Source: Clostridia bacterium
Lineage (GTDB): Bacteria > Bacillota > Clostridia > TANB77 > CAG-508
NCBI GenBank assembly: GCA_017515985.1
Contig: JAFWDV010000008.1
Location: forward strand, 6,470-70,469
DNA: 64,000 bases
Direction: 5' to 3'
The notes under the pieces are model-generated. The model made no database searches. It saw only the letters and a list, made by a program, of their open reading frames with translations, and was not told the origin of the DNA. Positions within the stretch are counted from its first letter, which is position 1; each line of letters opens with the position of its first letter. This document shows, piece after piece, positions 1 through 64,000 of this stretch. The translations under genes were made by a program, and so were the position numbers.

Positions 1-373
1 CGTAATTTAAATTATGTGCACTAAGGAAGTCTTTCACGTTTAAATCTTCTAGCCCGATTTTCTTAATTAAATGTCTTATAGAAATATGTTTTCCTATAGA
101 AATTCTGCTAAATATGTCTGTAATATCTATAATATCTGTTAATGAAGGAACAATCATTGCTCTTCTTGATGCATATAAGTAGTATGACTTTATATCAGTT
201 TCGTTTATAGTATCAAAAGCTCTTCTTATAGCTGCACCATCTCTAGCTAGAAAAAAAACTTTATCGATACCATTTTTTTCTAAATCTTTTAGTAACCATG
301 TACAAAAACTATATAGAATACTTCCAAAACATCTGTAACCAAATTTTTTAAATGTTTTTGTTGGTTTGTTCAT
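1..373 (-). CDS. hypothetical protein, partial (5' end inside window, 3' end beyond position 1). Translation begins MNKPTKTFKKFGYRCFGSILYSF.
   Basis: ATG at 373 with AGGAGG 10 nt upstream. The minus-strand frame stays open to the window edge. It is absent from the ORF track because no stop codon lies inside the window. Confidence 0.5.
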   Translation of the reverse strand, partial: MNKPTKTFKKFGYRCFGSILYSFCTWLLKDLEKNGIDKVFFLARDGAAIRRAFDTINETDIKSYYLYASRRAMIVPSLTDIIDITDIFSRISIGKHISIRHLIKKIGLEDLNVKDFLSAHNLNY

Positions 374-439
374 CTATTGCAATCCTCCTGTTCCACCCAA
401 TTCAAATTGTCCTATAATTAGTATTTTGGTAATTTATAC

Positions 440-1555
440 TTAAAAATTATCATATATATATGTTGTATTATCATCGTCTACGATGCATGATTTATACCTA
501 AATGCCGAATTCCATTCTGGTCTAAAGTATATAATGATGCTTGAATATATCAACAGTATAATAGATATACTATAATAAATAATTAATTTGTTCTTTTCTG
601 TTTTTAAATTATCTGTAATAATATTTGGTAAACATATTATTGTAAAAATGCTGAAATATGCAGATATTCTAGATAATACATTCATTTTCATTGCAATCAA
701 GCTACAAGCGGCCGCCACAACAAAAATATAAAAATAAAAATCATTCTTTTCATTTTTATTCTGGCTTTTTTTAACTAAAAGTATGCTAAATATATACATA
801 GATAAAAAAACGAATATGTGTATTAAATTTGATATATTTTCTTGACCTATCCTGTTTGAATAATAATTTGTTCTATTAAACAAATCATACACCTGATTAA
901 CAACATCCGAAATAAATATATTTACAAGTATAGCTACAACAAATATTCCAATTACTCTTAATTTTGAATATTTCATGTTGTAAAGAGGATATATTAAAAT
1001 CCCAACGAACGCAGATGTATGAAATAGCACTGCAATTACAATTGTAATAACATATGGTATAAATCTTTTTCTCTTTACGAAATCAAATCCTAATAAGATA
1101 ATTGAAATTGCCAAATATTGTCGTATTGTATTCATTGCACTGTAAAAGAATAACAAACAAATAAACATTAAAACACTAAGTAAATAATTATTCGAATTAT
1201 CTTTTATGAATCTATAAAATGCATAACAAATGAATAAACTTGTGCATATAATTAAAATCCTTGGATTATAACTTATGTAACTAATTATTATATTGGTAAT
1301 TACATATAACGGTTCATAATATCCCCCAAAAATCGTAGAACTCCATTTATATTGTGAAAATTTTTCAAAAGCATGAACATACATATTAGTATCAGTACCC
1401 GTACTATACGTTCTCATAGACATTAAAATAGCAATTATAGAGAATGAGAGAATTAAAAACAAGTTGCTTTTTATATTTTTAGATATCCTTTTAGTGGAAT
1501 ATATAATTGCATACAATGCTATGATAACCATAACCAAACAAAAATTAAAAATCAT
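440..1555 (-). CDS. Polytopic membrane protein, EpsG/Wzy-like polysaccharide polymerase.
   Basis: About 10 predicted TM helices and a very hydrophobic 371 aa sequence. It sits at the distal end of a glycosyltransferase cluster and its stop overlaps the next gene. Confidence 0.55.
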   Translation of the reverse strand: MIFNFCLVMVIIALYAIIYSTKRISKNIKSNLFLILSFSIIAILMSMRTYSTGTDTNMYVHAFEKFSQYKWSSTIFGGYYEPLYVITNIIISYISYNPRILIICTSLFICYAFYRFIKDNSNNYLLSVLMFICLLFFYSAMNTIRQYLAISIILLGFDFVKRKRFIPYVITIVIAVLFHTSAFVGILIYPLYNMKYSKLRVIGIFVVAILVNIFISDVVNQVYDLFNRTNYYSNRIGQENISNLIHIFVFLSMYIFSILLVKKSQNKNEKNDFYFYIFVVAAACSLIAMKMNVLSRISAYFSIFTIICLPNIITDNLKTEKNKLIIYYSISIILLIYSSIIIYFRPEWNSAFRYKSCIVDDDNTTYIYDNF

Positions 1556-2631
1556 CTTCTATCTCCTTTTATGATTTCGTTATACTTATTGAGTGTTTCT
1601 TCTATTACAGTATCCCAACTAAACTCGACATTAGATTTTTCATAAGCATTCTTCGCAAATTGATTTCTTAACTCACAATTCATAACAACTTGCTTGATGG
1701 CCTCAAATACTTCATTTGTACTAAATGAACATGCTATACCGCACTCATTCTTGTGTATAAACTCTCCAAGATATGTTCCATACGTTACTATACAAGGAAC
1801 ACCGACAGATAAAGCTTCAATAATTCCCATTGGCTGTCCCTCATACCTTGAGCATTGTACGAACGCATATGCCTTTTTTAATATCTTCTCTTTATCATTA
1901 CCATATACTGGTCCATTAACAATTAATACATCATCTACGTTGTTGTCACAAATCATTTGATTTAATATCTTTAACTCGTTTCCAGAATCTCTTCCGTATA
2001 GTTGTACTTTTATATTGTTGTCTTTAAACCATTTATAATTATCAATACATATTCTGACTAGTAAATCCAATCCTTTATGTTTAATTTCATATCTACCAAT
2101 AAAAATTAAATCTTTGTTTATTCCATCGCTATTATTTTTATATCTAGGTTTTTCTACGCCATTACCAGCAATTATACATTTATTGTACTTCAAATGGCTA
2201 TTCTTGCTTTCATTTTCATTCAAAAACTGAATCGCATCGGCATTCTTAATAAACTTATTGAAAAAAAACATATTCCCAAGAAATTTTTTTAAAGCGTGCT
2301 TCTTTTGAGCTTCCTTTACCATACAACCATGCGGAATTATAATATATTTAATGTTCTTTTTAACACATTCTTCATATAGTTTTATGTACTTCGGCTTATA
2401 TACCTCATTAAATACGACTATATCTGGATGGCAAAAAGGCTCAGGTAATTCAATAATTTTATTATACTCCTTATAGTTAAATAGCTTAATATCGTCATTT
2501 TGAATAGGATTGTCTAAGTTATATACAGCAACTTCATTATCCTTACTTTCATATTTTACATAGTTATTTACGGCAACAGCAACGCCATTTCCTTCGGCTT
2601 TTATTAAATCCGTAACATGCAATATTATCAT
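1552..2631 (-). CDS. Glycosyltransferase family 4 (GT-B).
   Basis: C-terminal EX7E-type motif region (GQPMGIIEALSVGVPCIVT), typical of GT4 sugar transferases. Confidence 0.75.
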   Translation of the reverse strand: MIILHVTDLIKAEGNGVAVAVNNYVKYESKDNEVAVYNLDNPIQNDDIKLFNYKEYNKIIELPEPFCHPDIVVFNEVYKPKYIKLYEECVKKNIKYIIIPHGCMVKEAQKKHALKKFLGNMFFFNKFIKNADAIQFLNENESKNSHLKYNKCIIAGNGVEKPRYKNNSDGINKDLIFIGRYEIKHKGLDLLVRICIDNYKWFKDNNIKVQLYGRDSGNELKILNQMICDNNVDDVLIVNGPVYGNDKEKILKKAYAFVQCSRYEGQPMGIIEALSVGVPCIVTYGTYLGEFIHKNECGIACSFSTNEVFEAIKQVVMNCELRNQFAKNAYEKSNVEFSWDTVIEETLNKYNEIIKGDRR

Positions 2632-2648
2632 TTAACTCCTCCAATTGT

Positions 2649-3848
2649 TTATTTTTTTGAAATAATTTTTTTTATCTTAAATTTTAACTTTTGTGGAAAA
2701 AAGAGTTTTATATATGACTTATAATTCTTTCGTATTTTTATTTTTTCAAAGAAATCACTTCTTTCGATATCCGTATACCAATTATCTCTGTCTATTGGTC
2801 TCTTTGATGGCGCTTTTAGTTGACCATTATTATCCTGCATTGTTTTATAATCCACGTAATCCCACTCTATCTTTTCATCCAACATTTTAAATGTTTCAAG
2901 CCCTTTGTTTGTATTTATTATCACTGTAGAAACGCCATTATAGTCAACCATATTTGGTTTAATATGTTCAATTCCCCAAAAATCCCCAAGTGTTATATCA
3001 GCATTTCTGTTTGGATTTGCATACTTACAACTATAACAGCTCTCCCTGTAGTTTTTACTATTCAAAAAACTCCAATAATATGGATCAAAATCAGCATTAA
3101 TCTTTTTTGAAACTATTTTACTTGTATTTTTTTTCAAAATTTCAAATTCTGCTAAAGCTTTGAAAGTTCCCCAGTTTGCAGCTTTTTTGCTACGAAATTG
3201 AAACCCCTTTAATTTAGCAGAGTATTTTTTTTCCAAAAAATCTACGTATTTGTCAAAAAGTTTTTGTGATGGTGTACCATGGCATATTACCTCTACAGTA
3301 GTTAAATTATCATATGATTTAGGCAGAAAATTAATTAGTGCAGCAATTTGACATGGAACACCACAAAATAGAACCTCTCTGTCATCATCTAGATATTTTT
3401 TTACATCAATAAAAACATTATCTAAATCTGAATATACATATTTAGAGCCCAATATTTTTGATAGTGCTTCTTTATTGTCAACAATTGTGTGGTGAACTTT
3501 GTGTCTTTCATCCATTTCACTTCCAACAACAATTCCACCTTTCTCAATCGTTTCAAGTGCTATTGTTCCGAATAATCCTCCAGATGAACACTTTAATTGT
3601 ATATCTTTATTTTTAGTTTTTGCTGCAACACAAAGTGGCTCTTTAAGGAAAGTATTACGTTTCATATCATTTAATAACGGACAATGTTTTTTGCATGCAC
3701 CACAATTAATACATTTGTTTGCATCTACATTCGGGTATAAAAATCCTTCAGCATCCTCATTCATAGAAATTGCATTTACAGGACAAATATTTTGACAATT
3801 CTTACATCCACAGCATTTATTCGGCTCATCAATAAATATATGATTCAT
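2649..3848 (-). CDS. 4Fe-4S ferredoxin domain protein resembling the beta subunit of coenzyme F420 hydrogenase/dehydrogenase; partner of the pyruvyl transferase.
   Basis: Two CxxCxxCxxxCP clusters at the N-terminus (CCGCKNCQNICP, CINCGACKKHCP). Proteins of this family are commonly co-operonic with polysaccharide pyruvyl transferases. Confidence 0.7.
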   Translation of the reverse strand: MNHIFIDEPNKCCGCKNCQNICPVNAISMNEDAEGFLYPNVDANKCINCGACKKHCPLLNDMKRNTFLKEPLCVAAKTKNKDIQLKCSSGGLFGTIALETIEKGGIVVGSEMDERHKVHHTIVDNKEALSKILGSKYVYSDLDNVFIDVKKYLDDDREVLFCGVPCQIAALINFLPKSYDNLTTVEVICHGTPSQKLFDKYVDFLEKKYSAKLKGFQFRSKKAANWGTFKALAEFEILKKNTSKIVSKKINADFDPYYWSFLNSKNYRESCYSCKYANPNRNADITLGDFWGIEHIKPNMVDYNGVSTVIINTNKGLETFKMLDEKIEWDYVDYKTMQDNNGQLKAPSKRPIDRDNWYTDIERSDFFEKIKIRKNYKSYIKLFFPQKLKFKIKKIISKK

Positions 3849-3849
3849 A

Positions 3850-4962
3850 TCATTCCTCCAGACTTTCTTTTAACCAGTTGTATGATTCTTCTCTCATTCC
3901 CTGCATTTTTTTATTAATTATTTCATAATCAATTGCATTTTCTACCACACTAATATCATTTTCGTCATTTGCTACCCTATTTTCCAAATTAAGCAACTTT
4001 AATAAACTCTGTAATCTTGTGCTAAACTTTCCAGGATAAACTATTACAAACTGTGTATTTAAGTTAAGTGAGAATGCTGTCGCATGGAATGAATCTGAAA
4101 TAACATACTCAGCATTATCTATTAAAGATATAAAATCCTCTACTTTGGGATTACAAATCATTTTTCCATTTTTATAAAAATCATGTAACTGATAGCTTAA
4201 ATACACAACTTGCATCCCCGTTTTATCAGATAACATCTTGGCATAATTATCTATTTTTTTATTTCTGTTAAGATTATAAACTAATATATATTTCTTACCT
4301 TTATATCTGTTTGAAGAAAGTTTTCTCCATTCATCTCCACACAATAACAGCGTTGGATCTACAACATTAACTGAACCTTTAATTCCAAGTGACTCTACAA
4401 TATCAACTCCAGAGCTCTCTCTTAGTGAAATTCTGTCATATCTTCTAAGCATTTTTCTAGTCTCTTCTATCTCGTTTTTTTGTAGTTCCTTTTTTCCAAA
4501 ACTTGCAGCATACGCAATTTTCTTTTTCTCATCTGGCGCATAACCTAAAAATAATGCCTTATCAATTTCATCGTTCCACTCACTATTCCATACCTGATCA
4601 CTTCCTGTACAATATATATCAGCTGTTGGAATATTAGATTTTATTTCATTATAATTTTTATAAACTTTTTTTGTCATATTTAAATAATTATTTCTAAATT
4701 TTTTGAAAGTTCTAAATCTCAACAAGTATGATGGAAATATAACAAATCTTGCTGCTGTTCTTGCTAATAATGAATTCTCTAGTTTCTTTGTTTTATATTT
4801 GATATTCTTTAACATTCCTAATTTTGTCATTCGCTCCGGTAAATAGTTAATTGTTTCAACATCAAATCCTATTTTTTTTATTGTTTGCTCTGTTGCATAA
4901 CATTGTAATACCGATCCATAATTTGGAACATTCTGTAGTGTGATTAAACTCACTTTTTTCAT
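3850..4962 (-). CDS. Polysaccharide pyruvyl transferase (CsaB/WcaK family).
   Basis: N-terminus MKKVSLITLQNVPNYGSVLQCYATEQ matches the PS_pyruv_trans signature. Adjacent to the F420-beta-like FeS protein. Confidence 0.75.
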   Translation of the reverse strand: MKKVSLITLQNVPNYGSVLQCYATEQTIKKIGFDVETINYLPERMTKLGMLKNIKYKTKKLENSLLARTAARFVIFPSYLLRFRTFKKFRNNYLNMTKKVYKNYNEIKSNIPTADIYCTGSDQVWNSEWNDEIDKALFLGYAPDEKKKIAYAASFGKKELQKNEIEETRKMLRRYDRISLRESSGVDIVESLGIKGSVNVVDPTLLLCGDEWRKLSSNRYKGKKYILVYNLNRNKKIDNYAKMLSDKTGMQVVYLSYQLHDFYKNGKMICNPKVEDFISLIDNAEYVISDSFHATAFSLNLNTQFVIVYPGKFSTRLQSLLKLLNLENRVANDENDISVVENAIDYEIINKKMQGMREESYNWLKESLEE

Positions 4963-4975
4963 AAATTTATATCTC

Positions 4976-5812
4976 CTAATCTCTCAAAAATTTTTTATAT
5001 ACAATAGCTCTAATTTTATTTGGCATTATTGACACTATTGTCGATGAAAATGCCGTTTTAACAAACTGTTTAAATGTAAAATAACCTTTTTTATAGTATT
5101 TGTATTTAAATCCAAGTATTGGCTTCAAATATTTAATTCCACCACGTCTTTTGAAAAAATCATCACTTGTACGAACATAATACAGAACCTCTTGAAATGT
5201 ATAAAACTTACATTCATTCATTATCATTCTGATATATAAATCAAAATCTTCAGTAAGTGGACTATGTTGATAACTGCCAGCTTTTTTTACTGAATCTACT
5301 TTAAAAATAACTGTAGGTTGTATCATAGGACATCTTCCATGACCAAATTTTATGATTTCATCATTGTATTCTGGCATTGTTCTTGTTGATACAATGTTTC
5401 CAATATCATTTATAAATTCAGCTGCATTAGTACCAATTGCATCAATGTCGCTATGCTCCGATAAGTACTTCATTTGTTTTTCAAATTTTGTCTCTGCAGC
5501 ATAATCATCAGAATCCATAATTGCAGCCCATTTATTTGTACACAATTCAAGACCTTTGTTATATGCATTGCCAGCACCAACGTTTTTTTCAAATTGAAAC
5601 ACTCTAAAAATGTCTTTTTTTTGCTTAATAATAGTACTTATTAAATTTTCTTGTTCTGCCGTCAACTCGCCATCTTTTATAATTATAAACTCGTTCGTTT
5701 GATATGTTTGATTTAGAATACTATTTATGCTTATTTCTAAATCTTTTGGACAAACCTTAGAATATATACTCATAATGACGGAATAATTATCTAACTGATT
5801 CACGAAATCCAT
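4976..5812 (-). CDS. Glycosyltransferase family 2.
   Basis: N-terminal GT-A fold motifs (SVIMSIYSKV ... DSDD). Confidence 0.75.
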   Translation of the reverse strand: MDFVNQLDNYSVIMSIYSKVCPKDLEISINSILNQTYQTNEFIIIKDGELTAEQENLISTIIKQKKDIFRVFQFEKNVGAGNAYNKGLELCTNKWAAIMDSDDYAAETKFEKQMKYLSEHSDIDAIGTNAAEFINDIGNIVSTRTMPEYNDEIIKFGHGRCPMIQPTVIFKVDSVKKAGSYQHSPLTEDFDLYIRMIMNECKFYTFQEVLYYVRTSDDFFKRRGGIKYLKPILGFKYKYYKKGYFTFKQFVKTAFSSTIVSIMPNKIRAIVYKKFLRD

Positions 5813-5888
5813 TTCTCCTTACTTTTTTTATAACCAAACAAAATAAAGGTATGCTCTACCTTTATTTTGTTATCTTTTGTTATTTAAT

Positions 5889-6704
5889 TCAGACTGCTCC
5901 TTCTTTTTTAACAACAGATAATACAGTTTTGAATAAAATCTTGATATCCATCCATACTGACCAGTTTCTTGCATACTTTGTTTCCATATATACACGTTCT
6001 TCATATGAAGTTTCGCTTCTTCCATTTGCAGCCCAATATCCAGTAATTCCTGGTTTAACAGACAAAACATCTTTTTTATATTCACCAAATTTTTCTATCT
6101 CGTCATCTACAACTGCTCTTGGTCCAACTAAAGACATGCTTCCCATTAGGACATTTACAAATTGTGGAAACTCATCTAATGATGTTTTTCTCATAAAGTT
6201 GCCAATTTTTGTTATTCTTGGATCATTTTTTAATTTTCTGTTTTCTTTCCATTCTTTTCTAAGATCTTCGTTGTTGGCTAATATTTCTTTTAGTTTTTCA
6301 TCAGCTCCAACAATCATAGTTCTAAATTTATACATTTTGAACACTTTTCCATCTTTTCCTATTCTTTTTTGAGCATAAAACAATGGTCCATTTTCTTTAT
6401 TTACTAGGTTTAGTATTGCTATAATAACTGTTAATGGAATTAAAAATAAAATTCCAACTAAAGCCCCCATTATATCCATAGTTCTTTTTAATCCAACGTT
6501 TAACGCTTTAACAACAACATTTTCTTTTTTGTATGAATCTGGTGCGACAACAGTTGTATTTGGCTCTATAGCAACTTCATTATATGTTTCTCTTCTGAAT
6601 CTAAATCTTCTTCTTCCTAATGTTGCAACCCCCGTTGCAATGTTTACTATATTTTCTTTTACATTTGCGTTATCATCTTCTATAGTTGTTTCAACTTTAT
6701 CCAT
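5889..6704 (-). CDS. Undecaprenyl-phosphate sugar phosphotransferase (bacterial sugar transferase, WbaP C-terminal / EpsL-like priming enzyme).
   Basis: Motifs KRTMDIMGALVGIL, PLFYAQKRIGKDGKVFKMYKFRTM, DEFPQFVNVLMGSMSLVGPR. Confidence 0.85.
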   Translation of the reverse strand: MDKVETTIEDDNANVKENIVNIATGVATLGRRRFRFRRETYNEVAIEPNTTVVAPDSYKKENVVVKALNVGLKRTMDIMGALVGILFLIPLTVIIAILNLVNKENGPLFYAQKRIGKDGKVFKMYKFRTMIVGADEKLKEILANNEDLRKEWKENRKLKNDPRITKIGNFMRKTSLDEFPQFVNVLMGSMSLVGPRAVVDDEIEKFGEYKKDVLSVKPGITGYWAANGRSETSYEERVYMETKYARNWSVWMDIKILFKTVLSVVKKEGAV

Positions 6705-6957
6705 AATAAATTTCCCCCAATTTTGCTCCCCTTGTCTCGATCTTCAGTGTATATTCAACTTCCTTTTACTTTAGTAATAATACCATTATTATGTAATTTC
6801 CGTTCAATACGCTTGCCCCTTATTCTATCATAAATTGTTTACATATTTCAACAATTTTTCGTAATTTTTACTATTTTTTTAAAACTTTTTCTTCTAATAT
6901 AATAAAATATCAGATTTTCTTATGAAAACATGGCTTATACGTCTATGTATATGCGAA

Positions 6958-6997
6958 AAAAAACATCATATCACAAGCTCATGTGACATGATGTTTT
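6958..6997. terminator. Bidirectional intrinsic terminator (11 bp perfect stem flanked by A and T runs).
   Basis: AAAAACATCAT...ATGATGTTTTT directly downstream of the 7013..7864 gene. Confidence 0.6.
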
Positions 6998-7012
6998 TAT
7001 ATATTTTTTTTC

Positions 7013-7864
7013 TTATCTTATTATCTGTGAATGCTCTTCTAGCAGTTGCATTTTTGATATTCTTCTTTTAGATTCAAATACGATAATCCAAATAATTCCA
7101 ACTATGCATAAAACAATTCCAACAACAAATACATTTTGCAAGAACTCGTTTACAGCAGATATCAAAGCTTCAGAAAATGCTTTACTTAGCACAAGTATAT
7201 TGCTCACTGCAACATTTGTACCAGAATAGCATTTAAGTGCTACGCATAAAGCTCCAGTCGCAACACATATAACGCCTACTACTGGTTTGCAAACTTTGTA
7301 TATTAAAACTAGAGCTAGTACAGAAACAATTGCTAATACAACAGCACCTATTGATGCAATTTTTCTTGCTTTCTTTACATATTTAGCTGCGCCCTTTACT
7401 GTATCATGTGAAAACTCTATGTTTCTTTTATATGTATCAACTATTGCATTTTTGAATTCTTCGATGCCATTTTTATCTTCTTCATCAATTTCAAATCCAT
7501 TTTGCTCTACATAGCTTTGTATATTTTTATCTAACTTAGATTTTATATCTTCGTCATTTATTTTATATTCTTTTCCTTCATACAAGTTATCTACTAATCC
7601 ATTTACATCTTTTTCGATACCATATTTTGTAATAACTCCATCCATTATACTGCTCTCAAAACCAGATTGCATTATGTAGTTATTGCATGCTTCAGTTACA
7701 GTATTATATACTTCTTCATAATAATTTGCCTGAACAAGCTTAGACTTTATGCTGTCTGCTCTTAGTAATGTAACATTTACGTTTGCAAGTAGTATGGTAG
7801 CAGTTAAGAATATAACGAATAGTATTGATAATATGTATGAAATAATTCTTTTCTTTCTAATCAT
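7013..7864 (-). CDS. Membrane protein of unknown function (N-terminal TM, extracytoplasmic coiled region, C-terminal multi-TM).
   Basis: Hydrophobic segments at both ends. First gene of the sortase operon. Confidence 0.5.
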   Translation of the reverse strand: MIRKKRIISYILSILFVIFLTATILLANVNVTLLRADSIKSKLVQANYYEEVYNTVTEACNNYIMQSGFESSIMDGVITKYGIEKDVNGLVDNLYEGKEYKINDEDIKSKLDKNIQSYVEQNGFEIDEEDKNGIEEFKNAIVDTYKRNIEFSHDTVKGAAKYVKKARKIASIGAVVLAIVSVLALVLIYKVCKPVVGVICVATGALCVALKCYSGTNVAVSNILVLSKAFSEALISAVNEFLQNVFVVGIVLCIVGIIWIIVFESKRRISKMQLLEEHSQIIR

Positions 7865-7890
7865 CTATAATCCATTCCCTTCTAACTTCT

Positions 7891-8547
7891 CTATGAAACT
7901 CTTTTAGCATATACAACAAATCTATCTGTTTTATGGCCTAAGCCGTTTACAGGATAGCATGTATATAGCATTAAAATTTCTTCATCATCTTGAACTGGCA
8001 ATTCATCTACATCGTACATATTTACAACTTTTGTGTGATCTACTTTGTATTTGAATTCGCCGTATGTAGTTTCTATTACTATTTCTGCCTTCTTCTTTAT
8101 CTCAGGCAATTTGTATAGAAAAGTTTTTGTATTATGACCCATACATATTACAGAGCCACCTTCACCTGGAAAATATGCTCCACTAGATTGTCCAACACCA
8201 TTTTTTAATATTGATAACTTATCACCGTAATATAGTGGTAAATTAATATCTAATGATTCTATTCTGATATTTCCATATCTTGTTCCATACTCAGGATATT
8301 CTTCTATTTTGCATTTTTCTGGATTAAATTTAATTTCTGACACTACATTACTGTTTGTATTTATTGATACCATATCTAGCACTTCTATTGCCGATTTTAT
8401 TTTATTACCAAATAAAATATTAATGCTTCCAATAATACCAATTACAATAATAGAAGCAACCATTAAATCAATAATAATTGCTTCTATCTTTACCCATATA
8501 GTAGATTTATTGTTAAGCATTAGCTTTTGCTGCATTCTTTCTTGCAA
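7891..8547 (-). CDS. Sortase-family transpeptidase (likely class D/B).
   Basis: N-terminal TM anchor, catalytic-His region (ICMGHNTKT), TLxTC-like cysteine motif (MLYTCYP) and a downstream Arg (DRFVVYAKR). Confidence 0.6.
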   Translation of the reverse strand: MQERMQQKLMLNNKSTIWVKIEAIIIDLMVASIIVIGIIGSINILFGNKIKSAIEVLDMVSINTNSNVVSEIKFNPEKCKIEEYPEYGTRYGNIRIESLDINLPLYYGDKLSILKNGVGQSSGAYFPGEGGSVICMGHNTKTFLYKLPEIKKKAEIVIETTYGEFKYKVDHTKVVNMYDVDELPVQDDEEILMLYTCYPVNGLGHKTDRFVVYAKRVS

Positions 8548-9160
8548 CTATAAATGTAATGCCGGCAACTAACACTACTCCTGCTACAGCTACATATGCG
8601 TAGTTTGTAGAACCTGTTTGAATTAATTTTGACTCAGTTGTTCCTTTACCAGATTTTACTTCAACTCCCCAGAATAAAGAATCGATAAATTCTCCATTTT
8701 CATCGAATATATCTAATCTTTCTTCAGAAGCATCATATTTTACTGTCATATTTAATACAGCTGCTGCATCCTTTACAATTTGAAGTAATTTGTTTTTCTT
8801 TTCTTTAGAGCTTAATTTGCTTGGAGATTTAGCTCCGTCATCATTCATATACTTTATAGCTTCATCCATATATCCCTTAATTTTTGTAGCTTGTTCATCT
8901 GTCATATCTACCTTTTTGAAGAAGCTTTCTAATTTTACCTTATCAGCATCTCTGATTATTATTTTTGTTCCTGTGAAATCTTTCTCTGTGCACATATATT
9001 CTTGTAATTCTGCCTTTGTTACGGCTTGTGATTTTGTTGCGAAAGCAACTAGTGTTAATAGCATTACTGCTAGTATAGCAATTGATTTTTTAACCATACT
9101 CATTTTTATCATCCTTCCTTCTTTAAATGTTTTCTTTTGAAACTGGTTAGATTTTATCAC
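8513..9160 (-). CDS. Secreted protein with a C-terminal cell-wall sorting signal (LIQTGS, hydrophobic stretch, RKNAAKANA); putative sortase substrate. The likely true start is at about 9103 (MSMVKK).
   Basis: Signal peptide ending AFATKSQA. C-terminus KLIQTGSTNYAYVAVAGVVLVAGITFIVARKNAAKANA. An RBS GGAAGGA lies 8 nt before the internal ATG. Confidence 0.6.
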   Translation of the reverse strand: MIKSNQFQKKTFKEGRMIKMSMVKKSIAILAVMLLTLVAFATKSQAVTKAELQEYMCTEKDFTGTKIIIRDADKVKLESFFKKVDMTDEQATKIKGYMDEAIKYMNDDGAKSPSKLSSKEKKNKLLQIVKDAAAVLNMTVKYDASEERLDIFDENGEFIDSLFWGVEVKSGKGTTESKLIQTGSTNYAYVAVAGVVLVAGITFIVARKNAAKANA

Positions 9161-9224
9161 CTCTTTTTTTTAAAATCAACTATATTTTTTTATATTTTTA
9201 TTTTTTTGACTTTTACGGAATATT

Positions 9225-10349
9225 ATGTTAAACTGTATAGTACATTTTAATAAAGGATGTGATTTTTTGAAGAAATTAGAAAATGAAAATAATAAAAATG
9301 TTGCTAATGAAAATACAAAAAAGTCTAAGAAAGTACTAAGAGTAATTTTAAAGATTTTCCTTATTATATTTGTTTCAATAATAATATTTGTACTTACAAC
9401 ATTTTTAACTGCACTTATCTATTTAAATAGTAAATTTGGAAAAATTGAATTTGATAATTTAACAAAAACCGACGTATACATTGATAATGATGTTGATAAA
9501 AGTTTATCAGACTATAGAAATATAGCTATTTTAGGTATTGATGCACGTTCCGATACATTCAGCCGAGGAAACAGAAGTGATTGTATAATGATTGTAAGCA
9601 TCAATAAGAAAAATAAAGATATCAAGATAGCATCAGTTTATAGAGACACTTATCTAGATATTGAAGGTCGTGGGTTGGATAAAGTTACGCACGCATATTC
9701 ATTTGGCGAAGCAAGGCTTGCTATTAACACTTTAAACAGGAACTTAGATTTAAATATTTCTGAATATGTTGCAATTAACTTTGATACAGTTCGTACAGCT
9801 GTTGATGAAGTTGGCGGAGTTACTATTACGCTAGATGCAGATGAAGTAAAATATATAAACGGATATATAAATGCTTTAAATAAACAATTTGGTACATCTT
9901 CTAAGAATATTACAAAGCCAGGTACATATAACTTAGATGGTGTTCAAGCACTAGCATATGGACGAATCAGATATACTGATGGTGGCGACTACAAAAGAAC
10001 AGAGCGTATGAGAGATGTCCTTCTTGCTGTATTTGATAAGGCAAAAAAATCTGACATCGCTACACTTAATAATTTATTAGATACAATGCTACCACATGTT
10101 AGAACTAATATCTCAAAAAATAACATATTAGCTCTTATCCCAAGCATCGCATCGTATAACGTTACTGATAATTTCGGATGGCCATATGAAGTTGATGGAA
10201 AAATTATAAACAAAGTATGGTATGGAGTTCCTGTTAATTTAGAAGCTAATGTATCAAAACTTCACAAGCAATTATTTAATCAAGATAACTATACTCCAAG
10301 TGCAACCGTTCAAACCATAAGTAATGATATTAAAGAAAAGACTAAATAG
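9225..10349 (+). CDS. LytR-CpsA-Psr (LCP) family glycopolymer-to-peptidoglycan transferase.
   Basis: N-terminal TM, then LCP core (IAILGIDARSD ... RSDCIMIVSINKKNKDIKIASVYRDTYLDI). Confidence 0.8.
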   Translation: MLNCIVHFNKGCDFLKKLENENNKNVANENTKKSKKVLRVILKIFLIIFVSIIIFVLTTFLTALIYLNSKFGKIEFDNLTKTDVYIDNDVDKSLSDYRNIAILGIDARSDTFSRGNRSDCIMIVSINKKNKDIKIASVYRDTYLDIEGRGLDKVTHAYSFGEARLAINTLNRNLDLNISEYVAINFDTVRTAVDEVGGVTITLDADEVKYINGYINALNKQFGTSSKNITKPGTYNLDGVQALAYGRIRYTDGGDYKRTERMRDVLLAVFDKAKKSDIATLNNLLDTMLPHVRTNISKNNILALIPSIASYNVTDNFGWPYEVDGKIINKVWYGVPVNLEANVSKLHKQLFNQDNYTPSATVQTISNDIKEKTK

Positions 10350-10387
10350 AACCTATAGAATTTTACATAGCCAATAATAGAAAAAAC

Positions 10388-10428
10388 ACAGCTACAATTT
10401 ATTTGTAACTGTGTTTTTTTATTATATT
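10388..10428. terminator. Bidirectional terminator between the convergent LCP gene and the 645 aa gene.
   Basis: ACACAGCTACAA-ttta-TTGTAACTGTGT stem with flanking A and T runs. Confidence 0.6.
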
Positions 10429-10437
10429 TTCTTTCTA

Positions 10438-12375
10438 TTAACGTCCGTCTGAAAATTCAATATTTGTCATTTTTTCAACACAACTTCTATATGTTTCTCT
10501 ATATTTTTCAGCAAGCTCTTGATCAACTTCAATTTCTGTAATATTTCCAGTATCTAGTATTAGCGTTGGTTTTTTGTGATCAAAACTGAAAAATGTCTTT
10601 GGTAATACATGTGCTTTAACATCATAAGTATCAACCAAATATTGATATGATCTTTCTGATTCTTTGCTTGTACCTTTTTTAAAATGAGATCTTAATGTCA
10701 TAAATAAAGCGTCATATTCCCAATTTGAATAAGCATTTTCCTTAATATACCTTGTATCAAAGTTCATCAAATCAGCGCCCATACTTTCCTCAATAGTAAT
10801 TCCATGTTTTTTAACGTAATATGGTTCAAGCCTCTTGATAATTTCTTTATATTTTGCTGAAGTGAAGTCCATCTTATCGTTTTCTACTCCACCATTTCTT
10901 ATTCTTAAAGCCTCTATGGCATCCAATAATTCAACTGCATTTTGCTGATACTCTCTATATTGCTCTTCAGTGCATCCCTTATCTCCCGCTTCTATATCAG
11001 CTAAATAATTTATTAGTAAATCATCGCGAGTTGTAAATTGATAAGCTTTTAGCTGTTGCTGTGTAAGTACGTCTGCCAATATGTATTCCACAAGCATACA
11101 TGTATCATATCCGCTACCATACATAGTATTTTTTCCTATACAATCTTGGAAAACATCACTTTTGCTTAATAAACCATGCTCATCTAATCTTCTTAAACAC
11201 TCTCTTGTGAATAGCTCATTAGATAATTCCATTGTAAATCTATCTGACTTACCTAATTGGAATACATGCATTAGCTCATGCGCAAATACGTTAACATCAA
11301 CATCGTTAAAATCTCTAACACCATAAAAAATAATTTCATTTGTAGGTCTGCTATACATACCCAATAAATCTGAACCTTCAAGCTTCTGCTCTGAATATGT
11401 AATACGTAGTGTTTCAAGTTTGCTCTTTATTTGGTCTGTGTTCATATAGCAACTATTTTCATCAAATACAAACTTAAATTTCCTTATAAGATCTTTTTCA
11501 TCTTCATTAAGATGAATATTTTTATCCATAGCCTCATTAAGCATATCGCTATGATACTCTTGATTTTTAAGCATAGTTAATAGCTCATCTTTATCTTCTG
11601 GCATTTTATATTCATATGATACAAAAACACCTCTATCATCTAATGCTTTTCTTAAATCTTTTGCCAAAGGTAAACTAGAGTATTGTATGAAAGCTGTACC
11701 TGCATTCAATAAAAGAGCCAATGTAACCAAACCTGAAAATGTAAAAAATTTAACAGTATCTTCTTTTTTAAGATCTTTTCTTGTTTCGTGAAACTTTTTA
11801 CGATTTTCTTCGTACATTTTCTTTTCATCAAAATATTTCTCACGAATAGGATCATCTTTAGCCCAATCAAAAAATTTTATAAAATCTCCACCTTCTGCTT
11901 TACCATGTTTCTTTTTTCCTTTAAAAAGATCTGCCACGTTATTAAAAAGACCTGCCACGTTATCTCTTAAGTTATTATACTTAAAATTCAATAAGGCACA
12001 CTCTTCTTCATTTGGATTAAAGCGTTTTCCATCTTTTATTCTGTATCCAAAGTAAAGCCTTGTGTTAACATCATAATATATCTCAAAATCTTTACCAGCT
12101 ATATTCTCAATTCTTAAAGGATGATTGTTGTTTGGATCTATTTTTATTGCATTATGCACCTTTAAGAAAAGCTCTAATTCTTCTTTAGAATGAGCTGGAA
12201 CAACTTTACCATTTTCATACTTGAAAAAATTTATGCTATTATTTATCACTACAATGCAATATTTTTTATTATCATATTTAAACATTGCAATAGGTTTATA
12301 AATACTATTCATAAAAAATTTCATTCCTTTCCGTTTTCTATATGCAGTGCTGAAAGGTTCAAACCCCTCACACAA
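10438..12375 (-). CDS. Single-pass membrane protein with an extracytoplasmic HExxH zinc-metallopeptidase-like domain; function unknown.
   Basis: TM segment FFTFSGLVTLALLLNAGTAFI at about residue 200. AHELMHVFQ motif with downstream Glu. No recognisable family beyond the motif. Confidence 0.5.
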   Translation of the reverse strand: MCEGFEPFSTAYRKRKGMKFFMNSIYKPIAMFKYDNKKYCIVVINNSINFFKYENGKVVPAHSKEELELFLKVHNAIKIDPNNNHPLRIENIAGKDFEIYYDVNTRLYFGYRIKDGKRFNPNEEECALLNFKYNNLRDNVAGLFNNVADLFKGKKKHGKAEGGDFIKFFDWAKDDPIREKYFDEKKMYEENRKKFHETRKDLKKEDTVKFFTFSGLVTLALLLNAGTAFIQYSSLPLAKDLRKALDDRGVFVSYEYKMPEDKDELLTMLKNQEYHSDMLNEAMDKNIHLNEDEKDLIRKFKFVFDENSCYMNTDQIKSKLETLRITYSEQKLEGSDLLGMYSRPTNEIIFYGVRDFNDVDVNVFAHELMHVFQLGKSDRFTMELSNELFTRECLRRLDEHGLLSKSDVFQDCIGKNTMYGSGYDTCMLVEYILADVLTQQQLKAYQFTTRDDLLINYLADIEAGDKGCTEEQYREYQQNAVELLDAIEALRIRNGGVENDKMDFTSAKYKEIIKRLEPYYVKKHGITIEESMGADLMNFDTRYIKENAYSNWEYDALFMTLRSHFKKGTSKESERSYQYLVDTYDVKAHVLPKTFFSFDHKKPTLILDTGNITEIEVDQELAEKYRETYRSCVEKMTNIEFSDGR

Positions 12376-12413
12376 TATACACTTTTAATTTTACCATATT
12401 ATTAAATAAAATT

Positions 12414-12495
12414 CAAATTTGGACGGAAGAAATTTTGGGGACGGAGGAAAAAATTTCTGCAAAAGAATTTTTTCCTCCGTCCCTAAAATTTTCCA
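12414..12495. repeat. REPIN-like inverted-repeat element (two arms, GGGGACGGAGGAAAAAATT / AATTTTTTCCTCCGTCCC).
   Basis: Perfect 19 bp arms separated by a 12 nt loop (TCTGCAAAAGAA). Same family as 7 other loci in the window. Confidence 0.8.
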
Positions 12496-12507
12496 AATTT
12501 CCACAAA

Positions 12508-13440
12508 CTATTTAAGTACGCCAGTAAATCCGACAATCAAAACAATCAATCCAAGTATTATTCTATAAACTCCAAATACTTTAAAATCATGTTTCTTTAT
12601 GTAGTTCATCAAGAATTTAATAATTAACATCGATACAGCGAATGCAACAATCATTCCAACAGCTAGAACTGCAAGCTCTAATCCTGTAAAATGGAATCCA
12701 AATTTTAATAGTTTAAGAAGGCTTGCGCCAAACATTACTGGTACTGCTAAATAGAATGTAAATTCAGCAGATACTTTTCTTGAAATTCCAATAACTAATG
12801 CTCCTATTATTGTTGCACCTGATCTTGAAACTCCTGGGAAAATTGCTGCAAGAAGTTGGAAACCTCCAATTATTAATGCATCCTTGTATGTAATCTGCAA
12901 TATACTATTTACTCTTGACTCTTTCCCCTTATTCCAGTTTTCTACAACTATAAATGCAATACCAAAAACAATTAATGCTATAGCAACGCATGTTGGGTTG
13001 TAGAATAATCTTTCAAATACATCATCAAAAGCTAAACCTACAACTACTGCTGGAATACATGCTACCAATATTTTTCCCCATAAACTAGTTATATTCTTAT
13101 CTAGCTTAGTTGAAAGTTTTAATATCGGATTTACAATAGCAGCTATTACTTTGGTAAACTTTTTATCTGGGTTAGGAATAACCTTCTTAGCCTTGTAAGC
13201 TTTCTTTTTATCATTCGTGAAAGGCCATATATCCTTAAAAAATATGACCACTACAGCCATGATTGCTCCTAGCTGAATAACTACTTCAAACATATCAAAG
13301 AAGTTTTCTGATACATCCTTTAATTTTAGGAATGAATCAAATAAAATCAAGTGTCCTGTACTACTTACAGGAAGCCACTCTGTAATACCTTCAACTATTC
13401 CAAAAATAATTGCTTTTATAATATCCATCTTTTCCTCCAC
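12508..13440 (-). CDS. uppP: Undecaprenyl-diphosphatase.
   Basis: GITEWLPVSSTGHLIL signature and multi-TM topology. Confidence 0.9.
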   Translation of the reverse strand: MEEKMDIIKAIIFGIVEGITEWLPVSSTGHLILFDSFLKLKDVSENFFDMFEVVIQLGAIMAVVVIFFKDIWPFTNDKKKAYKAKKVIPNPDKKFTKVIAAIVNPILKLSTKLDKNITSLWGKILVACIPAVVVGLAFDDVFERLFYNPTCVAIALIVFGIAFIVVENWNKGKESRVNSILQITYKDALIIGGFQLLAAIFPGVSRSGATIIGALVIGISRKVSAEFTFYLAVPVMFGASLLKLLKFGFHFTGLELAVLAVGMIVAFAVSMLIIKFLMNYIKKHDFKVFGVYRIILGLIVLIVGFTGVLK

Positions 13441-13448
13441 ATTAAATA

Positions 13449-14619
13449 TTATTTTATCTTTACAAATTTATTCTTTCCAAATTGAACAACTTTTGCACTA
13501 GTTAAATCTAATACTGCGTTTATATCATTAACAACTTCTGAATCTACTTTTACACCATTACCTTGAATCATTCTTCTTGCTTCGCTTTTTGATGGTACAA
13601 ATCCTGCCTCTGTTAGAGCATCTACTAATTTAATTTCTTTATTATCTGCAGTGCTTAGCTCAAGCTCTTTTACATCGTCTGGGATTCCACCTTTGGCAAC
13701 TTGTGCATATCTTTCCTCAGCTACTTTGATGAATTCCTCACCATGATATAATCTAACAATCTCCTCTGCATATAATTTGTGAGCAGCAATTACATCTTCA
13801 TTTATTAGTTTTTGTGCTTCTGCTAAATCTATGTTATCTGTTGTTAATTTAAAGTAATCAAATAAAACATCATCTGGAATTTTCATTGCTTTTTCGTACA
13901 TAGATTCTGGAGCTTCATCAATTCCGATATAGTTACCTAATGATTTACTCATCTTCTCTTTTCCATCAAGACCAACTAATAATGGGAATGTTATAACAAC
14001 TTGAGGCTCTTGATCATAATTCTTTTGAAGCTCTCTTCCTACTAATAAGTTGAATGTTTGATCAGTTCCACCGATTTCGATATCTGCATTAATTGCAACA
14101 GAATCGTATCCTTGCATTAATGGGTAGAACATTTCATGCATACTTAATGGTAAATTGTTTTCATATCTATTTTTGAAGTCATCTCTTTCAAGTAATCTAG
14201 CAACAGTATACTTACTTGCAAGCTCTAAAACATCCTTTAAGTTTAATTTTTGTAGCCACTCTGAGTTGAATACTATCTTTGTCTTCTCAGGGTCTAGAAT
14301 TTTAGTTACTTGCTTAAAGTATGATTCACCAGCACCATGGGCTTGCTCGTATGTTAATGCAGGTCTTGTTTTGCTCTTACCACTTGGATCACCAATCATT
14401 GCTGTGTAATCTCCTATGATAAATACAACTTCGTGACCCATATCTTGGAAGTTCTTAAGAGCTCTTAAAACAACAGTATGTCCTAAGTGCAAATCTGGTC
14501 TACTTGGATCAGCTCCCAGCTTAATTGTTAATTTCTTTCCTGATTTTAATTTTTTCTCTAAGTCCTCTTCAGAAATAATCTGAACAGCCTTTCTTTTAAT
14601 TAAATCTAATTGTTCCATA
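13449..14619 (-). CDS. tyrS: Tyrosine--tRNA ligase. The likely start is MEQLDLIK at 14619; the upstream Met in the ORF track overlaps the RBS.
   Basis: HLGH (PDLHLGHTV), KMSKS and a C-terminal S4 domain. GGAGG lies 7 nt before the ATG at 14619. Confidence 0.9.
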
Positions 14620-14649
14620 AAATATCCTCCTTTAAATTTCTTTTCCAAC

Positions 14650-14872
14650 CAAAAAGAGCTAAGTCATCCTTAAAAGGACGAATTAGCTCGTGGTACCACC
14701 TTTTTTTACAAATTTTAAATTTGCCTTATTAGATTTTCGTAATCTTTTACGTAACTACTCGAAGAAGTGTAATTCGCATTTTATATTTTGATAGTTTGCA
14801 CCTTGCACTACCTCTCTATTTGCTAAAATATAAAAACTACTGGATTTCTTTTTAACATAGTTAATTTCATTG
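14650..14872 (-). ncRNA. T-box riboswitch leader of tyrS (Tyr specifier).
   Basis: Minus-strand GGTGGTACCACG matches the T-box antiterminator consensus GGUGGNACCGCG. It is followed by the terminator hairpin GAGCTAATTCGTCC...GGATGACTTAGCTC and a T-run. UAC-containing loop (AGUUACGUAA) and AGAGAG element upstream. Confidence 0.75.
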
Positions 14873-14875
14873 CTA

Positions 14876-14911
14876 ACAATGTTAACATTTTATAATATCT
14901 TTGTCAATATG
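14876..14911 (-). promoter_or_regulatory. Sigma-A type promoter for the tyrS leader (ATTGACAA, 18 nt spacer, extended -10 TGTTAACAT), containing the palindrome AATGTTAACATT.
   Basis: Minus strand reads ATTGACAAAGATATTATAAAATGTTAACATT. A near-identical copy lies at 17355-17392. Confidence 0.5.
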
Positions 14912-14930
14912 CAAAATCACATTTTATTTA

Positions 14931-17339
14931 TTATCTGTTTCCATCACTACCATGCGCTCCTTGGCTTCCTGGTCCCCCTTGTTTTGGATTTTGCTTTTTC
15001 TTATTCTTTTTATTGTTTTTTCCATTTTGTTTTTTATTTGGTTTGCTATCATCACTTGGCTTTTTCTCTTCAACTTCTAACTTTATTATTTTACCTGTCT
15101 CCAAATCATAAGCTCTATCACCAGGCATATGCTTTGGAATAAATGGTGTTACACCACCCTTAGTTGGACTATATAACCATCTTAAGTGCTGATATAATCT
15201 GTCATCTGTTATTGCACCTTTAACTTTCTTTAGCGTTGCTCTTTCATCTTTCGAAATCGGATATAATATCTGCGTTGAAAATCTTTTCTTTAATATGTAG
15301 TTATACATATCGTCAGCGCCCTCGTAAACAGGTATTACTGCGTTGTTTTGAACGTTCTGTAAAAATTGTATTAAATCATCCTTTTTTAGATGAACAAAAA
15401 CCGGCATATTTAATGTTTTGATATCAAATCCTATAAGGGCCATATTAGAGTCTTCATTTTCATCTTCTAATACATATCCCCAGTTTAAAATATTCTTTTT
15501 CTTATCTGTAATTGCAGTGTATATCAATGATTTTGCAGAAAATGTTTTTAAATCATATATATAATCCGGCACAACCGTGTTATAAATAATGTTTTTAACG
15601 TCTTCTTCAAAATCAAAGTTAAACCCTTGCTTTTTGAAATAATTCTCATAAACATTTTTCAAACGAGGACGTAGCATCTTTATAACATCCTTTACCCATT
15701 TTTCTTCGTTGAAATTAGACCCCTCTGGCAATTCATCAACATACTTCTTGCATATTACATTTTGAAGTTCATCGCTCATTGCCATATATAATCTAAGCTG
15801 CTTTGAATCTAAACCAAGCTCTTCAAACGTTACATCTGGATTTTCATATATATGCTCTATCAAATTATCTTGATCTAGTATATATCTTAATCTTCCAAAG
15901 TGTGGCGCTTCTTTTGCTAAACGATTCATATAGAAAGATGACATCGCAGTAATTGCTTCTGAAGAAGCTAAACTAAGTGGTGTGTTTTTATAGCACTTAT
16001 TATAATAAAACCAAGCAGCTTCTCCATCTCTCATGTATATTAAATCTTGAGGGTCTTCCTTATCTGCTACGAATTTATCATACAAAGTCTGCGTATCAAT
16101 TTGTATTTCAGGTAATTTAACAGTTTTTAGCCTACTATTATTCGTTTCACAGAATCTATCTAAATCTCCATTTGCTCTGAAAAAATCAACTAGTACGGCA
16201 ATACGTTTCATTAAATCTTCTTTTACGTATAATGAATTTCGCGTATATGAAAGGCTAGCATCAAAAAAATCATATACTTTTCTCTTGTAAGAATCCCTAA
16301 TATATCCAATAGGCTCATTTTCAGATAGTTTAACAAGATCGTATACACCCGCACAAATTCTATCTACTCTAGCCTGATCACCAATAGTAGAAATTCTCTG
16401 AAATATTTCATGTATATAAATCATAAAATTGTTTTTTTCATCAGTACTTATAAATGGATTACCTTTAAAAGGTCTTAATCTTACAGTTTCTTCGTACTGA
16501 TGCACATTACCATTTTCATTTATACTATCTACTATACTGTATGATGATTCACTTTGGTTTCCTATAATTGAAGCAACTTTTTTTCTGTTTTCTTCGTCAA
16601 TACTTCCATCAATAGAGCCTTCAGATGCCAATTCTTCTTTGCTACCTTTATCTTTTAAAACTATTTTCTTTACTTCAAATATTGAATCTAATTTTTTGTA
16701 GAATAGCTCTCGTATTTCTTCCATATTTTTTCTTGCTTTTTCCCAAGAAGCAGCTCTACCAATCTTTAGCTCTTCACAATACTTTAAAATCCACTTATTT
16801 AATAGCTCTACATCTTCGTAGCCAAGATCATTATTAACTATTTTTTCTCTTAAATATAATATTTCATCATTATAAGAATACTGAATTTGTTCAACAAAAT
16901 CTGTCATTAATCCACAAAGCTCAATCACAATATTCATATCCAAATTTGCAGATAAGTCGTTTTCATATTTCTTAGCAAATTCCATGACATTTATATTTTT
17001 TTCGATAATAGTATTTATATATGGAATCAAATTCATTCCGTCAATGTACTCATACGTTCTAAGCCTATAAAAGTTCGCTAAATTTGGGTTATTGATTTGC
17101 ACAATAAGATTATAGACATACTTTAAAACTTCCTCTTTAATATCTTCAAGGGAAGCTCCTGCATTTTTTCTATACTTTATATATTCAATTATACTTTTCA
17201 TCGCTAATACTTGGTTATCAACATCGGCATCACTATATCTATTACATCTGTCGTAAATTCTATTGACAAAAACCAATTCTTTTTCGTTATATCTTTTGCC
17301 GCTATCTGCTGAAGAACCACCAGATTTTATTTTTCCCAT
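14931..17339 (-). CDS. Large (802 aa) cytoplasmic protein of unknown function with a Lys/Asn/Gly-rich C-terminal tail.
   Basis: Long ORF with RBS (GAGGTG) and the duplicated promoter directly upstream. No recognisable catalytic motifs. Confidence 0.6.
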   Translation of the reverse strand: MGKIKSGGSSADSGKRYNEKELVFVNRIYDRCNRYSDADVDNQVLAMKSIIEYIKYRKNAGASLEDIKEEVLKYVYNLIVQINNPNLANFYRLRTYEYIDGMNLIPYINTIIEKNINVMEFAKKYENDLSANLDMNIVIELCGLMTDFVEQIQYSYNDEILYLREKIVNNDLGYEDVELLNKWILKYCEELKIGRAASWEKARKNMEEIRELFYKKLDSIFEVKKIVLKDKGSKEELASEGSIDGSIDEENRKKVASIIGNQSESSYSIVDSINENGNVHQYEETVRLRPFKGNPFISTDEKNNFMIYIHEIFQRISTIGDQARVDRICAGVYDLVKLSENEPIGYIRDSYKRKVYDFFDASLSYTRNSLYVKEDLMKRIAVLVDFFRANGDLDRFCETNNSRLKTVKLPEIQIDTQTLYDKFVADKEDPQDLIYMRDGEAAWFYYNKCYKNTPLSLASSEAITAMSSFYMNRLAKEAPHFGRLRYILDQDNLIEHIYENPDVTFEELGLDSKQLRLYMAMSDELQNVICKKYVDELPEGSNFNEEKWVKDVIKMLRPRLKNVYENYFKKQGFNFDFEEDVKNIIYNTVVPDYIYDLKTFSAKSLIYTAITDKKKNILNWGYVLEDENEDSNMALIGFDIKTLNMPVFVHLKKDDLIQFLQNVQNNAVIPVYEGADDMYNYILKKRFSTQILYPISKDERATLKKVKGAITDDRLYQHLRWLYSPTKGGVTPFIPKHMPGDRAYDLETGKIIKLEVEEKKPSDDSKPNKKQNGKNNKKNKKKQNPKQGGPGSQGAHGSDGNR

Positions 17340-17354
17340 AAAATAAACACCTCA

Positions 17355-17392
17355 ATTAATGTTAACATTTTATAGGCTTTTTGTCAATGTTT
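17355..17392 (-). promoter_or_regulatory. Second copy of the tyrS-type promoter/palindrome, driving the 802 aa gene.
   Basis: Minus strand reads ATTGACAAAAAGCCTATAAAATGTTAACATT, identical to the 14876-14911 copy except for a 6 nt spacer block. Confidence 0.5.
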
Positions 17393-17449
17393 GTAAGCGT
17401 TTAAAGCCAAATTACTGCCCGATTTTTTTGCTACTTTGCTTTCGAAATG

Positions 17450-17478
17450 TTGACATTTATGTAAATTCATGCTATAAT
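17450..17478 (+). promoter_or_regulatory. Perfect consensus sigma-70/sigma-A promoter (TTGACA, 17 nt spacer, TATAAT) for the GC-rich island gene.
   Basis: TTGACA at 17450-17455 and TATAAT at 17473-17478. GGAGG RBS at 17513-17517, 7 nt before the ATG. Confidence 0.6.
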
Positions 17479-17524
17479 ATAGTTCTAGCGCAAATCCAAA
17501 AAAATTTAAACTGGAGGTTGATGT

Positions 17525-18088
17525 ATGATGCAGAAGGAGACAACTGCACGGGAGAACGATGTAATGTTCACCCGCATCATGGGAATCGCTAGTTCCCTAA
17601 AAAACGGTGACTTTGGTGTAACCAGAGCCACAAGAACCGACACAGCTACCTATTTCGTGGTAGCACGCCGCTTTGACTATGAGGATATTTCGAAATTTGC
17701 AGAGCTTCTCTCGAGAGATGACCTGCTCGTTTCCTACATCCCCGGCAGCAATTTCCTGGCAGTACAGAAGAATCCGATGCCTACCCCGGCTACGATTTTT
17801 CCTGCCATCAGTCGAATTCCGGCCACGCTGGATGAGGCACTGAATATTGCAGCCAAGTTCTACGACAACGGTGTCCATGCCATCGATCAGACGATTGGTG
17901 GCAAGCGCCAGCTCACGCTGGTGTGTATGTCGGCAGACTCGCGCTCTACTCTCTCAGAGCTCGCATATGAGCTTTCGATGAGAGGAGTGAGAGTACAGTT
18001 CTTCGAGAACTGCAACTTCATCTGGGCAAGCGATTGTCCTGTAGAAGCTGCAGTCAAGGCTGACCTGCTCACTGCAGTCGGCCAGTAA
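17525..18088 (+). CDS. Hypothetical 187 aa protein encoded in a GC-rich (about 55%) island; likely horizontally acquired. It shows two-fold internal symmetry.
   Basis: Sharp GC jump relative to the roughly 28% flanks. Codon usage is rich in CTG, CCG and GCC. It has its own consensus promoter, a strong RBS and a GC-rich terminator. The two halves share a beta-loop-helix-beta pattern (FVVARRFDYEDISKFAELL vs LTLVCMSADSRSTLSELAYEL). Confidence 0.6.
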   Translation: MMQKETTARENDVMFTRIMGIASSLKNGDFGVTRATRTDTATYFVVARRFDYEDISKFAELLSRDDLLVSYIPGSNFLAVQKNPMPTPATIFPAISRIPATLDEALNIAAKFYDNGVHAIDQTIGGKRQLTLVCMSADSRSTLSELAYELSMRGVRVQFFENCNFIWASDCPVEAAVKADLLTAVGQ

Positions 18089-18102
18089 CGAAAACTGTAA
18101 AA

Positions 18103-18142
18103 GCCCCGCACGTGTAACAACGTGCCGGGGCTTCTTTTTGCT
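18103..18142. terminator. GC-rich intrinsic terminator (GCCCCGCACG...CGTGCCGGGGC, then TTCTTTTT).
   Basis: 10-11 bp GC stem followed by a T-run. Serves the island gene and possibly the convergent S4 gene. Confidence 0.7.
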
Positions 18143-18156
18143 CTTTAATATTTCTT

Positions 18157-18393
18157 TTATAAAATTTTAATAAGCTCTCCCATATTTTTCCCTTGAACTT
18201 TAGGTATCTCGATAATTTCAAACTTACTAACCTTATCTCCAAATTGAATTTCAATAACATCTCCAACCTTAACTTCAAAGCTAGGTTTTACAACTTTACC
18301 ATTAACTGAAACTCTGCCATTATCTGCAGCTTCGTTTGCAACAGTTCTTCTTTTGATAACTCTTGACACCTTTAAAAATTTGTCTAATCTCAT
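18157..18393 (-). CDS. RNA-binding S4 domain protein (Hsp15/YabO-like).
   Basis: MRLDKFLKVSRVIKRRTVANEAADNGRVSVNGKVVKPSFEVKVGDVIEI is a canonical S4 fold sequence. Confidence 0.8.
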   Translation of the reverse strand: MRLDKFLKVSRVIKRRTVANEAADNGRVSVNGKVVKPSFEVKVGDVIEIQFGDKVSKFEIIEIPKVQGKNMGELIKIL

Positions 18394-18433
18394 GTATTAA
18401 AACCTCCATGTTTGTATCTAAATCTGTATGCAA

Positions 18434-21400
18434 TTATACCATCAAAATCAATTTATTCAAGCAAACCGAGTAAATATATTTTTTACTTACGTTCTTGCCT
18501 AAGGACTGAGTTAAAGCTCTTTCATAAATATCGAGTTGTTTTCTATATTTTTCAACAAGACCTTGCTCATCTCCCTCATTTACCCAATCAGTTTTATAGT
18601 CTACCAATATTATTTCGCCATTCTCATTTATATAGTATAAATCTATGATACCTTGCACCAATACATTATCTTCAGAATTATTTTCATATATATCTTTAGC
18701 TTTTAGATTGATGTAAAAAGGTTGCTCCTTGCATACCTTTTTAGCTACTTTCAAATCCTGCCATAATGAAGATTTAGTGTACTGCAATAGCTTATTTGTA
18801 TTGATACTTTCAGCCTCAAGCTCAGTAATTATTTTTTTAGAAACCAAAGCATCAACAAAGCTACGAATCGCTTCTGCAGTATATTCCCTGCTTTCATCCA
18901 ACTTCTGAAAACATAAATGCATTATAGTACCTTTCTGAGCCGAAGTAAGCTTTTGATCCTTTTCTTCGTTTAAAAACTTAGGCTTTGCGACCTCTACTTT
19001 TAAGCTTTTTTGCTCTTCGATTTCTTCTAAGCTAACAATATCTTCCTCATTTGCAAGCTCTTTAATTTTAGTAACTGATGTTTTGGTAGGCACAACAACA
19101 GAATCCATATAGCCATATAGCCAGTTGATTTTGCTTTTTAAGTTTTCGATATCTTCCTTTGTTGCAGTCTTTGAAAGAGCATCAAGCTCTTTCAAAATAT
19201 CACGCTCTTTTTCATCTTCCTTGCTCTTAGCAAGCTCTTTTACTATATCTTGCTTTTTGTGAACTTCAAGCTCAATGTAATCCTTGATTTTATCTGAATT
19301 ATGAAAATAAACAAGCGTAATCCAATCCAAATATGTTTTATATCTCTTAAGTATTGAATCACTAATACCTTCACAGTCAGAGCCTTTATATGTATCTATG
19401 AGCTCTTGCTTCTCTTTAAAAGATTTATCCGCATCCTTAGAAATACCTGTAATAATAAGTTTTTCCTTTGCTCTTGTCAAAGCAACATATAAAACTCTCA
19501 TCTCTTCAGATAACGACTCTAATTTAGTTTGAATCTTTATTGCTTCTTTAGCCAAAGTATTGTATTCAATGCATCTATCATTATTAATATATTTAGGACC
19601 AATTCCCAAATCTTGGTGCAATAAAATATTTTTATTTAAGTCCTGCATATTAAACTGCTTTCCAGTTCCACATAGATAAACAACAGGAAATTCTAGACCT
19701 TTACTTTTGTGTATACTCATTATTCTAACAACATTTTCATTTTCACCAATAAGCTTAGCAGAAGATAAATCCCCACTACTTGTATGAAGCTTATCTATAA
19801 AACTAATAAAGTTAAATAAACCTTTAAAACTAGCACTTTCGTACTGTTTTGCTCTTTCAAAAAGCATCTTTAAATTGGCTTGTCTTAAAGCGCCATTAGG
19901 CATCAATGTTACATAGTTATAAAACTGAGTGTCTATGTATATTTGCCAGATAAGTTCATCAAGGGCCATATACTTTTCTTCGGCCTGCCATCTTCTGATA
20001 TTTTCCAAGAAAGCATTTATTTTTGACTTTAATTTTTCATCTCCATCATATTCTTTTAAAGAATTATAAAAAGACTGATTTTTGTTTTTAAGTCTAATCT
20101 GAACAAGCTCATTATCTGTAAATCCAGCAATAGCTGATCTCAAAACCGTAACAAGCGGAATATCTTGCATTGGATTATCTATAATCTTCAAAACAGACAT
20201 TATCGTTTGAATCTCCATAGAATCCAAGTATTCAGACGATACATCACTAAAAACTGGAATGTTTAGCTTAGCAATCTCGTTTTCATATATTGGAGCAGTG
20301 ATTGAAGTTGCTCTTAAAAGTACCGCAATATCTTTATATGTTATAGGTCTGTATTCCTTAGTCTTTCTGTCATACACTTTGTAATCGCTATCAAGCAAAT
20401 CTTTTATCATCTTAGCTGTGAACCTGGCCTCAAGCACTACATCTTCAATACGCTCAGCCTCTGATGTATCATCTTCATCTTCGGTATTTGAAGAATCTTT
20501 GAACACATTTATTTCTTGCTCTTTTAGGTCAATAATATGTAGCTCTGTTTTTCCTGCATAATTTGTAAGTTCGGGTGTTGCAGGATCTGCATAGTCCGCT
20601 CCAAGGTTCAAAAACTCAGTTTCATCATATTTGATATCACCAAGCTTTTTACTCATTATGTCTTCAAATATTATATTCGTAACATCCAAAATGTTAGCTC
20701 TACTTCTAAAGTTTTTGAAAAGCTGAATCTTTTGCCCACCTGTTATATCGCCTGTTTTTAAGCTATAATTCTCATATTTCTCCAAAAACAGATTAGGGCA
20801 AGCTTGTCTAAACTTATAGATACTTTGTTTAACATCTCCAACCATAAACACGTTATGACCGTTTGAAACGCTTGTTAATATATATTCTTGAACATAGTTA
20901 CTATCCTGATACTCGTCTATTGCAATCTCTGAAAATTTCTCTTTGTATTTTTTAGCAATATCGGTTTCTTCAATCTCACCCTTCTCATTTTTTCTAACTA
21001 AAATTTTAAGGGCAAAATGCTCAATATCGTTAAAATCTACCATATTTTTTTCTTTTTTTCTGGCAGCGAATTTTTCAGAAAACTCCAATATTAGCTTTTC
21101 AATTGCAACCAATATATCATACATATTGTAGATGTTTTCATTAGCTTCTTCAGAATTGTAAAGCAAAATTTTAGATACCGTGTTTGTATATTTTTTCTTT
21201 ATATTGTTTCGCAAATCCTTAGCTACATCTTTTATTTCCAGTGTTAATTTTCTATCAACAGGCCAATTTTTCCATGTGATTTTGCTTGCTTTTGCGTATG
21301 CATTATCCCACGAATCCATATTTTCAAGTACATATTCAAGATTAATAATATCCTCATTAATTACAGCCCTGTACTTTTCCATCTCATCGAATCTTGCAAC

Positions 21401-22108
21401 ATCACGTTCAAGCTTTTTAAGGTTTAAGATGTAATCTGAAACCTCAGCTCTTAAAGTATCTAGCAATATCTTACCCCATTCAGTATTAGAAAAATCTCCA
21501 GCTCCCTTTAGATTGAATTTTTCAACACTATTATGTAGCCATTCTTCTGGGAACGGGCTACTTTGTATATATTTGTACACATTAAGTAATAGCTCTTTTA
21601 GTGGCTCGTCATCTCTATATGTAGTATATGTATTTATAAGCTTCAAAAACTCTTTATCATTATCAATATATTTTTGTTCAAATATATCATCAATTACTTC
21701 CTGCTTTAAAAGCTCAACCTCAGTAGTATCAGCAACTCTGAAATTTGCTGATACATCTATTTCAAAAAAATTATTTCTTATTACATCTAAACAAAATGAA
21801 TCTATAGTACATATACTAGCCTTATTTATAAGAATAATCTGCCTCTGCAAATTTTTGTTATCTGGAAACTCCTCCATCTTCTTATAAATAGCTTCCAGTA
21901 TACGCTCTCTCATCTCACTAGCCGCTGCATTTGTAAAGGTAACAACAAGAATTTTGTCGATATCAACATTTTCATTTATAACCTTATTAATAATTCTTTC
22001 AACCAAAACTGCCGTTTTACCACTACCTGCAGCTGCTGCAACTAATATGTTTGAACCGCTGTCATATATAGCATCTCTTTGTTCATCTGTCCATTTAACG
22101 TCTGACAT
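18434..22108 (-). CDS. addA: ATP-dependent helicase/nuclease subunit A (AddA; UvrD-like helicase with a C-terminal RecB-type nuclease).
   Basis: N-terminus KWTDEQRDAIYDSGSNILVAAAAGSGKTAVLVERI. Helicase motifs throughout. C-terminal nuclease motif GIIDLYY...VDYKTD. Length 1224 aa. Confidence 0.85.
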   Translation of the reverse strand: MSDVKWTDEQRDAIYDSGSNILVAAAAGSGKTAVLVERIINKVINENVDIDKILVVTFTNAAASEMRERILEAIYKKMEEFPDNKNLQRQIILINKASICTIDSFCLDVIRNNFFEIDVSANFRVADTTEVELLKQEVIDDIFEQKYIDNDKEFLKLINTYTTYRDDEPLKELLLNVYKYIQSSPFPEEWLHNSVEKFNLKGAGDFSNTEWGKILLDTLRAEVSDYILNLKKLERDVARFDEMEKYRAVINEDIINLEYVLENMDSWDNAYAKASKITWKNWPVDRKLTLEIKDVAKDLRNNIKKKYTNTVSKILLYNSEEANENIYNMYDILVAIEKLILEFSEKFAARKKEKNMVDFNDIEHFALKILVRKNEKGEIEETDIAKKYKEKFSEIAIDEYQDSNYVQEYILTSVSNGHNVFMVGDVKQSIYKFRQACPNLFLEKYENYSLKTGDITGGQKIQLFKNFRSRANILDVTNIIFEDIMSKKLGDIKYDETEFLNLGADYADPATPELTNYAGKTELHIIDLKEQEINVFKDSSNTEDEDDTSEAERIEDVVLEARFTAKMIKDLLDSDYKVYDRKTKEYRPITYKDIAVLLRATSITAPIYENEIAKLNIPVFSDVSSEYLDSMEIQTIMSVLKIIDNPMQDIPLVTVLRSAIAGFTDNELVQIRLKNKNQSFYNSLKEYDGDEKLKSKINAFLENIRRWQAEEKYMALDELIWQIYIDTQFYNYVTLMPNGALRQANLKMLFERAKQYESASFKGLFNFISFIDKLHTSSGDLSSAKLIGENENVVRIMSIHKSKGLEFPVVYLCGTGKQFNMQDLNKNILLHQDLGIGPKYINNDRCIEYNTLAKEAIKIQTKLESLSEEMRVLYVALTRAKEKLIITGISKDADKSFKEKQELIDTYKGSDCEGISDSILKRYKTYLDWITLVYFHNSDKIKDYIELEVHKKQDIVKELAKSKEDEKERDILKELDALSKTATKEDIENLKSKINWLYGYMDSVVVPTKTSVTKIKELANEEDIVSLEEIEEQKSLKVEVAKPKFLNEEKDQKLTSAQKGTIMHLCFQKLDESREYTAEAIRSFVDALVSKKIITELEAESINTNKLLQYTKSSLWQDLKVAKKVCKEQPFYINLKAKDIYENNSEDNVLVQGIIDLYYINENGEIILVDYKTDWVNEGDEQGLVEKYRKQLDIYERALTQSLGKNVSKKYIYSVCLNKLILMV

Positions 22109-22156
22109 ATTTTCCTCCTAATCATTTGCGTATATAATATCATCCTTTGTTAATGA

Positions 22157-22939
22157 TTAAAATAGCTCTTTTTCTTTTTTTACATATTTAATCTTTTCGT
22201 AATTACTATTTTTGCTTCTTTCGCACATAGTATCATAAACCTTATTTCTAAGCTCCTCTTGTGCTTGCTTTGCTGGTAACTCCTGATTTGGATAAAATGG
22301 TCCATCTATGTATGTCACAATCCTGAATTTATCATTGTTTTTGCCATATGACTGATATGTATTAACGAAGCAATAAACAGGTTTATTAAACTTCACCGGA
22401 TATTTAAACGAAACTGATTTAAACGGCCTTATTTTTGTATAAAATGGCCAAATATGAGCCTCTGGATATATAGTTATAGAGCATTTCTTGTTTTGTAACA
22501 ACTCAATGTAGTCAATAAAATTTTGAGTTGCCTTAATATTACCAGGTACTGGCACAGCCCCAAGAAGTTTAATAAGCCATCCCGATCCCTTCATAGAGAT
22601 GTTTTCAGGATTAACTATAAAAAAATTTCTCTTAGGATAATTAGCCAAGCTTGGAATAAAAGTATCTGCAAATATTTGAGTATGATTACCGTATATAAAA
22701 TACCCTGTCTTTTTACACTCTTTAAATTTCTCTTTACCGACATATTTAATTCTTAAAGCACATTTAGCATAAAAATATTTTACTGGCATACTTAGCACGT
22801 TCTGAAACACAAGAGAAATTGCATTCCACAAAGTACTTCTTTTATATTTATAATTTTCATCTATTTTTTTCGGAATAATCTTAGCATCAGAAAATTCATC
22901 ATTTAACTCATCTTCATAATAAATAACTTGTTTATCCAT
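22157..22939 (-). CDS. Lysophospholipid acyltransferase family (PlsC-like). The likely start is MDKQVIYY at 22939.
   Basis: HX4D motif (NHTQIFAD). RBS AAGGAG before the internal ATG. The longer track ORF runs into the REPIN. Confidence 0.65.
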   Translation of the reverse strand: MDKQVIYYEDELNDEFSDAKIIPKKIDENYKYKRSTLWNAISLVFQNVLSMPVKYFYAKCALRIKYVGKEKFKECKKTGYFIYGNHTQIFADTFIPSLANYPKRNFFIVNPENISMKGSGWLIKLLGAVPVPGNIKATQNFIDYIELLQNKKCSITIYPEAHIWPFYTKIRPFKSVSFKYPVKFNKPVYCFVNTYQSYGKNNDKFRIVTYIDGPFYPNQELPAKQAQEELRNKVYDTMCERSKNSNYEKIKYVKKEKELF

Positions 22940-22953
22940 AAAAACTCCTTTCG

Positions 22954-23100
22954 AGAAATTTTGGGGACGGAGGAAAAAATTTCTGCAAAACGCCAAATAA
23001 TTTTAAAAACAGAGCAAAAAATTTTTGCAAAAAGCCAAAATTTAAGGACGTAACAAAAAAATCCCATTCCGGAATTTTTTTGCTCCGTCCCCAGAATTTC
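22954..23100. repeat. REPIN-like element with a long (about 95 nt) loop and a degenerate right arm.
   Basis: Left arm TTTTGGGGACGGAGGAAAAAATTTCTGCAAAA. Right arm TTTTTTTGCTCCGTCCCCAGAATTT. Confidence 0.75.
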
Positions 23101-24123
23101 CTACCAAGCAAATAATCCTTCAAATAACCCGCTCTGATTATCCAAATATTCCTCATTATTATTGACGTTAATATTTAAGTTAGTATCATTATTCTTAATT
23201 CTATCATCGCCAACACAATCACATTCCATTTGAGCAAGAGCTCTTAATTTCTTATCGCCTTCGCGATATTTTTGTTTATCCTCTTCAGAGAAATTTGCCT
23301 TAATATTCAAAATCTCTTTATAAAACTCTGTTTTCTTTGCATATTTCCAAAAATACTCTTGATACAATACATCGTCAAAATGCCATGGTTTAAATGCTAA
23401 ATTGTAGTGAATTATATTAATTCTTGACTTATCAATATTATCACCGCTTACAGGCATCTTGTTCCAAGTTTTTTGAAGTAAAGTAACTCTTCCTTTGCAT
23501 AATCTATTCATATAATCTTGATCTTGCGCTACTGAGAACTTTATAGTTCCTAATAGGTATAAGAATTTATCTTTGAAACTAAAGTTTCTTAGCTCTTTTA
23601 AGTTTAATAGTAAAATACCAGCATTGAAATAATTTCTGTAATCTGCAACACCAACAACTTTCTCAGAATAATTTCTAAACACTTCAATTGTCTGTATTAC
23701 ATCATCTGGTGCAGCTGCTAGTAAATTATCTCCTATATTCATTTTAAATAGTTTTGTTATGTCTTTTAAAACTATTATATCGCTATCTAAATATATAGCT
23801 CTATCATATTCTGGATATAAATCTGGTATCAATAATCTATAGTATGTAGTATTTGAGAAATAGTCTCTTGTATATAACTGATGACTAATTTCTTTTATTT
23901 TTGGATTTACATCTACAAATTCAATACTTACTCCATCAGACTCATACTTTTTAATTTTTTCCATATTTGTTTTTGTAACAGTTGTATAAAGTACTTTAAC
24001 TAAGTATTTATACTCCTTTGATGAATTCTCGATAAGTGATTTTAAAGCTACACCTAAAAATGGTATATAATTATCATCTACAGCGAAAAATATGGGAACT
24101 TCGCCTTTAAATTTTGTATTCAT
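23101..24123 (-). CDS. Glycosyltransferase family 8.
   Basis: PIFFAVDDNYIPFLGVALKSL and DXD region YLDSDIIVL. Confidence 0.75.
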   Translation of the reverse strand: MNTKFKGEVPIFFAVDDNYIPFLGVALKSLIENSSKEYKYLVKVLYTTVTKTNMEKIKKYESDGVSIEFVDVNPKIKEISHQLYTRDYFSNTTYYRLLIPDLYPEYDRAIYLDSDIIVLKDITKLFKMNIGDNLLAAAPDDVIQTIEVFRNYSEKVVGVADYRNYFNAGILLLNLKELRNFSFKDKFLYLLGTIKFSVAQDQDYMNRLCKGRVTLLQKTWNKMPVSGDNIDKSRINIIHYNLAFKPWHFDDVLYQEYFWKYAKKTEFYKEILNIKANFSEEDKQKYREGDKKLRALAQMECDCVGDDRIKNNDTNLNINVNNNEEYLDNQSGLFEGLFAW

Positions 24124-24136
24124 TTTTTTACTCCTT

Positions 24137-24964
24137 TTATTTTACATTCAAAAAATCTTTTTTTGCATCTAAATATTCTTTTAAATCATCGTCAAAATGG
24201 TAACATTTTAAATATTTATGTATTTCATCCACATGCCATTGTTTATAGTTTTCTGTATGTGGATATGGCAATATCATAAGTCTTTTGCAGAAATGACATA
24301 TTACAGTTCCATTTCTATTAAACTTTGATTGTTCATTGTATATTCTTGGAATTAGCTTTTTCTTTGTTGTAGAATAGAAAATTGCGCTTTGATCAGCAAA
24401 TAGCATTTTCTTTTCTTTTATTCTTTTTCTTGCTTTTTCCAAAAGTCCAGTTTCTTTTATCTTTTTCATATTTAATAGCAGCATACCTGCATTTATGTAA
24501 TCTGGCCTAATTAACCAGCATCCATATTTTTCTTTTACAGCTGCATACTCATAATCCTCTACATCAATATGATAAAGCTTTGATATGTCATCAGCAGCCA
24601 TCATATCAATATCTAAGTATAAAAGCTTGTCTGGTATACCTGGTATCATATCAGCAAACAGTCTAAGCAATGTATATGGTGTGCAGTATGCATTTTCATT
24701 TTTACAATTTGCAAATTCTTTTTCATAAATATCAGTTACATCTACTTTAGTAACCTTATTTTCTACATTTTTTGTTTTTACAACTTTATTCAAGAACTCA
24801 ACTTGTGTATCATTTATTGGCGTGTATTCTGGTTTGATTCTTGAAACATCCATTGTAAATATGTAACAATTGACAGGTTCTTTGGTTTTATTCGTTATCG
24901 ATATTAGCTCTGATAACGCACCATCGAAAACCTTCTCATTTCCACATAGTAAAATATTAACCAT
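24137..24964 (-). CDS. Glycosyltransferase family 8 (second copy).
   Basis: DXD motif YLDIDMMAADD and GT8-like N-terminus. Confidence 0.65.
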   Translation of the reverse strand: MVNILLCGNEKVFDGALSELISITNKTKEPVNCYIFTMDVSRIKPEYTPINDTQVEFLNKVVKTKNVENKVTKVDVTDIYEKEFANCKNENAYCTPYTLLRLFADMIPGIPDKLLYLDIDMMAADDISKLYHIDVEDYEYAAVKEKYGCWLIRPDYINAGMLLLNMKKIKETGLLEKARKRIKEKKMLFADQSAIFYSTTKKKLIPRIYNEQSKFNRNGTVICHFCKRLMILPYPHTENYKQWHVDEIHKYLKCYHFDDDLKEYLDAKKDFLNVK

Positions 24965-25058
24965 TTTATTCCCCTTTTATATTCGTATTATACTCCATAA
25001 TTTATTTAATAACAACTTTTTATATTTAATTTTGAGTGCCATTATTTTTCTTTTATAT

Positions 25059-26114
25059 TTAGCTTTGAGTAACCTCGTTTTCTTTGGCTTTTTGAAGCTC
25101 TTTATCATCTTTTTTTGCTCTAAACAAGTTTACGACAACAACAATACCACTTATGATTACATATAAATAGAAGCTTACACCTCTGTTTAAAAGCATCGCA
25201 CCGCTGATTGTTCCACCGATAAAAATGTTTTTAAATATATTTAAGAAACCACTTTCGCTTACACCTACAGCACCAGGAAGTGGAATTCCAGAAACAGTTG
25301 CATATAACATTGATTGAAGAGCTATTATTTTTATAATGCTTTCTGTGTTGAAACCAACTGATCTATATACCCAGTATGGTATGCTGTAGTATATCAAAAT
25401 CTGAACAAGCGTAGTTGCCAAAATCTTAAAGATGATTTTTTTGTGATCTTTTATATATTTTGAACTTCCATGATATTTTTGTAACTCCGATTTAAGTTTT
25501 TCTTCTTTTTGATCAACATTTCTTATTTTAAGCTTCCTCATTATTTTAATTGCAACATTAATGAACCACATTGGAAGCCTTTTTGAAAAAATACCAATCA
25601 AAAGCAATGCAAGAGCTGTTGTATTTAATGCAACGCCCACAACAAATAAAGCTATCATTCCACCTTCTAGATATTCTCCACAAAAAATCAAACTTATTAA
25701 TGCCATAGAAATCGTTATTATCTGAAAACTGCATAAATTCATTAGTAATGCAAGTGTTGCTTTTGCAACAGATACTCCATCTCTATGCATATAGTATATT
25801 TGCATCGGTTGACCACCAGTTGCAGCTGGAGTAATCGCACTAAAGAAAAATCCTATAAGTGAGTATTTGAATGTACTTCTTAATTTAACTTTTCTTTTTC
25901 CAGAAACATCAATCGTTCTTTTCATATTTACACCTTCAAGGAATAAATACAAAAACATGCAAAATATAGCAATTAATATGTATACTTTCTTAGAAGCTAA
26001 AAATAAATTAAATATATCTAGTAAATTTTGATCTTTCAACAAAATAGAAAAAGTCAAAACTATAAGCAGTATAAAAAATATGAAATTGAATATTATTTTC
26101 TTAGTCTTTTTCAT
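25059..26114 (-). CDS. Flippase-like membrane protein (lysylphosphatidylglycerol synthase TM-region family, UPF0104).
   Basis: Eight TM helices. IYYMHRDGVSVAKATLALLMNL motif is typical of PF03706. Confidence 0.6.
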   Translation of the reverse strand: MKKTKKIIFNFIFFILLIVLTFSILLKDQNLLDIFNLFLASKKVYILIAIFCMFLYLFLEGVNMKRTIDVSGKRKVKLRSTFKYSLIGFFFSAITPAATGGQPMQIYYMHRDGVSVAKATLALLMNLCSFQIITISMALISLIFCGEYLEGGMIALFVVGVALNTTALALLLIGIFSKRLPMWFINVAIKIMRKLKIRNVDQKEEKLKSELQKYHGSSKYIKDHKKIIFKILATTLVQILIYYSIPYWVYRSVGFNTESIIKIIALQSMLYATVSGIPLPGAVGVSESGFLNIFKNIFIGGTISGAMLLNRGVSFYLYVIISGIVVVVNLFRAKKDDKELQKAKENEVTQS

Positions 26115-26588
26115 GTTTACCCCTAACTTTGCAAAATATCTAATATTATAACATATTCATTTAAAAAAGTAAAATTATAAAATTTATATTTCCAGATATT
26201 TGTAATTTCTATCTGGTTAATTCTATATCTTCCGTTCATAGTATATACCACGTACCTTTAAATTACAATATAATATCCACTACAAATGCTATATTTACTA
26301 AAATGTAACGGTTTTGTAATATTTCTGTAATATTACGTATAAAAGCAACCACCCTAAGATGGCTGCTTTTTCTAATGATTATTAACTAAATCATATCTAC
26401 TAAGTATCATATAATCTAATCAGAATATGATTTTAAGTACACTTCACCTGAATCCGCTGAAGTATTTGTAATGATTTTTTGTTTCGGTCTATATGTCTAA
26501 AAAAAATCACTACATGGCTATTTTACCATATTTTCTGTATTATGTCAAGTATTTTAGCATGCGAAGATATCAAACTTATGCTGGATTT

Positions 26589-28469
26589 TTAAGCCTTTAG
26601 AGTCCTCATTGCATTTAATACTGCTATAACTGTAACTCCTACATCAGCAAAAACAGCAAGCCACATTGGTGCAAAACCAAGAGCTGCAAGCACAAGAACG
26701 ATAATTTTTACGGCAATTGCAAAAGCTATGTTTTGTTTTGCAATTTTAATAGTGCGTTTTGCTACATTAATTGCTTCAGCAATCTTAGAAGTTTTATCCT
26801 CCATCAAAACCACATCTGCAGCTTCTATTGCAGCATCTGAGCCTATCGCCCCCATTGCTATTCCAACATCTGCCCTTGCAATAACCGGTGCATCATTTAT
26901 TCCATCTCCAACAAATGCAATATTTGATTCATTTGCTTTTTTACCAATTAATTGCTCCAACTTAGTTACCTTATCCTGTGGTAGTAACTCAGCGTAGTAT
27001 TCATCTATTCCAAGCTCTCCTGCCACACCTTTTGCTACATTTTCATGATCTCCAGTTAGCATTACTGTTCTTATTCTATCCTTTTTAATCGCGTCAACTG
27101 CACATTTAGAATCTGCCTTTATTCTATCGGAAATTACAATATGACCAAAATACTGTCCATCAATAGCAACATGCACTATTGTTCCTGATTTTTCACAATC
27201 CTTCCATTCAATTCCAATGCTTTGCATCAATTTATAATTTCCAACATAAACAATATTTCCATTTACATTTGCTCTAACTCCCTGCCCAGCATATTCTTGA
27301 ACATCGCTTACGCTGCAATCATCATCCTCGTTTTCATACGCATCTTTAAGAGAAATGGCAATTGGATGTGTAGAATATCTTTCAACATGAGCAGCCAAAT
27401 GAAGTAACTTATTTTCATCATAAAGCTCTGGATGTATTGCAACAACTTCAAAAACACCTTCAGTTAAAGTTCCTGTTTTATCAAAAACTATGGTTTGAAC
27501 CCTGGCAAGTGCATCTATGTAATTTGAACCTTTTATCAAAATACCTCTCTTAGATGCTCCACCTATTCCACCAAAAAATGTTAGTGGAACCGAGATTACT
27601 AAAGCACATGGGCATGAAATAACAAGGAATGTTAAAGCTCTAGAAAACCATGTTGAGAAGTTATCCATAAAATTTCCTGATACGATTGGTGGAATTACCG
27701 CTAGCAAAACAGCCAATAAAACAACAATTGGTGTGTACAACTTTGAAAACTTCGTTATAAAACTCTCACTTTTAGATTTATGCTCTGATGCATTCTCAAC
27801 AAGATCAATTATTTTCGATACTGTTGAATCTGAAAATTTCTTTGTTACCTTAACACGCACCGTGCCTGTTAAATTAACGCATCCTGATGAAATAAAATCT
27901 TCTTCAGCAACACTTCTTGGAACACTTTCACCAGTAATTGCAACCGTGTTTAAGCTTGACTTACCTTCTAATACCAATCCATCCATAGGAACTTTTTGAC
28001 CTGGCGAGATTACAATAATTTCGCCTACCTCAACAGTTTCTGGATCTACCTTTTCCACTTTTCCATTTCTTTCAACGTATGCATAGTCAGGTCTAATCTC
28101 CATTAAAGTAGAAATAGACTTCTCACTATTCCCTTCTGCAATCTCTTCGAATAGCTCTCCAACCTGGAAAAACAGCATAACAAAAACAGCTTCCGCAAAC
28201 TCTGGATGTGTATTTGGCAAAAATCCAATGCATAATGCACCAATAGTAGCTACGCACATTAGAAAATCTTCATCAAAAAACTCTCCATGAAATATGTTTT
28301 CAATTGCCTCTTTGATTGTTTCAAATCCCACAATAAAGTAAGGCACAAGGTATATCAATAAGTTAGCCCACATAGGCAAACTTAGATTTTTCTCTATTGC
28401 TATGGCTATAACTAATAAAAATGCTGAAACAATAATTTTTATCAAATCAAATTTAGTTTCTTTTTCCAT
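26589..28469 (-). CDS. Heavy-metal (Zn/Cd/Co-type) translocating P1B-type ATPase. The likely start is MEKETKFD at 28469.
   Basis: CPC motif (SCPCALVISVP), DKTGTLT, GDGINDAP. AAGGAGAG RBS before the internal ATG. The longer ORF would overlap the CYTH gene. Confidence 0.85.
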   Translation of the reverse strand: MEKETKFDLIKIIVSAFLLVIAIAIEKNLSLPMWANLLIYLVPYFIVGFETIKEAIENIFHGEFFDEDFLMCVATIGALCIGFLPNTHPEFAEAVFVMLFFQVGELFEEIAEGNSEKSISTLMEIRPDYAYVERNGKVEKVDPETVEVGEIIVISPGQKVPMDGLVLEGKSSLNTVAITGESVPRSVAEEDFISSGCVNLTGTVRVKVTKKFSDSTVSKIIDLVENASEHKSKSESFITKFSKLYTPIVVLLAVLLAVIPPIVSGNFMDNFSTWFSRALTFLVISCPCALVISVPLTFFGGIGGASKRGILIKGSNYIDALARVQTIVFDKTGTLTEGVFEVVAIHPELYDENKLLHLAAHVERYSTHPIAISLKDAYENEDDDCSVSDVQEYAGQGVRANVNGNIVYVGNYKLMQSIGIEWKDCEKSGTIVHVAIDGQYFGHIVISDRIKADSKCAVDAIKKDRIRTVMLTGDHENVAKGVAGELGIDEYYAELLPQDKVTKLEQLIGKKANESNIAFVGDGINDAPVIARADVGIAMGAIGSDAAIEAADVVLMEDKTSKIAEAINVAKRTIKIAKQNIAFAIAVKIIVLVLAALGFAPMWLAVFADVGVTVIAVLNAMRTLKA

Positions 28470-28479
28470 ACAACTCTCC

Positions 28480-28983
28480 TTACAACATAAGTCCATCCAT
28501 ATATTTAAACTCGCCTTTTGACATCTTATCGTTTGTAACTTCATCAGTTATTTCTTTGTAGAACCAATCTGGCATATGTATGCTTTTGGCTTGATCTTCG
28601 CTTTTAAATTCGATTTCAGCAAAAACCACACCTTCATAGTTTCCATGAAATACATCAAGCTCAATCTTCAACCCTTCTACATACGGAATAACATATCTAT
28701 CCTTTATTATTGATATCCTGTTTGGATTTAACTCCAGTGAATTGTATAAATCTTCTGATATCTCTTCCTCAAATTCATTAACTGATAAACCTTTACGGCC
28801 AGTCTTTACAGTATATATATATTTCACCTGCGAATTCTTTTCGATTTTTCTTTTTCTAATTGCAGTTAATTTGTCTGAATAAATATAGTCTTGTGTAATG
28901 CTCTTTTTGGTATCTCTATATTCTTCAATTAATTGCTTAACCTTTTCTTTATTTTTTACCAAGAATTTACGCTCAATTTCCAA
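28480..28983 (-). CDS. CYTH-domain protein (triphosphate tunnel metalloenzyme).
   Basis: N-terminal MEIERKFLV signature. Confidence 0.8.
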   Translation of the reverse strand: MEIERKFLVKNKEKVKQLIEEYRDTKKSITQDYIYSDKLTAIRKRKIEKNSQVKYIYTVKTGRKGLSVNEFEEEISEDLYNSLELNPNRISIIKDRYVIPYVEGLKIELDVFHGNYEGVVFAEIEFKSEDQAKSIHMPDWFYKEITDEVTNDKMSKGEFKYMDGLML

Positions 28984-28985
28984 TT

Positions 28986-29741
28986 TTATTTTTCCTTTCT
29001 GCTTATAATATCCTTTATAACTTCTCCTGCAATTATAAGTCCTGCAACCGATGGAACAAACGAAATGCTTCCAGGTGCACGCTTCTTACCACCGCAATCC
29101 TCTTTTTTTTCAGTCTGCTCATTAGTATTGCAATCACAATTACAAATATCTCGAAATGCTATAGGCTCTTCTTTTGAATAGACAACCTTCAAGCTATCCA
29201 CGCCTCTTGCCTTAAGCTCCTTACGCATAACTTTTGCAAGTGGACATACTGACGTTTTATAAATATCTGAAACCTCAAACCTTGTTGGATCAAGCTTGTT
29301 GCCAGTTCCCATTGAAGAAATAATTGGAATATTCCATTTCTTAGCTCTCATAACCAACTCGATTTTTGAAGTAATAGTATCTATTGCATCTACAACGTAA
29401 TCTATAGAATTATCAAAAAAATCTTCGCTATCAGGCGTAAAGAATTCTTGCATAATCTCAACATTAGCATTAGGATTAATATCTAAAATACGCTCCTTTG
29501 CGACTTCTACTTTGTATTTATCAACTGTAGAGTGTACAGCAATAATTTGCCTATTTAAGTTTGTTATATCAACCTTATCTTTATCTACTAAAATAAAATT
29601 GCCAACTCCAGCTCTAGCAAGTGCCTCAACTACATATGAGCCAACTCCTCCAATTCCAAATACAACAACTTTAGCATTATTTAGTTTTTCCACTGAAGCT
29701 CTTCCGATAATTAGCTCAGTTCTTGAAAATTGATCCATCAT
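28986..29741 (-). CDS. tcdA: tRNA threonylcarbamoyladenosine dehydratase (ThiF/MoeB-like E1 fold).
   Basis: VVVFGIGGVGSYVVEALARAGVGNFILVDKDKVDITNLNRQ. Confidence 0.8.
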   Translation of the reverse strand: MMDQFSRTELIIGRASVEKLNNAKVVVFGIGGVGSYVVEALARAGVGNFILVDKDKVDITNLNRQIIAVHSTVDKYKVEVAKERILDINPNANVEIMQEFFTPDSEDFFDNSIDYVVDAIDTITSKIELVMRAKKWNIPIISSMGTGNKLDPTRFEVSDIYKTSVCPLAKVMRKELKARGVDSLKVVYSKEEPIAFRDICNCDCNTNEQTEKKEDCGGKKRAPGSISFVPSVAGLIIAGEVIKDIISRKEK

Positions 29742-32356
29742 CTTGCTCTCCTCTTATAATTTTTTGCCATTCTTTTAACCAATATAATTAGCATTGCATA
29801 TACAATTAGCAATCCGCCTATCCATATCATGTACTGGATTGGTAACTTGCTTAGGTCAAATACTTTTGCTACATCTGTAAATGTTATTAATAATGTAACT
29901 AAAACAATAGAAAATGTTGAAATCGTTAATTGTTTTGACGCCCTGCTCTTTATAAATGGTATCTTATTGGTTCTTATCATATGAATCATTAATGTTTGTG
30001 AAATTATTCCAAATGCAAACCATCCTGTTTGGAACAACGCTGCTTTTTCTACCGTGTTAAATTTAAGCACAAACCATAATACTGCAAAACACATCAAATC
30101 AAGCAATGTACTTATAAATCCAAATACAAACATAAATCGCTTAATTCCTTTGGTATCCCATTTCTTTGGCCTTTTTATATATTCAATATCTACATTATCA
30201 AAAGGCATACCTATTTGCGCGAAATCACATAGTAAATTCTGTATCAATATGTGTATTGGCAATAGTGGTAAAAATGGCAAAAATATGCTTGCCAATATTA
30301 CAGAAATCATATTTCCAAAGTTTCCACTTGTAGCCATCTTAATATATTTTAAAACATTCGTAAACGTTTTTCTACCGTTTTTAACGCCTTCCTCTAGAAC
30401 ATTTAAATCTTTTTCAAGTAGTATGATATCAGCTGTTTCTTTTGCTATGTCTACAGCTGTATCAACCGAAATACCAACATCAGCTTGCTTTAGTGGAGGG
30501 CTATCATTAATTCCATCACCCATATAACCAACGGTATTTCCAAGCTCTTGATATATACGCACAATTCTTTGCTTTTGCATTGGTGAAAGTTTTGAATATA
30601 AATGGCATCCAGCTACCTTTTTCTTTAGCTCTTCATCACTCATCCCATCGATATCTTTTCCTGTCATTCTGTTAACTACATTTATACCAACCTGTTTGCA
30701 TACATTTAGAGCAACACCTTCACTATCGCCAGTTAAAACAACCGTATCGACACCATGCTTCTTAAGAGCTTCGATTGCTTGCTTAGCACTGCTTTTTGGT
30801 GGATCTAGGAATCCTACAAATCCAATCAAAACCATTTCAGATTCATCACCAACGCCAAAAGTTTCAACTCCGTGTATTTCATTCTTTTGGGCAATTGCTA
30901 AAACTCTTAGCCCATCATTATTATATTTTTGATAAACCTCATATGCTTTTTTCTTGTGCTCATCTGTCATCTTTATTGCAACACCGTTTAAATCAATATA
31001 TGAACATATTGATATTATTTCATCAACTGCTCCCTTTGTTATAAGCTGTCTTTTTCCATTTTCGTCTCTAAGCACCACACTCATTCTTCTTCTAGCAAAG
31101 TCAAACGGAATTTCATCTTCACGCACATATTTTTCTTTTAGTATATTCATATTTTCCTTTTCAGCTCTTGAAATAATTGCTACATCAATTAAATTCTTAA
31201 GCCCTGTTTGAAAATAACTATTCAAAAATGCGTGTTTTAGAATTCTTAGATTTTCGTTTCCTTCAACATCCATATATTTTTCAAGAACAATTTCATCCTC
31301 GGTAAGAGTTCCTGTTTTGTCTGTACACAAGATATTCATCTCGCCAAAAGTTTGAATTGCGCTTATTCTCTTAACTATAGTCTTCTTTTTAGACATATCT
31401 ACGGCACCTTTTGCAAGCGTAGAAGTCATAATTACCGGAAGCATTTCTGGAGTTAAACCAACTGCAATAGTAATTGAAAAGATTAGTGAATCCCACCAAT
31501 TTCCTTTTGTAAAAATATTAACGCCAAGAATGATTGGCAGCATTACAATCATAAATCTAATCAACAGCTTACTTACGTTATCTATGCCTTTTTCAAAGCT
31601 ATTCTTTTCATTTACACTATACAAAGACTTTGCCATACTACCAAAGTACGTTTCGGCTCCAGTCGCAACTACAACAGCAGTCGCGCTACCACTTACAATA
31701 TTTGTTCCCATAAAGCCAATATTTGGCATATCTGTAACGCTATCGCTCTCACCATACTTTGCAAATTTTTCAACAGGATTTGATTCCCCAGTTAGTGATG
31801 CTTGATCAACGAACAAGTCTTTTACTTCAATAAATCTAACATCTCCCGGAATCATATCACCTGAAGAAAGTTTAACTATATCACCAGGAACAATGTTCTC
31901 AACATCAGCAATGACCTGCACATCATCTCTTATAACATCAATTTTATTTGAAATCATTTTTTTAAGCTTTTTAGCTGCATTATCTGACTTTGTTTCTTGT
32001 TTTAATGAAATTATAGCTGAAATAATAACCGTACTTACGATTAATATAAACGTTGCATAATCCTTTTGCTCTGGAATTATAACATCAGTTATAAATGTAA
32101 CAATAGCAACCAATATAAGAACAATGTTAAACGGATTAATTATCGCATCTATAACCTTTTTGAAAAATGAAGTATTGGTTTCAGTTTCTATAGAATTTTT
32201 TCCATATTCATCAAGCCTTTCTTCAATATCAACAACGCTTAAGCCTTGATTTGATGTTTTAAATTCCTTTAGCACTTCATATACATCGGCTTTGCTATAT
32301 TTTCTTAATTTTTCTTCTGCAATTCTGCAATTTTCTATAATTTTTTTATCTTTCAT
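29738..32356 (-). CDS. P-type cation-transporting ATPase, MgtA-like (Mg2+/Ca2+ type II). The likely start is MKDKKIIE at 32356.
   Basis: DKTGTLT, TGDSEGVA, MGDGINDSPPLKQADVGISV; ten TM helices; about 870 aa. Confidence 0.8.
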   Translation of the reverse strand: MKDKKIIENCRIAEEKLRKYSKADVYEVLKEFKTSNQGLSVVDIEERLDEYGKNSIETETNTSFFKKVIDAIINPFNIVLILVAIVTFITDVIIPEQKDYATFILIVSTVIISAIISLKQETKSDNAAKKLKKMISNKIDVIRDDVQVIADVENIVPGDIVKLSSGDMIPGDVRFIEVKDLFVDQASLTGESNPVEKFAKYGESDSVTDMPNIGFMGTNIVSGSATAVVVATGAETYFGSMAKSLYSVNEKNSFEKGIDNVSKLLIRFMIVMLPIILGVNIFTKGNWWDSLIFSITIAVGLTPEMLPVIMTSTLAKGAVDMSKKKTIVKRISAIQTFGEMNILCTDKTGTLTEDEIVLEKYMDVEGNENLRILKHAFLNSYFQTGLKNLIDVAIISRAEKENMNILKEKYVREDEIPFDFARRRMSVVLRDENGKRQLITKGAVDEIISICSYIDLNGVAIKMTDEHKKKAYEVYQKYNNDGLRVLAIAQKNEIHGVETFGVGDESEMVLIGFVGFLDPPKSSAKQAIEALKKHGVDTVVLTGDSEGVALNVCKQVGINVVNRMTGKDIDGMSDEELKKKVAGCHLYSKLSPMQKQRIVRIYQELGNTVGYMGDGINDSPPLKQADVGISVDTAVDIAKETADIILLEKDLNVLEEGVKNGRKTFTNVLKYIKMATSGNFGNMISVILASIFLPFLPLLPIHILIQNLLCDFAQIGMPFDNVDIEYIKRPKKWDTKGIKRFMFVFGFISTLLDLMCFAVLWFVLKFNTVEKAALFQTGWFAFGIISQTLMIHMIRTNKIPFIKSRASKQLTISTFSIVLVTLLITFTDVAKVFDLSKLPIQYMIWIGGLLIVYAMLIILVKRMAKNYKRRAR

Positions 32357-32544
32357 AGTATGCTCTCCAGTCTTATTTTTTGGATACATCAGAATTATAT
32401 ACTAAAAAAATACAAAAACAAAGAGCTACAGGAAAAAAAATGCTGCAGCACTTCAAATCTGTATACTATAGAGCTAAACAATTTAAATTTACTACAAAGC
32501 AAAGCCCTCACTTCTTTCGAAATGAGGGCTTTTGCATCGGTCAG

Positions 32545-32955
32545 TTACGAGAAATTGAAGTCCTTCAGGAAAACCCAGGGAACAACCTTCTTTTCGCTCT
32601 CGTCGAATCTTACCTTGAATCCGAGGCGCATAAGCTCCGCCGTGACTCCCTTCAAAAAACCATACGAATCTGTGAAAAGGCTATAATTTGCATTTGCCAA
32701 ATCAACCTGCTTTTTGTACTCCTCACCATCCAAAGTGCCAATAACAGCATCAGTTTCAGCTCTTTTGTTTTCAAGCGAAACATTGGTAATGGGAAGTGCA
32801 ATGGCAACGTAGTCGTAGGATACTTCAGGGTGCTGCTTAACGTACTCTGTGATAGCCTCATCAGCTTTTTCCACATAGTCGCTTACAGCCTGCATGACGT
32901 CTTCGGGATTAGCGATGTTTTTAACCTTTTTAGCAATTTCTTTCGCATTAACCAT
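32545..32955 (-). CDS. Acidic hypothetical protein (136 aa), paralogous to a domain of the 33227..34171 product; in a GC-enriched islet. Start at MVNAKEI (RBS AGGAGG).
   Basis: YDYVAIALPITNVSLENKRAE resembles HEYGSVAVPINFVSKAKKEIE in the neighbouring gene. The upstream part of the longer ORF in the track is 5' UTR containing the conserved hairpin. Confidence 0.55.
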   Translation of the reverse strand: MVNAKEIAKKVKNIANPEDVMQAVSDYVEKADEAITEYVKQHPEVSYDYVAIALPITNVSLENKRAETDAVIGTLDGEEYKKQVDLANANYSLFTDSYGFLKGVTAELMRLGFKVRFDESEKKVVPWVFLKDFNFS

Positions 32956-33226
32956 AATTTGCCTCCTAAATGTAGGTTTTGGTTTTTGTCTTACATTTAA
33001 GCTAACAACCTGACCTCTTGTTAGCCCAAAAAACGGAGCTATTACTCCGATAGACTCCATTATAGTATATTTTTTATTTTATGTCAATTTTATTTAACAT
33101 ACCTAATAAATCTCAAATAATAAAATAGGACCTCACTTCTTGTGGTGAAGTGCAGGTCCATTTGGTCAGCTATTTAAACCAACGTCTATTCGCCTCTTGT
33201 GGTGAGGTGAAGACGCGTTCGGTTAG

Positions 33227-34171
33227 TTAGCTTTCGATTTCTCTGAGGTAGACAAGAGGAACTAATCCGTGCTCAGATGTAGCAATTAATTCAAATCCCA
33301 TATCATGGGAAAGAATATTAATCACCTCATCCGTAAACATTTCAGAGTCAGAGTAAACAAAACGCTTAAGCTCTTCTTCTGCCATAGTTCCATCGTAAAC
33401 CTCTTGCATGTCGCAATCTCTAATTGTCAGGAGATCACCAGATTCAATATGGCAATTCTTGAAATCCGTGATTGCGAGGCCTACAGCTACTGCAAAATGC
33501 GCGACGCTTGGTTCTTCCGCTGCGAGCTCCTCGAATTTCTTCAAGGCTTCAGCATAATACTGCTCTGCAGCAGTCTTTGCAGATTCCTTGATTCTTTCGA
33601 TTCTCTGAGGCTCGAAGAAAATATCTGCAATCGTTTTTGCAGTAATTTTTCCGTTCTCATCGGCTACGCATGTATCATCATCCGAAAGATCATCCGGAAC
33701 GATAATCAGCGGGAGAATCTTCCTGTCGATTTTTTTTACGTCTGATTCATGTGCATCAACCTTCACGTCGAACCCCCTTTCGAGAAGCTCTTCGATTACA
33801 AGGTTGAAAAACTCAACATCATCGGTAAGGTTGTCGTAATCGATAGATATACCTGGCTCATTTATCCCTGAGTACGGGTATACTTTTTCTTCTACCTCAC
33901 CTAACCCTTCGTAGCAGGGCTCCTCGATGTAGAATTCCAGTCCCTTAAAACAAGAATCCAGGAATCCGCTGTGCTCGATTTCCTTCTTAGCCTTGCTAAC
34001 GAAATTAATCGGTACAGCTACACTTCCGTATTCGTGAACCGCATTTGGCTCAGATTCTACCAAATCCCGAACCTTTTCTGTTACATGTTCGAGATATTTG
34101 TCTACTGCCTTGACGGCTGCCTCTTTTACTAACGGTCTTCTGAGGATATCTGCTAACATTCTTGCTTTCAT
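33227..34171 (-). CDS. Acidic hypothetical protein (314 aa) with two internally repeated domains.
   Basis: Internal duplication (VHEYGSVAVPINFVSKA vs VAHFAVAVGLAITDFKN). Local GC about 42-45%. GC-rich terminator hairpin downstream. Confidence 0.6.
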   Translation of the reverse strand: MKARMLADILRRPLVKEAAVKAVDKYLEHVTEKVRDLVESEPNAVHEYGSVAVPINFVSKAKKEIEHSGFLDSCFKGLEFYIEEPCYEGLGEVEEKVYPYSGINEPGISIDYDNLTDDVEFFNLVIEELLERGFDVKVDAHESDVKKIDRKILPLIIVPDDLSDDDTCVADENGKITAKTIADIFFEPQRIERIKESAKTAAEQYYAEALKKFEELAAEEPSVAHFAVAVGLAITDFKNCHIESGDLLTIRDCDMQEVYDGTMAEEELKRFVYSDSEMFTDEVINILSHDMGFELIATSEHGLVPLVYLREIES

Positions 34172-34337
34172 TGTGTTTACCTCCTACGGTTGTTTTTTTC
34201 TTGATGATTTCGGCTACTAACTTCTGGTTTTGCTAACAATCTGACCTCTTGTTAGCTACTACCACAGAGCATTGCTCTGATACATTTAATTATACCATTT
34301 TAGCTTATTGTTGTCAATTTATGTAAATCTGTTGTAT

Positions 34338-35411
34338 CTATATCTTATTCTCACAATATCCGCATCTTACGTTTCCATCACTGCATTTTGTAACAAGGTA
34401 TTTTATTCCGCGCTCAACCATTGTAATACATCTTTCATTAGAGCATTTTGCTTCATTATTTTCAGCTACATTTTCCTCTTTTTTGTTAGACTTTAAGCTT
34501 TCTTCTTTTAATAATTTTAAAATTATTGCCATACGCATATATCTTCCATTTTCAGCCTGTCTAAAGTACGCAGCTCTTTTTTCATCATCATCTACATCTA
34601 CAGAAATCTCGTTAACTCTTGGTAACGGATGCAAGATGCTTAAATCTTCTTTTGCATTTTTAAGTTTAGCTTTATCTAATATGTATACATCTTTTAGTCT
34701 TTCATATTCACTCATATCAGAAAAACGCTCTCTTTGAATTCTTGTCATATAAAGAACATCTAGATTTGGAATGCTCTCTTCAAGGTCATTTGTTTCAAGA
34801 TATTCAATATTTTTACTTTCAAGCGTATCTTTAATATATTCAGGCATTTTAAGCTCATTTGGCGAAATAAATACAAATTTAATATTTTCGTACATTTGCA
34901 AAGCATTAACAAGTGAATGAACGGTCCTACCATACTTTAAATCACCGCACATACCTACAGTCAAGTTATCGATATGGCCTTTTTCCTTACTTATTGTTAG
35001 TAAATCAAGTAAAGTTTGAGTTGGATGATTGTGGCCTCCATCACCTGCATTTATAATAGGTACTTTCGATTTCATAGAAGCTACAAGCGGTGCACCATCT
35101 TTAGGATGCCTCATTGCTATAATATCCGAATATCCACTTACAACGGTTATAGTATCTGCAAGTGATTCGCCCTTAGAAGTTGAAGAGCTATTTGCATTTG
35201 AAAAACCAAGAACATTTCCACCTAAACCAAGCATGGCAGATTCAAAGCTAAGCCTTGTTCTAGTGCTTGGTTCGAAAAAAAGCGTTGCTAATATTTTTCC
35301 TTTACACATTTCGCTATATTTAGCTCTATTATTCATAATATCTTTAGACACTTCAATTAATTCGTCAATCTCTTCTTTCGAAAAGTCTTCAATACCTATT
35401 AAATTTCTCAT
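34338..35411 (-). CDS. pyrB: Aspartate carbamoyltransferase catalytic chain fused to a C-terminal PyrI-type zinc domain. The likely start is MRNLIGIED at 35411.
   Basis: STRTRLSFE and HPLPRV motifs. C-terminal CSNERC...[10 protein letters not shown] four-Cys zinc domain follows a Lys/Glu-rich linker. Confidence 0.8.
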
Positions 35412-35502
35412 CTTAATTACTCTCCTTTGTATATTTATTTGCACAATTAAAGGACTGAGCATATTTAAACCCTATTGATTATGCCCAATCCCTTATTTTT
35501 AC

Positions 35503-36141
35503 CTACTTAATCCAACTTTCGTCGCTTGGATTATTTCTAAATTTGATTAGTCTTTCTTTGTCATCTGCTTTAATGTACCCTTGTTCAGCAGCCACATCAA
35601 CCATTACATCGAAGTTAGATAAACTAATATTTTTAACATTTGCTTCAGCCAAAGCATCCTTGCTTTTTTGCATGTTATATGTAAATATGCTGACAATACC
35701 AAGAACTATTGTCCCTGCATCTCTTAAAACGTTAACAACATCGATAACACTTCCACCTGTTGAAATTAGGTCTTCAACAACAACAACTCTTTGCCCTGGA
35801 ACAATTCTTCCTTCAATTTGATTTTTTCTACCGTGATCTTTGCTACTTCCTCTAACATATCCCATTGGTAGCCCTAGTATATCGGCAGTGATAGCAGCAT
35901 GAGCGATGCCAGCTGTACTTGTTCCCATTATAACTTCAGCACCAGCAAAGTTTTCTTGTATCAATGTAGCTAAACCTTCCTCAACATCATTTCTAACAAT
36001 TGGTGATGTTAAAGTTAATCTGTTATCACAATAAATAGGGCTTTTGATTCCACTTGCCCATGTGAATGGGTCGTCTGGCTTTAAGAATATAGCCTCAATA
36101 GATAATAAATCCTTTGCAATTTTTTGTTCCATGTTTTCCAT
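35503..36141 (-). CDS. pyrE: Orotate phosphoribosyltransferase.
   Basis: PRPP-binding motif VVVVEDLISTGGS. Confidence 0.85.
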   Translation of the reverse strand: MENMEQKIAKDLLSIEAIFLKPDDPFTWASGIKSPIYCDNRLTLTSPIVRNDVEEGLATLIQENFAGAEVIMGTSTAGIAHAAITADILGLPMGYVRGSSKDHGRKNQIEGRIVPGQRVVVVEDLISTGGSVIDVVNVLRDAGTIVLGIVSIFTYNMQKSKDALAEANVKNISLSNFDVMVDVAAEQGYIKADDKERLIKFRNNPSDESWIK

Positions 36142-36154
36142 AAAAAAAATCCTC

Positions 36155-36215
36155 CTTTAAATTTTGGGACGGACTCATTTTTTATTTTCATGACTCACCG
36201 TCCCTATTTTCCTAT
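36155..36215. repeat. REP-like variant hairpin (GGGACGG ... CCGTCCC) inside the pyr operon, between pyrF and pyrE.
   Basis: AAATTTTGGGACGGACTCA...CATGACTCACCGTCCCTATTTTCC. Confidence 0.6.
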
Positions 36216-36218
36216 TTT

Positions 36219-36917
36219 TTAATCAATAAAATCTTCTACACATTTATTATAAGCTTCAACTGGGTTTTCAGCTTGAGTGATTGGTCTTCCAACAACTATA
36301 TAATCTGAGCCTAGCTCTTTTGCCCTGGCAGGCGTTGTAATTCTAACTTGATCTCCTGCATCTTTAGCAGCAAACCTTATTCCAGGCGTTACTGTTATAA
36401 AGTCTTTTCCGCATTTTGCCTTAACCGCTTGTACTTCAAGTGGTGAACAAACTACACCATCAAGTCCTGCCTCTTTAGTATTTTGAGCATAATGCATAAC
36501 AACATCCTCAATTGGCTCTTTAATTAAAAGTTCATTTTCCATTCTTTCTTGGCTTGTAGATGTTAACTGTGTTACAGCAATAAGAAGAGGTCTTGTCCCA
36601 TCTTCTTTTGTTAAGCCTTTAAGTCCAGCTGTCATCATATCTTTTGTTCCAGCAGCATGAACATTTGTCATATCAACACCTAAGTTTGAAAGAGATCTCA
36701 TTCCTTTTTCAACTGTATTAGGAATGTCATGTAATTTAAGATCTAAGAAAATCTTATGACCTCTATTTTTTATTTCTCTTACGATATCAGGTCCTTCACT
36801 ATAAAATAGCTCCATACCAATTTTAAGAAATAACTTTTCATCTTTAAAGTTATCTAAGAATGCAAGCGTATCTGCTTTATTTTTAAAATCACAAGCAATA
36901 ATAACTCCCTTTCCCAT
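36219..36917 (-). CDS. pyrF: Orotidine-5'-phosphate decarboxylase.
   Basis: [13 protein letters not shown] signature. Confidence 0.85.
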
Positions 36918-36947
36918 TTTTACTACTCCTTTACTTTTAACTCTAAT

Positions 36948-37868
36948 TTAATGTGCGGCACCAATAATATCTTTTAAATTATCTATACCGTATTTTTCCA
37001 TAGCTCTGGGTAAATCTTCAATAATTTCTTTGCAAGCATATGGATTTTTTAAGTTTGCTGCTCCAACTTCAACAGCAGAAGCACCTGCAAGCATCATTTC
37101 AATAACATCTTCAGCTGATTCAATTCCGCCAACGCCTATTATTGGAATTTTCACAGCTTCATATACTTGATATACCATTCTTAAAGCTACTGGGAATATA
37201 GCAGGTCCAGAAAAACCTCCCATTTTATTAGCAATAACTGGCTTTTTATTCTTAAGATTAATTCTCATACCAAGTAATGTATTTATTAAAACAATACCAT
37301 CAGCCCCAGCTGCTTCAACTGCTTTAGCAATTTCAACAATATTTGTAACATTTGGTGTTAATTTTACATATACAGGCTTTGTCGTAACAGCCTTAACAGC
37401 TCTAGTTACCTCTGCAGCTGCCCCTGGATTTGTGCCAAATGTCATACCACCATTGTGAACATTTGGACAGCTTATGTTTACTTCAATAATTTCAACTTGC
37501 TCTTCTTTATCCATAAGTTCACAACAATGAACATATTCATCTATAGCAAATCCACTTATGTTTGCAATTAACGGCTTCTTAAAGCATTTTCTTAGCTTTG
37601 GAAGTTCTTCAGAAATTACTTTATCAACTCCTGGATTCTGAAGACCAATCGCATTTATTAGGCCTGACTTACAGTCAGCAATACGTGGTAATGGATTACC
37701 GTATCTTGCATCTTTTGTTGTACCTTTAAAAGAGATAGATCCTAAAATGTTGATATCATAAAAGTCTGTGAATTCATATCCAAATCCAAAAGTTCCACTT
37801 GCAGGAATTACAGGATTATCTAGCTTTACTCCACTAAGCTCTGTTGATAAATCTTTATTTACTCCCAT
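36948..37868 (-). CDS. pyrD: Dihydroorotate dehydrogenase catalytic subunit (class 1B). Start at MGVNKDLS (RBS AAGGAGAG).
   Basis: LDNPVIPASGTFGFG; FMN-binding TIM-barrel motifs. Confidence 0.85.
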   Translation of the reverse strand: MGVNKDLSTELSGVKLDNPVIPASGTFGFGYEFTDFYDINILGSISFKGTTKDARYGNPLPRIADCKSGLINAIGLQNPGVDKVISEELPKLRKCFKKPLIANISGFAIDEYVHCCELMDKEEQVEIIEVNISCPNVHNGGMTFGTNPGAAAEVTRAVKAVTTKPVYVKLTPNVTNIVEIAKAVEAAGADGIVLINTLLGMRINLKNKKPVIANKMGGFSGPAIFPVALRMVYQVYEAVKIPIIGVGGIESAEDVIEMMLAGASAVEVGAANLKNPYACKEIIEDLPRAMEKYGIDNLKDIIGAAH

Positions 37869-38599
37869 ATTAAGCTCTCCTTTCCGAATACTGGTCCCTC
37901 TTTGCACACTCTTCTATAACCATCTTTTGTTTTAATTGTACATCCCATACATGCACCAAAACCGCATCCCATACGCTCTTCTAAACTTACTTGTCCATCT
38001 ACATCAGTAGCTCCACAAATTGCTTTTAACATAACCATTGGGCCACATGCGTAGAAATATGTATAATCTTTCAAATCTTTCATTACATCTGTAACAAAAC
38101 CTTTAGTACCAACGCTTCCGTCAACTGTTGAAACATAAACATCAACACCTAGTTTTTTGAATTCATCTTCAAAGAATAAATCCTCTTTTGAACCAAATCC
38201 AAGAATTACTGTAGGTTTCTTTCCACTTGCTAATAAATCCTTGCATAATCTGTACATAGGTGGCGTACCAACTCCACCACCAATAAGTAATGGCTTATCT
38301 CCTTGGCAATTTAGATTAAATCCATTACCAAGCCCTGTTAGTACATCAAGCTCAGCTCCAGCTTTAAGCTCTGCCATTATTTCCGTTCCTTTTCCAACTA
38401 CCTTATAAATAATAGTAACTGTTTTGTCATCATAATTGCATATTGAAATCGGACGTCTTAAGTACAAAGATTCAAGCTCTATATTAATAAATTGCCCAGC
38501 ATTTTTTATATCTTTCGTATCACCCTCAAGAATCATCTTGAAAACATCTTTAGCAATTTTCACATTTTCAATAATTTTAAACTTTGCTCTCTTATTCAC
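37859..38599 (-). CDS. pyrK: Dihydroorotate dehydrogenase electron-transfer subunit (FAD / 2Fe-2S).
   Basis: C-terminal CGFGACMGC...C cluster; FNR-like fold. Confidence 0.85.
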   Translation of the reverse strand: MNKRAKFKIIENVKIAKDVFKMILEGDTKDIKNAGQFINIELESLYLRRPISICNYDDKTVTIIYKVVGKGTEIMAELKAGAELDVLTGLGNGFNLNCQGDKPLLIGGGVGTPPMYRLCKDLLASGKKPTVILGFGSKEDLFFEDEFKKLGVDVYVSTVDGSVGTKGFVTDVMKDLKDYTYFYACGPMVMLKAICGATDVDGQVSLEERMGCGFGACMGCTIKTKDGYRRVCKEGPVFGKESLIWE

Positions 38600-38611
38600 G
38601 ATATCCTCCTT

Positions 38612-39874
38612 TTAATCTTTATAAACAACTTTGCCATCGCATATTGTCATTTTACATTTTCCAAATACATGATTTCCATCAAATGGAGTAGCCTTGCCCA
38701 TTGATACAAATGTTGATGAATCAATATCGTATTCCTCGTCTAAATCATATACTGTTAAATCTGCTGGAGCTCCAACTTTTATTTGTGAACCAATGCCAAA
38801 TAGTTTTGTAGCATTTGTGTTCATAAGCTCAAGAAGTTTTTCTAAAGTAATGATTCCAGGTTTTACTAGGTTTGTATATAAAACTGGGAAACATACTTCT
38901 AAGCCTACAACTCCCATGCTGCTTCCTGCTAATCCTTTTGATTTTTCTTCTGCAGAATGAGGAGCATGATCTGTTATTATCAAATCTATTGTTCCATCTT
39001 TTATTCCTTCAATTAAAGCAAGTCTATCTTCTTCGGATCTTATAGGAGGATTCATTTTGAATCTACCTTCTTCTTTAATTTGCATATCATTCATTGTTAA
39101 ATAATGTGGCCCTGTTTCGCAAGTTACCGGTACACCTTCTTTTTTAGCTTGTCTTATTAATTCAACGCTTTCTTTAGTTGATATATGACATACGTGATAA
39201 TGACATCCAGTTTGTCTTGAAAGCTCTATGTCTCTTTTTATTGGAACCCATTCACTTGCTGAACAAATTCCTTTATGTCCATGTATTTTCGCATATTCGC
39301 CATCGTGGATATAACCACCATTTAGTAGAGAATTTTCTTCACAATGAGCAACTATCATCTTTCCAAGATCTTTAGCCTGCTTCATTGCCTCTAACATCAT
39401 TCTTTCTTTTTGAACTCCATGACCATCATCAGAAAAGGCAATTACCTTACCAGCTATACCTTTTAAATCTGCTAGCTCTTCACCTTTTTCACCAACGGTT
39501 ATCGTTCCATATGGATACACGTGAATTTTAGCATCCTTTTCGATTGCATCAAGTTCAATTTGCAGGTTTTCCATGCAGTCTGGTGTTGGATTTAAATTAG
39601 GCATTGCACATATACTTGTGTAACCGCCTTTAGCACCAGCATAGCTTCCAGTTGCGATTGTTTCCTTATAAATAAAACCAGGTTCTCTTAGATGTGTATG
39701 AACATCAATCAAACCTGGTAATAAATAATAATTATTCAAATCGTAAACCGCATCGAATCCATTTGTTTCGATGTTTGCAGAAATGTTAGTAATCATTTTG
39801 TCAGTAATTTCTAAGTCATTTTTAGCAAATTTTCCTTCTGTAAAAATAATTGCATTTTTTAATAATGTTTTCAT
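38612..39874 (-). CDS. pyrC: Dihydroorotase. The likely start is MKTLLKNAII at 39874.
   Basis: DVHTHLREPG metal-binding motif. GGAGG RBS before the internal ATG. Confidence 0.85.
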   Translation of the reverse strand: MKTLLKNAIIFTEGKFAKNDLEITDKMITNISANIETNGFDAVYDLNNYYLLPGLIDVHTHLREPGFIYKETIATGSYAGAKGGYTSICAMPNLNPTPDCMENLQIELDAIEKDAKIHVYPYGTITVGEKGEELADLKGIAGKVIAFSDDGHGVQKERMMLEAMKQAKDLGKMIVAHCEENSLLNGGYIHDGEYAKIHGHKGICSASEWVPIKRDIELSRQTGCHYHVCHISTKESVELIRQAKKEGVPVTCETGPHYLTMNDMQIKEEGRFKMNPPIRSEEDRLALIEGIKDGTIDLIITDHAPHSAEEKSKGLAGSSMGVVGLEVCFPVLYTNLVKPGIITLEKLLELMNTNATKLFGIGSQIKVGAPADLTVYDLDEEYDIDSSTFVSMGKATPFDGNHVFGKCKMTICDGKVVYKD

Positions 39875-39924
39875 TTTAATCCTCCTTCCAACCTCGTTTA
39901 TAATATAAAAAGAAAAATAAATTG

Positions 39925-40015
39925 TCAAGGAAATTTTGGGGACGGAGGAAAAAATTTTTCTTAATCTTTGAAATAACCTACAAATGAACTTTTTTCCTCC
40001 GTCCCCAAAATTTCT
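39925..40015. repeat. REPIN-like element (two perfect arms, 35 nt loop) in the pyrC leader.
   Basis: AAATTTTGGGGACGGAGGAAAAAATTTTT ... AACTTTTTTCCTCCGTCCCCAAAATTTCTGCAAAA. Confidence 0.8.
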
Positions 40016-40065
40016 GCAAAAAAAGAAAGCCCCCGCAGCTTTTAGCTGCAGGGTTTAAAGAAGAT

Positions 40066-40410
40066 TTACTGTTCGAATGTTCCGTCCGGCCTCACAGCCG
40101 CATGGGCGTAATAGACGCCGTCCTGGTTTCTTGTTGCTCTGATGCTACTTGGACATACCTTAGCCGCTTGCCCAAGATACATCATAAGCTGAAGGTATGC
40201 ATCCGAAAATGCATACTTCGCATTCGTTTCGTCTCCCGCACATACATCTAAATGGATGGTTCCATCTTTGTTTGTGCTTAAGAGGACATAAAGGACTTTG
40301 CAGTCCTCGTTGTTTCGGACGTTATCTTCTATTTCCCGAAGCAACTCTTCTCTTATGATGTCCATTTTTGGATCATCCTTTCCGCCTTCCGGCTTTTTTT
40401 CGATGGGCAT
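40066..40410 (-). CDS. Hypothetical 114 aa protein in a GC-rich (about 50%) islet.
   Basis: Compositional anomaly. GC-rich terminator CCCGCAGCTTTTAGCTGCAGGG at 40030-40060. Confidence 0.5.
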   Translation of the reverse strand: MPIEKKPEGGKDDPKMDIIREELLREIEDNVRNNEDCKVLYVLLSTNKDGTIHLDVCAGDETNAKYAFSDAYLQLMMYLGQAAKVCPSSIRATRNQDGVYYAHAAVRPDGTFEQ

Positions 40411-40532
40411 TTATCCCAATCCTAGTAATTATACCATATTATGGCACTTTTATCAAATAAAAACTAAAAAGAGCACGATTTTTTCTCGTGCTCTTTAAGC
40501 TACAACAATCATTTTTATTATATACTTGAAAT

Positions 40533-41174
40533 TTATTTTACAACAATGCCTAATAATCTTGATAGTTCAATTGCCTGCATTTCACTCACAACCACACCTT
40601 TTAAACTATGTGGCGTAATTGCAATACCCGTGATATCACAGCTTGATAAATCAATGTTATTCAAGCTTGTATCCATTATTTGAGAAGCAATCAAATTTGT
40701 ATTATTAAATTCCACATCCCTCAAATTTACCTCTTGTAATACAGAGTTCGACATTTTATTTTCAGAGAAACATACTTCTTTATATGTTCCTAAAGATAAG
40801 TTTGAATATGAAATATTCGAATTATCAAGCAAAATATTATACATATTTACATTGCAAAAATTTGAACCAACAAGCTTGCAATTTACAAATGTAACCCTAA
40901 CAAAATTGCATTCATAAAACATGGTGTTAGAAAAGTCGCAATTTTCAAATAAAACATCTGTAAAATATACTCTTTCAAACTTACTATTAGGACTTATACA
41001 CTCCCTAAATTCGCAAGAGCTAAACTCCATGCCTCTTGCCTCTATGTTGCCTTCATAGCATTTATTGAAATAACAGCAAGCCACATCCATATCATGTGCC
41101 ACAGCTTCTCTAATTACACCTTTAATTGTATTACATTCTGTAGTTCCATCTAAATTTGGTTTAATAACTTCCAT
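40533..41174 (-). CDS. Pentapeptide-repeat protein, Qnr/MfpA-like (DNA-gyrase protection family).
   Basis: 213 aa composed almost entirely of A(D/N)LxX-type pentapeptide repeats (NLSLGTYKEVCFSENKMSNSVLQEVNLRDVEFNNTNL...). The size matches Gram-positive Qnr homologues. Confidence 0.6.
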   Translation of the reverse strand: MEVIKPNLDGTTECNTIKGVIREAVAHDMDVACCYFNKCYEGNIEARGMEFSSCEFRECISPNSKFERVYFTDVLFENCDFSNTMFYECNFVRVTFVNCKLVGSNFCNVNMYNILLDNSNISYSNLSLGTYKEVCFSENKMSNSVLQEVNLRDVEFNNTNLIASQIMDTSLNNIDLSSCDITGIAITPHSLKGVVVSEMQAIELSRLLGIVVK

Positions 41175-41272
41175 TCCGTATATTTCCTCTTCTTTCTCCC
41201 GTGTATCTATGTTGCTTTATGTCACTCATATATAAAGTTATAAAGCCTATTTTCCTATATTAATTATACAAC

Positions 41273-41848
41273 TTAAAATCCAATAATCCTTCTAAGCTCT
41301 GCTTGAGTTTCTTCTAATGGTTTACTGTTCTCAAGATTATAAACTTTTATGTTTGGATATTTATTTTTTATATCATCAGCCATTTCAAGGTATACTCTTT
41401 GCTGATTTATGCTATTCTCAGCTTCAAATTTTGAATTATGAAAGCTTGCCTTATCCGGTCTTTTTAATCTTTCATTATATAAATCTTCATTTTCAAGATA
41501 TAGCGTAATATAATAGATTTCAAAGTCTAACTTGCTAAAATCATCTAACAATTTTTCATATACATCAGTAAATGTATATTCTTTTTTTCCCAATCTACAG
41601 TAATTTTCTTCTGTAAAAAATGTTCTATCAAAAACTAAATTGATGCTCTTATTTTCAAGACCTTTTATATATTGCATAAGATGGATGTACATCTCTTCAG
41701 CCTTTATTTTTCCAGTAGGTGTACTATCTGATGTACCACACAATCTGTATAAATTAGTGTAACTTAATGAATGTCTTAAAAAGTCTGTAACTGTTGTTTT
41801 TCCTGCTCCCTGAGCACCTTCTACTACTATCAATTTTGAGTTTGCCAT
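41273..41848 (-). CDS. P-loop NTPase, deoxynucleoside/nucleotide kinase-like. The likely start is MANSKLIV at 41848.
   Basis: Walker A VVEGAQGAGKTT. The longer track ORF extends into the REP arm. Confidence 0.5.
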   Translation of the reverse strand: MANSKLIVVEGAQGAGKTTVTDFLRHSLSYTNLYRLCGTSDSTPTGKIKAEEMYIHLMQYIKGLENKSINLVFDRTFFTEENYCRLGKKEYTFTDVYEKLLDDFSKLDFEIYYITLYLENEDLYNERLKRPDKASFHNSKFEAENSINQQRVYLEMADDIKNKYPNIKVYNLENSKPLEETQAELRRIIGF

Positions 41849-41910
41849 ATGTTTTTCCTCCATATATTTCAAATCAAAATGATTGTATATTTTGACATTT
41901 AATTTGTCAA

Positions 41911-41940
41911 GAAAATTTGGGGACGGAGGAAAAAATTTCT
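41911..41940. repeat. Single REP arm (forward orientation) flanking the RAYT gene.
   Basis: GAAAATTTGGGGACGGAGGAAAAAATTTCT. Confidence 0.75.
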
Positions 41941-41969
41941 CATTTAACCTTTTACTTGAATTGAATTTC

Positions 41970-42719
41970 TTATTCGTTAACAATTGTATTAATCCATTTC
42001 CAAGTCATTCCAAATTTTTCTCCAATATCTTTTTTTCTAATACATGTAGACCTCAGTAACGTCTTAATTATATGGCACAGATATTTTTTTTCAGAAAAAA
42101 TACATTCAATTCCAATTTTATTCTTTTTTATAAAATTGCAAATATATTCATCCATTATTGTATTCTTATCAATATTTTCATCTATAAAATCACTACAATT
42201 ACTGAAATTCTCAAGTATTGCAAAGTTTTTTCCATCAAAGAGCCTTCCAAATATTTTATTTTGAGTAATTCCAGAATTACTCATATAATCATTGTATGAT
42301 GAATATATATACTCTTGTGGCAAAGCTACCATCCCAGCCTTTACTGGATTTAAATGAATATAATTAATGCATTGATACAGATATTTTTTATCCGTAATGG
42401 CCTGACTTTTAAATCTGTCCCTAAAAACATATCCAACACGTTTTTCTATATAATTATAATATTGTGCGTATTCAGTATTAACACACTTCATAAACTTCGA
42501 CAATTTACACATATCCTCTGAGTAAATAAGTATATGCACATGATTTGACATTATGCAATATGCAATAATTTGTATATCAAACTTAAACATGTTTTCCTTT
42601 AACAAAAATAAATATTTTTCTTTTTGCTTATCTAAATTAAAAAGCATCTCTTTATTAATGCCTTGACACATAACATGAAAAAAAGATGCATTTAATCTTT
42701 CTCTAGCTATTCTTGACAT
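41970..42719 (-). mobile_element. IS200/IS605-family HuH tyrosine (Y1) transposase; candidate REP-associated tyrosine transposase (RAYT).
   Basis: HuH motif SNHVHILI, catalytic-Tyr region YIHLNPVKAG, and GYVFRDRFKSQ. Flanked on each side by an inverted single REP arm. Confidence 0.7.
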
Positions 42720-42860
42720 TTTATCATCCTTTCTGTTAATAATTTGCCCCCATATAACTATTTAAGATTAATGCATCTTTCCCCTATAAAATTATGCATA
42801 TATCATAATTATCTTTTGTTTAATTGAAATTTATGACTTTGTTCATATAATTATTTTATC

Positions 42861-42890
42861 GAAAATTTTTTCCTCCGTCCCTATTTTTTC
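42861..42890. repeat. Single REP arm (reverse orientation) flanking the RAYT gene; overlaps the metG 3' end.
   Basis: GAAAATTTTTTCCTCCGTCCCTATTTTTT. Confidence 0.75.
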
Positions 42891-44473
42891 ATTGAATTTT
42901 TTATATATTCAATTTCTTCCTCTTTGTCTAATCTTACAAATAATGGCTCTCCTTGAGCTATTACTTTTGTTCCTTCTTTTATTTCTTTATCTGAATGAAC
43001 TAATTCCCATGCTGTGTTATCACTATCTATTCCAAGCTGTGTTAACATTTTCTTTGAAGTTGCAGGCATAAATGGTATTATCATTAATGCTACTTTTCTT
43101 AGATTTTCAGCCAAATGGAACATTACCGATTTTAATTTTTCTTTATCCGCTTCATTCTCAGATTTTGCTAATGCCCATGGTGCAGTTTCATCTATATACT
43201 TGTTTGTTCTTGCGATAATAGCCCAAATTTCTGCCAAACCATTACTTATATGATATGTGTCTAATGCTTCCTCAACTTTGCTTATTTGTTCATTTGTGTA
43301 GCTTTCTAGACTATCATCAAATTCTGTTCTTGTAGAAATATCTGTTGGAATTACTCCTCCATAATATTTATTCATCATTCCTATTGTTCTATTTAGTAGA
43401 TTTCCTAAATCATTTGCCAAATCAGAATTAAATCTTTCAACAAAATCTTCTGGAGTGAACATTGAATCTTGTGCAAATCCCATCATTCTTAATAAATAAT
43501 ACTTAGTAGCATCTAGTCCATATCTTTCTATTAAAGTTTCTGGATATATAACGTTTCCTACTGATTTAGACATTTTACCATCTTTCATTACAATCCAGCT
43601 ATGAGCATAAATTTGTTTTGGTAGCTCTAACCCCAAAGCATGTAGGAATATTGGCCAATAAATACCGTGGAATCTTATGATTTCCTTACCAACAACATGT
43701 AAGTCAGCTGGCCAGTATTTATTAAATAATGAATCATCATCACCCTCATACCCTAATGCTGTGATATAGTTTGTTAAAGCATCAAGCCAAACATATAAAA
43801 CATGCTCTGGATCATTTGGAAGTGGTATTCCCCAATCAAATGTATTTCTACTTATACATAAATCTTCTAATCCTGGCTCTATAAAGTTCTTGAATATCTC
43901 ATTTTTTCTTGACTCTGGAACAATGAACTCTGGATTTTTTGCATAAAACTCTTTAATCCATGGCTCATATTTTTTCATATTGAAGAAGTACGCATCCTCG
44001 CTCATTTTTTTAACTTCTCTACCACAATCAGGACATTTTCCATCAACCAACTGTGTTTCTGTGAAGTAGTTTTCACAAGGCATACAATACCAATCTTCAT
44101 ACTTACCTTTGTATATATCTCCATTATCAATAAATTTTTGAACTATCTTTTGAACTGCTTTACAGTGATAATCATCTGTAGTTCTTATAAATTTATCATA
44201 ATTAATATCCATTAGTTCCCATAATTTTTTAGCAGCAGATGCCATATCGTCAACATGCATTTGAGGAGACATGCCTCTTTTTTCCGCCACTGTTTGAATT
44301 TTTTGTCCATGTTCATCTAGACCAGTTAGCATGAATGTGTCGTACCCTCTTGCTTGCTTATATCTTTTAATAGCATTCGTTAGCACTTCACAATAAGCTG
44401 TACCTATATGAAATTTTCCACTTGGATAATATATAGGTGTTGTTATGTAAAACTTTTTATTCTCGTTTTCCAT
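42881..44473 (-). CDS. metG: Methionine--tRNA ligase (short form). The likely start is MENENKKFY at 44473.
   Basis: HIGH (PSGKFHIGTAY), KMSKS, and zinc-knuckle Cys residues (CMPCENY...CPDC). Confidence 0.9.
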   Translation of the reverse strand: MENENKKFYITTPIYYPSGKFHIGTAYCEVLTNAIKRYKQARGYDTFMLTGLDEHGQKIQTVAEKRGMSPQMHVDDMASAAKKLWELMDINYDKFIRTTDDYHCKAVQKIVQKFIDNGDIYKGKYEDWYCMPCENYFTETQLVDGKCPDCGREVKKMSEDAYFFNMKKYEPWIKEFYAKNPEFIVPESRKNEIFKNFIEPGLEDLCISRNTFDWGIPLPNDPEHVLYVWLDALTNYITALGYEGDDDSLFNKYWPADLHVVGKEIIRFHGIYWPIFLHALGLELPKQIYAHSWIVMKDGKMSKSVGNVIYPETLIERYGLDATKYYLLRMMGFAQDSMFTPEDFVERFNSDLANDLGNLLNRTIGMMNKYYGGVIPTDISTRTEFDDSLESYTNEQISKVEEALDTYHISNGLAEIWAIIARTNKYIDETAPWALAKSENEADKEKLKSVMFHLAENLRKVALMIIPFMPATSKKMLTQLGIDSDNTAWELVHSDKEIKEGTKVIAQGEPLFVRLDKEEEIEYIKNSMKK

Positions 44474-44646
44474 AAAAATCTCCTCCTTCTTTTTATAATA
44501 ATAGACTCTCCACTTGGAAAGTCTTAACAATTATATATTCTATCTGGCTTTAAGTCAACATTATATTATGTAATTTAAATAAAAAATATGTAGACCAATC
44601 CGAAAATTGATCTACATATTTAGTTTATGATGTATATGACTGTATA

Positions 44647-47600
44647 CTATCCTATACTATCTCCCAATAAAACTGTATATTTATCTTGTGGTATTATTAA
44701 ATCTTCTTCTTCATATTCATCTAATGAAGCAATAATATGGATATTTTGTAAATTTTCAAAGCTTTCAAATATTTTTAAATCTTCTTCTTCGATTCTATCC
44801 ATTCCATCCTCCATATTCATCAAAATATAAATATCGGTTTTAATCATAGGACTTATACCTTTTACATCGTATAATAATCTCCTAGGTATGTACATTGGAA
44901 GACCAGAATCATTACATTCTCTATATTCTTTTAGCTCAATTGTTAACAAATCATCATCTGCTCTTACATATAAATCTTTCCAATAATTCTTTGCAATTTC
45001 ATATAGCTCTCTATTGGTAAACTTAAGTGTTGGAAATTCCTCTTCAAAATCATCTGGAGGTATTAGGTCTTCACTAAAATCAACATCTATCATATCATAT
45101 CCAGACATTCTTCCTACTGTATATTTAGCAGAATAATCTCCTTGTGTAACCAATGAATAATACTTTTCTGGGACCATTATATATGAATTATTTTCTAAAC
45201 CATAATCTCTTTCTTCAAGTCTGGATTGTAATACATATATATCACTAACTAAATAAAAATCCTTTGTCTCTTTTGAAATTGAATTACCAAATGTATTAGC
45301 TACAACTATATTATCCTTATCAATTGTATTAGAATTCTTTAACCTATTCATATATGGATTATATCTTACAATTATTCCATCATTGTCTAGATTTCTATCA
45401 ATTTTAAATGTTATATTTGTTGTAACTGTATCGTAGCTCCAATATGATACCACCGTATCTTCGTCTACAGGAATTATAAATGATCTTTTATTTATTTTGT
45501 TTCCATTTACTTTTACATTAACTGAACCAATTTCCTTAGAGTTTATATAGTTAGCTAAATTCATTTCTAATCCGCTCTCATCAGGAATTGCAATTACTAT
45601 ATTTTCTTCCTTGGTATCCTTTTCCACGATGATAGATGGGCCGTCTTCAGTCATTCTCTCCCCATCATAAGAATCAATATACAATGTCCATAAAACCTTA
45701 TCAGCAAATTTATCTATGTTTTTTATGTTATTTTCCTTTAAGTTAACTTCTGCAACTGATTTTACATTGAACAAGTCAAAATCATCGCTCAAATCACAGT
45801 CAATTAATGTTATGAATACAAGATTCATATCGCTTAAGTCACCTGTCAAATTATAATTATGAGACAAATTGATATTCTTTAAACCTACTATTTCTTTAAG
45901 AGAAGAAATATCGCCTAACTCACAATTCTCAAGAAAAATACATGATGCATTTTTCAATTGTCCAAGATTTGTAATACCTTTATTATTAGATAAACTATAT
46001 GTAACTCCAAAGAATTCACTGTCGACTTCCATAAGCTCCATTTCTCTTCTAATATCATCCTCTGTTATTGATTCAATGTATATTTCCCCAGCATCTTTGA
46101 TATTACATCCGTCTAAAACAATATAAAAAGTATTTTTTAACTTTCTAATTGGTTCAAAATTACTAATTTCTGAGTTGTTTGATAAATCTATGCTATATAT
46201 TGTTGCTTCTTCCAATCCAGAAATATCTTTTAATTTATTGTTAGATAAATTGATATAATCCAAATTTTCCATCTTCAGAATATCCTTTAGTGGATCTACG
46301 GATTCAATTCCATTATCACTTAAATCTAGATAACCTAGATTTTTAAGATTTGCTATTTCACTATAATCCTCAATATAATTTCCTTTCAAATCTAATGAAA
46401 ATATATCTTTATATTTATCACTATTCTCCATAGAAGTAATTCCACAATAAGCTAATGATAAATTGTCTTCAATCTTCAGCTCTCCATATCCAGTAATACA
46501 ATCATTTCTATCTAATTTTAGTGTACTAAACTTAACATCTTTTAATGATGAGATGTCTTTTATTTCGTTATTTGATAAATCAAGACTTACACCATCATTT
46601 AAGTATTTCTCTAAGCCATCAATACTTTTTATATTGTTACCTGATAGATTAACTTTAAATGTTGCATTTTTAAAGAATATTTCAAATTCATCTATTTTTT
46701 CCATATTAAAGTTTCTGTCCGATAAATCCAAATACTTACTGATAGTTTCTTTTCTTAAATATTCATTTCCATCTATACTAACTATATCACTTCCATAGTA
46801 ATCTCTTGCAAAATCACGTGCGCTTTTTCCTAATTTATCTATATCAATTAAATCAGATAGATTATTTACTGATACAATTCCAGACAAACCACTATGTACT
46901 CTACAGTCTTCATATGAAATATAAAAGTATCCGCCATCTCCCCAAAATGTACCCCAAGAATTTAATGCAATATATGCACCATCTTTTTCTGGCACGTTTC
47001 CTTTTGGAGATTTAAAGTTGTTTCTTGAATAGTTATCATCCCATCCAACTATTGAAACAGCATGTCCACCTCTACTACCTTCTATATCCTTATAATCTTT
47101 CATATAAAGGTTCATATCATAATCAGGAGCTATTATTTCGGTATATATCGATCCATAATTCATAATGTGCGTTTTCACTGCAGTTTGCAAATCTTTAAAC
47201 TTCCTGTCATACTCTTCTTGAGACATCTCTTCATATCTGTAGAATGTAGGAAATTCGGCATACTTTGTTATATATATATTCTCTTTTGGTGTATGGTAAA
47301 AAGTATTATATTCATAGTCTTCATACACATTTAAAGGTACTTCCTCTTCTAGTACATATCCTTTATTTTGTTCATTATACTGTTTTATATTGGCGAAATA
47401 ACCACCACTATTCTCATCTCTACCTCCAACATTCAATAACTTTGATGTCATATAATCTATGTGACTTTCTGATATGTCATAATACTCGCCTTTTGTTAAT
47501 GCAAGGTTAGTTTCCAATGATTTGACAGAAGCAAAATCCCAACATAAACCAAATTGTCCTTGATTTTCAACTTTAACATTTATCTTGTCTTTCAAATTAA

Positions 47601-48024
47601 ACTTTTTGGGCAATACTTCCTTATTATCATCTTCTTTTTTATCTTCCTCTAAAACATATTCTATGCCTAAATCTTCTTTCTGATCTTCCTTAATTGTTTC
47701 AAGTTCGCTAAACTCAATCTTCTCTTTTCTTGGTATAGCTTCTACTTTTTTCTTTTCTTCATCAGATAGCTTTAAGTATTCTTTATATGCCTCAGAATAA
47801 TTCTCCTCTTCACTGAACTCATCATCAGACTCTACTTTCTTAATTTTTTCAGCTATCTCTTTTCTCTCTGCAACCGTTTTCTCGATTTTAGCTTTCTCAG
47901 CCGTTCTTTCCCTTGCCTTTATTGTATTTGCAATATTATTTCCAACTAGCAAACCAAGCATTACGGCAACAATTGCGCCGACAATAATAATAACAATTTT
48001 CCTTTTAGTAAAAAAATTTCTCAT
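44647..48024 (-). CDS. Membrane-anchored papain-family (C1) cysteine peptidase fused to leucine-rich repeats (1125 aa).
   Basis: N-terminal signal-anchor. C1 catalytic triad motifs QGQFGLCWDFAS (Cys), GHAVSIVGWDD (His), NSWGTFWGDGGYFYIS (Asn). Multiple LDLSNNxIxDIS LRRs. Confidence 0.75.
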   Translation of the reverse strand: MRNFFTKRKIVIIIVGAIVAVMLGLLVGNNIANTIKARERTAEKAKIEKTVAERKEIAEKIKKVESDDEFSEEENYSEAYKEYLKLSDEEKKKVEAIPRKEKIEFSELETIKEDQKEDLGIEYVLEEDKKEDDNKEVLPKKFNLKDKINVKVENQGQFGLCWDFASVKSLETNLALTKGEYYDISESHIDYMTSKLLNVGGRDENSGGYFANIKQYNEQNKGYVLEEEVPLNVYEDYEYNTFYHTPKENIYITKYAEFPTFYRYEEMSQEEYDRKFKDLQTAVKTHIMNYGSIYTEIIAPDYDMNLYMKDYKDIEGSRGGHAVSIVGWDDNYSRNNFKSPKGNVPEKDGAYIALNSWGTFWGDGGYFYISYEDCRVHSGLSGIVSVNNLSDLIDIDKLGKSARDFARDYYGSDIVSIDGNEYLRKETISKYLDLSDRNFNMEKIDEFEIFFKNATFKVNLSGNNIKSIDGLEKYLNDGVSLDLSNNEIKDISSLKDVKFSTLKLDRNDCITGYGELKIEDNLSLAYCGITSMENSDKYKDIFSLDLKGNYIEDYSEIANLKNLGYLDLSDNGIESVDPLKDILKMENLDYINLSNNKLKDISGLEEATIYSIDLSNNSEISNFEPIRKLKNTFYIVLDGCNIKDAGEIYIESITEDDIRREMELMEVDSEFFGVTYSLSNNKGITNLGQLKNASCIFLENCELGDISSLKEIVGLKNINLSHNYNLTGDLSDMNLVFITLIDCDLSDDFDLFNVKSVAEVNLKENNIKNIDKFADKVLWTLYIDSYDGERMTEDGPSIIVEKDTKEENIVIAIPDESGLEMNLANYINSKEIGSVNVKVNGNKINKRSFIIPVDEDTVVSYWSYDTVTTNITFKIDRNLDNDGIIVRYNPYMNRLKNSNTIDKDNIVVANTFGNSISKETKDFYLVSDIYVLQSRLEERDYGLENNSYIMVPEKYYSLVTQGDYSAKYTVGRMSGYDMIDVDFSEDLIPPDDFEEEFPTLKFTNRELYEIAKNYWKDLYVRADDDLLTIELKEYRECNDSGLPMYIPRRLLYDVKGISPMIKTDIYILMNMEDGMDRIEEEDLKIFESFENLQNIHIIASLDEYEEEDLIIPQDKYTVLLGDSIG

Positions 48025-48224
48025 TTGAACATCTCCTTCCGTACAATTATTATAGATGTCTATATCTTATGTAAATTAAACTTCACTCTTTATTATACAC
48101 CATTTTTCCAGATTTATCAAATCATGTCTCATATATATCGTTGATATTTATGTGATCATGCCTTATTTACTATTTCAAATGAACAAAAAAAGACAATATG
48201 TTGTACATACTGTCTTCTCATATA

Positions 48225-48250
48225 AATTTTGAGTCCGTCCCTATTTTCTT
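48225..48250. repeat. Degenerate single REP arm (GAGTCCGTCCC variant).
   Basis: AAATTTTGAGTCCGTCCCTATTTTC. Confidence 0.45.
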
Positions 48251-51200
48251 ACTGTGTATTTTGCTAAGAAGTTACCTTGTTTAATGTATGAATAGTATTT
48301 TTCAGCTACCTCTATATACGTCCTGCTTCCTGTACCTAGTTTCTTGTTGATGACTCTTGCAGGAACCGTATAGATATCTTTGCTCTCTAGCTCAAAATCA
48401 TTAGTTTCTTTAAAAACTCCGTTGCCATACAAATTTGCAGCTCTAATGTTATTCTTATCAATACTATCTGTGCTCTGTAATCTTGATAGATATGGATTAT
48501 ACATAACCTCTATTCCGTCGTTTTTCATATTTTTATCAATAACAAACTTAATTTTAACATTTCCTAAATCACGTGCATAGTAAGAAATAGTTGTATTGCT
48601 ATTAATTCTAATAGGTTTAATTATATTATCAGATTTCCCATTAATTTTTATATCTGATACATTGGTAATTTGATTTACCCTCGTATACTCCATAAAATTC
48701 ATATATAAATTATTTTCATCTGGAATTTTAATTTCTATTATATCTTCCTTTACTTCAGGTGTATTCTTTACTGAAATATATACTCCGTTTTTCGTGTATA
48801 GAGCTCCATCATAAGAATCCATAAACAATGTTCTAGTTACTTTTTCTACAAAATTTTCTATATCTGTTATATCGTTTTTGCATATATCCAAATACGTAAC
48901 AGAATCAACGTTAAACGCATCGAAATCATTTTTTAGTCCACAATCATTTACTGTGATTTTAGATAAGCTCTTGCCACTTAAATCGCCAGTTAAATTATGA
49001 TTATTTGATAGATTTATCTCTTTTAGATATTTGATTTGTTTAATCTCAGAAATATCTCCTAAGTCACAGTTTTCTACAGTAATTGTAGCAGCATTTTTTA
49101 ATGCTCCAAGATTTGATATTCCTTTATTCTCTGACAATATGTAATTGATTCCCAAACTTACACCATAGCCATTTCCTTCAGCTTTTTCAATGTCTTCCTC
49201 AGTAACTGACTCGATTAAGACATCTTTCGCATTCTTGATATCGCAGCTCTTTAGATATATTGTATATATTTTCTTAGATTTTCTTAATGGTTCATAACTT
49301 TCAATTTCAGTATTATATGATAAATCAACGATTGAAGCTTTTGAATTCTCAAGTCCAGAAATATTTTTCAATTTATTTTGAGATAAATCTATCTGAGTAA
49401 GTCCGTCTTTTTCAAGGATAACCATCACTGTATCAAGTGAATTTAATCCACAATTGCGAAGCTCTACGTAGTATAGCTCACTTAATTTTACAACCTCGCT
49501 ATAATCAGCAATGCTATTTCCACTTAAATTTAAAGACTTAAGATTTTTAAGATTCTCTGAGCTTCTAAAAGATGTAACAGCACAATTCTCTATTGATAAT
49601 CTGATTGATATATTTAAATTTTCGTATCCTCTTACACCATTATTTCCATCTAAAGTAAGCACGCTTACACTTACGTCTTTTAAGCAAGATACATCTTTTA
49701 TGTTGTTATTAGAAAGATTAATATTTACATTCTCTTTCTTAATCAACTTTTCAATTCCATCTATATTACTTAATTTATTATTTGATAAATTTATAGTATT
49801 TGCTTTATTAATAAAAGCCTTAAACTCATTAATATCATCTATATCCCTATTTGATAAATCAAGATTATTCGAAATAACATCTGGCCATAAATACTCTTCT
49901 CCATCAATTGTAACGATTTCATTGCTATATGTCTCGATGGCGTATTTACGCGCCTTCTCTCCTAATTTGCTAACATTTATCAAATCGGAATTTTTATTTA
50001 TTGATACTACCCCTGACATCTCTTTGTGAACTTTAAAATCTTCATAAGATATGTAGAAATATCCTCCATCTGCCCATTTTTCTCCCCAAGAATTTAGTGC
50101 TATGTATGCTCCATCTTTTTCTGGCACATTTCCATTTGGAGATTTGAAATTATCTCTAGAATAATTATCGTCCCATCCAACAATAGAAATTGAATGTGAT
50201 CCATCATTATCCTTTAAATCTTCTTTGTCTTTTGTATAATGATTTTCTCCATAATAAGGAGTGGCAATTGAAGCATATACTGAGCCATATTTCATAATAT
50301 GTGTTTTCACTGCTGTTTGTAGCTCTTTAAATCTATTTTCATAATCCTCTTGGGTGTTTTTATTTACAGTTGGAAAATCAACATACTTTGTTATATATAA
50401 ACTTTCTAACGGCGTATTATAAAAAGTATTGTATTCATAATCGTCGTATACATTTAAGGGAACTTCTTCCTCTGTAGCAAATCCTCTGTATGCTTGATTG
50501 TAGTTCTTCATATCTGAAAAGTTACCGCCACAATTTGCTTCTCTTTTACTTAATGTCATTAAATTTGAAGCCATATAATCAACATGACTTTCAGATAAAT
50601 CATATTTTTTTCCTTGCGTTAAAGCTAGATTCGTTTCAACACACTTTATAGCAGCAAAATCCCAGCATAAACCAAAGCCACCTTGATCTTCAACCTTAAT
50701 ACTAATCTCATCCTTTAAGTTGAATCTTTCTGGTAAAACTATATCGTCGTCCTGCTCTTGCTCGCTCTCTTCTTCGCTACTTTTATCCTCGCCTTTTTTA
50801 TCGTCGCTCTCTTTTTGCTCATCATCTTTCTTATCTTCTTGTTTGATGTCTTCCTTCTGATCTTCTATTATATTCTCAAGCTCACTGTAATCGATATTTT
50901 CTTTTCTAGGAACAGCTTCAACTTTTGCCTTGTCTTCGTCAGACAAATTTAAGTATTCTTCATATTCTTGTGAGTAATTGTTAGTATTACTTACACTAGC
51001 AGTTTTAACCTTTTCAATTTTCTTAGCTATTTCTACACGCTCTTGAACTTGATCCTCAATACTACCGTTTTCGATTATTTCATTACTTGTTTTTTTATCT
51101 TCCTCTTCTTTTGGTTTATTTTCAGGTGTATTCTTTTTAGCAATCTCTTTTTTCTCATTCTTCTGCTCTTCAACTACGCTTTTTTCAGCTTGTTTTTCTT

Positions 51201-51312
51201 TTGCCTTCATTGTGTTTGCAATATTATTTCCAACTACAACACTAATAAAAACTGTAATTGCTGCAACAATTATAAATACTATGACCTTATTCTTTGAAAA
51301 AAACTTCCCCAT
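48241..51312 (-). CDS. Membrane-anchored papain-family (C1) cysteine peptidase fused to LRRs (paralogue, about 1023 aa). The likely start is MGKFFSKN.
   Basis: QGGFGLCWDFAA, GSHSISIVGWDD, NSWGEKWADGGYFYIS. LRRs INLSNNKLSNIDG etc. Acidic Lys/Glu/Asp-rich linker. Confidence 0.75.
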   Translation of the reverse strand: MGKFFSKNKVIVFIIVAAITVFISVVVGNNIANTMKAKEKQAEKSVVEEQKNEKKEIAKKNTPENKPKEEEDKKTSNEIIENGSIEDQVQERVEIAKKIEKVKTASVSNTNNYSQEYEEYLNLSDEDKAKVEAVPRKENIDYSELENIIEDQKEDIKQEDKKDDEQKESDDKKGEDKSSEEESEQEQDDDIVLPERFNLKDEISIKVEDQGGFGLCWDFAAIKCVETNLALTQGKKYDLSESHVDYMASNLMTLSKREANCGGNFSDMKNYNQAYRGFATEEEVPLNVYDDYEYNTFYNTPLESLYITKYVDFPTVNKNTQEDYENRFKELQTAVKTHIMKYGSVYASIATPYYGENHYTKDKEDLKDNDGSHSISIVGWDDNYSRDNFKSPNGNVPEKDGAYIALNSWGEKWADGGYFYISYEDFKVHKEMSGVVSINKNSDLINVSKLGEKARKYAIETYSNEIVTIDGEEYLWPDVISNNLDLSNRDIDDINEFKAFINKANTINLSNNKLSNIDGIEKLIKKENVNINLSNNNIKDVSCLKDVSVSVLTLDGNNGVRGYENLNISIRLSIENCAVTSFRSSENLKNLKSLNLSGNSIADYSEVVKLSELYYVELRNCGLNSLDTVMVILEKDGLTQIDLSQNKLKNISGLENSKASIVDLSYNTEIESYEPLRKSKKIYTIYLKSCDIKNAKDVLIESVTEEDIEKAEGNGYGVSLGINYILSENKGISNLGALKNAATITVENCDLGDISEIKQIKYLKEINLSNNHNLTGDLSGKSLSKITVNDCGLKNDFDAFNVDSVTYLDICKNDITDIENFVEKVTRTLFMDSYDGALYTKNGVYISVKNTPEVKEDIIEIKIPDENNLYMNFMEYTRVNQITNVSDIKINGKSDNIIKPIRINSNTTISYYARDLGNVKIKFVIDKNMKNDGIEVMYNPYLSRLQSTDSIDKNNIRAANLYGNGVFKETNDFELESKDIYTVPARVINKKLGTGSRTYIEVAEKYYSYIKQGNFLAKYTVRK

Positions 51313-51479
51313 TAAAATAACCCCTCTCAAAAGTAACCTGAATAGACTACTTTTACGTAAAAAAAATACTCTTCAATTATACAACAAAATGCCATATTTT
51401 TCAACAATTACCAAAAAAGATGAACTCTTATTCCAGAATTCATCTTTTCTATCTTATTTATTTTATCACTAGCCAAGTC

Positions 51480-52844
51480 TTATTTAAGCTTCTTTTCAAT
51501 TAAATCTGCAATCTCTCTTGCCTTCTTTGTAATATAATCTTGGTCTTCTCCTTCAATCATAACTCTTACTAGTGGCTCTGTTCCTGAAGCTCTAATTAGC
51601 ACTCTTCCATTTCCATCAAACTCTTTATCAAGTTTGCTTATTGCATCTTTAATCTCTTCATCTTTATCAAAGTCGTATTTCTTTTCTGAAGAAACCTTAG
51701 CATTTATAAGAACTTGAGGATATGCCTTCATAATTCCAGCAACTTCAGATGCTTTTTTGCCAGATTCTAGAATTGCTCTTATAAGCATAAGTGATGTTAA
51801 AATACCATCTCCTGTTGGGTTATAATCAAGGCATATAACGTGACCTGATTGCTCACCACCAAGGTTGTATCCTTCTTTTAACATTTCTTCAAGAACATAT
51901 CTATCACCAACTTTTGTTTGAACAAAGTTTAAGTCATTTTCTTTGGCATATTTATTTAATCCAAGGTTACTCATAACAGTAGCAACAACTGTATCCTTAT
52001 TTAATTTTCCTTTTGATTTTAGATATTTAGAAATTACTGCTAATAGCTTATCTCCATCAATATCGTTTCCATTTTCATCAACAGCTAAACATCTGTCACC
52101 ATCACCATCATAAGCAATACCTAAACTACATTTTTTATCAATTACATATTGTTTAAGCATTTCTAAATGTGTTGAACCACATCCGTCATTTATATTAATT
52201 CCATTAGGTGTGTCATTTATTACGTAATGCTTAATACCAAGAGCTGTGAAAACTTTGTCTGCTACAACTGATGTTGCACCGTTTGCAGTATCTATTGCAA
52301 CCACAAAATCATCTCTATTTAGCTCTTCAAGTTCCTCTTCGAAATTTTTTCTGAAGAAATAAACATATTCATCTAACAAATCTGTAGCAATTTCAGAAAC
52401 ACCTATCTTGTCATTGCAAGCTGTTAATTCATCAATTTTTCCTGAATCCATAATCTCTTCGATTTCTTCTTCTAATTCATCAGAAATCTTCATTCCTTTA
52501 TTGCTGAAGTATTTTACTCCATTAAATTCAAATGTATTATGAGAAGCAGAAATAACAACACTGGCATCTGCTTTTAATTTTTTTGTTAAATACGCTACAC
52601 CTGGTGTAGGCATAACTCCTAATATTTTAACGTTTGCTCCATAGCTTAAGAAACCTGCAACCATTGCGCTTTCTATAAGAGTTCCAGATATACGTGTATC
52701 TCTTCCAATAAGTATAGTTGGAGCATGATCTGTATGCTTTGATAAAACACAAGCACCTGCCTTTGCAACTTTATAAACTAAAGCTGGCGTAAGCTCTGTG
52801 TTTGCAATTCTTCTAATCCCATCTGTTCCAAAATATTTTCTCAT
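51480..52844 (-). CDS. glmM: Phosphoglucosamine mutase. The likely start is MRKYFGTDGIRR at 52844.
   Basis: GTDGIRR N-terminus, SASHN phosphoserine loop, and C-terminal GDGDR region. Confidence 0.9.
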   Translation of the reverse strand: MRKYFGTDGIRRIANTELTPALVYKVAKAGACVLSKHTDHAPTILIGRDTRISGTLIESAMVAGFLSYGANVKILGVMPTPGVAYLTKKLKADASVVISASHNTFEFNGVKYFSNKGMKISDELEEEIEEIMDSGKIDELTACNDKIGVSEIATDLLDEYVYFFRKNFEEELEELNRDDFVVAIDTANGATSVVADKVFTALGIKHYVINDTPNGININDGCGSTHLEMLKQYVIDKKCSLGIAYDGDGDRCLAVDENGNDIDGDKLLAVISKYLKSKGKLNKDTVVATVMSNLGLNKYAKENDLNFVQTKVGDRYVLEEMLKEGYNLGGEQSGHVICLDYNPTGDGILTSLMLIRAILESGKKASEVAGIMKAYPQVLINAKVSSEKKYDFDKDEEIKDAISKLDKEFDGNGRVLIRASGTEPLVRVMIEGEDQDYITKKAREIADLIEKKLK

Positions 52845-53066
52845 TTTGTTTACCTCCAATTTGTTTTCTAGAGCGTATGTAAAATACATAACATGGTTAT
52901 TATACATTCTGACTCTACTTTCGTCAATATAATTATTTTTTTGCACACTGTTTTGCTATATTATGTCAAATATTGTCAAAATATGACGTACGATTTTACT
53001 TTACAAAACGCTGTTTCCGTTGTATTATGTCTATTGTAAATTTTTATTCAAAAAATTTTTTTTTCT

Positions 53067-53840
53067 ATGAAAGGAGTTTTATTCACATTGAAAAAGTTTT
53101 CTCAATTACAAAAAAAGTTGGATGTGCTTGAAGCGCAAAAATTTGATATTGGCTCTTTTGAAAATCTATCACTATTTCAGTTTCTAAAATATAAGAGCAT
53201 TATTTCTAAAAAAAGTAAGTTGAAAATGCAAATGAAAAAATCTTTATCTGAAGCACAAAAAATAGTTTCATCATACAAAAAATATAAAGCAAAGCTTATC
53301 GATAATAATTCAATTAACTGCCGTAAATATCAAAAATTGATAAAAAAAGCTGAATACGAGGCAAATCTAAAATTATTTAAGTTAGGATTCATCAGTAAGA
53401 AACCAATACCACCACAATTTCAAAATATATGTAAAAAAATAAACTTACCTATTTTCAATTTCTTCAAAAGATTCGCAAAAAATATTACATATGTAAAATC
53501 TACGTTCATCCCACAACAAATCGAAAAAGTCACATTGAATACAGTAAAAAATGGCATCCGTGGCTACAGAGCAATACAGTCTAACTTCAGACTATTTGGA
53601 AAGCATCTATCATCAAACGAATGTGCAAGACATATACAAAACATTATTAAAAAAGCACAAGCACAAGTAAATACTGAAGATATGATGAACCTTTGCAATC
53701 ATCAACATACAAATAAAGAATCTTTCTATAGAGCATCATTGAAATTTGATTTGCCAAATCCATCTGCCATTGTTCAGAAAAGCACTGCACAAAAAAGAGC
53801 ACCTATTATGAAAGCATCATATTTAGAGCCAGACATGTAG
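53067..53840 (+). CDS. Basic Lys-rich hypothetical protein (257 aa).
   Basis: Long ORF with no TM and no recognisable motif. Confidence 0.45.
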   Translation: MKGVLFTLKKFSQLQKKLDVLEAQKFDIGSFENLSLFQFLKYKSIISKKSKLKMQMKKSLSEAQKIVSSYKKYKAKLIDNNSINCRKYQKLIKKAEYEANLKLFKLGFISKKPIPPQFQNICKKINLPIFNFFKRFAKNITYVKSTFIPQQIEKVTLNTVKNGIRGYRAIQSNFRLFGKHLSSNECARHIQNIIKKAQAQVNTEDMMNLCNHQHTNKESFYRASLKFDLPNPSAIVQKSTAQKRAPIMKASYLEPDM

Positions 53841-53848
53841 TTATATAA

Positions 53849-54485
53849 TTACGGCAAAATTTCTTTACAATTTGTAGGCTTTTTAAAACTTAGATACCAA
53901 CTTATTCCATTATTGTTTTTATTTATATCTTCTAATCTTTCATACACCCCATTAATCGTTCTAGGTATAGGATTTATTACAGGCTGGCAAGGCACCCAAT
54001 TTGCCGGAGTTGCAGCTTCATTACAATCTGCCACTTGCAAAGCATTTATAGCTCTTAGAATTTCTGGTATAAATCTACCCACATTCAGCGGATATATAAG
54101 TATCAACCTAATTCTTCCATTTGGATCAATTACATAAACATTTCTAACAGTTTCTGTGCTACTTACACTACTTGAAATCATACCGTATTTTCTGGCTATT
54201 TCCCCGCTTCTATCTGCTATAATTGGAAATGGTACTTTAATTCCAGTTCTACAATAAATATCATAAATCCAGGCAAGGTGCGAATTATTGCTATCAATAC
54301 TTAGCCCTAGCAAATCCGTATTAAGATTTTGAAAATATTGGTATGCTTTAGAAAAAGCAATAAATTCTGTTGTACACACTGGGGTGAAATCTCCGTGGAT
54401 GCGAGAAGAAAACCAGCCACCTACCTTTGTAGTCTGTCAGCTTAACATTACCCATTGTAGATTCTGCTTCAAAATCAGGTGCCAT
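53849..54485 (-). pseudogene. 1-Cys peroxiredoxin (Prx6-like) interrupted by a +1 frameshift at about 54392-54400.
   Basis: The N-terminal frame reads MAPDFEAESTMGNVKLTDYKGRWLVFFSHPR. It then shifts into DFTPVCTTEF..., which is the ORF at 53849..54379. The Prx6 signature FTPVCTTE is split across frames. Confidence 0.65.
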
Positions 54486-54662
54486 TTGTCCGAAGCCTTA
54501 CATTTCCGTTCATCATAACTTCATAATCCATATGAAAAAACCTCCAATCATATTTTTACATATAATATGATTGAAAATCAGCTCTTGATACTAAAATCAA
54601 TTGTCAAATCAATATTCATGTGTTATAATGAGTCATATTTTTTTTGAAAGGAATGAAAGTGT

Positions 54663-55280
54663 ATGACAAAAAACACACATTTAGCCGCTGGAGTAGCATT
54701 ATCTATTGCAATGATTATGCCAAACGAACTGCAGTCCCTAGCTGTGTGCATATGTGGGGCGGCAGTCGGAAGTACAATACCTGACGTAGATGTTGCATCT
54801 TCAAAACCTCGGAAAGAGCTAAGTACAATTGTAGGCTTTTCTGTTGCAATGGTTACTGCCCTTGTTGTGCTAGAAAATGTTCTTAACATTGGTCTTTATC
54901 AGATGATTGAATCACACACTGCACTTTATCGGATTATTCTTGGATATGTAACCTTCATACTTCTTTGCGTATTTGGCACAACAACCAAACATCGAACTTA
55001 CACACACTCCATCGTAGGATTGATTTCCTTTACAGGGGCAATGTGGGTACTGTTTCCTGATATGACATTTCCGTTTTTCATAGGAATGTTATCTCATATT
55101 TGGTTGGATTTGCTAAACACAAAAAAAGTACGAGTATTATATCCAATAAAAAAATTCGGTATTGCATTTAAACTCTGTCATGCTGAAGGAAAGGCTAACA
55201 AAACAATCTGCATAATTAGTACACTTGTCATCGTTGTTGAATTAATCATATTCGCTCTGAATCTGATGAATGTAATTTAG
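54663..55280 (+). CDS. Membrane-bound metal-dependent hydrolase (YdjM/DUF457 family).
   Basis: Conserved His residues in TM context (HRTYTHSIVG, SHIWLDLLN). Confidence 0.65.
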   Translation: MTKNTHLAAGVALSIAMIMPNELQSLAVCICGAAVGSTIPDVDVASSKPRKELSTIVGFSVAMVTALVVLENVLNIGLYQMIESHTALYRIILGYVTFILLCVFGTTTKHRTYTHSIVGLISFTGAMWVLFPDMTFPFFIGMLSHIWLDLLNTKKVRVLYPIKKFGIAFKLCHAEGKANKTICIISTLVIVVELIIFALNLMNVI

Positions 55281-55284
55281 CAAA

Positions 55285-55336
55285 AGTGACAAAAAGAGCG
55301 GCACTCATTCATCTGAGTGCTGCTCTTTTATTATTA
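55285..55336. repeat. Direct-repeat copy 1 (terminator-like hairpin) bounding the 4-gene cassette.
   Basis: AGTGACAAAAAGAGCGGCACTCATTCATCTGAGTGCTGCTCTTTTATTAT. It matches 58076-58126 at 47 of 50 positions. Confidence 0.8.
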
Positions 55337-55337
55337 T

Positions 55338-55820
55338 TTATGTATCCTCTCTAAAATAATATAATTTATTAGAATCAGTATCATAAATTGCAACAGTATA
55401 GTTCCTGCTAACTCTATCAAAAATTTCATCAGACTCATGTTTATTTGCTGCCATATTGTTCCTATCTATTAGATACCAATACCCTTTATTTATTATTGGT
55501 ATTGACATCTCTTCTTCCGGAGGTCTATTTATATATTTTTGCAGTGTTTCATTCATAGGCAATTTATTCCAATATCCATTGTCTTTTATCTTTTGTACGA
55601 ATTTTTGTGCCTGCTTTTCGTTAAAATATACTTCTGCTTTCGTTTCACCATCCATATGGAAACCACCATGGCTATCTACACACGATATTTTTGCTGTAAG
55701 AGGTATTTTTATTTCTAAATCTGAAGAAATCATAAAATGCCAACCAAATACAATTTCAATAAAAACATAACACATTATTATAAAAAACAAAATGCCACAT
55801 GCAAAAAAAAATTTTTTCAC
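55338..55820 (-). CDS. Small single-pass membrane protein (160 aa) with an extracytoplasmic domain; last gene of the cassette.
   Basis: N-terminal TM FFFACGILFFIIMCYVFIEIVF. Abuts the upstream gene with a 0 nt gap. Confidence 0.5.
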   Translation of the reverse strand: MKKFFFACGILFFIIMCYVFIEIVFGWHFMISSDLEIKIPLTAKISCVDSHGGFHMDGETKAEVYFNEKQAQKFVQKIKDNGYWNKLPMNETLQKYINRPPEEEMSIPIINKGYWYLIDRNNMAANKHESDEIFDRVSRNYTVAIYDTDSNKLYYFREDT

Positions 55821-56864
55821 CTAATTCACCTCATAGTCATTAATTTCAAATTTAATATTTATATTATACTCCTTTATTACACCATATTCTACAGATATAT
55901 GTGCCAAGTTATATATCAAACTTGAGAACATGCTCTTTGGTACACTATTCGCATCCTTGTAATACTTAACAATATCTTTAAATTCCGTATAATCATATCT
56001 GTCAAACAAATAAATTGTTAAATTCCATTTATCATTTTCTTTTTTGCCTTTAACTTTAATACTTGCACCATGTATTGCATAGTATAAATCTTTATCTTTG
56101 AATACAATAGATTGATCAATCTTATCATCATTTGTAAATTCATCATGTTTATTACCATATTTTATGACTATTTCTTTTATCTTTTTTTGGAAATACTGAT
56201 CTCTTTCTATCTCATCAATTATAAGCCCATCTGTAATAAGAACATCACTTGTTTTTTTTCCCAATGAGCGCTGTAGCAAATCTGAAGAAATATCATAATT
56301 AGCAATTTTTCCACATTCAATTATCACCTGCCAAAACGCATATTGCATTGCTCGTGATGAATCCATATAAAATTGATTTGAATTTTTACTTATATTAAAT
56401 ATGTAACTAAAACCACCTGTTAAAATTTTTGTGAATAAATCTTTGTCTTTACTACTTTTTAATTTATTAAGATTTAAATTAAACTTCTGCTCCCTTTTGT
56501 ATAAGCTATAAGCCTCTTTTAATTTTATTTTAGTTGCAGTAACAAGCATTGAAAAACCACTTGTATTTCCAATTCGCGATATATCTTCTTTCAACTCAGA
56601 TTTTATTTGATTATAATCGCCATATTTTAACTTGTCTAAATACTGATATGTTAAATATCTATCAACAAGCCATACCTTTTGATCAGCATTTAAATTTTTC
56701 ATATTAGTTTGCTTCATAATACATTTATATAAGTACGACTCTCTATTTTTAACTTTTTTGGGAAGATCACAATTCAAAAGCTTGTATACGTTTAAAATGC
56801 ATCCGCTTCCAAATACAGTCTTTGTTTTCTTCATATCCTTTTTACACAATAAACATTCATGCAT
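55821..56864 (-). CDS. Hypothetical 347 aa protein with an N-terminal Cys cluster (CLLC...GSGC); cassette gene 3.
   Basis: Operonic with the PRTase and Rossmann genes. No family recognised. Confidence 0.5.
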   Translation of the reverse strand: MHECLLCKKDMKKTKTVFGSGCILNVYKLLNCDLPKKVKNRESYLYKCIMKQTNMKNLNADQKVWLVDRYLTYQYLDKLKYGDYNQIKSELKEDISRIGNTSGFSMLVTATKIKLKEAYSLYKREQKFNLNLNKLKSSKDKDLFTKILTGGFSYIFNISKNSNQFYMDSSRAMQYAFWQVIIECGKIANYDISSDLLQRSLGKKTSDVLITDGLIIDEIERDQYFQKKIKEIVIKYGNKHDEFTNDDKIDQSIVFKDKDLYYAIHGASIKVKGKKENDKWNLTIYLFDRYDYTEFKDIVKYYKDANSVPKSMFSSLIYNLAHISVEYGVIKEYNINIKFEINDYEVN

Positions 56865-56888
56865 AATAATATTTCCTCCCTATTCTTA

Positions 56889-57437
56889 TTAAAATAAGCA
56901 TATCTGCGTATAAGATTTAAGTTTTTTTTGAGGTAATAATGCTTTCAATTTACTGTTTAATGTTATATTAGAGCCTAAAAAAGTTTCTAACTCATCCATA
57001 TTCTTTATGTAATAAAATCTATCATTTTGCGTATAGTACAATATAACTCTTTTGCCATAATTCAATAAATTTACAATATTATTGAATGTTCCACGGCTCT
57101 TTCCATTCCATATCATAAATCCTATTTCTGCGTCTTTAACCATTTTTAAATCTTTTTCCGCATAAAAATAAAATCCCTTTTTGAATTTATCAACAACTAC
57201 ATTTTCAATCTGCCAATCACCATAATTATTTCGCGCTAAACCATTGCTTGCATATACTTTTACATTTTTGTATGATTTTTGTTGAAAATATTTCTGAACG
57301 CAACTGTCTACTCCATCTGCATCACCTATTAAAACATCGTATTTTTTCTCACATATTTTATCCAATTTTTCCGTTATCTTCTCATTTATTTCACGAATAA
57401 CTCTTGGTCCGGCAATAAAAACTTTCAACAATATCAC
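56889..57437 (-). CDS. Rossmann-fold protein resembling the SLOG / nucleoside 2-deoxyribosyltransferase (YpsA/NDT-like) superfamily; cassette gene 2.
   Basis: N-terminal KVFIAGPR (cf. YLAGP of the NDT family). GDADGVD glycine-rich loop. About 180 aa. Overlaps the upstream PRTase gene by 4 nt (ATGA). Confidence 0.4.
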   Translation of the reverse strand: MILLKVFIAGPRVIREINEKITEKLDKICEKKYDVLIGDADGVDSCVQKYFQQKSYKNVKVYASNGLARNNYGDWQIENVVVDKFKKGFYFYAEKDLKMVKDAEIGFMIWNGKSRGTFNNIVNLLNYGKRVILYYTQNDRFYYIKNMDELETFLGSNITLNSKLKALLPQKKLKSYTQICLF

Positions 57438-57997
57438 CCCTTAGTCTTTGTCATTGCAATACAATATATCTTTTTTACATTTATATCATTTTTTAATATT
57501 TTGCATGTTTCATTTAATGTTGCTCCTGTACTGTATAAATCATCAATTACAAGCACATTTGCAGGTTTATCTATATCTCCAATTTTTTTTATCATACCAC
57601 TTATATTGTATCCATCTTTTACCTGTAAATTGCTCTCTTTTGATAACAAATCTGTTCTACATTCCTTTTTTAGATATGCTGCAATTTCTTTGGAAATTTC
57701 AAACACTGGTTGATATTCTCTTAATTTGTTTGATGGTGGCACAGGAATAACTACATCTATCTTTTTACTTAAATTCCATCTATCTAATATATCTCTTAGC
57801 AAACACATTATTTTTTTGAGACTTTCTCTATTTTTTTGATATTTTAATTGGTATATTAATTCTCCAATTTCAGTTCTTGTATTTTCAAATCTTTCCTTTC
57901 CATTTTCATCATATCCGATAAAAATACTCTTTAGCATATGGTTGTCCAATACGATTCCCTCATCCCAAACACCATATATTCTAACTGGATTTAACAT
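57434..57997 (-). CDS. Phosphoribosyltransferase-domain protein (ComF C-terminal-like type I PRTase fold, no zinc ribbon); cassette gene 1.
   Basis: PRPP-binding loop VLVIDDLYSTGATLNE. Promoter-like TTGATA-17-TATTAT and RBS AAGAGGTG upstream (58020-58050). Confidence 0.6.
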   Translation of the reverse strand: MLNPVRIYGVWDEGIVLDNHMLKSIFIGYDENGKERFENTRTEIGELIYQLKYQKNRESLKKIMCLLRDILDRWNLSKKIDVVIPVPPSNKLREYQPVFEISKEIAAYLKKECRTDLLSKESNLQVKDGYNISGMIKKIGDIDKPANVLVIDDLYSTGATLNETCKILKNDINVKKIYCIAMTKTKG

Positions 57998-58075
57998 CTT
58001 TGAATCACCTCTTTTGTGGTTATAATATCACACTTTTGTTTGGTTATCAATGATTTTATTAATTATTTTATATCT

Positions 58076-58126
58076 TAGTGACAAAAAGAGCGGCCCCCAT
58101 TCATCTGAGTGCTGCTCTTTTATTAT
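58076..58126. repeat. Direct-repeat copy 2 bounding the 4-gene cassette.
   Basis: AGTGACAAAAAGAGCGGCCCCCATTCATCTGAGTGCTGCTCTTTTATTAT. Confidence 0.8.
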
Positions 58127-58127
58127 A

Positions 58128-58298
58128 CTAATTTTCATTATTTTTGTTATTCTTAGTTATTTTATCTAATTCGTCAGCTCTTTCCTTTTGCTTCGATAAA
58201 GGTATCCATCCAAAAAGCGATGAAATATATTCCCCATACTTTGTTTTATCTTCCGAAAAGTTAATCTTTTGATGTTTCTCTTTTTTGTTTTTGTCCAT
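58128..58298 (-). CDS. Small hypothetical protein (about 56 aa from MDKNKKEK).
   Basis: GGAGGTG RBS 5 nt before the internal ATG. The longer track ORF overlaps the PBP gene. Confidence 0.35.
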   Translation of the reverse strand: MDKNKKEKHQKINFSEDKTKYGEYISSLFGWIPLSKQKERADELDKITKNNKNNEN

Positions 58299-58347
58299 AT
58301 ATACACCTCCAATATTATTCATATTATGTGCATATATTTCGAATTTA

Positions 58348-60888
58348 TTATGGACCATCATCTTGCTCTTCGTCATCATCTGCGTCATTTCCAGTATTAA
58401 CCGTATTATCTACTGTATTATTTACCGTATTATTCTCAGTATTATTCTGCTTATTTGTAGTATTGTTTTGAGTAGTATTTGTATTTTCATTAGTTGTATT
58501 ATTAACCGTATTTTTATTTTGTTTATCGGTTGTATTCTTGTTAGTAGTATTAGTGCTTGTATTTGAACTTGTATTGTTAACTGTGTTCGAATTTGATGTA
58601 TTTGTTGTATTTGTAGTATTAACCGAATTATCAACTGTATTTTGATTACTGTTTACAGTATTTTTATTTGTTGTAGGCTTGCTCTTTTTGTATCCACTAC
58701 TGCATGACGTACATTGATCAGGTACTGTTCCAGATAGGAAATATTCTGTATACGTATCAGAGCAAGAACTTGTAGCTGTTTTACCTGTAGATGCACAAAT
58801 AGTTGCTTGTTTAACTTTACCATTTTGTTCAAATCTGGTTTTCGAAAGACCTGAATGTATATTTCTCATAACTGATGACCAAATGTTTACAGCTGGACTC
58901 TTGCCTTTGTACTGAATACTTTCATTTATATCATATCCATACCATGTAACAGCAGTATAATACGTTGTAAATCCACATAGCCATTTATCGTAATTATTAT
59001 TCGTAGTTCCTGTTTTCGCAGCAACATCCATCCCCTCTATTTTACAAGCTCTAGCTGTTCCACTAGCACCTTCAACAGGCTGTTTTAGAAGCTCTTTCAA
59101 TATATACGCAACTTCTTCTGAAAAGACTCTTCTTTTATCTTGTTTAGATTTAATAATAGTCTTTCCTTTTCCATCTTCCACTCTTGTGTAGAAAGTTGGC
59201 TCTATGTATTCACCATCGTTTGCAATCGTAGCGTACGCTGCAGCCATTTCTAATGGCGTTATACCTTTTTCAAGACCACCTAAAGCAAGCATTAAAGATT
59301 CATCTTTGTCCTGCAAAGAAGTTATACCCATCTTCTTCATGTATTTTACAGATTTTTTAGGACCAATCTGTTCCATCATTTTAACAAATGGAATATTCTG
59401 AGAAGACTCTACAGCTCTTCTAACCGTTATTTCACCAATATAATTTTCATTATTTGTTGGTGAATATCCATCAGGACTACCATCATCAAACTTAGTTGGT
59501 TCATCTACATACATAGTTGCTGTTGTAAATATTTTTTCGCTTATACCTGGAATTAGAACTGCCAATGGTTTTGAGGCTGAACCTGTTTGTCTAAAGCCTT
59601 GAGTTGCTCTATTAAATCCTCTTGATGTTTTTTTCTCGCCAAGACCACCCACACAGGCAACAACTTGTCCATTTGTGTGATCAATTATAACCATTGCGGA
59701 TTGTGAGGTATTTCCGGTGCTCGATGATTTTATAACATACTGCTCCTTTTTATATTCCTTTTCAAGACTATCTTGTATACTTTTATTTTCGGTACTATAT
59801 ATCTTTAATCCAGACATATATATGTAATTTGTAGCAAATTTCGAATCTATATGTTTATTTTTTGAAACATCTGCAACAAGCTCCGAAATCAATGCATCAG
59901 TATGATATGAATATACTCCATCTGATACGTTCTCAGGCTTTCCATTTTTAAATTTAAGGCCATCTTCTATCTCTTGCACAGCAGAATTATAATCATCCTG
60001 ACTAATATGATTTAAGTCAAGCATTTTCTTCAGTACAGTTTTTGATCTTTTCTTTATTCTTTCCGAATTATCTTTCTCCTTAAATGGATTATAAGAATTC
60101 GGAGAATTATTAATTCCAGCTAAAAATGCGCATTCTGCCAAGTCTAAATCCTTCACATTTTTATCAAAATAATACTTAGCCCCAGCATCTACTCCATAAG
60201 TATTTGGTGCGGTATAAATAATGTTTAGATATGATTCCAAAATTTCATCTTTAGTGCAAAGCATTTCTAACTCGCCTGCCCTAATCCATTCTTGAAACTT
60301 TCTACCTACAGAATTGTCATCATCCCCAGTTAAATTCTTTACTAGTTGCTGAGTTATAGTACTTCCTCCAAATGAAGATTTTCCAAAATGTGTTACATAT
60401 GTAGTTATAGCTCCAACGGTTCTTTTAAGGTCAACGCCTTTATGTTTATAAAACCTTTCGTCTTCAATATCGATATACGCATTTTTAAGATTATCTGGAA
60501 TATCAGATAAGGAAACATTGCTTGTATTACGTTCAGAGCCTAAAGTATCTAAAACATTACCTGAAGCATCGACAACCACCGAATGTTCATTTTTCATCAT
60601 TGGCACAACAGTATTTCCCCAATTAATATACGACCAAATAACATATATACTAAAAATCAGGTAAGCAATTACAAATAGTTTGTTAAATTTTTTTATAAAC
60701 CATTTTCTTTGCGGTGACATTTGTTTTTTAATTTGCTTTTTCTTTGGTTTTCTTTTTCTAAAATCTATATTATCTTCACGACTTATTCGATTATTACCTT
60801 TGATATTACTTCTAGTATTTGAGTGCCTGCTCCTTTGTTGCATTTTATCATTCTGAAGACGCGCTCTACTATTTCTATCATTCCTCAA
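58348..60888 (-). CDS. Class A penicillin-binding protein (transglycosylase + transpeptidase) with an Arg-rich N-terminus and an Asn/Thr-rich low-complexity C-terminal tail.
   Basis: GT51 motif GGSTITQQLVKN. Transpeptidase SxxK (GSASKP), SxN and KTGTT motifs. Confidence 0.85.
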   Translation of the reverse strand: MRNDRNSRARLQNDKMQQRSRHSNTRSNIKGNNRISREDNIDFRKRKPKKKQIKKQMSPQRKWFIKKFNKLFVIAYLIFSIYVIWSYINWGNTVVPMMKNEHSVVVDASGNVLDTLGSERNTSNVSLSDIPDNLKNAYIDIEDERFYKHKGVDLKRTVGAITTYVTHFGKSSFGGSTITQQLVKNLTGDDDNSVGRKFQEWIRAGELEMLCTKDEILESYLNIIYTAPNTYGVDAGAKYYFDKNVKDLDLAECAFLAGINNSPNSYNPFKEKDNSERIKKRSKTVLKKMLDLNHISQDDYNSAVQEIEDGLKFKNGKPENVSDGVYSYHTDALISELVADVSKNKHIDSKFATNYIYMSGLKIYSTENKSIQDSLEKEYKKEQYVIKSSSTGNTSQSAMVIIDHTNGQVVACVGGLGEKKTSRGFNRATQGFRQTGSASKPLAVLIPGISEKIFTTATMYVDEPTKFDDGSPDGYSPTNNENYIGEITVRRAVESSQNIPFVKMMEQIGPKKSVKYMKKMGITSLQDKDESLMLALGGLEKGITPLEMAAAYATIANDGEYIEPTFYTRVEDGKGKTIIKSKQDKRRVFSEEVAYILKELLKQPVEGASGTARACKIEGMDVAAKTGTTNNNYDKWLCGFTTYYTAVTWYGYDINESIQYKGKSPAVNIWSSVMRNIHSGLSKTRFEQNGKVKQATICASTGKTATSSCSDTYTEYFLSGTVPDQCTSCSSGYKKSKPTTNKNTVNSNQNTVDNSVNTTNTTNTSNSNTVNNTSSNTSTNTTNKNTTDKQNKNTVNNTTNENTNTTQNNTTNKQNNTENNTVNNTVDNTVNTGNDADDDEEQDDGP

Positions 60889-60950
60889 TAAAAATCACCT
60901 TCTATTAATTTTCTGCCATAATTTTATCATTGTAAGATTTATTTTGCAAA

Positions 60951-61017
60951 TCAGAAATTTAAGGACGGAGGAAAACTTCCTAAATGGAAATTTTTTCCTC
61001 CGTCCCCAAAATTTTTA
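60951..61017. repeat. REPIN-like element (variant left arm AAGGACGGAGG, perfect right arm).
   Basis: GAAATTTAAGGACGGAGGAAAACTT ... GAAATTTTTTCCTCCGTCCCCAAAATTTTT. Confidence 0.75.
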
Positions 61018-61656
61018 TTTTTCAGTCATATTTTTGGCTGTTTTCTTTCTAATTCTTTGTATTGCGTTATCTATTGATTTCACTGGAGAATCAAGTTTTT
61101 CAGCAATAACTGTATATGAACTGCCATTCACAAGTTCAGTAAGAACCTGCCTTTCAAATGGACTTAATGATTTTTCTATTACATCTTCCACATTCTCATA
61201 ATACTCTTTTTTTGTAATCGTATCTAGTGGATCTTCTATTACATTAGCATCAAAAACATCATAAATACTTGTATCGTCATCATCATCGTCATATGCAGAC
61301 ATATTCAAGGACAAATATGAATTAAGTGGCATATGCTTTTGCCTGTTTGAACTTTTGATTGCCGTTATTAGCTGTCTTTCAACGCACAAGTTGGCAAATG
61401 ATTTAAATGAGTTTTGCTTTTCTCCATCGTAATTTTGAATAGCCTTATATAAACCTATTAAGCCCTCTTGCATTATATCTTCTTTTTCTGCTCCAACAAT
61501 GAAGTATCTACTAACTTTCATATTAACAATTTCTTTGTATTTGTCTAACAGAAAATTTAGAGCTTCATTGTCACCAGATTTAACTTTTTTGATTAAATCC
61601 TCATCACTATCATTTGTATAGTTAGATACATTAGCATTTGTATAATCGAATTTCAT
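61015..61656 (-). CDS. sigH: RNA polymerase sigma-H (Spo0H-type ECF-like sigma factor).
   Basis: EDIMQEGLIGLYKAIQNY...FKSFANLCVERQLITAIKSSNRQKHMPLNSYLSLN closely parallels the B. subtilis SigH region 2/3. Confidence 0.65.
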   Translation of the reverse strand: MKFDYTNANVSNYTNDSDEDLIKKVKSGDNEALNFLLDKYKEIVNMKVSRYFIVGAEKEDIMQEGLIGLYKAIQNYDGEKQNSFKSFANLCVERQLITAIKSSNRQKHMPLNSYLSLNMSAYDDDDDDTSIYDVFDANVIEDPLDTITKKEYYENVEDVIEKSLSPFERQVLTELVNGSSYTVIAEKLDSPVKSIDNAIQRIRKKTAKNMTEK

Positions 61657-61768
61657 ATGTTACAGTTCCTCCTGGCGAGTTTTCGCTTGCTTGCTATGTC
61701 TTATTATTATCACCTTGTTTATTTAATGTCAAGGATTTAAAGCAATTTTTTTGCCTAAATATCAGCGT

Positions 61769-62338
61769 TTACCACATATACCAGTTTTCATTGTATCTAT
61801 ATACATAGAAGTCTTGAGATTCATTTTTTGATTTTTCATCTTCCTTATTCTCTTCAGTGCCTTCACTATTTTCTCCGCCTTCATTATTAGCAGCTTCCTG
61901 ACTATAAATCTTCATTTTTACAGTTACAATATAAGCCTTATCAATTGTAATCTCTCCGGCATCTGGATATAATGCTTTAAGTTGTCCTGCCAAATTATCT
62001 GCATCCTTCTGCTCAATCTCCGTAGGATCACCAATTTCGTATTCAAATGTAATATTTTGTCCAAGCTCTTCTTCATATTGCTTATATGCCTCTTCAATAT
62101 TTTCTTGAGAAATTAAATTCTCTGCATGCATAAACTCTGGAAAAGCTTGTAATACTTGCTCTAAACTTTTATTTTTTATTCCGTCTAAATACGTTCTTAA
62201 TGGTTTCTCGTAAACTTCCTTACTAATTTCTTCTTTTTTATTAGCTTCATTATCATTCTTTTTACATCCTGAAAATGCTAATACACTGGATACAATCAAT
62301 AATCCAATAATCATTATTCTTAAAAATCTTTTCATCAT
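61769..62338 (-). CDS. Lipoprotein of unknown function, acidic.
   Basis: Signal peptide with lipobox LAFSGC. Confidence 0.6.
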   Translation of the reverse strand: MMKRFLRIMIIGLLIVSSVLAFSGCKKNDNEANKKEEISKEVYEKPLRTYLDGIKNKSLEQVLQAFPEFMHAENLISQENIEEAYKQYEEELGQNITFEYEIGDPTEIEQKDADNLAGQLKALYPDAGEITIDKAYIVTVKMKIYSQEAANNEGGENSEGTEENKEDEKSKNESQDFYVYRYNENWYMW

Positions 62339-62374
62339 ACGTTTTACCCTCCATATATCTTGAATTTTACGGTA

Positions 62375-64000
62375 TTATATAGCATTTTGAACTGCTGTCT
62401 CATTTACAGTTTCATCAACTGTAGTGCTATCCTTTTTCTCCTTTTCTTCCTTTTCAGTACGCACAAGCTCTTCTAGTTTATCAATTAACGACTGCAATTT
62501 GTTAATATCTTTTCCGATTATTTCATAATCAGAATTAGATGTAGACTCTTTTAAATTTTTATTTGCTTTAATAATTGAATTTATAATATCTTCTTTATTT
62601 TCAAAGTTTCCAATTTCAATATCAACACCTTGCAATATAAGATTTTTTAATGCATTTTCAATATCATCGCCAATTGCAATTTTATTTCCTGAGGCAACAA
62701 TTACTTTTCTTAATTTTGGTAATGAATTGCTCTCATTTAAATATTCTTGATAAATAGCCTCCACATAAACAATTTTATCGTTTATAGGAACTAGCACGAT
62801 GCTCTTAGTTATCTTGGTTCCAGAAACATGAAGATTCTCAATTTCTTTTGAAATCTCTTCACTCTGATTTATCTGAGTATCAAGCTGAATTGGACCAATT
62901 ATAGCATTATCAGCATTATATCTATATAATTTTAACTTACTATTTCCATTTTCGTATGAACCAACTAGATATGATGTTAAACTTTGTTTTCCAAATAATG
63001 TGTATGGCAATACCATTGCTAAAGCCTCATCATCACTATCTACAGTCTTAACAACAGAATAGTATGGTTTCATTTGTGTTGCAGTTGCAACACCATCTTG
63101 TGAAGGACCATTGATTCCTTCTCCATATTTTGCTATATCCCATATATCGTTTGCTCTATATATAACATCAGTTTCCGTATTATGATATCTTTTTAATAAT
63201 TCAGATTGTATATCATATAAATATCTTGGATAGTTGAATCGACTACTTATTTCGTTTGGAATCTGTTCATCTATTCCCATAAATACTTCTGGGAAAGCTT
63301 TTTGATAAGCCATTGCAATTAAATCTGTTCTATCCGTTATATAAAACTTAACATCTCCATCATAAGCATCAATTAAAACTTTTACAGAATTCTTTATATA
63401 GTTGATTTCCTGACCATCTACGTTAGATTTTTGTGAATATGGATAATATTTTGAAGTTGTATATGCATCAATTACCCATACAAGTTTACCACCATCAGTT
63501 ACAACTAAGTAAGGAGACTCGTCATACTTTAGATATGGCATTATTTTCTTAGCTCTATCAATAACGTTTCTATTTGTTAAAATTTTACTATTTTCGTTAA
63601 GATTATTTGTAAATGCAAGATTAAAATCATGCTCCGATAATGCAAGTATCATCTTGTCAAATCCATTTAGTGATAAACCTGCTTTACCATCATATGAATT
63701 TGTTGCACCTTCAGACCCTTCCAAAGGATAATCAAATTCATTTTTTATTTTGCTATTTGTTACTATTGTTTTATTTGTTTCTAATCCAAAATATATTCTT
63801 GGATTTCCTACATTTATTATATTATTGTCGGCAGAATAATCTTTCTGTAAATTTACTAAATCACCATTAATATCTGTTTTTGATGCTGAAGTAACTACCA
63901 CACCATATCCATGAGTATTTTCATATGTTGAATTCGTATACGAATTTTCTGATGACGCAATCTCTCTTGGCGTGATATATACAAGAGTTTTCTTTCCGTC
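62375..64000 (-). CDS. UPF0182-family large membrane protein, C-terminal part (the gene continues beyond the window end).
   Basis: The open frame reaches the window edge. Composition and motifs resemble UPF0182 proteins found near sigH in clostridia. Low-confidence family call. Confidence 0.45.
   Translation of the reverse strand, partial: DGKKTLVYITPREIASSENSYTNSTYENTHGYGVVVTSASKTDINGDLVNLQKDYSADNNIINVGNPRIYFGLETNKTIVTNSKIKNEFDYPLEGSEGATNSYDGKAGLSLNGFDKMILALSEHDFNLAFTNNLNENSKILTNRNVIDRAKKIMPYLKYDESPYLVVTDGGKLVWVIDAYTTSKYYPYSQKSNVDGQEINYIKNSVKVLIDAYDGDVKFYITDRTDLIAMAYQKAFPEVFMGIDEQIPNEISSRFNYPRYLYDIQSELLKRYHNTETDVIYRANDIWDIAKYGEGINGPSQDGVATATQMKPYYSVVKTVDSDDEALAMVLPYTLFGKQSLTSYLVGSYENGNSKLKLYRYNADNAIIGPIQLDTQINQSEEISKEIENLHVSGTKITKSIVLVPINDKIVYVEAIYQEYLNESNSLPKLRKVIVASGNKIAIGDDIENALKNLILQGVDIEIGNFENKEDIINSIIKANKNLKESTSNSDYEIIGKDINKLQSLIDKLEELVRTEKEEKEKKDSTTVDETVNETAVQNAI

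Follow-up and report, generated by a model that had tools for sequence, protein, structure and literature searches.

Inverted G-box repeats around a single-copy Y1 tyrosine enzyme gene and dispersed in a Clostridia genome: a probable domesticated TIRtron

REPIN-RAYT systems are the best-known mobile DNA that persists through vertical inheritance. To our knowledge, they have been studied almost only in Proteobacteria and with enzymes of RAYT Groups 2 and 3, and we know of no substrate or function for the largest RAYT class, which goes under the names Group 1, subclass 2.1 and TIRYT.

TIRtrons and their TIRYT enzymes were described by Di Nocera, De Gregorio and Rocco (2013, BMC Genomics 14:522; PMC3733652). 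TIRYTs correspond to TnpAY1 subclass 2.1 (Quentin et al., 2018, BMC Genomics 19:475) and to RAYT Group 1 (Bertels, Gallie and Rainey, 2017), an equivalence that is given in PMC6006769. The TIRs of TIRYTs carry a GGGGWSAS motif, and TIR families that occur as dimers or clusters have already been described; in the same study, TIRYTs were rated as 'less productive' than RAYTs (Di Nocera et al., 2013). The 16-mer flanking Group 1 genes was found to occur about 12 times per replicon (Bertels et al., 2017), and no REP-like sequences were reported near subclass 2.1 genes (Quentin et al., 2018; PMC6006769). Here, we describe a locus in the window, the 64-kb stretch of clostridial DNA that was analysed (G+C content 31%), in which an intact gene for an enzyme of this class lies between inverted copies of a G-rich repeat that also occurs as dispersed inverted pairs. 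New here is the dense doublet population tied to the TIRYT class in a Firmicute; the class itself and TIRs with a G-box were already known.

The Y1 enzyme gene and the class of its protein

The Y1 HUH tyrosine enzyme is encoded on the minus strand, between metG and a P-loop kinase-like ORF, and is flanked by two copies of the repeat, referred to as arms. The features of the locus are as follows:

41911..41938, plus strand: downstream arm, GAAAATTTGGGGACGGAGGAAAAAATTT, 31 nt past the stop codon of the Y1 gene
41970..42719, minus strand: Y1 enzyme gene of the TIRYT / TnpAY1 subclass 2.1 / RAYT Group 1 type, 249 aa
41973-42194, minus strand: DnaA-domain-IV-like HTH, residues 176-249
42285-42719, minus strand: catalytic domain, residues 1 to about 145, with His60, His62, Tyr120 and Asn124
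42720..42862, minus strand: leader from the upstream arm to the ATG, with two conserved motifs and then a Shine-Dalgarno-like AAAGGA
42740-42751, minus strand: leader motif GGGGGCAAATTA, from an alignment of nine lineages
42771-42788, minus strand: leader motif ATAGGGGAAAGATGCA, from an alignment of nine lineages
42863..42890, minus strand: upstream arm, AGGGACGGAGGAAAAAATTTT in its G-rich reading, the outer end of which overlaps the stop codon of metG (MetRS)

The first-pass annotation had reported a 249-aa ORF with HUH and tyrosine motifs between inverted arms, and both were recovered at these positions. The ORF is intact and contains the motifs SNHVHILI (HUH, with His60 and His62) and YIHLNPVKAG (with the catalytic Tyr120), and the two arms are complementary at 25 of 28 bases (89%). 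The metG stop codon, a TAG at 42881-42883, lies inside the upstream arm.

Residues His60, His62, Tyr120 and Asn124 are invariant among 36 aligned sequences with 40-62% identity to the window protein. The protein is matched by the Pfam model Y1_Tnp and scores 68 bits with the NCBIfam RAYT model and 18 bits with the IS200 model, both below the respective cut-offs of 80 and 55 bits; for all 36 aligned homologues, the RAYT model gave the higher score of the two. When a profile of the family was compared with the PDB, E. coli TnpAREP (RayT/YafM, PDB 4ER8) was the closest solved structure (E = 2.9e-5), and ISDra2 TnpA was matched with an E-value of 0.019. As reference TIRYT and RAYT sequences, we used Additional file 5 of Di Nocera et al. 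(2013; PMC3733652). In phmmer comparisons, the window protein reached 52-93 bits with the 13 long TIRYTs and 14-24 bits with five classical RAYTs that have GTAG REPs. A neighbour-joining tree placed the long TIRYTs together with the clostridial clade, apart from the classical RAYTs (support 100 of 100 bootstraps). One of the reference TIRYTs, 'dau 2153', presumably comes from Desulforudis audaxviator, going by its KEGG organism code.

Like the TIRYTs, the window protein is a long Y1 HUH protein with a catalytic tyrosine, RAYT-type motifs (QxGxN..., AYCxMxNHxH, xxxxxRF/YKS, YIxxNPVxA and SSY) and a C-terminal HTH-type extension. In TIRYTs, this extension is a Bac_DnaA_C-, HTH_23- or HTH_28-like domain, and the window protein has a domain of this kind. 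Unlike the proteobacterial TIRYTs, the clostridial proteins end in a short DnaA-domain-IV-like HTH, for which hhalign detected no sequence homology to the proteobacterial TIRYT tail (probability 0.1%). Clustered at 50% identity (E <= 1e-30), the clostridial proteins make up about 194 clusters and form a separate, fast-evolving clade.

In the leader, the motif AAAGATG(T/C)A is followed 15-20 nt downstream by GGGGGCAAATTA, and this arrangement is kept in seven lineages. To us, GGGGGCAAATTA resembles GGnnAnAHTR, the -10 element of the forespore sigma-F type. RNAalifold predicted no conserved secondary structure for the leader (0 pairs), and no conserved hairpin was found in the 3' flank of the gene.

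The repeat unit and its dispersed copies

The repeat unit is roughly 28-30 nt long and reads GAAATTTT-GGGGACGGAGGA-AAAATTTC, in which the A/T stem GAAATTTT/AAAATTTC encloses the G-rich box GGGGACGGAGGA. Aligned on its core, it takes the form (A)GAAATTTT-G-GGGACGGAGGA-A-AAAATTTC(T), that is, a T-run, a G-box and an A-run with complementary outer parts. The 19-mer GGGGACGGAGGAAAAAATT occurs nine times in the 64-kb window when up to three mismatches are allowed, well above the 0.02 occurrences expected by chance (0 of 100 shuffles reached nine), and a tenth, degenerate arm was identified with a looser search. The box of the window, GGGGACGG, agrees with the published GGGGWSAS motif at seven of eight positions, and exact matches to this motif are present at two of the homologue loci described below (GGGGACAC in L058 and GGGGACAG in L059). 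A GTAG tag was found beside none of the 13 arms that were identified in the window and its extensions. No Rfam family was detected anywhere in the window, and a literature search with the G-box string returned only unrelated primer sequences.

Some single arms can be folded as a stem with the G-box in a 12-13-nt loop; others fold poorly, the gene-flanking arms of the window included. In distant lineages the stem letters differ and the pairing is kept, as in L057 (AAAGATGATTTT/AAAATCATCTTT), L059 (GAACTTTT/AAAAGTTC) and L060 (AAGGACA/TGTCCTT). For eight hand-picked arms, 96% of the cells were paired and seven of 12 pairs had compensatory changes, a result that was reached by none of 500 shuffles. 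Across 48 unselected arms, the effect was modest but significant, with a mean perfect stem of 4.75 bp as compared to 4.26 bp with swapped partners (P about 0.0005). We had considered that every arm forms its own stem-loop. This idea was softened: it fits the consensus and the distant lineages, yet a perfect stem of at least 7 bp is present in 15 of the 48 unselected arms and about two thirds have a shorter one.

Away from the Y1 gene, the window contains the following copies, for which no strand is assigned:

12430..12491: inverted doublet with a 10-nt spacer; ssDNA fold of -27.1 kcal/mol, z -7.7
22955..23100: composite site with outer inverted arms and 78 nt between them; fold of -28.8 kcal/mol, z -4.6
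22996-23032 and about 23040-23065: degenerate inner units of the composite site, in the same orientation as its left arm
39930..40014: inverted doublet with a 29-nt spacer; fold of -28.2 kcal/mol, z -7.5
60962..61014: inverted doublet with one degenerate arm (AAGGACGGAGGAAAAC); fold of -17.8 kcal/mol, z -5.3

These four sites with their eight arms are all inverted pairs that are intergenic or touch a stop codon; the outer ends of the composite site and of the doublet at 60962..61014 abut the stop codons of the ORFs 23101..24123 and 61015..61656, respectively. The first-pass annotation had put the number of further intergenic sites in the window at six or more, which is too many, and had described them as paired inverted repeats, which applies to all four. 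When 17.9 kb more of the same genome beyond the window ends were included, 13 arms at seven sites were found in 81.9 kb. The right-hand extension contributed one doublet and one singleton, and no arms were found in the left-hand extension of 9.6 kb (L061). Doublets account for five of the six dispersed sites in these 82 kb, with start-to-start distances of 31-114 nt. Each of the ten close inverted pairs runs G-arm, spacer, C-arm, which is also the layout of the gene-flanking arms. The spacers, 10-78 nt long, share neither sequence nor length. Due to their layout and their long ssDNA hairpins, the doublets resemble REPINs or MITEs.

The arms are not spread evenly: window positions 1-12400 and the 9.6 kb to the left of them (L061), about 22 kb, contain none, and all 13 lie in the remaining roughly 60 kb. 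The armless DNA is a tightly packed polysaccharide/glycosyltransferase gene cluster. At 0.16 arms per kb, extrapolation would give hundreds of copies per genome. Nine occurrences of the commonest flanking 16-mer fall within 82 kb, a density that, if typical of the genome, would exceed that of the classical systems. An 18-mer exact-word scan of one genome per species, this species not among them, gave 34 single matches, of which about half were chance matches to high-GC genomes, and a 19-mer scan of JGI metagenomes, again without this species, gave five; such exact-word scans returned one to two matches per contig, and the relatives carry core variants.

Partial extra units precede the arms at two places, 12438 and, outside the window, 66266. 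For two arms, a strong promoter-like site (TTGACA, 17 nt, TACAAT or TATTAT; 11 of 12 positions matching) begins immediately at the outer end, at 41910-41882 and 39928-39900, both on the minus strand. The first of these, TTGACA-17-TACAAT, abuts the downstream arm of the Y1 gene and putatively serves the next gene, the P-loop kinase-like ORF. The window also holds two giant paralogous genes in tandem on the minus strand (44647-48024 and 48241-51330; 1125 and 1029 aa), which have Peptidase_C1 and LRR marks and share blocks that are 72-76% identical at the nucleotide level. Two direct copies of a 50-nt hairpin with a T-run behind it, 96% identical to each other, lie at 55285-55334 and 58077-58126; these bracket a 2.8-kb block of four minus-strand ORFs and look like a bidirectional terminator that is present twice.

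The locus in related lineages

Inverted arms with a GGGAC core surround the Y1 gene at nine of nine homologue loci from other uncultured Clostridia (arm length 19-49 nt), and one copy of the Y1 gene is present in every locus examined. The homologues P0003, P0004, P0006 and P0008 (50-56% identical) are located beside metG, each with inverted arms, and the metG-linked slot is kept in five lineages. In three of them (window, L042 and L050), the stop codon of metG is overlapped by the upstream arm, and this arm has therefore been in place since those lineages split. The fixed metG-linked position points to vertical inheritance of the Y1 gene. The homologues L057-L060 (42-48% identical, tblastn) are located in other housekeeping contexts and have perfect or near-perfect inverted arms of 26-49 nt, again with a GGGAC core.

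The base at core position 10 is G in 12 arms and C in one arm of the window genome, G in three arms of L042, and C in seven arms of L044, six of L050 and three of L046. This position tracks the lineage, with flanking and dispersed copies having the same base. When the syntenic pyr region is compared between the window, L042 and L050, the intergenic gaps that hold dispersed copies are not the same, which indicates that the dispersed copies turn over, whereas the gene-flanking arms stay put. We found no filled-versus-empty sites among strains.

Among the metG-linked loci (window, L042, L044, L046 and L050), the Y1 proteins are 45-56% identical (catalytic domain 57-66%, HTH 25-43%). For the same lineages, the neighbouring MetRS proteins are 80-93% identical and the products of the two downstream genes 67-95%. 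A Y1 protein that is this diverged beside conserved neighbours suggests either that it evolves very fast or that alleles have been replaced at a fixed locus.

The order of the genes and the form of the arms vary in some of the loci. In L046-L049 (9855-10860), the Y1 gene and its arms lie upstream of metG instead of downstream (order PGM, Y1 gene, metG), and the arms are unlike each other (GGAGC versus GGGGC...GAT). At 17345-17460, 7 kb from its Y1 gene, L060 carries another inverted pair, which has a GGGGAC core and other flanks, and a nested four-arm palindrome (++--) is present in L029 at 3150-3245.

A proposed domesticated TIRtron and competing readings

We propose that the locus is a domesticated TIRtron, the enzyme of which makes or maintains a REPIN-like population of repeats, and we assign this reading a probability of roughly 0.7. 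As in TIRtrons, a single-copy chromosomal gene lies between TIRs, the box of which resembles GGGG(A/T)(C/G)A(C/G), and the nearest analogue of the locus is the S. maltophilia ORF 1152 family with its self-complementary, closely paired repeats. It differs from published TIRtrons in its 7/8 box, GGGGACGG, and in its high repeat density, with 13 arms in 82 kb. According to the proposed mechanism, the enzyme would recognize the G-box unit, with the HTH binding to the duplex box and/or the catalytic domain to the ssDNA stem-loop. The putative recognition sequence is GGGGACGGAGG, and cleavage would take place at the foot of the stem. By analogy with the action of E. coli TnpAREP on REPs, ssDNA would be nicked and rejoined through a 5'-phosphotyrosine link to Tyr120. 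This activity would create, move or maintain the dispersed units, and the Y1 gene itself would no longer be mobile.

Several observations run counter to the TIRtron reading. The G-box is almost unchanged where the enzymes are 45-56% identical, which would also fit a motif that is imposed by the host. The heterogeneous spacers are unlike those of a population copied from one REPIN master, the single arms at the gene fold poorly, the box agrees with the published motif at only seven of eight positions, and the 68 bits of the protein lie below the RAYT cut-off of 80 bits.

The best-surviving competitor, although we consider it unlikely, is that the arms are host cis-elements, either a protein-binding box or a hairpin that structures the mRNA or the chromosome, and that the Y1-HTH protein is a domesticated user of these elements and not their mover. 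The near-invariant core of the G-box would be expected for such elements, as would the DnaA-domain-IV-like, duplex-DNA-binding fold of the protein and the fixed arm positions relative to gene ends and -35 boxes. This would also be in accordance with the view of Bertels and Rainey, who regard Group 1 RAYTs as co-opted single-copy genes. However, the dispersed copies lie in differing intergenic gaps of syntenic regions in related species, and some copies are degenerate or nested in clusters; both features are typical of repeats with turnover. The doublets also copy the exact layout of the gene-flanking arms. In addition, all catalytic residues are invariant, which favours DNA cleavage over binding alone.

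The first-pass annotation had viewed the locus as a candidate REPIN-RAYT system, and a gene between inverted repeats, dispersed doublets and E. coli TnpAREP as the nearest solved structure do recall the classical enterobacterial or pseudomonad type, with its Group 2 or 3 enzyme and GTAG REPs. The repeats are over-represented, extragenic and mostly arranged as inverted doublets within about 130 bp, and the enzyme gene is single-copy and vertically inherited, as in that type. Nevertheless, we regard this identity as very improbable. Compared with E. coli TnpAREP/BIME and Pseudomonas REPIN-RAYT (Groups 2 and 3), the window protein scores 14-24 bits, as opposed to 52-93 bits for the TIRYTs, falls on the other side of the 100/100 tree split and has an extra C-terminal HTH. 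The spacers of the doublets are heterogeneous, the repeats lack GTAG, and the unit is a conserved G-rich box in A/T runs, whereas the REPs of E. coli and Pseudomonas are GC-rich imperfect palindromes. The emphasis that had been placed on a Firmicute instance was also overstated, as Group 1 RAYTs have already been reported in Clostridia (Bertels et al., 2017) and 'dau 2153' is among the TIRYTs of Di Nocera et al. (2013). The earlier interpretation is partly supported: it was right in spirit and wrong on the class, the number of sites and the degree of novelty.

It is even harder to see the locus as an ordinary, currently mobile insertion sequence of the IS200/IS605 family that has terminal inverted repeats by chance. 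The Pfam Y1_Tnp match and the inverted repeats that bracket the gene in the manner of an insertion sequence would fit, and the protein shares with the TnpA enzymes of IS608 and ISDra2 the HUH Y1 superfamily and, by analogy, a presumed ssDNA chemistry on hairpins. However, the 18 bits obtained with the IS200 model are far from its 55-bit cut-off, there is no tnpB partner, and the gene is present in a single copy per locus at the same metG position in five species-level lineages with MetRS proteins that are 80-93% identical. IS200/IS605 elements have distinct left- and right-end subterminal hairpins on the same strand, whereas the arms of the window are inverted copies of one unit, and the search for IS-type hairpins in the leader and the 3' flank, which had been named at the outset as a possible objection, revealed none that is conserved. 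Only 22 of 72,556 plasmid records matched the enzyme, all at less than 40% identity, as did one phage record at 30% identity; judging from these matches, the Y1 gene appears to be essentially absent from plasmids and phages.

That the doublets are rho-independent terminators, alike by convergence and unrelated to the gene, as the first-pass annotation had also allowed for, is hardly credible: they are GC-containing hairpins directly past stop codons, but no T-run follows the stem, the terminator scan calls none of them, a separate terminator-like hairpin lies at 40053-40031 beside the site at 39930-40014, and in nine lineages the Y1 gene has this sequence on both sides.

Returning to the TIRtron reading, we speculate, tentatively and with more doubt than belief, that in Gram-positive bacteria the clostridial enzymes of subclass 2.1 / Group 1 may keep up a dense REPIN-like population that is inherited vertically. 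Its deeply conserved G-box, GGGGAC(G/A)G, would be read by the DnaA-domain-IV-like HTH, and the enzyme, the HTH above all, may evolve several times faster than its housekeeping neighbours, as in a long enzyme-repeat conflict or co-adaptation. The locus combines a conserved G-box of 11-12 nt, dense doublets and a fixed chromosomal slot with an enzyme that has an intact catalytic centre and a DnaA-like HTH. This combination provides concrete substrates for a first biochemical test of the TIRYT class, and with it the phenomenon is extended to uncultured Clostridia of the gut.

Follow-up and report, generated by a model that had tools for sequence, protein, structure and literature searches.

Four closely spaced genes on the minus strand of an uncultured gut Clostridia genome, here called g1 to g4, are bracketed by a 50-nt terminator-hairpin direct repeat, which raises the question of whether they form one system or several. 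The initial annotation had proposed them as a single, undescribed nucleotide-centric module. We analysed the locus within the window, i.e. the whole 64 kb stretch of DNA, and conclude that the region is probably a small islet put together from two conflict modules that are independent of each other and comprise two genes each: a pair of the ShosTA/PsyrTA kind (module A, g1 and g2) and a colicin M-like toxin-immunity pair (module B, g3 and g4). The genes present, the protein folds, the domain shared with Rhs toxins and the separate occurrence of the modules were observed directly; enzymatic function, g3 export, and roles in antitoxin action, immunity or phage defence are inferred.

Layout and genomic site of the locus

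The arrangement of four minus-strand genes between two terminator-hairpin repeats was re-found at 55338-57997 (positions of the window):

54663-55280, convergent to g4: YdjM gene
55285-55334, no strand assigned: direct repeat copy 1, intact bidirectional terminator (based on folding and a terminator call)
55338-55820, minus strand: g4, 160 aa, membrane anchor at the N-terminus and about 130 aa of extracytoplasmic domain; putative immunity protein for g3
55821-56864, minus strand: g3, 347 aa
56889-57437, minus strand: g2, 182 aa, single-domain SLOG fold; putative antitoxin
57434-57997, minus strand: g1, 187 aa, stand-alone ComF-type type I phosphoribosyltransferase (PRTase); putative toxin
58050-58022, minus strand: promoter-like site upstream of g1, TTGATA-17-TATTAT with TG extension (consensus match only)
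58077-58126, no strand assigned: direct repeat copy 2, decayed terminator hairpin

The direct repeat reported initially is real, with 48 rather than 47 of 50 nt identical between the copies and with ends that had been placed 1-2 nt off. Its 39-nt core pattern (up to three mismatches) occurs twice in the 64 kb and 0 times in 100 shuffles. Copy 1 folds into a hairpin of -25.9 kcal/mol on the plus and -22.3 kcal/mol on the minus strand (z -7.6 and -6.7), and a terminator is predicted on both strands, common to g4, whose stop codon lies 3 nt away, and to the convergent YdjM gene. The hairpin of copy 2 is weaker (-16.3 and -16.6 kcal/mol on the plus and minus strand), both substitutions falling within a single stem arm; this copy begins 1 nt past the stop codon of s86, a small ORF downstream of the PBP1A gene.

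Within the block, the gaps of 24 nt (g2-g3) and 0 nt (g3-g4) were correctly described and each carries a Shine-Dalgarno sequence, whereas the overlap between g1 and g2 is GTGA and not ATGA. No terminator was detected between g2 and g3. The promoter assigned to the block is present as a TTGATA-17-TATTAT match, but this match alone proves little, because the density of promoter-like sites in the AT-rich region is no higher than in shuffles (31 versus 28 +/- 5.5, i.e. chance density). The four genes are probably co-transcribed from one promoter here.

The islet appears to occupy a point where synteny breaks, with the PBP1A/s86 genes on one side and the convergent YdjM gene on the other, and a copy of the duplicated terminator stands at either end. 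Five related species keep the order UPF0182-o189-sigma-PBP, four of them together with s86. In each of the four species with downstream sequence the genes after this conserved block differ, synteny breaking right after s86, and none of the five closest species found has g1-g4 after its orthologous PBP gene. In line with the initial reading, the block is accessory and not housekeeping ComFC/DprA; its G+C content, 25-29% compared to 31-37% in the flanks, and the differing genes after s86/PBP in relatives support this status. All contigs encoding the identical YdjM protein carry the cassette, and the repeat itself was found only in same-species contigs and not in the JGI metagenome collection. 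No empty-site allele turned up in these searches or among the related species.

Two other readings were considered and rejected: a tRNA-linked island, as the window contains no tRNA gene, and a retron (type III-A, with a PRTase effector), as there is no reverse-transcriptase ORF and a search of 52000-61000 against Rfam gave nothing at E up to 1.

Distribution of the two gene pairs

All four genes were found together only in contigs of the same species (L001-L004, L021-L023). Elsewhere, g1 and g2 occur without g3/g4 in four contexts (L013-15, L017-18, L019-20, L065-66), g3 and g4 without g1/g2 in five (L005-7, L008, L009-10, L011-12, L069-70), and g2 on its own in two (L016, L063-64). The two pairs were never together in the 11 contexts examined outside this species. 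Flanking repeats are missing from the modules elsewhere, except for a 168-nt promoter/leader duplication in L011.

We conclude that g1-g4 are not one system, because g1g2 and g3g4 occur independently in every other context examined. It had been suggested that they act as an integrated, undescribed nucleotide-centric defence system, in which the PRTase and SLOG proteins make or sense a nucleotide signal and g3/g4 supply an effector and a membrane component. The tight packing without a terminator between g2 and g3, the one promoter-like site upstream, the single repeat pair around the block and the fact that SLOG domains sense nucleotide signals in other systems, e.g. ThsA, all fit this idea. 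We nevertheless regard it as very improbable and, by the distribution, already largely refuted. In addition, each pair has its own conserved internal coupling, and the g3 domain is found on Rhs toxins that bring membrane proteins of their own, encoded downstream, in a self-sufficient toxin-immunity logic. A nucleotide-centric role of g3 and g4 likewise did not hold up, as the polymorphic-toxin domain of g3 resembles colicin M and also forms the end of Rhs proteins, and as g4, the partner of g3, is anchored in the membrane. The case warns that tight packing and flanking repeats do not prove a single system.

The PRTase/SLOG pair g1 and g2

The 187 aa of g1 are fully occupied by a PRTase domain (Pfam PF00156, E 1.8e-6) with the following loop:

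57515-57556, minus strand: PRPP loop VLVIDDLYSTGATL, g1 aa 148-161, containing DD

As g1 has no N-terminal Cys cluster, and hence no ComFC four-Cys zinc finger, its description as a stand-alone type I PRTase with PRPP loop and without ComF zinc ribbon is confirmed. Among the PADLOC models it matched PsyrT (E 7.1e-12, in the PRTase part only, model positions 535-685 of 689), ShosT (E 5.1e-8) and the retron PRTase_III-A (E 1.2e-5). Adenine PRTase and ComF models were matched at about 1e-6, TIGR00201 scored 28 bits (cutoff 233), and g1 shares 39% identity with a 'ComF family protein' of the Listeria plasmid pLI100.

For g2, the start is more likely a TTG at 57428, giving 179 aa. Conserved motifs are FIAGPR, GDADG(I/V)DS and GFMIWNGxS(K/R)GT; the C-terminal tail is conserved as well, at low model confidence. 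The SLOG part of its initial SLOG/NDT-like assignment stands, YpsA being the second-best structural match. An identity as nucleoside 2-deoxyribosyltransferase was rejected, since g2 did not combine a PF05014 match with closest fold similarity to these enzymes. Neither the Pfam YpsA model nor the PADLOC models ShosA and PsyrA match g2 itself, while its Listeria homologue gave weak ShosA (E 0.0026) and PsyrA (E 0.0053) matches. Current defence-finder models miss the pair because the putative antitoxin g2 is not detected. The viral contigs searched contained no g2 relatives.

ShosTA, an anti-phage system of E. coli, and PsyrTA each consist of a PRTase toxin and a DprA-like antitoxin (PMC11961720, PMC12961424; PMC4670107, Millman et al. 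2022 preprint), which places the PRTase/SLOG pairing in phage-defence and toxin-antitoxin biology, as anticipated. The PRPP-loop aspartates are needed for the toxicity of ShosT and RqlH (PMC11961720, PMC12961424; PMC4670107), and g1 shares the intact loop (DD) with ShosT, as g2 shares the DprA-like Rossmann (SLOG) domain with ShosA. [quoted passage not shown] Compared to ShosTA, g1 (187 aa) and g2 (about 180 aa) are thus the bare catalytic and SLOG cores. The antitoxin of PsyrTA/RqlHI also holds a DprA/MoCo-carrier-like, i.e. SLOG, region; PsyrT, however, is a RecQ-like helicase fused to a C-terminal PRTase and PsyrA/RqlI ends in an HTH, and g1 and g2 have neither. The arrangement is not undescribed, as first believed: besides these characterised relatives, the pair is present on Listeria and Rhizobium plasmids, and a passage of PMC6459960 that cites Burroughs et al. 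2015 notes a YpsA-family SLOG/PRTase gene pair. Like g1 and g2, the latter is a SLOG protein beside a PRTase as a conserved pair, but it is known only from comparative genomics, and g2, without a Pfam YpsA match, is at most a candidate member of that exact branch.

The SLOG and PRTase genes are kept together in five of seven chromosomal contexts and on two plasmids. On Listeria pLI100 the pair adjoins a rep gene, and on the Rhizobium plasmid it is annotated as 'ComF family protein' and 'addiction module antidote protein'. Elsewhere it lies near genes for Fic, an NTase/HEPN pair, an OLD-like ATPase and Bro-N. The 340-aa protein following g2 in L016-18 is unrelated to g3.

Based on these comparisons, module A probably represents a minimal toxin-antitoxin pair of the ShosTA/PsyrTA kind. 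By analogy, g1 would bind and consume PRPP and thereby poison purine/DNA metabolism, and g2, as a DprA/YpsA-like SLOG protein, would counteract it. The probable lability of g2 suggests that toxicity would be released once synthesis stops, e.g. upon phage infection or loss of the element; any anti-phage effect is likewise proposed by analogy.

A physiological role, be it nucleotide salvage or signalling, a YpsA-like cell-division regulator with its partner enzyme, or a degenerate ComFC/DprA, appears quite improbable. It could explain the matches of g1 to adenine PRTase and ComF models, and YpsA regulates cell division in Bacillus (PMC6459960). Against it stand the patchy distribution in variable regions and on plasmids beside rep or transposase genes, the best PRTase matches, which are the toxin domains of PsyrT and ShosT, and variants that keep g2 and lack g1 (L016, L063), fitting a pattern of toxin loss, as well as the missing ComFC zinc finger and DprA flanking domains. 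Intact ComFC and DprA competence proteins were rejected on the same absence of a zinc finger in g1, the TIGR00201 score far below cutoff (28 versus 233), the lack of DprA SAM and C-terminal domains and the lack of housekeeping synteny.

The toxin-like protein g3 and its membrane partner g4

The features of the second pair are:

55740-55811, minus strand: hydrophobic helix of g4 (aa 4-27), hydropathy maximum 2.60, preceded by MKK
55824-56387, minus strand: C-terminal toxin domain of g3 (aa about 160-347), colicin M-like
55992-56003, minus strand: DRYD motif of g3 (D288, Y290, D291)
56070-56090, minus strand: DLYYAIH motif of g3
56262-56279, minus strand: LLQRSL motif of g3
56715-56864, minus strand: N-terminal region of g3 with Cys cluster C4, C7, C22, C48 (CxxC...GxGC), based on alignment, model and family members

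As initially stated, g3 has an N-terminal Cys cluster (Cys at positions 4, 7, 22, 32 and 48) and no family recognisable by sequence, and g4 is a single-pass membrane protein with one hydrophobic helix. Neither protein had a usable match in Pfam, NCBIfam, PHROGs, PADLOC or PDB sequences, and no family match for g4 lay above any curated threshold. The Cys cluster is modelled as a beta-hairpin followed by a helical region up to about aa 160; this N-terminus matches no family and is a putative Zn-binding carrier part. A profile search retrieved 734 relatives, and no g3 relatives were found among the plasmids and phage records searched.

The domain turned out to end different carriers. In P0325 and P0362 it comes after an Rhs core motif, and in L056 and L060 it forms the end of Rhs ORFs with 1500 and 1511 aa, both of which may be cut at the 5' end; in P0364 a partial peptidoglycan-binding-domain match lies upstream. 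At five loci the next gene after the Rhs-borne domain is one for a membrane-anchored or lipoprotein-like protein, and a g4 homologue directly follows the g3 homologue in five of five other contexts. A C-terminal domain on different carriers with a cognate gene downstream is the pattern of polymorphic toxins. Fusions of RhuM to the toxin (P0092, P0093) were rejected as a native architecture; they look like recombination products, because in P0007 a complete g3 is preceded by what is left of the start of RhuM.

The best structural matches of g3 were the colicin M family and the DUF3289 T6SS effectors, toxins that degrade lipid II, with four members of one family in the top 13 of 48,164 chains. 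An alignment by hhalign with a three-sequence ColM profile placed D288, Y290 and D291 of g3 on D226, Y228 and D229 of ColM; it scored about 7 sd above shuffles, beat 200 of 200 and was collinear over the whole domain, whose order of secondary-structure elements is the same as in ColM. Of the DxYD(x5)HR signature, DxYD is kept and no member of the g3 and Rhs-borne family has HR.

These findings suggest that the domain is a divergent colicin M-like enzyme. It is possible, though doubtful, that it is a genuine polymorphic toxin domain of other activity or target with a superficial likeness to colicin M. Foldseek with the g3 model found no significant match in the PDB (E <=0.001), the alignment with a single ColM sequence was weak (P 0.023), the HMM profile reached no ColM or DUF3289 among PDB sequences, and 14 sequences of the domain had no Pfam match at E up to 1, ColM (PF14859) and DUF3289 included. 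Moreover, position 199 is Arg in the g3 of the window and His in at least 90% of its relatives, which counts against the module B reading. A superficial likeness, however, hardly accounts for four members of one family among the top 13 chains, for an independent profile alignment that lands on the catalytic DxYD and beats all shuffles, for the common element order, or for an immunity topology as expected for an envelope target.

Like the g3 domain, colicin M-type domains are C-terminal in modular polymorphic toxins. Colicin M carriers have a TonB box and receptor-binding domains, whereas the g3 family has Rhs repeats or the Cys-cluster/helical N-terminus. In the reviews consulted, the sources of ColM enzymes are Proteobacteria and those of DUF3289/BtpeA effectors are Proteobacteria and Bacteroides, in contrast to the Clostridia of the g3 family; both toxin groups act outside the cytoplasmic membrane, and the immunity proteins reported for them include periplasmic ones with a membrane anchor as well as integral-membrane ones (PMC8469651, PMC5821083, PMC11148199). 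The colicin M immunity protein Cmi is membrane-anchored and faces outside the cytoplasm, as predicted for g4, but the immunity families beside g3-type domains are new compared to those of colicin M. No homology was detected between g4 and the proteins encoded after Rhs-borne toxins, which counts against the module B reading. A Gram-positive, inter-bacterial parallel is TelC/TipC, a T7SS LXG toxin pair of Streptococcus intermedius: TelC cleaves lipid II outside the membrane, acting in the inner wall zone and only outside the cell (PMC5555719, PMC6193138). TelC differs in its lipocone-superfamily fold and LXG/T7SS delivery domain, both absent from g3.

We therefore propose module B as a probable toxin-immunity pair, in which exported g3 would most likely cleave lipid II or a related undecaprenyl-pyrophosphate-linked precursor at the outward side of the membrane of competitor cells, and g4, anchored in the membrane with its domain outside, would protect the producer. 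The lack of a signal peptide, transmembrane segment or recognised secretion domain in g3 counts against export and would fit a role inside the producer, i.e. abortive infection or addiction by cytoplasmic attack on lipid-linked precursors or another target. Neighbours of g3 in several genomes are toxin-antitoxin or defence-like genes (RelB, HicB, DUF1016/YhcG, Bro-N), and lipid II-targeting domains that stand alone inside the cell have been put forward as immune effectors. Such a role is unlikely, as g4 and the proteins after Rhs-borne toxins have outside domains or a lipobox, which places neutralisation outside the cell, and as Rhs proteins, which serve for delivery, bear the same domain. Pectocin M1 directed to the periplasm through Sec inhibits growth, and TelC is inactive inside the cell.

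A further-reaching idea, to which we also give a low probability, is that g3 and its Rhs-borne relatives form a branch of the colicin M superfamily in Gram-positive gut Clostridia that had gone unrecognised. Its active site would be remodelled (DxYD, conserved D259 and H265, but no HR), and two or more new families of surface-anchored immunity proteins would belong to it. The stand-alone form would exit without a signal peptide via its Cys-cluster N-terminal domain, and in this species co-transcription with the PRTase/SLOG pair could tie toxin release to cell death caused by the toxin, in the way that producer lysis and colicin release are linked.

If the assignments hold, g1 and g2 are a minimal PRTase/SLOG pair of about 370 aa in total and a compact, clonable test case; with none of the additional domains of PsyrTA and ShosTA (helicase, pyrophosphatase, SAM and HTH), it could reveal what the PRTase toxin and the SLOG antitoxin do by themselves. 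The second such case would be g3 and g4, with a colicin M-like toxin domain in Gram-positive gut bacteria that lacks a Pfam model, sits on Rhs and stand-alone carriers and comes with new immunity proteins. A Clostridial branch, if true, would enlarge the range of weapons known to target lipid II in the gut microbiome.

The gene block and its surroundings

The window belongs to an uncultured Clostridia bacterium whose genome was assembled from gut metagenomes. ORF calling in the window showed that 55338-57997 is occupied by four minus-strand ORFs, which are bracketed by a direct repeat:

57434-57997, minus strand: g1, 187 aa, phosphoribosyltransferase (PRTase)
56889-57437, minus strand: g2, 182 aa, SLOG protein
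55821-56864, minus strand: g3, 347 aa
55338-55820, minus strand: g4, 160 aa
55285-55334: direct repeat, copy 1, 50 nt
58077-58126: direct repeat, copy 2, 50 nt

The tight coupling described in the initial annotation was found at two junctions, where a 24-nt gap including GGGAGG lies between g2 and g3, and the g3 TAG directly abuts the g4 GTG. At the third, however, the overlap is GTGA and not ATGA, with the g1 stop sharing these bases with an overlapping GTG. The more likely start of g2 is a TTG at 57428; the resulting N-terminus, MKVFIAGPR, is shared by most homologues and agrees with NCBI's gene call.

The bracketing by 50-nt repeats was borne out: the copies are identical at 48/50 positions, occur just twice in the window and had no counterpart in 100 shuffles. 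Both start 1-3 nt past a minus-strand stop codon, that of g4 for copy 1 and that of the small ORF s86 for copy 2. Based on terminator prediction and folding, copy 1 is a perfect 16-bp hairpin that can serve as a terminator for g4 as well as for YdjM, the gene convergent with it. In copy 2, both substitutions lie in a single arm and the fold is ~6-10 kcal/mol weaker. The simplest history would start from a bidirectional terminator between s86 and YdjM, which would have been duplicated on arrival of the block, with the copy no longer serving YdjM now decaying. We infer this history rather than read it from an empty-site allele, since none was found among contigs encoding an identical YdjM or by a repeat search including the JGI metagenome collection. 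The G+C content of the block is below that of its flanks.

Five related species (PBP 69-76% identical) retain the gene order UPF0182-o189-sigma factor-PBP1A, and four of the five also retain s86; the locus L029 stops just past the PBP gene, leaving its downstream genes unreadable. The genes following s86 could be identified in three of the four species and were all different (a histidine kinase; a metallophosphatase with a GyrI-like protein; a U32 peptidase), and neither g1-g4 nor YdjM was found within 6-10 kb downstream in four related species. As the related species differ after s86 and lack g1-g4, the block is accessory and located at a synteny break. With g1-g4 missing after s86 in 4/4 readable species, these are not conserved housekeeping genes, in agreement with the initial reading.

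Further observations concern the neighbouring genes. The ORF s86 (58128-58388, minus strand; 76 aa in public assemblies) overlaps the PBP1A 3' end and is kept, at 42-49% identity, behind the PBP gene of four related species, with synteny breaking straight after it; this conservation indicates that it is probably a real gene. The PBP1A C-terminus (58387-58670, minus strand) is a long Asn/Thr-rich low-complexity tail with a final acidic DDDEEQDD run, coded by degenerate 12-33-nt repeats (families D1, D2, D5, D8). The peroxiredoxin (AhpC / 1-Cys Prx) gene at 53849-54531 (minus strand) is broken: an intact 244-aa orthologue from L005 aligns to it in three frames (54531-54493, 54494-54354, 54421-53867), implying two frameshifts near the 5' end; the gene is a pseudogene, or else the MAG was misassembled here. 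Between this gene and that of phosphoglucomutase lies a 257-aa Lys-rich ORF (53067-53840, plus strand; G+C 24-28%), which has no family match in Pfam and is annotated as a gene in public assemblies. Two adjoining large ORFs of 1125 and 1029 aa (44647-51330, minus strand) probably encode secreted or surface cysteine proteases, as suggested by the Peptidase_C1 and leucine-rich-repeat matches that public annotation of this contig gives for the corresponding proteins.

Distribution of the two modules

Gene content was surveyed in all fetched loci, by looking up exact proteins and by tblastn.

Gene content of the fetched loci (L numbers)
g1, g2, g3 and g4: same-species contigs only, L001-4, L021-23
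g3 and g4 without g1/g2: L005-7, L008, L009-10, L011-12, L069-70
g1 and g2 without g3/g4: L013-15, L017-18, L019-20, L065-66
g2 alone: L016, L063-64

The four genes had initially been taken as a single system, a view contradicted by the occurrence of g1 and g2 in four contexts without g3/g4, and of g3 and g4 in five without g1/g2. They are two modules, A (g1 and g2) and B (g3 and g4), whose juxtaposition is specific to one species and does not itself point to functional coupling. Overall, the sequence observation behind the initial annotation was confirmed, and its interpretation is partly supported.

The g3 homologues (47-62% identical) are each directly followed by a g4 homologue (28-49% identical). 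In the listed g1 and g2 contexts, the gene before each g2 homologue (54-61% identical) encodes a PRTase that shares 44-74% identity with g1. A 340-aa gene after g2 in L016-18 proved unrelated to g3. In L069 (6048-6531), the g4 homologue is split over two reading frames by a frameshift or an assembly error.

Module A: the PRTase and SLOG genes

The proposed stand-alone PRTase was confirmed for g1, which scores above the Pfam PRTase threshold (27.8 bits vs 26.3) and has an intact PRPP loop, VLVIDDLYSTGATL; it falls far under the cut-offs of housekeeping PRTase and ComF models and is not ComFC. Its best match in any library was the C-terminal PRTase part of the PADLOC model PsyrT (E 7.1e-12); among the other PADLOC models, ShosT reached 5.1e-8 and retron-associated PRTases 1.2e-5. 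For g2, the libraries searched gave no sequence-family match; its AF2 model, based on 30 homologues, has a pLDDT of 90.6.

ShosTA (PMC11961720, PMC12961424) and PsyrTA/RqlHI (PMC4670107) are each described as a PRTase-domain toxin with a DprA-like antitoxin, and PRPP-loop mutations abolish the toxicity of ShosT and RqlH. With PsyrT and ShosT PRTases as the best matches of g1, the suggested link of the PRTase-SLOG pairing to phage defence is supported, and our conclusion is that g1g2 represents a minimal form of PRTase/SLOG toxin-antitoxin pair. Lacking the accessory domains of ShosTA and PsyrTA, it belongs to neither in the strict sense. By analogy, toxicity of g1, its mode of neutralisation and phage defence by g1g2 are predicted. 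Through its unstable C-terminus, ShosA frees ShosT once synthesis stops (PMC11961720, PMC12961424). The C-terminal ~15 residues of g2 (56889-56940) have a pLDDT of about 55, yet carry a family-wide conserved Q-x-C-L-F end, which may be a comparable degradation tag.

Relatives of g2 were found by tblastn on 100 plasmid records. In Listeria innocua pLI100, the pair adjoins the rep gene: first comes a 'ComF family protein' with 39% identity to g1, then a hypothetical protein with 49% identity to g2. The latter gives weak matches to the ShosA and PsyrA models across its GDAxGID motif. The partner bears the annotation 'addiction module antidote protein' on a Rhizobium plasmid, and chromosomal neighbours of the pair include Fic, an NTase/HEPN pair, an OLD-like ATPase and Bro-N. 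The arrangement had been supposed to be undescribed; however, comparative genomics has already recorded the PRTase/SLOG pair, and it is present on plasmids of cultured bacteria.

In L016 (5879-6001) and L063 (4616-5001), the SLOG gene is kept and the upstream PRTase gene is missing, which leaves orphan, antitoxin-like g2 copies; apart from the presence of the PRTase, L016 and L018 share their gene order. Loss of g1 with retention of g2 in two lineages is the decay pattern expected of a toxin-antitoxin pair.

Module B: the putative toxin and its partner

The 93 close relatives of g3 are all ~350 aa long and come from Clostridia or gut assemblies. Searching 1.84 billion representatives with a profile yielded 734 matches. 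The C-terminal half of g3 (aa about 160-347) recurs as the C-terminus of other proteins. In two of these carriers, the domain comes directly after RHS repeats and the Rhs core motif (RYYDxxxGRFxxxDP...DPxG), and P0364 shows a partial peptidoglycan-binding-domain match upstream of it. A metagenome-contig scan further revealed two Rhs ORFs of 1500 and 1511 aa (L056, L060) ending in a g3-type domain, both possibly cut at the 5' end because they start within 80 nt of the locus start. Directly after each, overlapping the Rhs stop codon, lies the gene of a 183-aa protein that carries a transmembrane helix at its N-terminus, and three more loci share this downstream arrangement, one protein having a lipobox-like LITSC. 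Such an organisation is the hallmark of a C-terminal polymorphic-toxin domain paired with an immunity protein located outside the cytoplasm.

The architecture of g4 is that of the proteins after Rhs toxins: following MKK, a single helix (aa 4-27), as expected from its earlier description as a single-pass membrane protein, precedes an acidic domain of ~130 aa. Homology between g4 and the proteins downstream of the Rhs-borne toxins was not detectable. The g3 N-terminus (CxxC...GxGC and helices) is conserved in distant relatives and has no match to any family in the libraries searched; a signal peptide was not found. We consider it likely that g3 and g4 are a polymorphic toxin and its immunity protein.

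Several loci with g3-g4 pairs show additional features. A DUF1016/YhcG (PD-(D/E)XK-type) gene lies directly downstream of the pair in L005, L008 and L011. In L011, a 168-nt promoter/leader segment (5951-6118 and 7564-7731; 73-80% identical) flanks the toxin-immunity pair, whose toxin is a chimera of a RhuM-like N-terminus and the g3 C-terminal domain; P0007 holds a remnant of the same RhuM start. In L008 (4157-4342), 2.7 kb upstream of the full pair, a 56-aa ORF shares 45% identity with the last third of g4 and has the appearance of an orphaned piece of an immunity gene.

For the toxin activity, we compared the g3 C-terminal-domain alignment with a colicin M (ColM) catalytic-domain profile comprising ColM (sequence 100% match to 2xmx) and two plasmid 'lipid II-degrading bacteriocins'. 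Using hhalign, the score was 27.9 (P 0.0011), compared with 12.3 +/- 2.1 for column shuffles (maximum 19.8; 0/200 reached the observed score) and 12.5 for the reversed profile. The alignment pairs g3 ...KWNLTIYLFDRYDYTE with ColM ...GSWTYNGVVRSYDDKYDFNA, placing D288/Y290/D291 on D226/Y228/D229, which are essential in ColM (PMC8469651, PMC5821083, PMC11148199), and a relaxed alignment is collinear over the full length. No connection between the g3 domain and ColM or DUF3289, a ColM homologue toxic in the periplasm, emerged from HMM searches (Pfam; PDB sequences), and Foldseek of the g3 model against PDB gave no significant match. The g3 domain also differs from ColM in lacking the HR dyad. A further point against a ColM link is the sequence LLQRSL at aa 196-201 (56262-56279) of g3: LLQHSL is found in 90% or more of the relatives, and Lys or Asn replaces the His in a few. 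Should this His be catalytic, the g3 of the window could be inactive; the H/R/K/N variation would also fit a phosphate-contacting role. Taken together, we lean slightly towards a putative ColM-like lipid II cleavage by g3. The ColM reviews consulted describe ColM from Proteobacteria only (PMC8469651, PMC5821083, PMC11148199), whereas the hosts of the g3 family are Clostridia.

The locus is a two-module conflict islet in which neither part forms a new category. In module A, a known type of toxin-antitoxin or defence pair is present in a minimal, unstudied version, and module B would extend a known enzyme superfamily and genetic logic to a domain family that has no Pfam model.
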